This document shows, piece by piece, positions 1 through 34,800 of a stretch of 34,800 nt of DNA. Numbering within the stretch: the stretch's first letter is position 1; the number at the start of each line of letters is the position of its first letter. Both the position numbers and the translations under genes were made by a program. A model generated the notes under the pieces. The model was not told where the DNA came from. It ran no database searches and saw only the letters and a list, made by a program, of their open reading frames with translations. Source of the DNA: Octopus sinensis (Eukaryota); contig NW_021829943.1 of the NCBI RefSeq assembly GCF_006345805.1, positions 1-34,800 on the forward strand, written 5' to 3'.

Positions 1-59
1 TCTTAATACTATGGAGGAAGAAATGTCTCACAATGGGGATTATCTCCTTTGGCCATTGG

Positions 60-420
60 CTATCGACTTCCAGCTGCACTGCCATCTTTTGGGCTCCAAA
101 AGGCTAGCAAGAATTTCCTGAAGTGTAAACATGGCCCGAGAAGCTCTGTACTGGAGTTAAGGATGTACCCTGGTTTGAGGGAGTCCTTTAGGATTTTCTC
201 CCATTCTGCTATGCATAATTTACATCGTTGTGTGCCGTTGATGTAAGGGCCTGGGTTTTCGAGAATTTTCCATGAAATCAAGTATGGAATATCATTGTAT
301 CTCAGCTGCCATACTTGGCTGGCTAATGATGTCGCGTATCTCCTTCTCTGAAGAAAGTTCTTGGTTGGAGAGATATCGCTTGAAAGGGGTTCCCGGAACG
401 TCCGATGTTTCCCCGTGGGC
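60..420 (-). mobile_element. Penelope-like element, C-terminal GIY-YIG endonuclease remnant (frameshifted)
   Basis: Joined minus-strand frames read GETSDVPGTPFKR...YATSLASQVWQLRYNDIPYLISWKILENPGPYINGTQRCKLCIAEWEKIL...LNSSTELLGPCLHFRKFLL*. This matches the typical invertebrate PLE C-terminus pattern (T.LS..VW.L......I.W.IL....Y......C.LC..E...I....LN...EL...C.H..KF). Confidence 0.7.
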
Positions 421-626
421 AGGTTCTGTCGGCGATGTGTCTATATCTGCCGTCATCGTTGGTGTTGGGGCTGGGTTGCTGGTTTTGGCGTTGTCGGAGG
501 TGGTGATTGTGGTGGCGGCAGTAATGGTGTCGCCACTGTCGAGGATGGTGAAGATGCTGTTGTTGTTATTGTAGCCCTTATCATTGGTGGGAGAGAAGTC
601 ATTAACGATGGCTACGCTGCTGCTGC

Positions 627-1075
627 TTACATATACACACACACACATAGATACACACATACATACACACATACATACCAACATATATACATGCATACAT
701 ACACACACATACATAAATACATACACACGCACACACATGCATACATACATATACACTCATGCATACATACATACACACATGCATACATGCATACACATGC
801 ATACATACACACACAAATGTATGCGTACACATACACACATGCATACATACACGCATGCGTAAATACACGCATGCATACATACATACACACACATACACGC
901 ATGCATACATACACGCATGCGTAAATACACGCATGCATACATACATACACACACATACACACATGCTTATATACATACACACACATGCATACATACATAC
1001 ACACACATACACACATGCATACATACATACACACACATACACACATGCATACATACACACACATGTATACATGCA
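627..1075. repeat. Compound (CA)n/(TA)n/CATA microsatellite
   Basis: Direct sequence; it generates the H/T/Y/M/C/V-rich spurious ORFs. Confidence 0.95.
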
Positions 1076-1518
1076 CAAGTGAGATAAAATCATTGAGAGA
1101 AAGTTTACAGATTCTTGCTGCCATAACAAGCAACAAAATCTTTCGTCCTGTCTTAGAGCTGAAACAGAATCTTCTTTGGAGGAAATTTGTTTCATCCCTC
1201 CATAATCAATACTAACAGAGGATGCTGCATCACACTGGGTCAATCTTAAGAATGTTTGCCTTTCAAAGATTATCTCCAAATCAAAAAATATTTTGTTTTG
1301 ACAGCAAATCTCAGAAAACGTTTTTATGCTTCAATAATGCATAACGAATTGGATACATGGATAAAAATAAGAAGTTGTTGTTGGTTACTGTTGTCATGTT
1401 GTCATCCTGTTGTTCCACTGCTACTACTATGGCATCTTTGGATATTTAACCTGTCTGAAATTGGAAGAAATCGAGAAACAAAAACAGATCTGGAGATTTT
1501 AGGTAATTCTGAACTTAC

Positions 1519-1670
1519 CCAAACACAGCATGATAAAAAGCTGTCCGACCCCTTGTGTCTCTCTTGTCCAAATCTGCTCCAGCATCTATTAACAAGTTTA
1601 TTAAAACTATGTTGCCCTCTGCAGAAGCAGCCATCAGATAAGTTTTACCGTTTGAATCTCTTAGGTTAAT
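1519..1670 (-). CDS. Internal exon of an ankyrin-repeat protein gene (gene B)
   Basis: Acceptor tttactttcttcacttcAG|ATT and donor TTTGG|GTAAGT. The 152-nt exon (phase 0 to phase 2) encodes INLRDSNGKTYLMAASAEGNIVLINLLIDAGADLDKRDTRGRTAFYHAVFG, about 1.5 ankyrin repeats. Confidence 0.9.
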
Positions 1671-1709
1671 CTGAAGTGAAGAAAGTAAAGGCTTTTGAAA
1701 TATATCAAA

Positions 1710-1810
1710 GGAGAGAGAGAGGGAGGGGGAGCGAGAGAGAGATAGAGAGGAGAGAGAGCGAGAGAGAGAGAGAGGGGACAGAGAGAGTGAGAGAGAGAGG
1801 GAAGAGAGAG
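1710..1810. repeat. (GA)n microsatellite
   Basis: Direct sequence. Confidence 0.9.
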
Positions 1811-2189
1811 TCCTTGTAAAATTTTCCATTCCACAGCCTATTCCCATGGGTTGTACTACCCTCTTTGGGAAGCCCTGATCTATATTCTTCCTCACAGTAT
1901 CCCATCTGCTGACTATTAATTTTTCAGATTTCAAGTAAAAAGTCATAAACAACCATCATCTTTGTTCCTTAAAAGTGAAAACAGAGGGAGAATAACTTTC
2001 TCTGTATATTCAATTGACACCAGTACAGTTGTATAAAGCTAGATCAAGCTGGGGTTTGATTCCTACGTGACTCACCAGTATTTTCAAATGTTTGACAACT
2101 TCTGTAAAAGAAATCGTGTCGGCCCTATCACCAAGAAACCCTTGTTTGTGGCAAGAGAACTTCTTGACACCGTAATCACTCATCTAATG

Positions 2190-2318
2190 ACCCGATCTAC
2201 CTCTTGGACTGAGTATTTCCTGCCAGAATACTCCCTTGCAGTGTGTGATGATGGGCTTCTCTCTCCCTCACATTCCATCAACTCTGGCATGCTTCAAGGT
2301 TTGGTTCAGGATTTATAA
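2190..2318 (+). mobile_element. Degenerate LINE reverse-transcriptase fragment (CR1/L2/Jockey-like)
   Basis: WTEYFLPEYSLAVCDDGLLSPSHSINSGMLQGLV resembles the RT segment W..SFL..R...V..DG..S....INSGVPQGSV. Confidence 0.5.
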
Positions 2319-2468
2319 AAACTACCAACGATGCAAAATAGTAGAAAGACGTGAAGAAAGATATGAAATATGGACAAATACATGTGGTTCGTTAGGAAGA
2401 TTTCAAATTGTGTATCAAATAATAAACAAATAACCAACTTTGAGAAGGCAATACAATGAACAACTTAC

Positions 2469-2553
2469 TCTGTCTGAACGGCTTTCTATCATGCTTTTCG
2501 CACCTTCGATGTCCCCAGATTCAATTTTCTCCTTGATTTTTTAATGTCCATGT
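2469..2553 (-). CDS. Upstream coding exon of gene B, with an apparent 1-nt frameshift in an A-run
   Basis: Acceptor ttttattcaaaAG|AC and donor AGA|GTAAGT. The exon is 85 nt. Adding one A to the A6 run at 2537-2542 gives (D)MDIKKIKEKIESGDIEGAKSMIESRSDR, which splices in phase 0 to the ankyrin exon. Homologous to 31301-31380. Confidence 0.75.
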
Positions 2554-3249
2554 CTTTTGAATAAAAAATGCAAACGAAAGAAAGTAAAAGTTTTTAAAAA
2601 CTTATAAAATGAAGTAAATAACAATATACTCGAGTTGATGGTTCTAAAATCTTGCATAAGACAACATAAATATTGGAAAGGTCAGGCTAACTAAAGTATT
2701 ATTTAGAGCTGAATGTTCTTCTTGACACTAATAAACCTACAACAGTCATTGTGTTGTGTCTCTAGGTTAGCTACATTCCTCTGCTTATTACAGTCCGAGT
2801 GGTTACAATTAAACCCTGAATATTGGAATGTACAGTCCGGTGATCAGCTGAGGGGACAGACTTCACATAAACTAGAAATTGACGCTACGAAGAAAGGTAA
2901 ATTTCGGAAAAATAATTAAATTATCCACAGAAAATAATGTTTGTCTAATAAATCCTCTTGTATGAATTTTTGATTTGATCTCATCTATTTCAATACTATT
3001 TCGATTGACACTATCAACATGTGACTTTAGAAATCTTATTTTATGACTATTTGTTAATTTGATAACTACTCAACAAATTTCCCTCATATTTATATATGAT
3101 TGGACAAATGAAAGAACGGGCACTCAACACTTTTCTTGGAAATTACATTTATTATTCAAATATAAGTTTGATTCGGATTTATGTAGTACAGAATCCGAAT
3201 GAAGCTGATTTGAATAATATATATATTATTCAAATTGTTTCGATCAATA

Positions 3250-3356
3250 CACACACACATATGTATGTGTGTGTGTACACATACATGTACACACACATAT
3301 ACATGCATAAATTAATGAAAATAGACACGCACTTTATCTATCTATCTATCTATCTA

Positions 3357-3410
<54 letters not shown>

Positions 3411-3468
3411 CACACACACACACACCACACACACACACACACAATATATATATTATATATATATATAT
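3250..3468. repeat. Compound (CA)/(TCTA)/(TA) microsatellite
   Basis: Direct sequence. Confidence 0.9.
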
Positions 3469-3570
3469 GTAGGAAGGGCATCCAGCTGTAGAAACTTTGC
3501 CAGATCAGATTGGAGCCTGGTGAAGCCTTCTGACTCGCCAGTCCTCAGTCAAACTGTCCAACCCATGCAA
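3469..3570 (+). mobile_element. Fragment of an RTE-type 3' tail (SINE or LINE)
   Basis: aggaagggcatccagctgtagaaac...tgtccaacccatgc matches the RTE 3' UTR at 28628-28730. Confidence 0.75.
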
Positions 3571-4057
3571 ACATACATACATAATATGTATGTATGTATT
3601 TGTGAATATATATTACATGGGTTTCAGTTCATTTCTACTGTATGACACCTTGGGCAAGTACCTTCTTTTATAATCCCATGGTTAATCAATGCTTCTGAGT
3701 GGATTAAGTAGACATAAGTAGAGAGAAGCCCTTCGTACACTGCTGCAAAATAAACTACGGACCAGTGCAAAAACTGCTGAAATGAACTCCTTGCAGATCG
3801 ATGTTTGACTATTTTTCATCACAGATTCTAAACTGGCAAACAACAAAAGAAAACACGAAAACCTAAAGAAATGTTTATCATTTAGTGCTGAAAATATGCA
3901 TTGTATGAAAACGAACAATATTTTGTCTGCTCAAAAATTTAAGGCCATGAAAAATAAAACAATTAAATCTTGTATAAACTATAAAAATTCTGGCATTTAT
4001 GTTCAAGCTTTCACTGTGTCAGCAATTGCTAGTTACGCCCTGTATTTCACACCAACA

Positions 4058-4235
4058 ATGGGCAAAGCTAAAATATCGACAGATTTTGAACATGGTAGAA
4101 TTGCAGAGGTCCAGAAGTAAGGTCTTTCACAACAAGCTATCAGCAAAACCGAAATCCTTAAAAGACCCTCAAGCATATGGATTGAAAAAAATCGACCTGT
4201 TGGCCAAAGAAAGTTTCACCAGCGTTGATTACAAG
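4058..4235 (+). mobile_element. Tc1/mariner (Tc3-like) transposase N-terminal HTH remnant
   Basis: MGKAKISTDFEHGRIAEVQK*GLSQQAISK, then after a frameshift LKDPQAYGLKK. Resembles the Tc3-type paired-like HTH (L...ERG.I......G.S...IA......LKDP..YG.KK); contains a stop and frameshifts. Confidence 0.6.
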
Positions 4236-4339
4236 GATTGAACGGGAAGTCAGGAATGACACCAGCCGGTCGTCAAACCAGATAAAGGTAATTACGTATG
4301 CAGAATGTACCCTAAGGACGATACGATGGCATTTGAGAT

Positions 4340-4740
4340 AGACACATAGGAACAGCCCTGCGCAGTGTTCAACTCACTGCTTACACCACACACCATTATG
4401 CACACACCCACACACACTCAATGCACTAACACACACACATGTGCACATACATGCTTGCACACCTTACTTCAAAAGGGTCACCGTTAATAACACTTTTTCA
4501 CTAAGCCCCTTTCTTCTGGTCATTTCATTATGTTGAACTGTTATTCGGTACACATTTTCTCTCCTTTTCTTTTCGTTCTTTCCCCATATTTTCCTCTCAA
4601 TCTATTCTCTCGAAGACTGTAGGCTTGAATCATCAAAGACTTTCCCATTTTTTTCCCAAGCACCAAACTAATTCACCTGCCTGTTGTGCCTTCACCTGTC
4701 TTCGTCTTTTGTTTTCTGTACATTGAAGTGTGTGTGTGTG
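4340..4740 (+). mobile_element. Interspersed non-coding repeat, possibly Penelope-associated; unfilled homolog of the foldback target site
   Basis: Aligns with the reverse complement of 22200-22322 joined to 24089-24680 (e.g. ttgtgccttcacctgtcttcgtcttttgtt; cagtgttcaactcactgc). Confidence 0.65.
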
Positions 4741-4761
4741 TGTGTTTGTCCTCACTTCATC

Positions 4762-4939
4762 ACTTGCCAATCACTGTTAGTGTGTTTACGTCCCCATAAC
4801 CTAGTGGTTCGGCAAAAGACCTGATAGAATAAGTACCAGACTTTCAAAGAATAAGTCCTGGGGTTGATTTCTTTTACTAAAAGGCGGTGCTCCAGCATGG
4901 CTTCAGTCGAATGGCTGAAACAAGTAAAAGAATAAAAGA

Positions 4940-4942
<3 letters not shown>
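4762..4942 (+). mobile_element. tRNA-SINE family A, 3' part
   Basis: gtgtttacgtcccc...ggttcggcaaaag...aaggcggtgctccagcatggc...gaaacaagtaaaaga matches the copies at 8244 and 17935. Confidence 0.8.
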
Positions 4943-5006
<64 letters not shown>

Positions 5007-5009
5007 CAA

Positions 5010-5080
5010 CGGGTTTCTTTCAGTTTCTATCTTCCAAATCCACTCACAAGGCTTTGGTCGGCCCGGGGCTATAGTAGAAC
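5010..5080 (-). mobile_element. tRNA-SINE family A, partial 5' body
   Basis: tttcagtttctatcttccaaatccactcacaaggctttggtcggcccggggctatag matches other copies. Confidence 0.7.
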
Positions 5081-5386
5081 AAACATACAGGAAGGAAGGA
5101 AGAAGACGAGAAACAGTTGAAACAAAACAGCAAATTCTTCTGGCTGTCCTATTACTCCTGGCCAACTTGGTAATCCCCCTGGCAAGGGCACAAAACAGTC
5201 ACAAAAATGAAGCACAGTTTTAGGAGGGATACGCCCCACCAAACACACTTCCCACCGTTAAGTGAGACTTCACACACACATGCAGAGAATTTGCCAGGAA
5301 CTCTGTGGAGATTTCTTGTTCGACGAATATAAATAAACACGCGCAACAAACCCCCACTAAACCCCCCCCCCAAAAAAAAACAAATG

Positions 5387-5505
5387 TCTTACCTGGTAGC
5401 TGTGCTTCAATAATTCACGACGTTGGTATACAAAGGCGTCACAAGAAGAACCCGTCCACACAGTAATGAGGGAAGTAAGCTTCTTCCCACACAGGGTGAG
5501 TCATT
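5387..5505 (-). promoter_or_regulatory. Possible non-coding alternative 5' exon or promoter of gene B
   Basis: Strong minus-strand donor CAG|GTAAGA (exon end 5393) in non-repeat sequence. TGAGTCA (AP-1 consensus) at 5497-5503 and GGAAGT at 5471. Donor-like signals also occur on the plus strand, so this is ambiguous. Confidence 0.3.
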
Positions 5506-5667
5506 ATTAACACACACACGGGTTCAGTTCCACCCCTTTATTATTAGTCAATATTAAATTCATGTTTTCAAAATATATTCTTTCCCAAGATTAACAAGTT
5601 TTCACATATTTCGTCGATGTACGAAATGTAAACAACGTCAATGCACGAACACACACATACCAGTATA

Positions 5668-6013
5668 TATTTGTTTATTACCCACAGGGGGCTAAACATA
5701 GAGGGGACAAACAAGGACAGAGAAACGGGTGAAAGGATGAAAGGCAAAGTCGACCTCGGCGGATTTGAATTCAGAATGTACCGGCAGACGAAATACCTAT
5801 TTCTTTATTACCCACAGAGGGGACAAACAAGGACAGACCAAGGGATTAAGTCGATTACATCGACCCCAGTGTGTAACTGGTACTTAATTAATCGAACCCG
5901 AAAAGATGAAAGGCAAAGTCGACCTCGGCGGAATTTGAACTCAGAACGTAACGGCGAACGAAATGCCGCTAAGCATTTCGCCCAGCGTGCTAACGTTTCT
6001 GTCAGCTCGCCGC
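5668..6013 (-). mobile_element. tRNA-SINE family B (with partial internal duplication)
   Basis: Reverse complement begins ggcggcgagctgacagaaacgttagc...gttctgagttcaaattccgccgaggtcgactttgcctttcatc (A/B-box-like head) and matches 11518-11750. Confidence 0.85.
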
Positions 6014-6532
6014 CTATATACACACACACACACACACAAGTATATGCACGCACATCCATAGGTGTACGTAAATATGTTTGCGTATCTATGAGTGTACACA
6101 CATAGACCCACATAAAGATAAATATAATTGAAAATTTGCTGGACCGATTTTTATGAAGTTTGGTAAATGAATGAAATAAGAAGACGTCATTGAATTTCGA
6201 AACAACAAAAATGAATTACATGTGACGGGATTTATTGTGGATTTTTTAGATATTTTACTTCAGAACATTCAGTGTGATGCGTAGAAGACAACATAATATT
6301 TTTCAATAATCTGAAGTCCGACGCTCCAGAAGTGGGAGGGCCATGGAAAGAGGCAGGACAGGCACCAATGCCAAAGAAATGCCGTGGTGACACGACAGTA
6401 ACGAGAAATAAAACTCCGGTTTCAAACGACGAGGCAAGTCCACCTGTTGTCACACGAAACACCAGAGGAGAAACGAGAGGGGTTGGAGTCTCAAGCCATT
6501 AGAAAAGATATACATACATAATACATAATACA

Positions 6533-6728
6533 GGTACTACTTAAGAAGAGTGGTCCCCGTGCGCGTACTTGCGCACTCGCGCATCCACGCTAGCTAGTCG
6601 TAACTAGTCGATCCTACAACGACTACCTAGCAAAGTAAATAAAACACAAAGTAAGGATCGACTAGTCACGACTAGCTAGCGCGGATGCGCGAGTGCACGC
6701 ACCGGGACCACTCTTCTTAAGTAGTACC
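6533..6728. mobile_element. Hairpin MITE (about 200 bp, long TIRs)
   Basis: GGTACTACTTAAGAAGAGTGGTCC...GGACCACTCTTCTTAAGTAGTACC with near-perfect inverted arms. Related copies at 15691 and 21569. Confidence 0.85.
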
Positions 6729-6796
6729 TACATACATACATACATTAATTGATAAATTAATTCTATCTTAACTTATAAGAGTCGAAAAATCTTTAC

Positions 6797-7425
6797 TTTA
6801 CCGCAAGGCAAAATATTTTCAGCAGTGGAAGTCTTTAATAATCCGTTCCCGTCTTTAATAATCCGTTCCAGTCTTTAATAATCCGTTCCAGTCTTTAATA
6901 ATCCGTTCCCGTCTTTAATAATCCGTTCCCGTCTTTAATAATCCGTTCCAGTCTTTAATAATCCGTTCCAGTCTTTAATAATCCGTTCCCGTCTTTAATA
7001 ATCCGTTCCCGTCTTTAATAATCCGTTCCAGTCTTTAATAATCCGTTCCAGTCTTTAATAATCCGTTCCCGTCTTTAATAATCCGTTCCAGTCTTTAATA
7101 ATCCGTTCCAGTCTTTAATAATCCGTTCCAGTCTTTAATAATCCGTTCCAGTCTTTAATAATCCGTTCCCGTCTTTAATAATCCGTTCCAGTCTTTAATA
7201 ATCCGTTCCCGTCTTTAATAATCCGTTCCCGTCTTTAATAATCCGTTCCAGTCTTTAATAATCCGTTCCAGTCTTTAATAATCCGTTCCAGTCTTTAATA
7301 ATCCGTTCCCGTCTTTAATAATCCGTTCCCGTCTTTAATAATCCGTTCCAGTCTTTAATAATCCGTTCCAGTCTTTAATAATCCGTTCCAGTCTGTTCTG
7401 GTTCGCGAGAATGAATAAATTGTAT
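6797..7425 (-). other. Putative 5' exon of gene B containing the minisatellite
   Basis: Donor TAAA|GTAAAGATTTTTC is homologous to CAAG|GTACAGATTTTTC at 17099. Both flanks align to the 17050-17600 block. Coding status is unclear. Confidence 0.45.
6831..7390. repeat. Minisatellite, 28 x 20 bp GTCTTTAATAATCCGTTCC(A/C)
   Basis: 28 contiguous units with only the last base variable (17 A, 11 C) and no spacers. Confidence 0.98.
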
Positions 7426-7830
7426 TCAATTACATAATTAAATATAGTGTAACTTTAGCAGGAGATACGTTATGGCAGTCATTGCTTTTTTTCTTCTTCT
7501 TTATCTGTTTATTCTTTGTATCTCCTTTCATTATTCTCTCTCTCAATATTCTGCCACTCCTTCATTTACGCGAATTTCTCATATGTGTTTATCGATTTTA
7601 AGCTGAATGGTGTTTGTACTATTTACCCGCTCAAAGTCTAATTCAGTTCATTTGGTGTGACCTAAATTTTTCATAGTTGTTTGAAAAACTATGAGAGAGA
7701 AAGAGAGAGGCCCACGTATGTCGATTAAACCCATTGAAATCTCTTTGTATCTTGTGAGTAATAAAAGCATTTCACCGTTTATTGTTAAATGTGTGTTGTC
7801 TGTTTTAATGGCCAACGCCAATGTAGTAAC

Positions 7831-7871
<41 letters not shown>

Positions 7872-8034
7872 TATATGTATGTATGTATATTGGCAGGGCT
7901 GGCCTGCTAGGTAGCCGGCCAGAATGCTAGAAGAAGACCATCAACGATCAAACTACAAGGGTTTTTTGAATGCTGGACTACTGGTTTTAAATTGATATTA
8001 AAATTAATATTAATTTATCTCCCTCAATTTTTAA

Positions 8035-8077
<43 letters not shown>

Positions 8078-8092
8078 CCTGTGTGTGTGTAA

Positions 8093-8133
<41 letters not shown>

Positions 8134-8243
8134 ACGGGCTCATATATTTATATGTATATACATATAAATATAAATATATATATATATGACGGGCTTCTTA
8201 TGTATATGTGTACACACACATACGCACACACACATATATACTA

Positions 8244-8643
8244 TTTTACTCTTTTACTTGTTTCAGTCATTTGACTGCGGCCATGCTGGAGCACCGCCTT
8301 TAGTCGAGCAAATCGACCCCGGGACTTATTCTTTGTAAGCCCAGTACTTATTCTATCGGTCTCTTTTGCCGAACCGCTAAGTGACGGGGACGTAAACACA
8401 CCAGCATCTGTTGTCAAGCAATGCTAGGGGGACAAACACAGACACACAAACACATACGCACACATATATATAAATACATATATACGACAGGCTTCTTTCA
8501 GTTTCTGTCTACCAAATCCACTCAGAAGGCATTGGTCGGCCCGGGGCTATAGCAGTAGACAGTTGCCAAAGATGCCACGCAGTGGGACTGAACCCGGGAC
8601 CAAGTGGTTGGTTAGCAGGCTACTTACCAAACAGCCACTCCTA
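8244..8643 (-). mobile_element. tRNA-SINE family A, near full length
   Basis: Reverse-complement head aggagtggctgtttggtaagtagc...cccgggttcagtcccactgcgtggca (A and B boxes), internal TA/CA tract, tail ...gactgaaacaagtaaaagagta. Confidence 0.9.
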
Positions 8644-8644
8644 T

Positions 8645-8668
8645 AAATATATATATTAATATATATAT

Positions 8669-8715
<47 letters not shown>

Positions 8716-8717
8716 TA

Positions 8718-8771
<54 letters not shown>

Positions 8772-8788
8772 ATATATATAATATATAC
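8645..8788. repeat. (TA)n microsatellite
   Basis: Direct sequence. Confidence 0.95.
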
Positions 8789-9375
8789 ATCCTCTTCCAG
8801 GTCAGGCATCATCTCATTTCTTCCTGAATGAGAGAAAGGGGCCAACGGAAAGATAAAGTTGGAGAAAAGGAAGCATCAACCCCAGAACTGGATCTTGAAA
8901 CCCTGAAACGAAGGAAGAAGATGTTGATGGGATTTGAACTGAGAAATCAGAGAGTTGGAAGGATTAGCACAAGGTAACTTATCGAACATTCTAAGGCTCT
9001 GCATATCCCCCACACACACACGTATTTGTCTGTCTGTCTGTCGGTATTAACTTGCTATACATTAATCTTTCATAAATATTTTCTGTCGTTAATTAGTTTG
9101 AAATTATATCATTAAATTCCCATTAATTTGGGGTTTGTATTTTGTTGACAAAGTTAGTGTGAATTAGGTCAAAAGGCTTCATGTTGTTATTGCTGTCGGT
9201 GGCGCCGGTGCACACTGTTTCAATTTCTATGTGCCGCTATGTGTGACTGTGCATGCGTGTATATAATACTTTAGGAGTGTGTGTGCGCATGTGCTTGTGG
9301 GTGATGTACGACTGTCTTTGTGCGTATACGTATATATACATATAAACACATATATACATGTCCATACATATATGG

Positions 9376-9422
<47 letters not shown>

Positions 9423-9462
9423 TAAATTCAGCTTTGTGGTCCTTAAGGGTAATAAAGGTTAG

Positions 9463-9502
<40 letters not shown>

Positions 9503-9506
<4 letters not shown>

Positions 9507-9632
9507 TCCACTCTCAAGGCTTTGGTTGGTCCGAGGCTTTAGTAGAAGACTCTTACCCAAGGTGCCACGCAGTGGGACTGAACCCAGAACCATGTGGTTG
9601 GTAAGCAGGCTACTTACCATACGGCCACTACG
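9503..9632 (-). mobile_element. tRNA-SINE family A, head fragment
   Basis: cccaaggtgccacgcagtgggactgaacccagaaccatgtggttggtaagcaggctacttacc. Confidence 0.85.
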
Positions 9633-10944
9633 TATGTACATATGTATATATGTTTATGTATATTTGTATACCTGTGTATGTATCAATTTGCTTGTGTGTA
9701 TGGATGTATATATATGTATATGTGCGTGTATCTATGTGCACGTATGTATTAATGTACATATGTATTTAATGTAACGTATGTATCCTAGTGGTTCTCTCAG
9801 CATTTCGTTGATCGCAGATAACATGTTGGGCGATCATTCGGTACTAGTAACATAACTGTCACTTGGGTTTATTTACATTTCTGAAGAAAAAGGATACCCT
9901 TCCCCCACCCCTAACCCTAACCCCACATATATAAAAAAATAAAAATTTTACGGAATGTGACGGTCTTCTTCAAATGTAAACAATTACACGTGATATAAAT
10001 GGGACTCATATCGAAAGAATGCCACATGTTGTCAGTAGTCTTTTTCCTCAACCCTTGTTGGGTTTGTTCTTTCATGCAGTGCTTTACGTATGTAAAATGT
10101 GAAGTTCTGCTGAAACATCGATGCAAGCTGTGATTTTAGAATCTGAGTTTCCTCACATTTTTGTTTGTGAAATCATAAGTGGTTGCCACATGTCCATGTA
10201 ATGCTGGCAGTTTGTTACTGTTATTGTTGTGTTGTCTTGGTCTTCTTTCTTGCCTTTCACAGTTTCCTCGTGGAAAAAGCTTGCTGTGTTGTTAACCAAG
10301 TATTATCATTTGTGCATTTTGGCTGAGTGATTTTCTTTTCAAGGGTGAAACATTTCTTTTCAACAAACGTAACTTGCTGGCATGATTGTGTTTTTTCTGT
10401 CAAACTTGAGAATGTTAAGCATTTCTTATTCCAATATTTTAAATTAGTCTCTTTGTGTAACCTATCGAAAGATCTTCTCTGGCCTGTCTATAGAATTGGT
10501 GTAAGTCTTGGGTCAGGTCGAAAGTCCTCTCCTTTGCCTCCTCTCGTTGACTCAAATAAGCCCTGGAGATGTGGCTGTTATTTCTAGCAGGTTAAAATGT
10601 TTGGGAATGCTGTTGATGACACAACAATGAAAGTGTGTTAATGTGTTACTATTGCTTAATTCTGTTAGGAAGGGAGCAGGGGAAAACTGAAATTAAAAGA
10701 AAAATCAGAATCGTAATTTAATCTTGCTGCAGAAAATATAAGAATTTGAGAAAGAATTTCTTGGAAAATTACTTTGGATTTGAGGATGATATTGTCTCTA
10801 AAAATAAGGAATGGACACATTTGTTATCCTCAGTGGCAGAAGGGAAGATGAAAATAGTTAAATAAATAGATTACTTATTATTAGTATTGTAGTAATTATT
10901 AGTATTGTAGATTGCTTATTATTCGGATATTAGTATTGTAGTAT

Positions 10945-11310
10945 CTACGAGGTGGCGATCTGTCAGAAGGGTTAGAACGTCAGACTAAACGCTTAGCGGC
11001 ACTTTGTCCGTCTATACGTTCTGAGTTCAAATTCGCTGAGGGTCAATAAATTAAGTACCAGTTTGCACTGGTGTCGATGTAATCGACTTCATCCGTTTGT
11101 CTGTCCTTGTTTGTCCCCTCTGTGTATAGCCTCTTGTGGGTAGTAAAGAAATAGGTATTTCGTCTGCTGCTACTTTCTGAGTTTAAACTCCACCGAGGTC
11201 AACTTTGCCTTTCATCCTTCCGGGGTTGATAAATTAAGTACCTGTTGCGTACTGAAGTCGATCTAATCGATTGGCCCCACTCCCCCAAAATTTCGGGACT
11301 TGCACCTAGA
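10945..11310 (+). mobile_element. tRNA-SINE family B
   Basis: aggtggcgatctgtcagaa...gttctgagttcaaattc...aattaagtaccag...tttgtcccctctgtg. Confidence 0.8.
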
Positions 11311-11517
11311 CTAGAAAAGATTATCAGTAGTGTAGTGATTGAATTCAAATAATGCCGAAGTCAACTTAGTCTTTGATTCTTTCAGGGTCAATAAAGTAGG
11401 TACCAGTGTGTACTGGGGCGGAGGTAATCGTCTTACCCCCTCCCACGAACTTTCTGGCCCTGTGCAAAAGATTGAAAGCATTATAATGATAATTCTGTTA
11501 ATAATATTATCACTCAA

Positions 11518-11750
11518 GGGCGGCGAGCTGGCAGAATCGTTAGCACGCCAGGCCAAACACTTAGCGGTATGTCGTCTGACGTTACGTTCTGAGTTCAAAT
11601 ACCGCCGATGTCACCTTTGCCTTTCATCCTTTCGGGGTCGATAAATTAAGTACCAGTTACGCACTGGGGTCGATGTAATCGACTTAATACCTTGACCTGT
11701 CTTTGTTTGTCCCCTCTATGTTTAGCCCTTTGTAGGCAGTAAAGAAATAA
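11518..11750 (+). mobile_element. tRNA-SINE family B
   Basis: ggcggcgagctggcagaatcgttagc...gttctgagttcaaat...cctttcggggtcgataaattaagtaccag. Confidence 0.85.
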
Positions 11751-11829
11751 TTTCTTGAGGATTGAGTAGAAATAATGAAGATAGGAACTAATCTAAGACT
11801 TCTTGCAAAAGGTCATTCTGATGAAAAAG

Positions 11830-12520
11830 AGTTTGTTAATCACCATTTTGATGCAGGAAATGGTGATACTTCTGTCGAACAAAGTCTAGGTGCATCCAAA
11901 ATCAACCTGCTTTACAACTTTGGCCTGTGATGTTGTCTTGCAAATAATTTCACAGCCCCATGTGGCTTGCAAACAGACCCATTATTACTCCAACAAATGA
12001 AATATCACAGTTTGCAAATGAATTCATTATTGACCAGGATCCTTGGCGAAGTAAAGATATGCAGAAGCTCAGATACAGTTGATATTGAAGCTCTGTACCT
12101 AATCAAATTCATCAACAAACTCCTACCATCACGATTTCCATGGACATATTCTCACACAAAAGACAAGAGGCTGCATTAGGTTATTGAAGAATTTAGATGC
12201 TAAACAAGACCATTGCAATGACACAGGCTACGTTATCATCTGCTTCCAAGATCTTATTATTGCTGCTGGGTTGCTTGTGGTTCTTTTGCAGGATCAATCT
12301 CAGGGATTCCAAATGGGTCTCAAGGAATGAAGTTCCCATTCATAGTTACCATACAAACAATTTCCTGTGGAACCACTCTTTCCCTTGACATGCAACAAGG
12401 CACAGAGACAGGCATTTAAACAAATTGGAATATATCTTCCAACACAATTCTTCTCCCGTGGTCAGCTGTAAGTTTCACTTTCTAGAGTTTGGATGAAGCC
12501 TAATGTAAAACTATTGGCTG
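11830..12520 (+). mobile_element. Helitron-type PIF1-like helicase remnant (pseudogenised)
   Basis: Ordered motifs across frames: GEVKICRSSDTVD..ALYLIKFINKLLPS; CIRLLKNLDAKQDHCNDT; KQFP; FKQIGIYLPTQFFSRGQL*VSLSRV. These follow the Helitron helicase motifs LLRNLD...CNGT, QFP and GIYL...FSHGQLYVA.SRV. Confidence 0.8.
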
Positions 12521-12740
12521 AGAGAAATAGAAACTGTATATTTACTGACAATTCTGTCCACAAGGAGGTTCTACTTGAAAACAAAATATGCATTTTAAGT
12601 ATGTTTCACTAAATGGAATTACACTCTTCATTTTTGGGAACATCCCACAGGATATTTAAACTGTTTATATAACAATGGACGTATTTAGGGACATGCCGGG
12701 GCTTACAACAACAACGCCAACAACAAATGAAATTTCAATC

Positions 12741-12746
12741 TTTATT
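12741..12746 (-). other. Candidate polyadenylation signal of the death-domain gene
   Basis: AATAAA on the minus strand about 235 nt downstream of the TGA at 12980. Confidence 0.4.
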
Positions 12747-12979
12747 TCCAAAGTTAATCTCCAACAAAAGGGAGCTAAACAAATAAAGGGATCTCCATGT
12801 GGTAAATATATCTGCTAGAATTAGTAGCCGGATCCTACTCTATTCATCACTTATCATCTTAAAGAATGACACATTAGACAAGGAAAACATGATGGTCCTG
12901 GATGGAAGGCATTTAATCATAGGTATGTGTGTGGTGAAGGTAGACTTGGGGTTAAACAACAGCAATATTTACAAGAAAT

Positions 12980-13185
12980 TCAACTGAAGTCTGATAATAA
13001 ACATTCAAGCGCCGTGAAACATTCGGTTTCTAAAAGAGCTTCTTTTAATGTTTGAGGTGTACGTTTCGCTGGATCGCAACTTTGAAACCATTTGAGCAGC
13101 ATCTGAAAGCCTTGTTCCATAACGCTGAACGAATGGTCAATCTTGATGATTTCCAGGTCATCTTGTGTAATTTCTAATTCCCTTC
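12980..13185 (-). CDS. Terminal exon encoding a death domain (gene A)
   Basis: Long pyrimidine tract and ttttgcAG|GA acceptor (phase 1). GRELEITQDDLEIIKIDHSFSVMEQGFQMLLKWFQSCDPAKRTPQTLKEALLETECFTALECLLSDFS* fits the death-domain pattern R.L......I..I......EQ..QML..W......T...L..AL. Confidence 0.8.
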
Positions 13186-14344
13186 CTGCAAAAGATGCAA
13201 CAAGAAATAATTGAAAAAGCATTAACGATAATATAAAACCTGTGAACTGTAAATTATAGATTTGACAAAGAAATTACGTGAATAGACGAATAAGAAATAC
13301 TGAAGAAACACGGAAATTAGAAGACATTGTTATCTGTTTCTAAAGATTTTGAGAAAAATAACAAACAAGTTGAAATAAAAGCTGGAATTGGAGAAAACAT
13401 TTTAAAATCGAATAAAATTGAAAGTAACACATGAGAAATCTTCTGGTAAACAACTGGCAGGAGAAGTGTTTGTGTGGGCAGCAGTATACGAAAAGCTCAA
13501 GAATCAACAAAGACAACCAATAGTTACACCATTTCATCTATCCATTCAAATGCTTTGCCTTCTCTTCATAGGAAGGTTATAGGGGTAGAGTCCTCAGGCA
13601 CCTCCTTCATACGATCCTATCTAAAGTAACCTTGATTAGACATTCTGAGAGGATTTCCAAGCACAACCGATTGAAACATGGGTTTTATGCAAAACATTTT
13701 TCTTGGTTTAACCCTAGGTCTCTTGTCAGTTGTCTCAGCTCGATGAATCCCTCTTTTGATTCTTTTCTGGGACATTTTAATCACATGCCGGTAGTATTGA
13801 AGCAGCTGTGACCTCTCAATGCAGAGAAGCAGTCGTTTGGCCTGGAGACACACCCAAATTCCGAAGCTGGATGCGTTACTCCAGAGACTCTTCAGAGAAA
13901 CTCAATTTCAGTCGTTTTGATAACATCCCATATTCAAAGAGTGAAATAGTCATCTGTGATGTGGTCCCTCCTATCATTAGTAAATAATTAAAGATTATCA
14001 AAATTCAGAAATATCTCGAAAGTGGGGAATGACTTCAACGGCACAAAGTAAAAATATAACACTGTTAGGTACATATTACATATTATAGAAGATACCAGCT
14101 CAAAAGTTAGTTTTGGAATACTGATTCCTAAAAAGGAATTACTTCACTGGCTGAAGGCCACAATTTCAAAAGAATCTCCTACAGGAGAGGCCCAAGAGTA
14201 AACAAAGCAATGAGAAAAGTTTTAGTTTGTAAGCAATAACAGAACATCTACACCGTACACCTACAACACTTGGGTCCTGAAAGAATCCCTGCATCCTCAA
14301 ACATCTACATCATCTGGAAAGTTATCACAATTTATATGCAGGGG

Positions 14345-14900
14345 AGAGAAAAGGGGTTAATAGGAATTCTATATGGTTTATCTAAACAACACAATAGGTG
14401 CAGTGGTATCACAGGCAAGTTTACAGGGAGGACGGGTTAGGGTTGGGGAAGGACTTTTTAAGTAGCAGATACACGGGATTAGTTTGTAGTAAGAACAAGT
14501 ATGAAAGACCTATAGTTTCTCTAACCTAGGAGACATAATTAGAAGTGGGTGGGTGGAGGTCTATTCTCAAAGTGCAGTGCTTAGAGGAAAAATGAGATGG
14601 AAAATGTACAGGGAACTGTTATGTCTACTGACAACTAAGGGATTCTGTCTCCAAACGAAGGAGAGATTGCATGATGTGTATTTGTAAAGTGCAATGATGC
14701 ATTTAATGTAGAGGATGCATGAAAACTGGTAAGAAATGAGGTGAGCATATTTCACTAGAAATGTAATGTTAATGTGTTGAAAACCTGGGGTTAGGGAAAA
14801 CTGGGCCTCAGAAGAATCTGTGATAGTGCACAATATAGTATAGATTTAGAAGGGATATGGTAAAAGAAATTTGGATAAAGAAGTGCCTGGAATTCAAGTG
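14345..14900 (+). mobile_element. Old degenerate RTE LINE fragment
   Basis: KGVNRNSI...NRCSGITGKF...LGD...RELLCLLTTKGFCLQTKERLHDVYL*SAM parallels the 27480-27960 region of the younger RTE. Confidence 0.7.
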
Positions 14901-15690
14901 GAAGAAAACAAGCGATTAAACCTGACAAACAACCACAACGACTGTGGGAGAAGTCGTCTGACACATACAAACTTGGAGAAATGAACGTAATATGCTGATT
15001 ATATTGGACTGGTGTTAATGGATTGATTTTTACCCCAGTATTTGACTGGTACATTTTGTATGACTGCCAGAGAGATAACAAATTGGCAATGTCAAAGATG
15101 ATGTCCTCTCTTAATTTAGATAAATCGTTTCTATCAGCTGACTAAAGGGATTACGTTACGACCTCTTGAATCTGGGGACTAGATTTGAACCTTTCACCTC
15201 TGATTATATACACACACACATAACACACACACACATATACAACACACATATATAATTTTTGCCGCTTTTTATAGAGATAAAGAGGGTTTATAAGGCTTCA
15301 AAAAGGAAGTGCTCAAGTGTAATTGAGACAGAGAGAGATAAAGAAACATCGATCAGAGAAGAAACATGAAATTCGAGTCAACAACTTTATACATAACACC
15401 GTCTCTTATCAAACATTTGATCATATCTAAATACTACCCTGGCCTTTAAACATATAAAAAGAATACATATATATAAAAAAATACAGAAGGTAAAAAATAT
15501 ACATGCAAATAAAAATACAGATATATAGAATGGCTTGACAAGAAGGTTTATATAATTGACTAAGAATTCTAAAGTGTGTCGTGCGACTAAAAACCTAAAT
15601 AAAATATCAATTGACTAAAAAGATTTTTTTATTCCCCTCAAACACAAAAAAAAGAAGAAAGTCAAAATAGTTCATTTCATAAAAACCATG

Positions 15691-15895
15691 GGGTACTACT
15701 TGAGAACAGTGGTCCCGGTGCGCGCACTCGCATTAGCTAGTCATGACTAGTCGATCTTTTCTTTGTGTTTTTGAGTTTTATTTACTTTGCTTTAAAAAAT
15801 TATTTATTTTGTGTCCGTGCTAGCTAGTCGTGACTAGTCGATCCTACAACGGCTTCCTAGAAAAGTAAATAAAACACAAAATAAATAATTTTTTG
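15691..15895. mobile_element. Partial or rearranged copy of the hairpin MITE
   Basis: gggtactacttgagaacagtggtcccggtgcgcgcac...ctagctagtcgtgactagtcgatcctacaac. Confidence 0.75.
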
Positions 15896-15918
15896 GATCT
15901 TTTCGGTTTGAACGGCAG

Positions 15919-16408
15919 TTTTTTGTAGCAGTGTCATATGAAATTGTCACCCATAATTATGACCCTAGTATCAATCTGTTGCATTTCAATCTGTTTTAGG
16001 GTTAAGGGTGGGTGGAAGGATAACTTTTTTGTTCAGAAATGTAAATAAATAGGCGCAGGAGTGGCTGTGTGGTAAGTAGCTTGCTTACCAACCACATGGT
16101 TCCGGGTTCAGTCCCACTGCGTGGCACCTTGGGCAAGTGTCTTCTACTATTGAGAAAATTCTATATGTTGTAAGATATTTCGACTTCAATTTCAAGCATT
16201 TCAGCAATTTTAACATTCCGTGCTGTATGAATACGTCCCTCGTTTAAGAAACAGATTGGGTTTATTTACATTTGTGAAGAAAAAAAGATACCCTTCCCTA
16301 ACCCTAACCATAACTCTAAACCTAACCCTAAAATAGATTGAAATGCAATAGATCGATACTAGGGTCATAACCATGGGTGACAATTTCATTTGACACCGCT
16401 ACAAAAAA
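15919..16408. mobile_element. TIR element (MITE-like) with TTAGGG-like repeats in its arms
   Basis: 15919-16049 is inverted relative to 16261-16408 (tttttgtagc.gtgtca.atgaaattgtcaccca...atgaccctagtatc.atct.ttgcatttcaatct.ttttagggtt). A partial arm also lies at about 9865-9925. Confidence 0.8.
16051..16150 (+). mobile_element. tRNA-SINE family A head nested in the TIR element
   Basis: aggcgcaggagTGGCTGTGTGGtaag...ccgGGTTCAGTCCCactgcgtggcaccttgggcaagtgtcttctactat. Confidence 0.9.
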
Positions 16409-16424
16409 TCCCATTTTCCGTAGC

Positions 16425-16895
16425 GAGGGAGATAGATAGACAGAGAGGGAGATAGAAAGAGAGAGAGGGAGATAAATAGATAGAGAGAGAGAGATGGAGA
16501 TAGATAGCTAGAGAGAGAGAGAGGAGATAGATAGATGGAGAGAGAGGAGATAAATAGATAGAGAGAGAGGAGATAAATAGATAGAGAGAGAGAGAGGGAG
16601 ATAGATAGCTAGAGAGAGAGGAGATAGATAGATAGATAGAGAGAGAGAGGAGATAAATAGATAGAGAGAGATAGGGAGATAGATAGATAGAGAGGGAGAT
16701 AGATAGAGAAAGAGAAAGACAGATAGAAAGATAACGAGGTAGATAGAGAGAGAGAGAGAGAGAGAGAAAGATAGAGAGAACGATAGAGAGAGAAATAGTA
16801 TGTAAATAGAGAGAGAGAGAGAGACAGAGAGAGAGGCAGATATATGAATAGATAGAGACAGATATAGATAGGTAGGCAGAGAGGCAGGCAGAGAG
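16425..16895. repeat. (GA)n/(TAGA)n compound microsatellite
   Basis: Direct sequence. Confidence 0.95.
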
Positions 16896-17098
16896 ACATT
16901 TAAAAGCATGGATGTCAGTGTATATACAACTGAATCTATGTTCGTGATTTCATCAATTTGTCTGTTTATGTCTGGGTAACGAATCTCTATGTTGTATTGT
17001 AACATAACAATAATATATAAACATGCATCTATCCACCTATCCATACACAGATACGTAAACTCTATCTTATGACAATATAAGACAAGAAAAATCTGTAC

Positions 17099-17190
17099 CT
17101 TGCAGAAAGACAGAATATTTCCAGGTGTAGGACTCCCAAAAGCCATTTCATTCTGGCTCTGGGTCGCGCGGATGAATAAATTGTATTCAG
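17099..17190 (-). other. Putative 5' exon of gene A (paralog of 6797-7425)
   Basis: cagaATGaaATGgcttttgggagtcctacacctggaaatattctgtctttctgcaag|GTACAG. Possible frames are MKWLLGVLHLEIFCLSA and MAFGSPTPGNILSFCK; the exon may be non-coding. Confidence 0.45.
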
Positions 17191-17705
17191 TTCTTAAGAA
17201 TATATTTAATGTTAAGCAGGAGGTCATTCAGGGCAGCCAATAAAGCGACTCATTGTATTTTTTCTTTGTTGGTTGCCTTTCATTCTTATCTCTCAATATC
17301 CTGTCACTCCTTCACTCACAGGAATTTCTGAAATTACAGCTGTGACCTAGTTTTACCCTAATTGTCCAAAGAGCTATGTGTATATGTATGTGTGTGTAGA
17401 GAGACAGAGAGAGAGAGGGAGAGAGAGAGAGAGAGAGAGAGGAAGAGAGAACGGGTGGGCAACACCTACGTATGTTGATTGTATATTATTAACCCATTGA
17501 AATCGTTTTAGATTTCGTGAGCAATAAAAGCCGAACACATTTTGTTGTTAAAGGCGCGTTGCGGTTTTATTGGCCAACGTCTATGCATTGTAGTAACATG
17601 ATCATACACACACACAGACACACACAGACAACACAATTCACACACAGACATACTTATGTATTATGTATATATAGATACTTGTGTGTGTGTGTGTATTATA
17701 CATGC

Positions 17706-17888
17706 ATGGCAGAAACGTTAGCAGTCCGGGCGAAATGCGTAGCCGTATTTCGTCTGTCGTTACGTTGTGAGTTCAAATTCCGCCGAGGTCGACTTTGCCT
17801 TTCAGCCTTTTGGGGTCGGTAAATAAAGTACCAGTTACGCACTGGTGTCTGTCCCCTCTATGTTTGGCCCTTTGTGGGCAATAAAGTA
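17706..17888 (+). mobile_element. tRNA-SINE family B
   Basis: tggcagaaacgttagc...gttgtgagttcaaattccgccgaggtcgactttgcctt. Confidence 0.8.
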
Positions 17889-17934
17889 ATATATATGTAT
17901 ATGTATATACTCTCTTTCTCTTTTACTCTCTTTA

Positions 17935-18290
17935 CACCGCCTTTAGTCGAGCAAATCGACCCCGGGACTTATTCTTTGTAAGCCCAGTACTTATTCTATC
18001 GGTCCCTTTTGCCGAACCGCTAAGTGACGGGGACGTAAACACACCAGCAACGGTTGTCAAGCAATGCTAGGGGAACAAACACAGACACACAAACACACAC
18101 ACACACACATATATATATATGCATATATACGACAGGCTTCTTTCAGTTTCCGTCTACCAAATCCACTCACAAGGCATTGGTCGGCCCAGGGCTATAGCAG
18201 AAGACACTTGCCCAAGGTGCCACGCAGTGGGACTGAACCAGGAACCATGTGGTTGGTTAGCAAGCTACTTACCATACAGCCACTCCTGCG
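17935..18290 (-). mobile_element. tRNA-SINE family A, near full length
   Basis: Closely matches 8244-8643. Confidence 0.9.
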
Positions 18291-18292
18291 CT

Positions 18293-18333
<41 letters not shown>

Positions 18334-18365
18334 ATATATATATTATATATATATATATATATATA

Positions 18366-18421
<56 letters not shown>

Positions 18422-18463
18422 TATATAATATACGTCATATACTGCATAACGTCATATACTGCA

Positions 18464-18731
18464 AACGTCATATACTGCATAACCTGCCCCACATGCAAGG
18501 AGAATTACGTAGGAGAAACTGGTAATTCTTTGTGCCAGCGAGCCAGGATCCACCGACAACATATTCGGCAGGAAGAACTACGCAAAATACCACTAAGCAC
18601 ACACCTAGCTACATGTGGAGAAGAAAATTTAAGATATTTCCCTTCTACAAGTGTCCGAAGAATGACACCCCTTCAGGAGGAATATGGAAAAACATTTCAT
18701 AGCTAAGTTCTCCCCCAAATTAAATGGCTGA
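18464..18731 (+). mobile_element. Penelope-like GIY-YIG endonuclease remnant (second family)
   Basis: NVIYCITCPTCKENYVGETGNSLCQRARIHRQHIRQEELRKIPLSTHLATCG, then after frameshifts KIFPFYKC...KHFIAKFSPKLNG*. This shows the VIY...C..C...YVGET GIY-YIG signature. Confidence 0.85.
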
Positions 18732-19024
18732 AACTAACTCAACATACATTGAAGGAAAAATCTGTGTGTGTGTAGATGTGTGTATTGCCTGTTATATACA
18801 TCATATTATATTATTATCTTTATAATTCACTTCCATCTTTACCCTTTAATTGTCACTTTAGTTTTAACTTTCCTATGACATACAACTTTCAAGATGGTAT
18901 AATTTGGTTGTTCTTTTGAACCGATAAAAAGGTTTTTTCAAATATTTTATGTATAAGTCTGTGTGGTATAATATGTGTTGGTATATATCAACACACAAAA
19001 ATATTTTTTCTTCTCCACTTCCTC

Positions 19025-19200
19025 CCTTATTTTTATTTTTATTTTTATTTTTATTTTTTTTTTTTATTCTTCTATTTTTATTTATTCTTATATTTTTTAT
19101 TTTTATTTTTATTTTTTGTTTTATTTTATTTTATTTTATATTTTTTTAATTTTTTTAATTTTTTATTTTATTATTATTATTTTTATTTTCCCTTTTTCTT
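19025..19200. repeat. T-rich (ATTTTT)n-like low-complexity tract
   Basis: Direct sequence. Confidence 0.85.
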
Positions 19201-19240
19201 TTGTCTCTCTCCCCTTCTCCAAACACACACACACCACACC

Positions 19241-19279
<39 letters not shown>

Positions 19280-19708
19280 CACAACAGACACACACACACA
19301 CTCCACAGAATGATCATAGAAGTGTGACCCAATGACATTTGCCAGCCAACCTATGCACAACACACACTCAGTGACATTGAAATGGACAGCCAATTCTTAT
19401 AAAACCACAGGGGGTCCAGCAGACCAACGGAATAACACTCTTCACTCTCAGATATAATTGCGCACACACACACACACACACGCACACACCACACACACAC
19501 ACACACCACACAACACATATTTTCTCTCTGTCTCACTTCCTCTCACCCACTACTACGAACATAAAAAGGTTCAAACTACCCACAACTGATTTGATTTGAA
19601 AACCCACTAGAATGGGAGCAAGCGCTAATCCGAATGATATATATATGTAAAAAATGTAATATATAACAATATCTACAAATATGAACCATCTGATCTGATT
19701 ACCTCAAT

Positions 19709-19759
<51 letters not shown>

Positions 19760-19761
19760 GT

Positions 19762-19794
<33 letters not shown>

Positions 19795-19865
19795 TGTATG
19801 GTTAATGAAATATTTCAATGAGATACAATATACTGAATTTCAAATAAATGCTCTTGGTAAGGGAA

Positions 19866-19941
19866 ATGTCTAAAGCATTAAAGATATTTAGACATAATAT
19901 ATTTATATATATATGGATATATATATATATATATATATTAA

Positions 19942-19983
<42 letters not shown>

Positions 19984-20502
19984 CTGTGTGTGTTTGTGTG
20001 TGTGTGTGTGGTGTGTGTATGTTTGTGTGTGTGTGTATATATATATTTAATAATATAAGTGTAAATAATTGTTAATTTTAAAAACCAACATTTATTCCCG
20101 GGTAGATTCGGTATGTAAATATAACTATTATCGGTAGGACCTTTTTAAAAGATATATATATAAAAGAGCAAGCAACAGGTGCTTAGCCACATACCGAAAA
20201 AAATAGAAATAGCAGTCATAGACCGTATATTTCTATTTTATACAAATATAACTCCACATATAACTCCATATACATGTATGTGGAGTTATATTTGTATAAG
20301 ATAGAAATAAACGGTCTTTGACTGCTATTTCTATTTTTTTCGGTATGTGGCTAAGCAACCTGTTGCTTGCTCTTTTATATATATATATATAATTTTTTTA
20401 AAAAAGTTCCTACCGATAATAGTTATATTTACATACCGAAATCTACCCGGGAATAAATGTTGGTTTTTTAAAATTAATTAATATTTACCCTTATATTATT
20501 AA

Positions 20503-20533
<31 letters not shown>

Positions 20534-20602
20534 TACATACACACAAACACACACACACACACGCACACATACATACACACACACACATACACACACATAC
20601 AT

Positions 20603-20655
<53 letters not shown>

Positions 20656-20691
20656 TATATTATGTCTGAATATCTTTAATGCTTTAGACAT
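19866..20691. repeat. Long near-perfect palindrome (arms about 400 bp, 16-nt spacer)
   Basis: 19866-20260 is the reverse complement of 20277-20691, including the embedded microsatellites. Confidence 0.9.
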
Positions 20692-20709
20692 ATATGTGGA
20701 GTTATATTT

Positions 20710-20850
20710 GTATAACAAAAATAAAGTGGTTAGGGGATGTGCTCTGGCTTGGTGCAGGTGCTCTGGCTTCCGCACCTGGCGTTTCTGTTCCGCTGACTGA
20801 ATCCGTCTCTCCTCAGCTGTCTTGGCACCTGTGGTGGTTGCGCTGCGCCA
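20710..20850 (-). mobile_element. RTE (BovB-like) ORF C-terminal fragment
   Basis: SWRSATTTGAKTAEERRIQSAEQKRQVRK matches the RTE C-terminal pattern WR.....GA...E..R......KR..RK. Confidence 0.55.
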
Positions 20851-21568
20851 GGATATATATATATATAAAGGAGAGAGAGATAGAGATAGAGGAGAGCGAG
20901 CGAGAGAGAGAGAGAGAGAGAGAGAAGGTGACATAGAATTATACATATATTTATGTGGGAGATATATGTGTATGCGTGTGTGTATGTATGTATATGAGAG
21001 AATCCTTATAGAGTGTGAAGTCCTCAGAGAAAGAGGGAGAGAGAGGAAGAGAGAGAGAGGGGGGAGGAATTACATTGGGAAAGATGCTTTCTAAACAAAG
21101 AATGTAAATATTAGAAACTTTGAAATAAAAGAAAAGTATTTTAGATCAAAATAAAATTTGAGAGTTATCTCCACTTACTTGCCATCTCCTATCCGACCTT
21201 TAATCTACTTCCGGCAACAGAAAATTTGAAATTAATTGGGACCCCGGTACGTTGCTACCGTTCAAAACTAAACTGAGGTAGGCATTTTAATTTCATTTGG
21301 GGCCATTTAACGCTTCAATGAACATCCTTTCATCTTAAACTCTGTCTGTGTGTCTATAAATTAATGATACGATATTAATTATCGTAAATGTGCGTGATCC
21401 AATTAGGAAATTAATGATTTTGTTTTTCGTTACGAAACTTACAAGGGAACTTTCTGGCGGGAACAGAGATGGAGGTAACACAAAATAGGGTCTCTATTAA
21501 GTCAGCCTGAAATGGTAGGGTTTTGTGTATATGTTTTAACAAGGGTGGATTTCTGCGCTGTGGAAACT

Positions 21569-21772
21569 GGGTACCATTTAATTAAGAAGAGTGGTCCTGG
21601 TGCGCGCACTCGCGTACTCGCGCATCCGCGCTAGCTAGTCGTGACTAGTCGATCCTACGACTACCTAGCAAAGTAAATGAAACGCAAAACACAAAGTAAA
21701 GATCGACTAGCTAGCTCGGATGCGCTAGTACGCGATTGCGCGCACCGGGACCACTCTTCTTAGGTAGTACCC
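21569..21772. mobile_element. Hairpin MITE copy
   Basis: gggtac...aagaagagtggtcctggtgcgcgc...gcgcgcaccgggaccactcttcttaggtagtaccc. Confidence 0.85.
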
Positions 21773-22060
21773 TATAAATTAATGTGTGTCTATAAATTAA
21801 AAGTGAATTTGTGTGTGTGTGTGTAAAAGTTTCATGTATATATTATCTGTAACAGTAACTCCCTCCCACTCCTTTTGCTGTTTTAGCTTTCTTTCTGACC
21901 TGTCCATAAATTATCTTTACAACTTCCACACTTCCGAACTTCAAATTGTAAACCCAGTGTTTATTTCAATGCCTCCGCTTCCTCCCTCTGTTATTTTTCT
22001 TTTAGCCTATGTTATTAAGTCTGCTATGCGTATGTATGCATGTAGTGTGTGTATAATATA

Positions 22061-22092
22061 TACTAGCAGCCACCCGGCCTTTGTCTCGGCGT
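22061..22092 (+). mobile_element. Helitron-like 5' terminal motif
   Basis: TACTAGCAGCCACCCGGCCTTTGTCTCGG resembles the ACTAG...ACCCG...CGG starts of non-autonomous Helitrons; short match only. Confidence 0.3.
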
Positions 22093-22322
22093 GTAGTGTA
22101 CACAATGTATTCATAAAACATCTTTCGTAATGCTTATGTATTAAGATCTTAGTTAAAGATTACTAGTAGATACTCTTCACAAGTAAAAGTTCTACATTCC
22201 AACCTTAAGTAAACACACGCACAGACACACACACATAAATTTACAGTAAACAAAAGACGAAGACAGGTGAGGGCACAACAAGAAGGTGTATTCCCTTGAC
22301 GCTCGGGAAAAATTGGGAAGTC

Positions 22323-24088
22323 GGTTAATATAGGGCGTAACAAATATCAGAAAATCAAAAAAAAAATGTGTGTGTAATAGGTGTAAAACAAATTCCTATG
22401 AACGAATATGAAAAAAAAATTCGCGCACGCGAAAGGGAGTGGGGGAGAGGCCTCGGAAAATTCACATCGGGAAGTTCCGAAAGCGTCTGAGGAGCTGACC
22501 CGGGCACCAAAACAAAAAAAAAATAGTGTAATATGTGTAAAACAACTTGCTCTAAACGAATAAGACAAAAAAAAATGCGCTCTCGCGAAAGAGGGGTGGG
22601 GGAGAGGCCTCGGAATATTTATATCGGGAATTTCCGAAAGCGTCTGAACCGGGCACACAACACAAAACAGCGTAATAGGTGTAAAACAACTTGCTCTAAA
22701 CGACTATCATGAAAAAAATGCGCGCTCTCGAAAGGGGGTGGGGGAGAGGCTTCGGAAATTTCACATCTTCAGTCCACGGCCTTTAACTAAGAAAAAATAG
22801 TGTAATTGGTGTAAAACTACTTGTTCTAAACGAGTATCAAGAACACACACTCACACATGAATCATAAACTCCGTATTTCGCAAAAAAAAAATAAAGAGAA
22901 GAAATTCTGGAAAAGTGAAGAAATGTTGGATCTCCGCCATGTGAATCAAAATACGTGTCAGAAACATCTTGAAATACTACAGAAATTATGTTACGAAAAT
23001 GATAATGTATACATACCTCTTTGAGTGGTCCATCGATAATGATGATAAAGAAATGAGTTGGATTTGAACTCAGAATATTGACTAACACAACTACATACTA
23101 CAAGACTCAAAATATTCAGCCAAGTCACCACCCTTTAACTAGCAATAATAATAACATCAATAACATAACAGCCAAAGATTTATTTGTTCTGAAAATAACA
23201 ATCATAGTAAATAAATATGTTCTTTAATATTCACATTCATGTGCACAGTTAACACACTTACATATAAACAGTCACGCATGCATAATACAGAACGGAACAC
23301 ATAAATGAAGGATGCATTACTTAGTATATATTACATCTAGAGAATTTTGATTAATAAGTCAAATATGCAAATTATAAAGATAATTAATTGCTTTACTAAA
23401 CAGTGTTGTAAAGGTGAAAGAATAATTTGGGAAAAAAATACACGCCAAAACTAATTAATAAAGGATAATTAGGGAAGGATTGACACAAAATAATAATTTT
23501 TTCTGTCTCTTTTTTTCTGATAAATGCATCTTAATAAGTGAAAAGAATTGCATATATCTGAACTATTTCAAAGAAAAGCATAAATTTAATGTTTAAAATA
23601 GCTTTAACCAAGGAATGAGATCCAACATTTCTTCACTTTTTCCAGAATTTCTTCTCTTTATTTTTTTTTTTTTTGCGAAATACGGAGTTTATGATTCATG
23701 TGTGAGTGTGTGTTCTTGATACACGTTTAGAACAAGTAGTTTTACACCAATTACACTATTTTTTTCTTAGTTTAAAGGCCGTGGACTGAAGATGTGAAAT
23801 TTCCGAAGCCTCTCCCCCACCCCCTTTCGCGAGCGCGCATTTTTTCATGATAGTCGTTTAGAGCAAGTTGTTTTACACCTATTACGCTGTTTTTGTTTCT
23901 GTTTTTGTGCCCGGGTCAGCTCCTCAGACGCTTTCGGAACTTCCCGATGTGAATTTTCCGAGGCCTCTCCCCCACCCCCTTTCGCGTGCGCGAATTTTTT
24001 TTTCATATTCGTTCATAGGAAGTTGTTTTACACCTATTACACACATTTTTTTTTGATTTTCTGATATTTGTTACGCCCTATATTAACC
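22323..24088. mobile_element. Foldback-like non-autonomous DNA transposon with modular long TIRs and an 8-bp TSD
   Basis: TIRs at 22323-~22935 and ~23618-24088 begin GGTTAATATAGGGCG. A perfect GGGAAGTC duplication lies at 22315-22322 and 24089-24096. The centre is AT-rich and non-coding. Confidence 0.9.
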
Positions 24089-24689
24089 GGGAAGTCTTTG
24101 ATGTTTAGAACCTACGCTCTTCGACAGAAAGGATTGAGGGGGGAAATGGAGAGGGAACGAAAATAAAGGAGGAGAGAGAAAATGTGTAGGATTAACGGTT
24201 GAACATGATGAAATCCTGGAAGAACGAGTTTGAGATAAAGGGGGCAAATAACGCTGCCCCTGCTGAACTAGGTTGCGTAAGGGCGACTGTGCATTTAAGA
24301 AGGATGTGTGGGTGTGCATGTGTAAAAGGGGACGAGTGCGTGTGAATGTTGTGTAGGGGAGCTTAAATTATGTGGGTCTGCGTGTACGTAAGGGAGCGCA
24401 TGTGTGTGTATATGTAGAAGTATCCTAATGTGGGCATTGTGTAGAATGGTGTTTCGTGTATTTGTATGTGTGTGAAGCTGCATATAGCATGTGCTTGTGT
24501 GTGTGTATGCAAACGTTTGTGTGTAGCAGTTAATGTGTGTTTGTTTGAATGGTGTGTGCACATGTATATACACATTAGTGCATGTGTGTGGGAGTCGTTG
24601 TGTGCATGATGGTGTGTGGTTTGGGCAGTGAGCTGAACAGTGTGCAGGGGTGTTCTGATTGTGGTGTGGTGGTGATGTTACTGGTGAGT

Positions 24690-25333
24690 GTATATATATA
24701 TATATATATATATCAGCCAGGCTGTCTGGTGCTGATTCGGGCTCCGCTTCCCATAAAATTTGCTCCTTCCTCTCCTGCTCTCCTATTTCTTCTGTTCTAA
24801 ACATTTTTATTAAATCATCTTCACATCTGACTGGAGGTCTTTCTGAGTGGTCTCTTCCGTTTGCACGGGTACCACCCTACAACTGCACGGGTCCACCGAT
24901 GGTCAGTGAACCTTGCGACATGACCAGCCCATCGTAGATTTACTTTGTGGTTTTCGGCGATGATGTCCTTCACTTCAGTTCTATTCCAGATTTCCTCATT
25001 CCAGGTGTGATCTCTTAGCCAGATTCCCAACATCAGCGTTACAACATAACGCTGACAGTGGAGATCACCGATCACCTGTAGACCATTGCTGGACGAACTG
25101 GATTCGAGAGGTTCGGCACTCGGCTTGAAGATCAACTGTATGAAAACCAAGTACATAGGGTCTGAAGGCGTATCAATCGGTCATCTAGCAGTCGGAAGCG
25201 ACGAAATAGAAGAGGTGGACAGCTATGTCTATCTCGGTCAAGAAGTGACTAGAGGTGAAAGATGGAGAATGAGATGTTGCGAAGGTTAAGAGCAGGATGG
25301 AGAGCTTTCACCTCACTGAAGGATGTGCTGAAG
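24690..25333. mobile_element. RTE-clade LINE 3' fragment with an internally inverted 5' segment
   Basis: Minus 25075-24715 reads MLGIWLRD...RWAGHVARFTDHRWT...RPPVRCEDDL followed by a (TA)n tail. Plus 25080-25333 reads LGLKINCMKTKY...VDSYVYLGQ...AGWRAF. Confidence 0.8.
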
Positions 25334-25365
25334 GTATATTTATATATACATATACAAGGAACACA

Positions 25366-28300
25366 CTCACAGGCAAGGAACACAGGTACAAGATTTTTGG
25401 GCAGGGAACACTGACGGGGTCGGGGGCGTGGGTATACTTCTTGCGGAGAAATGGGTAGATAAGGTAATCGAGGTAGTCAGAGTAAGTGACAGAGTAATTA
25501 AAATTAGATTAGTCATTCACCATAGTTCAGCTACCATCATCTCGGCATATGCCCCTCAACCAGGGCTACCGGAAGGACAAAAAGACCAATTCTATGACAC
25601 CCTATTGCGGACTACCTCGTTGACATATGACAGTGACCTTCTCTTCGTGGCAGGGGATTTTAATGGACATGTTGGTCGGTATGTCGGGGGCTTCCATGGC
25701 GTTCATGGAGGCTACGGTTTTGGCTCTCGTAATGAGGAGGGAACCAGGCTGCTGGAGTTCTGCGATGCAAATGACCTTATGGTCTGCAATACCAACTTCA
25801 GGAAACCCACCTCTCACCTAGTCACCTACCGTTCTGGCAGACACACTAGCCAGATTAACTACATCCTTGCCAGAAAAAGGGAAAGAGGGCTGCTTACAAA
25901 TGCCAAAACCTTTCCAGGCGAAGAATGTACTCCTCAACATAGATTAGTAGTTAGCGACTTCAGGATCAGAGCTAAATGGTTGCCCAGAAGAAGACCAGCT
26001 TGGAGGAGAAGGGTCTGGAAGCTTAAAGATCCTGCAAATGGACAGAGATTTAGAGACATATTACTCGAAGCCTTTGACAAAATAGAAGGGGATATAGCTT
26101 CATTTAATGTGGAAGACAACTGGAGATTTCTACGGGACAATCTGCTGACAGCCACTGACCAGATCTGTGGATGGAGCAAAGTACCAGCTCGACCCAGAGT
26201 AACATGGTGGTGGAACACTGTGGTTGACAGGGCTATTAGACAAAAGAGACAGGCTTGGAAGGACTGGAAGAACGGTGGTAGCAGGGAATTGTATCAGACA
26301 GCCAGAAGGGAAGCTAGGAGACAGGTTTATTTAGCCAGAGGGGAAGCGGATAAGAAAAAATTTGCCAATGTTCTGAGCCGTGAGGATAAAAGACTTGAGG
26401 TATTTCATGTTGCAAGACAGTGTGTGAGAGAGAATCGTGATGTGGTAGGAGAGAAGTGTGTTCGCACGGATGATGGTTCACTTGCGCTAAATGAGGATGC
26501 AAAGAGAGAGGTTTGGAGATGCCACTATGAAAGGTTGCTGAATAAAGAAAATGAATGGGATAAAGAGAGTCTGCCGAATGTCAACCCAACAGAGGGACCA
26601 GCCATCCGAGTTGAAAATTCTTTGGTAGTTAAAGCAATTAGAAGCATGAAGACAGGGAAAGCCCCAGGCCCATCAGGAATTACTGCAGAGATGCTCAAAA
26701 TATCTGGCAGTGTCGGCTATAACCTAGTCACCCGTATAGTCAACCAGGTGATACACGAAGGAGTCATACCGAATGACTGGTGTGGCAGCATACTAGTCAA
26801 CTGCTACAAAGGTAAAGGTGATGCCCTAGATACAAATAATTACAGAGGTATCAAGCTGTTGGATCAGGTGATGAAGGTTACGGAGAGGGTCATAGCCCAA
26901 CTAATTAGAGAGAGAGTTAGTTTAGATGAGATGCAGTTTGGGTTCGTGCCAGGGAAAAGTACCTCTGATGCTATATTCCTGGTAAGGCAGCTGCAGGAGA
27001 AATACTTAGCCAAAGATAAGCCCCTGTACCTGGCTTTCGTTGACATGGAGAAAGCCTTTGATAGGGTCCCCCGATCCCTTATCTGGTGGTCAATGAGGAA
27101 ACTAGGGATAGATGAATGGCTGGTGAGGGCTGTGCAAGCCATGTACAGAGATGCCGTAAGTAAGGTTAGGGTTGGCAACATGTACACAGAAGAATTCAAA
27201 GTAGAGGTTGGGGTCCACCAGGGTTCAGTGCTCAACCCCCTCCTATTTATCATAGTCCTCCAGGCAATTACGGAGGAATTCAAGACAGGTTGCCCCTGGG
27301 AGCTCCTCTATGCTGACGACCTTGCTCTAATTGCTGAGTCACTATCAGAACTGGAGGAGAAGTTCCAGGTGTGGAAGGAGGGCCTAGAATCGAGGGGCCT
27401 TAGAGTCAATCTAGCTAAAACCAAAGTCGTAATAAGTTGGAAGGTAGACAATCCACAAATGTCTTCAGGAAGATGGCCCTGTTCAATCTGTAGAAAAGGT
27501 GTGGGTAGAAACTCTATAAGATGTACCCAGTGTAAGCTATGGACACATAAGAGGTGCAGCAATGTCAAAGGTAGGCTAACTGGGAAGATAGTTTTTGTAT
27601 GTGGCAGATGCTCGGGAGCATTAACCTCCGAAAATCTGCAGAAAACAACTTCCGTCACTTTCCAGGGGAAAAAAACTATAAGTTGTTGATAGCTTCCGTT
27701 ATCTAGGTGACCAAGTCAGTTGTGGGGGTGGGTGCGCTGAAAGTGTAACTGCTAGAATAAGAATAGCCTGGGCAAAGTTTAGGGAGCTCTTACCTCTGCT
27801 GGTGACTAAAGGCCTCTCGCTCAGAGTAAAAGGCAGACTGTATGATGCAGGTGTACGAACAGCCATGCTACATGGCAGTGAAAAATGGGCCGTGACTGCT
27901 GAGGACATGCGTAAGCTTGTGAGGAATGAAGCCAGTATGCTCCGATGGATGTGTAATGTCAGTGTACATACTCGACAGAGCGTTAGTACCTTGAGAAGCA
28001 TTAGTTGTACCTAAGAAGCATCAGTTGTGGTGTGCAAGAGAGATGATTGCGCTGGTATGGTCATGTGGCGAGAATGGATGAAGATAGGTGTGTGAGAAAG
28101 TGCCAATCCCTAGCAGTTGAGGGAACCCGTGGAAGAGGTAGACCCAGGAAAACCTGGGACGAGGTGGTGAAGCACGACTTTTGAACTTTAGGCCTCTCTG
28201 AGGAAATGACCAGCGACCGAGACCTTTGGAAATATGCTGTACGTGAGAAGACCAGGCAGGTCAAGTGAGCCCAGCCCACTTATGCATGCCTTTCCTCCCT

Positions 28301-28770
28301 TGGACACAAAGACCTGTTGAGGCAAGCGAAGTCGATATAGAACCTCATCCGACGACAGGCACCCATGCCAACCCCCTTTGCTTGCGAAGACATGTTGGGG
28401 CAAGCGAAATCGAAATAGAAATCGAATTGAACCAGCCAGGATCCCTGGTCTGGTGGTACGTAAAAAGCACTATCCGACTCGTGGCCGATGCCAGCGCCGC
28501 CTCGACTGGCCTCCGTGCCGGTGGCACGTAAAATACACCAATCCGACCGTGGCCGTTGCCAGCCTCGCCTGGCACCTGTGCAGGTGGCACGTAAAAAGCA
28601 CCCACTACACTCATGGAGTGGTTGGTGTTAGGAAGGGCCTCCAGCTGTAGAAACATTGCCAGATAACACTGGAGTCTGGTGCAGCCTTCTGGCTTCCCAG
28701 ATCCCCGGTCGAACTGTCCAACACATGCTAGCATGGAGAACGGACGTTAAACGATGATGATGATGATGAT
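25366..28770 (+). mobile_element. 5'-truncated RTE-clade LINE (APE endonuclease, RT, PHD-like finger, 3' UTR with subrepeats, (GAT)n tail); defective
   Basis: ORF 25428-27689 has SAYAPQ, GDFNGHVG, KAPGPSG, YRGIKLL, QFGF, FVDMEKAFD, GVHQGSVL and LLYADD. There is a frameshift plus TAA near 27670-27681, with further lesions near 28000 and 28180. The tail is ggacgttaaac(gat)n. Confidence 0.95.
25428..27689 (+). pseudogene. RTE ORF2 (endonuclease-reverse transcriptase), interrupted before the C-terminus
   Basis: 753-aa ORF with the motifs above; it continues in another frame as VDSFRYLGDQV...RELLPLLVTKG...LHGSEKW. Confidence 0.9.
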
Positions 28771-28799
28771 CACACACACACACACATATATATATATAT

Positions 28800-29840
28800 C
28801 ATCATCATCATCATCATCATTTAGCGTCCGTTTTCCATGCTAGCATGGGTTGGACGGTTCAACTGGGGTCTGGGGAGCCCGATGGCTGCACCAGGCCAGT
28901 CAGATCTGGCAGTGTTTCTACAGCTGGATGCCCTTCCTAACGCCAACCACTCCGAGAGTGTAGTGGGTGATTTTATGTGCCACCGACACAGGTGCCAGAC
29001 GAGGCTGGCGAACGGCCACGCTCGGATGGTGTTTTTATGTGCCACCGACACAGGTGCCAGACGAGGCTGGCAGACGGCCACGCTCGGATGGTGTTTTTAT
29101 GTGCCACTGACACAGGTGCCAGATGAGGCTGGCGGACGGCCACGATCGGATGGTGTTTGTTACGTCCCCAAAGCACGGAGGCCAGTCTATGCGGTACTGG
29201 CTACAGCCACGTTCGGATGATTTTCTTGTGTGCCACCGGCACTGGTACCACAAAGATACAAATTCCATTGATGTTCATCTATTTTGATTTGATTTGATTT
29301 GATTTGATTTGATTTGATTTGATTTTCACTTGCCTCAACAGGTCTTCACAAGTGTCACAGGAAGGAAGGAAGGTATGCACAGGTGGACTGGTACCACAAA
29401 GATACAAATTCCATTGATGTTCATCTATTTTGATTTGATTTGATTTGATTTGATTTGATTTTCACTTGCCTCAACAGGTCTTCACAAGTGTCACAGGAAG
29501 GAAGGAAGGTATGCACAGGTGGACTGACTACGTCCCAAGTAGGGGCCACGGGTTATGGCCTGACTAGTCTTGCCGGGTCTTCGGTTGGTGTTTTTATGTG
29601 CCACCGACACAGGTGCCAGATGAGGCTGGCGAACGGCCACGATCGGATGGTGTTTGTTATGTGCCCACGTCACAGAGGCCAGTCGATGCGGTACTGGCTA
29701 CGGCCACATTCGGATGGTTTTCTTGTGTGCCAACGGTACTGGTACCACAAAGATACAAATTCCATTGATGTTCATCTATTTTGATTTGGTTTGATTTGAT
29801 TTGATTTGATTTGATTTGATTTTCACTTGCCTCAACAGGT
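28800..29840 (-). mobile_element. Opposite-orientation RTE 3' ends with tandem internal duplications and (TTTGA)n tracts
   Basis: (ATC)n tail followed by the reverse complement of the RTE 3' UTR. Roughly 62-bp units gtgccaccgacacaggtgccaga... are repeated. Block 29245-29390 is duplicated at 29391-29526. Confidence 0.85.
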
Positions 29841-30594
29841 CTATATAATCATGTAGTCAAATGATCAAATACACTGTCAGATGTTACACATCACTTGTCA
29901 CAATGTGCTTTGCATCGTTTTACGTTTTGAATGATGCCACTCCACTGGTTAGGAAAGGAGGCGAACATTCGGATGTCTTGGGAAAGGAAGGGCATTGCAA
30001 GAATCAAACCCACGATCTAGCTATTGTGAGGGTAACACCCGAATCACTATGCCATACAGCTACTCACACATGCACATGAGTATACACATACATAGACTTA
30101 TATATGTACGTTTATGCATATAAAGCAATCATTTTACACCTTTTCTCCATACTACCATGGGTTGTATGAGTATATTATCAATCCATTCTTTTTGCATATG
30201 GATCCCCTTCATTTTATTAACCCTTACCTGTTGTTCAAGGGATCCCTTATTCCAATGGTTTGTCTATTAACAGGGAAAATGATAATCTAATCGTTCATAG
30301 CTGAGCAATTTTCAGTAAAAGCAAATGGAAACATACAAACACACACACATACACACAAACACACACATATATATGTATGCACACATACACACACACATAT
30401 ATGTATGCACACGTACACACACACACACACAAGCACTTCATTTTGGCAGTTTATTTCACTGGTCCTCAGATTTTGTCCAGCAGTGTACGATGTGCTTCTC
30501 ACAGATTATCTCTATTTAATCCACTCAGAAGTCTTGATTAGTCATGGGATTTAGAAGAAGGTACTTGCCCAAGGTGTCATACAGTGGGTCAAAA

Positions 30595-30755
30595 CTTTTG
30601 GTTGGCGTTTGGAAGGTCATCCAGCAGTAAAATACCTGATAAAATAGACAGTAGCCCAGGGTAGTTTTTTCTACCTGTATGGCTCCTGTCGTCCATCTTA
30701 CTCATGAAGGCATGGAAGGTGGACGGTATGCGGTTATGATGATGATGATGATGTT
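30595..30755 (+). mobile_element. Degenerate RTE-type 3' tail
   Basis: ggttggcgtttggaaggtcatccagcagtaaaat...catggaaggtggacg...(gat)n. Confidence 0.6.
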
Positions 30756-31300
30756 AGTATATATATATATACGTATACACATAATGGAAATTTATTAAAT
30801 AATTATGAAGTAGTCATAAAGATATTTGCAAAAGTTTATTAAGTAAGCGCTTGTTGATAGTGTCTGTCGAAATATTAGCAAAGTAGATGAGATCAAATCA
30901 AAGATCAATACAGGACGTTTTATTGAACAAACTCCGTTTCATTGATTCTTTTACTAGTTTTCATAAATTTGCTTTTCTTTAGAGAATCAATTTGTTTTTT
31001 TATATAAAGTGTCCCCCACCCTAGCTGGAGTATGATCCACAGATTTATAGCTCAAGATGTAAGCAGAGGAATGTAGCTAACCTAAAGACACAACTCAATG
31101 ACTGTTGTTAGGCTTATTAGTGTCAAGAAGAACATTCAGCTATGAATAATACTTTAGATAAACTGAAGTTTACAATATCAATGTTATCTTATGCAAGATT
31201 TTAGAACCATCAACTTCTGTTTATTGTTGTTTAACTTATTTTATAAGTTTTTTTAAAACTGTTTTGTTTTCTTTCTTTTTCGACTGATTTTATTCAAAAG

Positions 31301-31380
31301 ACATAGCGAATATCAGACAGAAAATTTCGGAGGATGACATTGAAGGGTTTAAAAAATTAATAAGAAAGGATCCAACAATA
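31301..31380 (+). CDS. Coding exon of an inverted paralog (gene C) of the ankyrin gene
   Basis: tttattcaaaAG|AC...ATA|GTAAGT. The 80-nt exon (phase 1 to phase 0) is open and encodes (D)IANIRQKISEDDIEGFKKLIRKDPTI. The flanks 30785-31520 align to the reverse complement of 2335-3090. Confidence 0.8.
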
Positions 31381-31559
31381 GTAAGTTGTTCTGTTTATTG
31401 CCTTCTCAAATTTGATTGTTTATTATTTTATACACAATATGAAATGTTTTATACACAATATGAAAAGTAGCCACATATATTGTTCCATGATATTTCATTT
31501 CTTTCTTCACCTCTTTTCTCTAATCCTCATCATCGACATTTTTCCCTGTCATCTGTAGT

Positions 31560-32760
31560 GGAGGAATTTAAAGTAGCGAAATGTAATGTAATGATGTACA
31601 GAGACTCTAAGGACGAGCTTGTCAGACATGCAGGTATTACCACAAAGTGTGGGCAACTACCACCGCTGTCGCTCAGGCTGAAGGCATGCTGGAGCTACGC
31701 GCCATAATTGGAGCTACATGTTGGGGTCGCAAGGGACTTGGGTCTTCCTATTTCCAACAATAGAAGAAAGCAGACACCAGGGAGAGGCGGGCTATGACTC
31801 AGAAAGCAATGTGGAACCAGGAGGAAGCTAAAAGGAAATCAAGAGCTGTGGAGTTGGTATCTCTGGGTGTATGGACTAAATGGGATCTCCCTGAGAGGAA
31901 GCTCACATGGACTGACCTGTGGAGGCTGGAACCTTTGCACATCTCCTTCCTGCATCGAGCGGTGTATGACACACTCCCGACACCATCAAACCTGCACAGA
32001 TAAGGTTTGAGGGAAGACCAGCTGCGTAGACTTTGTGGGAAAGGGGCACTCTGGCACACATCTTGGCAGGGTGAAGAATAACACTTTCTCAAGGCAGATA
32101 CAAATACTTGCTCACAACCTGGAGCAGTAAAGGTGTAAGAAACATCATCACCAAGGGAAGATATCTGCCACAATTAAGTTCGTGAAAGAGGGAGAAAAAC
32201 CAGTAAAGCCAGCAAAAGCAAAACATAGCTTGCTGCAAGGGTCTCAACCATGGGATATGAAGGTAGACTTAGGGAAGAGATTGCAGTTTCCCCAGGTTGT
32301 CCATACAACCCTGAGGCCTGATGTGGTCCTGTGGTCTGAAAAAGCTGAGAAAATTATCATAATTGAACGAACAGTCACGTGGGGAGCGGGTTGTAACGAG
32401 GCCCATGAACGGAAGTGTGACAGATATAAGAACATTCTGCAGAATTGCAGGGAGAAGGTATGGCAGGTATGGATTTTCCTAGTGGAGGTTGGCTGTAGGG
32501 AATTCTTTGTCCAGTCGGCATGGAGGATTTTTACAGCAACTGTAATGAGAGGTAAGGAGGGAAGAGTGGGTGTGCACGGATGGGAGAGGCAACTGAAAGA
32601 GCCTTTTGCTGGCTTTGGTGTAAGAGAGAAGATTAACGCTGGAAGGCTTGAGGAGTTGAGGAGCAGTGAATTGGCCACCTCTGTTGACCCACCAATGGTA
32701 GGTGTTACGTTTCAGAGTCGAAACATCCGATGAACGAGGGATAACATCTGACAACATTGG
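31560..32760 (+). mobile_element. Hero-like non-LTR retrotransposon 3' part (restriction-like endonuclease), degenerate
   Basis: WTKWDLPERKLTW..LW..EP...SFL.RAVYDTLPTPSNL, a decayed zinc knuckle (LCGKRGTLAHILAG) and WDMKVDL...TTLRPDVVLWS...RK..RY...VEVGCR, as in the RLE of Hero/NeSL-group elements. Confidence 0.8.
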
Positions 32761-32832
32761 TTTCTCCTGGACAAGGCAACCATTCACTTTGGTGAATAGA
32801 TAAAGCACATCCTTATGGGTGTTATTAACTCT

Positions 32833-32863
<31 letters not shown>

Positions 32864-32939
32864 GTGTGTATACTGCCAAGCAGATGTGTGTGTATTATTG
32901 AGTGGGGTTTGTGTGTATGCATGTGTATCTATGTTAGTG

Positions 32940-33118
32940 TGTGTCCCCAACTGCTAATTGATAACCGGTGTTGGTGTATTTGCATCCCTGTTACTTAGCA
33001 CTTAAGCAAAAGAGGGCTAGAGGTTGCTGCTCATCAGACAGAAAAGGTACCACACATAAAAGACAAAATCAAGGAGGAGCCCCAGCATGGCCACAGTCTC
33101 ATGACTGAAACAAGCAGA
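32940..33118 (+). mobile_element. Degenerate tRNA-SINE family A 3' part
   Basis: ccccaactgc...ggtgttggtgtatttgcatccc...gagccccagcatggccacagtctcatgactgaaacaag. Confidence 0.55.
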
Positions 33119-34440
33119 AGAGAGAAAGAAAAAGAAAGAGAAAAAAGAAGAGAGGAAGAGAAAAATAGAAGAAAGAAAAGAAAATATAGAGAGAACTATA
33201 GAGAAGACGAAAAGAGAAAAGAAACAGAGAAAGAGAGAGAGAAAAAAAGAGAGAAAAGATAAAGAGAATGAGATTGGAAAAAGAAAACGAGAGAGAAAAG
33301 AAAGAGAGAAATGAATGAGTGGGAGAGAGGAAGAAGGATAAAAATAAAACGAGAGGGAGAAAGAAGGAGAGAAAAGCGAGAAAAGAAAGAGAGAAAAGAA
33401 AGAGAGAGAGAAAAAGAAACAAGAGGAAGAAAGAGATGAAGAAGGGGGGGGGAGAAAGAGAGAAAAGAAAGAGAGAAAAGAAAGAGAGAAAAGAAAGAGA
33501 GAGAGAGAGAAAAAAAGAGAGAAAAGAAAGAGAGAGAGAAAAGACAATGAGGAAATGAGAGAGAAAGAGAGAATAGACAAAGAAAACGAGCGAAAGAGTG
33601 AAAAGAAAAAGATAGAGAGAGATAGGGAGAAGGAAAAGCAGAAAATAAAAAGAGAGAGAAAAGAAGCAGAGAGGGAGAGAGCGAGAATAGAAAAAGAGGA
33701 AGAGAGAAAGATGGAAGGTAAGAGAAGAAAAAGGGACTGAGAGAAATAAAGAGAGAAAAAGGGAGAGAGAGAGAGAGAGGAAGAAAGAGGAAAAACAAAC
33801 AGTGAAAGAGAGAGAAATGAGAAAGAGATGGATAACGAGACGAAAAAGGGATAAAGAGAATGAGAGAAAAGAAAGAGGGAGAAAGAGAGAAAAGAAAGGG
33901 AGAAGGCAGGAGAGGAGAGAAAAGAAAGAGGGAGAAAGAGAGAAAAGAAAGTGAGAAGGCAAGAGAGGAGAGAAAAGAAAGGGAGAAAGAGAGAAAAGAA
34001 AGTGAGAAGGCAAGAGAGGAGAGAAAAGAAAGAGGGAGAAGAGAGAAAAGAAAGTGAGAAGGCAAGAGAGGAGAGAAAGAAAAAAGTAAGTCCCTTAAAG
34101 GGAGAAAAGGAAAAGAGGGAAAGAAAAGAAAAAGGAAATGACAAAGAGACAGAGAAAGAGAGGGAGAGGGAGGAAGAGAGAAAAAGAGAAGAGAAAAATT
34201 GCCAGAGAAAAGAGATAACAGAGAGAAAGAGGAAGAGAGAGACAAAGAGAGAAAGAGGGGGAAAAAAGGAGAGAGATAAAGAAGAGAGAAAAGTAAAGCA
34301 GGAGAGAAAGTGATAAAAGAAAAGAGAGATAAAAAGAGAGGAAGGAAAGAAAGAGAAAGAGAGAACAAATACTAAGAGACATAGAGAGAGAGAAAGATAG
34401 AAAGGAAAATGTGAGAGAGAGAGGAAAAGAAAAGAGAAAA
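33119..34440. repeat. 1.3-kb polypurine (GA-rich) low-complexity tract with internal tandem units
   Basis: Almost entirely A/G; the unit gagagaaaagaaagtgagaaggcaagagag recurs at about 33900-34080. Confidence 0.95.
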
Positions 34441-34489
34441 GCGTTTCTACATATTCACTGAAACCACGGGTCTCCCATAAATATGAAAG

Positions 34490-34800
34490 AATTTGCCTCG
34501 GCTACTCTAGCAATAACATCCCCACGTCATCCAACGAACTATACACCCGTATGCAGCTGGAAAAGCTATTGGACGTGATTAGGCGTATGAGGCGAAGGGC
34601 TTTTCTACCCTCCATATTTAGAAGAGGTCTTAGGCCAACAGGTTTTGGGGTCTAATGATACGCCATGAAGCTAAATCCTTTTTGGACCGGAGACCAAGGG
34701 TAATCCCGGAAACTGGCCTTCCCCGGTTTTAAAATATACACTGCTCTACATCTTAGAGTGTGCTTCTTCTCCGGATTTATCTTTTCTGCAAACAAAACAA
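34490..34800 (+). mobile_element. Penelope-like element ORF N-terminal remnant
   Basis: LGYSSNNIPTSSNELYTRMQLEKLLDVIRRMRRRAF resembles the PLE N-terminal pattern YS.KNIP......Y...LIEK....IKRMRWKAF; downstream stops. Confidence 0.5.

What the first reader, a model, noticed from the sequence alone, without database searches (positions are those of the whole stretch)
6831..7390. 28-copy binary minisatellite amplified from a paralog's putative start-codon region
Seen: 28 units of 20 bp vary at one position only (order C,A,A,C,C,A,A,C,C,A,A,C,A,A,A,A,C,A,C,C,A,A,A,C,C,A,A,A). The minus-strand unit context cagactggaACGgatt aligns with the single-copy cagaATGaaATGgctt in the paralogous block (about 17136-17153). 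Homology continues on both sides and through the splice donor. The array contains no ATG on the minus strand. Inference: part of a 5' exon was amplified by about 540 nt while losing both candidate ATGs. This could give a length-polymorphic 5' leader or switch gene B to a downstream start (ATG at 2551).
Basis: partly seen in the sequence, partly recalled or inferred. Interest (0 to 1): 0.7.

Follow-up and report, generated by a model that had tools for sequence, protein, structure and literature searches.

The report
Young non-coding 20-bp VNTR upstream of ankyrin gene
A real, very young 28-copy 20-bp tandem repeat grew from one short non-coding stretch upstream of an ankyrin-repeat gene in an unidentified animal-like genome; it is an ordinary minisatellite, and the idea that it destroyed a start codon is not supported.

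Summary
Positions 6831-7390 are 28 head-to-tail copies of GTCTTTAATAATCCGTTCC[C/A]. The other 19 positions never vary, and the A/C order is exactly as reported.

With 27 units removed, the flanks align collinearly with a second copy at 17039-17602 (64% identity). One unit falls on that copy's cagaATGaaATGg. The array therefore grew from a single-copy 20-mer, which is bracketed by a 5-bp direct repeat (AGTCT). It is at least about 40 times younger than the duplication.

It cannot code: there are stops in all six frames and no ATG.

The start-codon reading is not supported:
- A and B differ by a 2-nt indel between A's ATGs and the donor.
- Spliced in silico, both of A's ATGs run into stops in exon 2 of B and of C.
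- Copy A has no ankyrin exons downstream.
- In paralog C, the codon homologous to ATG 2551 is in frame with the ankyrin frame, so the family's start most likely lies in exon 2.
- In B as assembled, ATG 2551 is one base out of frame and stops after 20 codons.

Whether the block is a promoter plus a non-coding first exon cannot be tested here, because there are no transcripts and the species is absent from every searchable collection. This is an ordinary two-state VNTR of low interest.

The parts
6831..7390 (.). Minisatellite: 28 x 20 bp, GTCTTTAATAATCCGTTCC[C/A] on the + strand, which reads [G/T]GGAACGGATTATTAAAGAC on the - strand
   Evidence: Stops in all six frames, no ATG. No special RNA structure, z = -0.93.
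6830..6834 (.). Left copy of the 5-bp direct repeat AGTCT that brackets the ancestral 20-mer
   Evidence: That this microhomology seeded the first duplication is inferred.
7390..7394 (.). Right copy of AGTCT, the partial 29th unit. It ends in A, which is the ancestral state of the variable site.
   Evidence: Copy A also has A at the aligned position.
6797..6830 (-). Single-copy tail between the array and the candidate GT donor. The GT at 6796-6795 is homologous to A's donor; a second GT lies at 6801-6800.
   Evidence: Use as a donor is not shown.
7409..7446 (-). Candidate core promoter on the minus strand. It holds the perfectly conserved 18-mer TGAATACAATTTATTCAT (7428-7411), an Inr-like TCATTC (7414-7409) and a TATA-like TATATTTAA (7446-7438). 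Read on the + strand, the same 18-mer contains AATAAA.
   Evidence: The promoter role is inferred from sequence only.
6740..7835 (.). Copy B of the old duplicated non-coding block, with the array inside it
17039..17602 (.). Copy A of the duplicated block: 64% identity to B over aligned columns, with patchy conservation
17131..17150 (-). Single-copy counterpart of the repeat unit in copy A (TGAAATGGCTTTTGGGAGTC). ATG#1 is at 17151-17149 and ATG#2 at 17146-17144. The candidate exon ends at 17099, with GT at 17098-17097.
2469..2553 (-). Gene B exon 2: acceptor ...ttcaaaag|AC, ATG 2551-2549, TAA 2543-2541, run of six A at 2542-2537, TGA 2491-2489, ankyrin N-cap frame KIKEKIESGDIEGAKSMIESRSDR, donor |gtaagt
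1519..1670 (-). Gene B exon 3: ankyrin repeat INLRDSNGKTYLMAASAEGNIVLINLLIDAGADLDKRDTRGRTAFYHAVF, acceptor cttcag|, donor GG|gtaagt. The gene continues past the left edge of the window.
   Evidence: Pfam Ank_2, Ank_4 and Ank above their cut-offs.
31301..31380 (+). Paralog C, exon-2-like fragment (..IANIRQKISEDDIEGFKKLIRKDPTI|gtaagt). It has ATA where B has ATG. It lies within 73%-identical homology 30852-31516 ~ 3019-2345.

Best explanation
This is a recent, non-coding minisatellite (VNTR).

Origin. A single-copy 20-nt stretch was bracketed by a 5-bp direct repeat, AGTCT...15 nt...AGTCT. It was duplicated once by slipped-strand mispairing and then expanded to 28 copies by replication slippage and unequal exchange. 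One A-to-C change arose in a unit and was spread by the same copying, which gives the two-state code.

Setting. The array sits inside an old, roughly 0.6 kb (possibly up to 2 kb) duplicated non-coding block. This block lies 4.2 kb upstream of, and in the same orientation as, the first coding exon of an ankyrin-repeat gene.

Consequence. It has no start-codon role and encodes nothing. Most likely it is selectively neutral, length-polymorphic DNA. If the block is that gene's promoter plus a non-coding first exon (about one chance in three), the only effect is a leader 540 nt longer, with no AUG and no notable structure.

Shown: the array, its origin from one unit, its youth, and its non-coding nature. 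Inferred: the slippage mechanism, neutrality, and polymorphism.
For: - Array and binary code.
- One unit fits collinearly into the A/B alignment. The spacing from the 18-mer to the donor is 74 nt in B and 73 nt in A.
- AGTCT is present at both array edges. The ancestral state A is shared with copy A and with the partial last unit.
- There are no substitutions at 532 non-variable unit positions, against a Jukes-Cantor distance of 0.49 between A and B. This bounds the array's age at no more than about 2% of the per-lineage divergence.
- Stops occur in all six frames, the longest open stretch is 19 codons, and there is no ATG.
- The folding energy of the putative leader is no different from shuffles, z = -0.93.
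- No frame is conserved between A and B, because of a 2-nt indel.
- A's ATGs hit stops in exon 2 of B and of C.
- Two-state interspersed minisatellites are a described class (PMC2363947).
Against: - Conservation between A and B is patchy rather than uniform. It reaches 90% around an 18/18 identical motif about 75 nt upstream of a homologous GT donor, and 87% at a second island.
- TATA-like and Inr-like motifs sit at plausible spacing (read).
- Exon 2 of gene B starts 2 nt before its ATG, behind a strong acceptor that is conserved in C. This implies that some upstream non-coding exon exists.
- These points fit a promoter and first exon, so the array could be transcribed and not neutral.
- No population data show polymorphism.
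Confidence: 0.55

Rival explanations
1. 5'-leader VNTR, the reader's model without the start-codon part. The A/B block is a duplicated TATA/Inr-type promoter plus a short non-coding first exon: about 75 nt in A (17173-17099) and about 616 nt in B (7412-6797). Exon 1 of B splices to exon 2 at 2553, and A may serve as a distal alternative first exon of the same gene. The array then lengthens the 5' UTR by 540 nt and removes two upstream AUGs, which could change translation or transcript stability in an allele-length-dependent way.
For: - Same strand as gene B and 4.2 kb upstream of it.
- Homologous GT donors.
- The strongest conservation peak, 18/18 plus CGCGA, lies about 75 nt upstream of the donor.
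- TATA-like motifs lie 31-34 nt upstream of TCAT[T/C]C (sequence).
- Exon 2's acceptor sits 2 nt before the ATG and is conserved in C.
- The array has no AUG and no strong structure, so a scanning ribosome could cross it.
- A has no downstream exons of its own, which is compatible with an alternative first exon.
- Gene-proximal VNTRs are known to affect expression (PMC8024321, PMC10234305).
Against: - There is no transcript evidence of any kind.
- An 18-nt perfect run in about 540 aligned columns at 64% identity has roughly an 8% chance expectation (my estimate).
- TATA-, Inr- and GT-like strings are common in 35-40% GC DNA.
- The same 18-mer reads as AATAAA on the other strand.
- Gene B's own N-terminus is not intact as assembled, so the gene may be dead.
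Confidence: 0.3
2. Internal satellite of an old interspersed repeat. The two roughly 0.6-kb blocks are decayed copies of a transposable element or other dispersed repeat, and one copy happened to expand a 20-mer. There is no relation to the ankyrin gene.
For: - The window is packed with repeat families.
- The securely old homologous part is only about 560 bp at 64% identity, which is the size and divergence typical of old TE copies.
- The adjacent 92%-identical piece (8292-8791 ~ 17935-18436) belongs to a multi-copy family that is also present at 3615-3737, 4728-5079, 9503-9773, 16034-16150 and 30430-30588.
Against: - Only two copies exist in 34.8 kb, and a profile search found no further fragment.
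- No terminal repeats, ORF or poly(A)-type end was recognised.
- Conservation is patchy rather than uniform.
- The unit is absent elsewhere in the window.
- Genome-wide copy number could not be tested.
Confidence: 0.12
3. Assembly artefact: the copy number or the A/C order is a product of mis-assembly of a shorter array.
For: The units are perfectly identical. The 560-bp array is longer than short reads. Another possible consensus error lies in the same window, a one-base frame offset beside an A6 run at 2537-2542.
Against: The irregular, non-periodic A/C order is not what collapse or artificial extension of a repeat usually gives. The flanks are unique and collinear with the paralog.
Confidence: 0.03

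Closest known systems
Two-state minisatellites read by minisatellite variant repeat (MVR) mapping, such as human D1S8/MS32 and D7S21
   Same: A tandem array of units tens of bp long. Two unit types differing at one base are interspersed, which gives a binary code along the allele (PMC2363947 abstract).
   Different: From my own knowledge, the human loci are GC-rich, lie near recombination hot spots and are proven hypervariable. This array is about 38% G+C, has a 20-bp unit and comes from an unknown species. Its polymorphism is untested.
Gene-proximal regulatory VNTRs: SLC6A4 5-HTTLPR (20-23-bp units upstream of the TSS), MAOA uVNTR, the CSTB promoter dodecamer, the INS VNTR
   Same: A minisatellite placed in or next to a putative promoter or leader of a gene, with a similar unit length. 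VNTR length and motif composition can affect the expression of nearby genes (PMC8024321, PMC10234305; CSTB is mentioned in PMC2674676).
   Different: There is no evidence here that the region is a promoter or is transcribed, nor for any expression effect. The named human examples are recalled from general knowledge and were not tested here.
Tandem arrays inside transposable elements, such as the SVA VNTR region or satellites in MITEs and Helitrons
   Same: An array that expanded inside one copy of a sequence present more than once.
   Different: Only two copies of the host block were seen and no TE hallmark was found.
Duplicated alternative first exons and promoters
   Same: Two diverged copies of a promoter-like block with a homologous GT donor lie on the same strand upstream of one coding exon 2. 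Copy A has no exons of its own.
   Different: Use of either donor has not been shown.

Membership tests
Minisatellite / VNTR | Head-to-tail copies of a 10-100 bp unit, with many copies | tested here: met
   28.2 copies, period 20, no indels
Minisatellite / VNTR | Copy number varies among individuals | not testable with these tools
   No second individual or read data. The species is absent from the collections.
Two-state (MVR-type) minisatellite | Two unit variants that differ by a base substitution and are interspersed along the array | tested here: met
   One variable position, 17 A and 11 C, 14 runs
Higher-order-repeat satellite | Multi-unit periodicity of variants beyond chance | tested here: not met
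   (CAAC)x3 and (CCAAA)x2 stretches exist, but 28% of permutations give an equally long periodic stretch
Transcribed 5'-UTR / first-exon VNTR | A TSS upstream of the array and transcripts that cross it | not testable with these tools
   No transcript resource. Only TATA- and Inr-like strings and a conservation peak were seen.
Transcribed 5'-UTR / first-exon VNTR | A donor downstream of the array that is spliced to the coding exon | not testable with these tools
   GT is present at homologous positions in A and B. Its usage is unknown.
   Both of A's ATGs reach stops in exon 2 of B and of C. There is a 2-nt indel between A and B. C's ATA, homologous to ATG 2551, is in the ankyrin frame.
   tblastn with B's exon 2 and exon 3 peptides finds nothing between 9800 and 17099
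Dispersed repeat / TE-internal satellite | The host block or the unit is found in many unrelated contexts | tested here: inconclusive
   Two copies only in the window. Metagenome scans gave 0 hits but hold almost no eukaryotic DNA. The source genome is not searchable.
Ankyrin-repeat protein gene (gene B) | ANK repeat domains | tested here: met
   Ank_2 34.9 bits, Ank_4 34.7 bits and Ank 26.6 bits, all above their cut-offs
Ankyrin-repeat protein gene (gene B) | An intact ORF from a start codon | tested here: not met
   As assembled, ATG 2551 is one base out of the ANK frame, and that frame is closed by TAA 2543-2541. The gene is also cut by the window edge.

The most novel reading that the evidence does not exclude
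The array is functional. One version: it makes a length-polymorphic, AUG-free 5' leader for one of two duplicated alternative first exons of an ankyrin gene, having replaced two upstream AUGs. This would give allele-length-dependent translational control. Another version: the 28 copies of TAATCC/GGATTA, the core site of K50 paired-like homeodomain proteins such as Otx, Pitx and Bicoid, act as a binding-site cluster next to the promoter. They are spaced 20 bp apart, about two helical turns. There are 28 such sites in the array against 13 in the remaining 34 kb.
Probability: 0.1. Interest if true: 0.5.

Novelty: new member of a known kind. Interest (0 to 1): 0.22.

Why it matters
If the array lies in a transcribed leader, it would be a natural allelic series for testing how 5'-UTR length and loss of upstream AUGs affect expression. 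It would also be a convenient binary-coded marker for population typing in this species. As things stand, it is a clean example of a minisatellite being born: the single-copy progenitor state is preserved in a paralogous copy, and the microhomology that probably seeded the first duplication is still visible. That makes it a useful illustration, but it is not a new kind of element.

Tried and rejected
- Protein search with the ankyrin exon 3 peptide found no candidate at all. No gene model could be recovered.
- An exact look-up of the LINE ORF found nothing on record. Its best homologue is only 54% identical. The species is not in the protein collection and the organism stays unidentified.
- Rfam at gathering thresholds and tRNA scans of the whole window found nothing.
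- Two metagenome scans, one for the unit junction and one for the conserved 18-mer plus CGCGA, gave 0 hits. This says little, because those collections hold little eukaryotic DNA.
- Higher-order repeat structure of the A/C code is not beyond chance, P = 0.28. I dropped it as evidence for block-wise duplication.
- RNA structure of the putative 619-nt leader is not different from shuffles.
- A profile search for further copies of the A/B block in the window returned only low-complexity (GA)n noise.
The tblastn test answered the relevant question.
- In one search I started C's exon one base too early, at the G of the acceptor AG. This made ATG#2 look in frame with C. One search corrects this: neither ATG is in frame.
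- I rejected CpG deamination as the source of the variant. C/A is a transversion.

Full report
**1. The observation**

The window is eukaryotic in character. It is 29-52% G+C, dense in microsatellites, carries a LINE-type endonuclease-RT ORF, and has spliced ankyrin exons.

At 6830-7394, Tandem Repeats Finder reports a period-20 array of 28.2 copies with no indels. No other position varies. The unit is absent from the rest of the window even with three mismatches.

**2. Where the array came from**

A self-comparison shows collinear homology between a block B and a block A:

| Block B | Block A | Identity |
|---|---|---|
| 6740-6854 | 17039-17154 | 68% |
| 7380-7835 | 17140-17602 | 62% (64% for the first two blocks aligned together, one unit kept) |
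| 8292-8791 | 17935-18436 | 92% |

With a single unit kept, B aligns to A without a large gap on both sides. The distance from a perfectly conserved 18-mer (7411-7428 and 17172-17189) to the GT donor is 74 nt in B, after subtracting 27 units, and 73 nt in A. The array is therefore an amplification of one 20-nt segment.

The unit matches its counterpart at only 12 of 20 positions, and this is the least conserved stretch of the proximal alignment. The homology is therefore positional.

The array is bracketed by AGTCT at 6830-6834 and 7390-7394. The ancestral sequence thus read AGTCT, then 15 nt, then AGTCT. This is the arrangement in which slipped-strand mispairing creates a first 20-bp duplication. 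The slippage step is inferred. Copy A lacks this direct repeat.

The variable site is A in copy A and in the partial last unit, so A is ancestral and C derived.

**3. Age**

There are no substitutions at 28 x 19 = 532 non-variable positions. This bounds per-unit divergence at no more than 0.0056 (95% bound). The Jukes-Cantor distance between A and B is 0.49, or 0.25 per lineage. The array, or its last homogenisation, is therefore at least about 40 times younger than the duplication.

The A/C order contains (CAAC)x3 and (CCAAA)x2 stretches. However, 28% of random permutations contain an equally long periodic stretch. I do not claim block-wise, higher-order duplication.

**4. Coding and RNA properties**

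Each unit carries a TAA on either strand. All six frames are closed and the longest open stretch is 19 codons. There is no ATG on either strand.

Folded as RNA, the putative minus-strand leader (7415-6797) is no more stable than shuffled sequence, z = -0.93. If transcribed, the array is an AUG-free, unstructured spacer.

**5. The neighbouring gene**

On the minus strand, 4.2 kb downstream of the array, two exons encode an ankyrin repeat.

- Exon 2 (2553-2469) has the acceptor ttattcaaaag|AC and the donor AGA|gtaagt.
- Exon 3 (1670-1519) has the acceptor cttcag| and the donor GG|gtaagt.
- Together they read KIKEKIESGDIEGAKSMIESRSDR + INLRDSNGKTYLMAAS...AFYHAVF. This matches Pfam Ank_2, Ank_4 and Ank above their cut-offs.
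- The gene runs off the left edge of the window.

A third, inverted fragment C (30852-31516, 73% identical to 3019-2345) carries an exon-2-like segment, IANIRQKISEDDIEGFKKLIRKDPTI|gtaagt, with the same acceptor.

**6. Testing the start-codon interpretation**

(a) Between A's ATGs and the donor, A and B differ by a 2-nt indel, so no frame is conserved.

(b) I joined exons in silico.
- A's ATG#1 (phase 2) reads ...SARHGH and then hits TAA 2543-2541 in B's exon 2.
- ATG#2 (phase 0) stops 10 codons into B's exon 2.
- In C's exon, ATG#2 stops after 1 codon and ATG#1 after 11.
- One search's apparent in-frame join of ATG#2 to C came from starting C's exon one base early. One search corrects this.

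(c) tblastn finds no ankyrin-type exon between 9800 and 17099. A is thus a copy of the upstream block only, not a demonstrated paralogous gene.

(d) ATG 2551-2549 lies 2 nt behind the conserved acceptor, with a purine at -3 and a G at +4. In C the homologous codon is ATA, and it is in frame with C's ankyrin frame. The simplest reading is that the family's start codon has always been in exon 2, and that any exon 1 is a non-coding leader. On that reading the array did not force a switch of start codon. A's ATGs are at most upstream AUGs.

(e) In B as assembled, ATG 2551 is one base out of the ankyrin frame. Its ORF is 20 codons and ends at TGA 2491-2489. The offset lies beside a run of six A at 2542-2537. 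This is either a consensus error at a homopolymer or a real frameshift, in which case gene B may be a pseudogene. C also lacks a start codon and an exon 3.

**7. Is the block a promoter with a first exon?**

For:
- The orientation and distance fit.
- Exon 2 begins behind a strong acceptor just before its ATG, which implies that some upstream non-coding exon exists.
- The GT donors in A and B are homologous.
- Conservation is patchy. It peaks at 90% around the 18-mer about 75 nt upstream of the donor, and at 87% at TCTCTCAATATYCTGYCACTCCTTCA.
- TATA-like strings lie 31-34 nt upstream of an Inr-like TCAT[T/C]C (7446-7409 and 17208-17170, read).

Against:
- There are no transcript data.
- By my estimate, an 18-nt perfect run has about an 8% chance expectation at this identity and length.
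- Such motifs are common in AT-rich DNA.
- On the plus strand the same 18-mer contains AATAAA.

I put this reading at about 0.3. If it is true, A could be a distal alternative first exon of the same gene.

**8. The transposable-element alternative**

The securely old homology is only about 560 bp. The adjacent 92%-identical piece belongs to a multi-copy family seen at five other places in the window. However, a profile built from A and B finds no further copy in the window, and no TE hallmark was seen. Genome-wide copy number cannot be tested here. I put this reading at about 0.12.

**9. External data**

Everything I tried came back empty or uninformative.
- A protein search with the ankyrin exon found nothing.
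- An exact look-up of the LINE ORF found nothing.
- The best LINE homologue is 54% identical.
- Two metagenome scans gave no hits.
- Rfam and tRNA scans found nothing.

The organism is not represented and remains unidentified.

**10. Comparison with known things**

Arrays with two interspersed unit types that differ at one base are the classic substrate of minisatellite variant repeat mapping (PMC2363947). VNTRs in regulatory regions, and their effects on nearby genes, are well documented (PMC2674676, PMC8024321, PMC10234305).

This locus meets the structural definition of a two-state minisatellite. Membership in the class of transcribed or regulatory VNTRs cannot be tested here. The defining features of an "amplified start-codon region" were tested and not met.

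**11. Verdict**

This is a real, clean and very young minisatellite whose single-copy progenitor state is preserved in a paralogous block. It is an ordinary kind of element. The start-codon story is not supported, and the 5'-leader story remains open.

- Interest: about 0.2.
- Novelty: new member of a known kind.

Noticed in passing
window 2537-2551 (minus strand): The only ATG at the head of the ankyrin gene's first coding exon is one base out of frame with the ankyrin frame. The offset sits beside a run of six A, and TAA 2543-2541 closes the ankyrin frame. This is either a homopolymer consensus error or a frameshifted pseudogene.
   Followed up: partly
window 30852-31516 (+): An inverted, 73%-identical copy of exon 2 of the ankyrin gene and its flanking intron. 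It has ATA in place of the ATG and no exon 3 nearby, so it is probably a pseudogene fragment.
   Followed up: partly
window 8292-8791 and 17935-18436: This sub-block of the A/B duplication is 92% identical, while the rest is about 64%. It belongs to a multi-copy repeat family (also at 3615-3737, 4728-5079, 9503-9773, 16034-16150 and 30430-30588) and ends in (TA)n. Possible causes are gene conversion or independent insertions of a young element. Unexplained.
   Followed up: partly
window 25428-27689 (+): A 753-aa ORF of a non-LTR retrotransposon, with an endonuclease remnant, RVT_1 and a C-terminal PHD-like finger. It is N-terminally shorter than its roughly 1050-aa relatives. The best database identity is only 54%.
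   Followed up: partly
window 17099-17151 (minus): Copy A's ATG#1 opens MKWLLGVLHLEIFCLSA up to the donor. This hydrophobic stretch superficially resembles a signal peptide. No downstream exon was found for it.
   Followed up: no
window 6533-6728: A palindromic (foldback, MITE-like) element lies directly downstream of the candidate donor. Other copies are at 15692-15884 and 21579-21771.
   Followed up: no
window 22322-22934 and 23617-24089: A large inverted repeat (85-90% identical arms of about 450-600 bp) built from a 157-bp tandem repeat (22374-22767).
   Followed up: no
window 28345-29842: A complex repeat: a 62-bp tandem repeat (28966-29158, 3.1 copies), direct and inverted copies of it, and three (TTTGA)n arrays (29283-29325, 29429-29461, 29780-29822).
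   Followed up: no
window 16296-16331: Six copies of CCCTAA, an interstitial vertebrate/mollusc-type telomere repeat. It lies next to a 400-bp (GAGA/GATA)n tract at 16425-16835.
   Followed up: no
window 33116-34441: A purine-only (GA/AAG-type) low-complexity tract of about 1.3 kb on the + strand, with GC skew 0.75 and AT skew 0.84.
   Followed up: no
window 5655-6083, 10950-11750, 17642-17904: A SINE-like repeat family with several copies. One copy is inserted in copy A between the old block and the 92% block.
   Followed up: no
window 6831-7390: Every unit contains TAATCC/GGATTA, the K50 homeodomain core site, at 20-bp spacing: 28 sites in the array against 13 in the rest of the window. On the minus strand, the positions homologous to A's two ATGs read CTG or CGG, and ACG.
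   Followed up: partly
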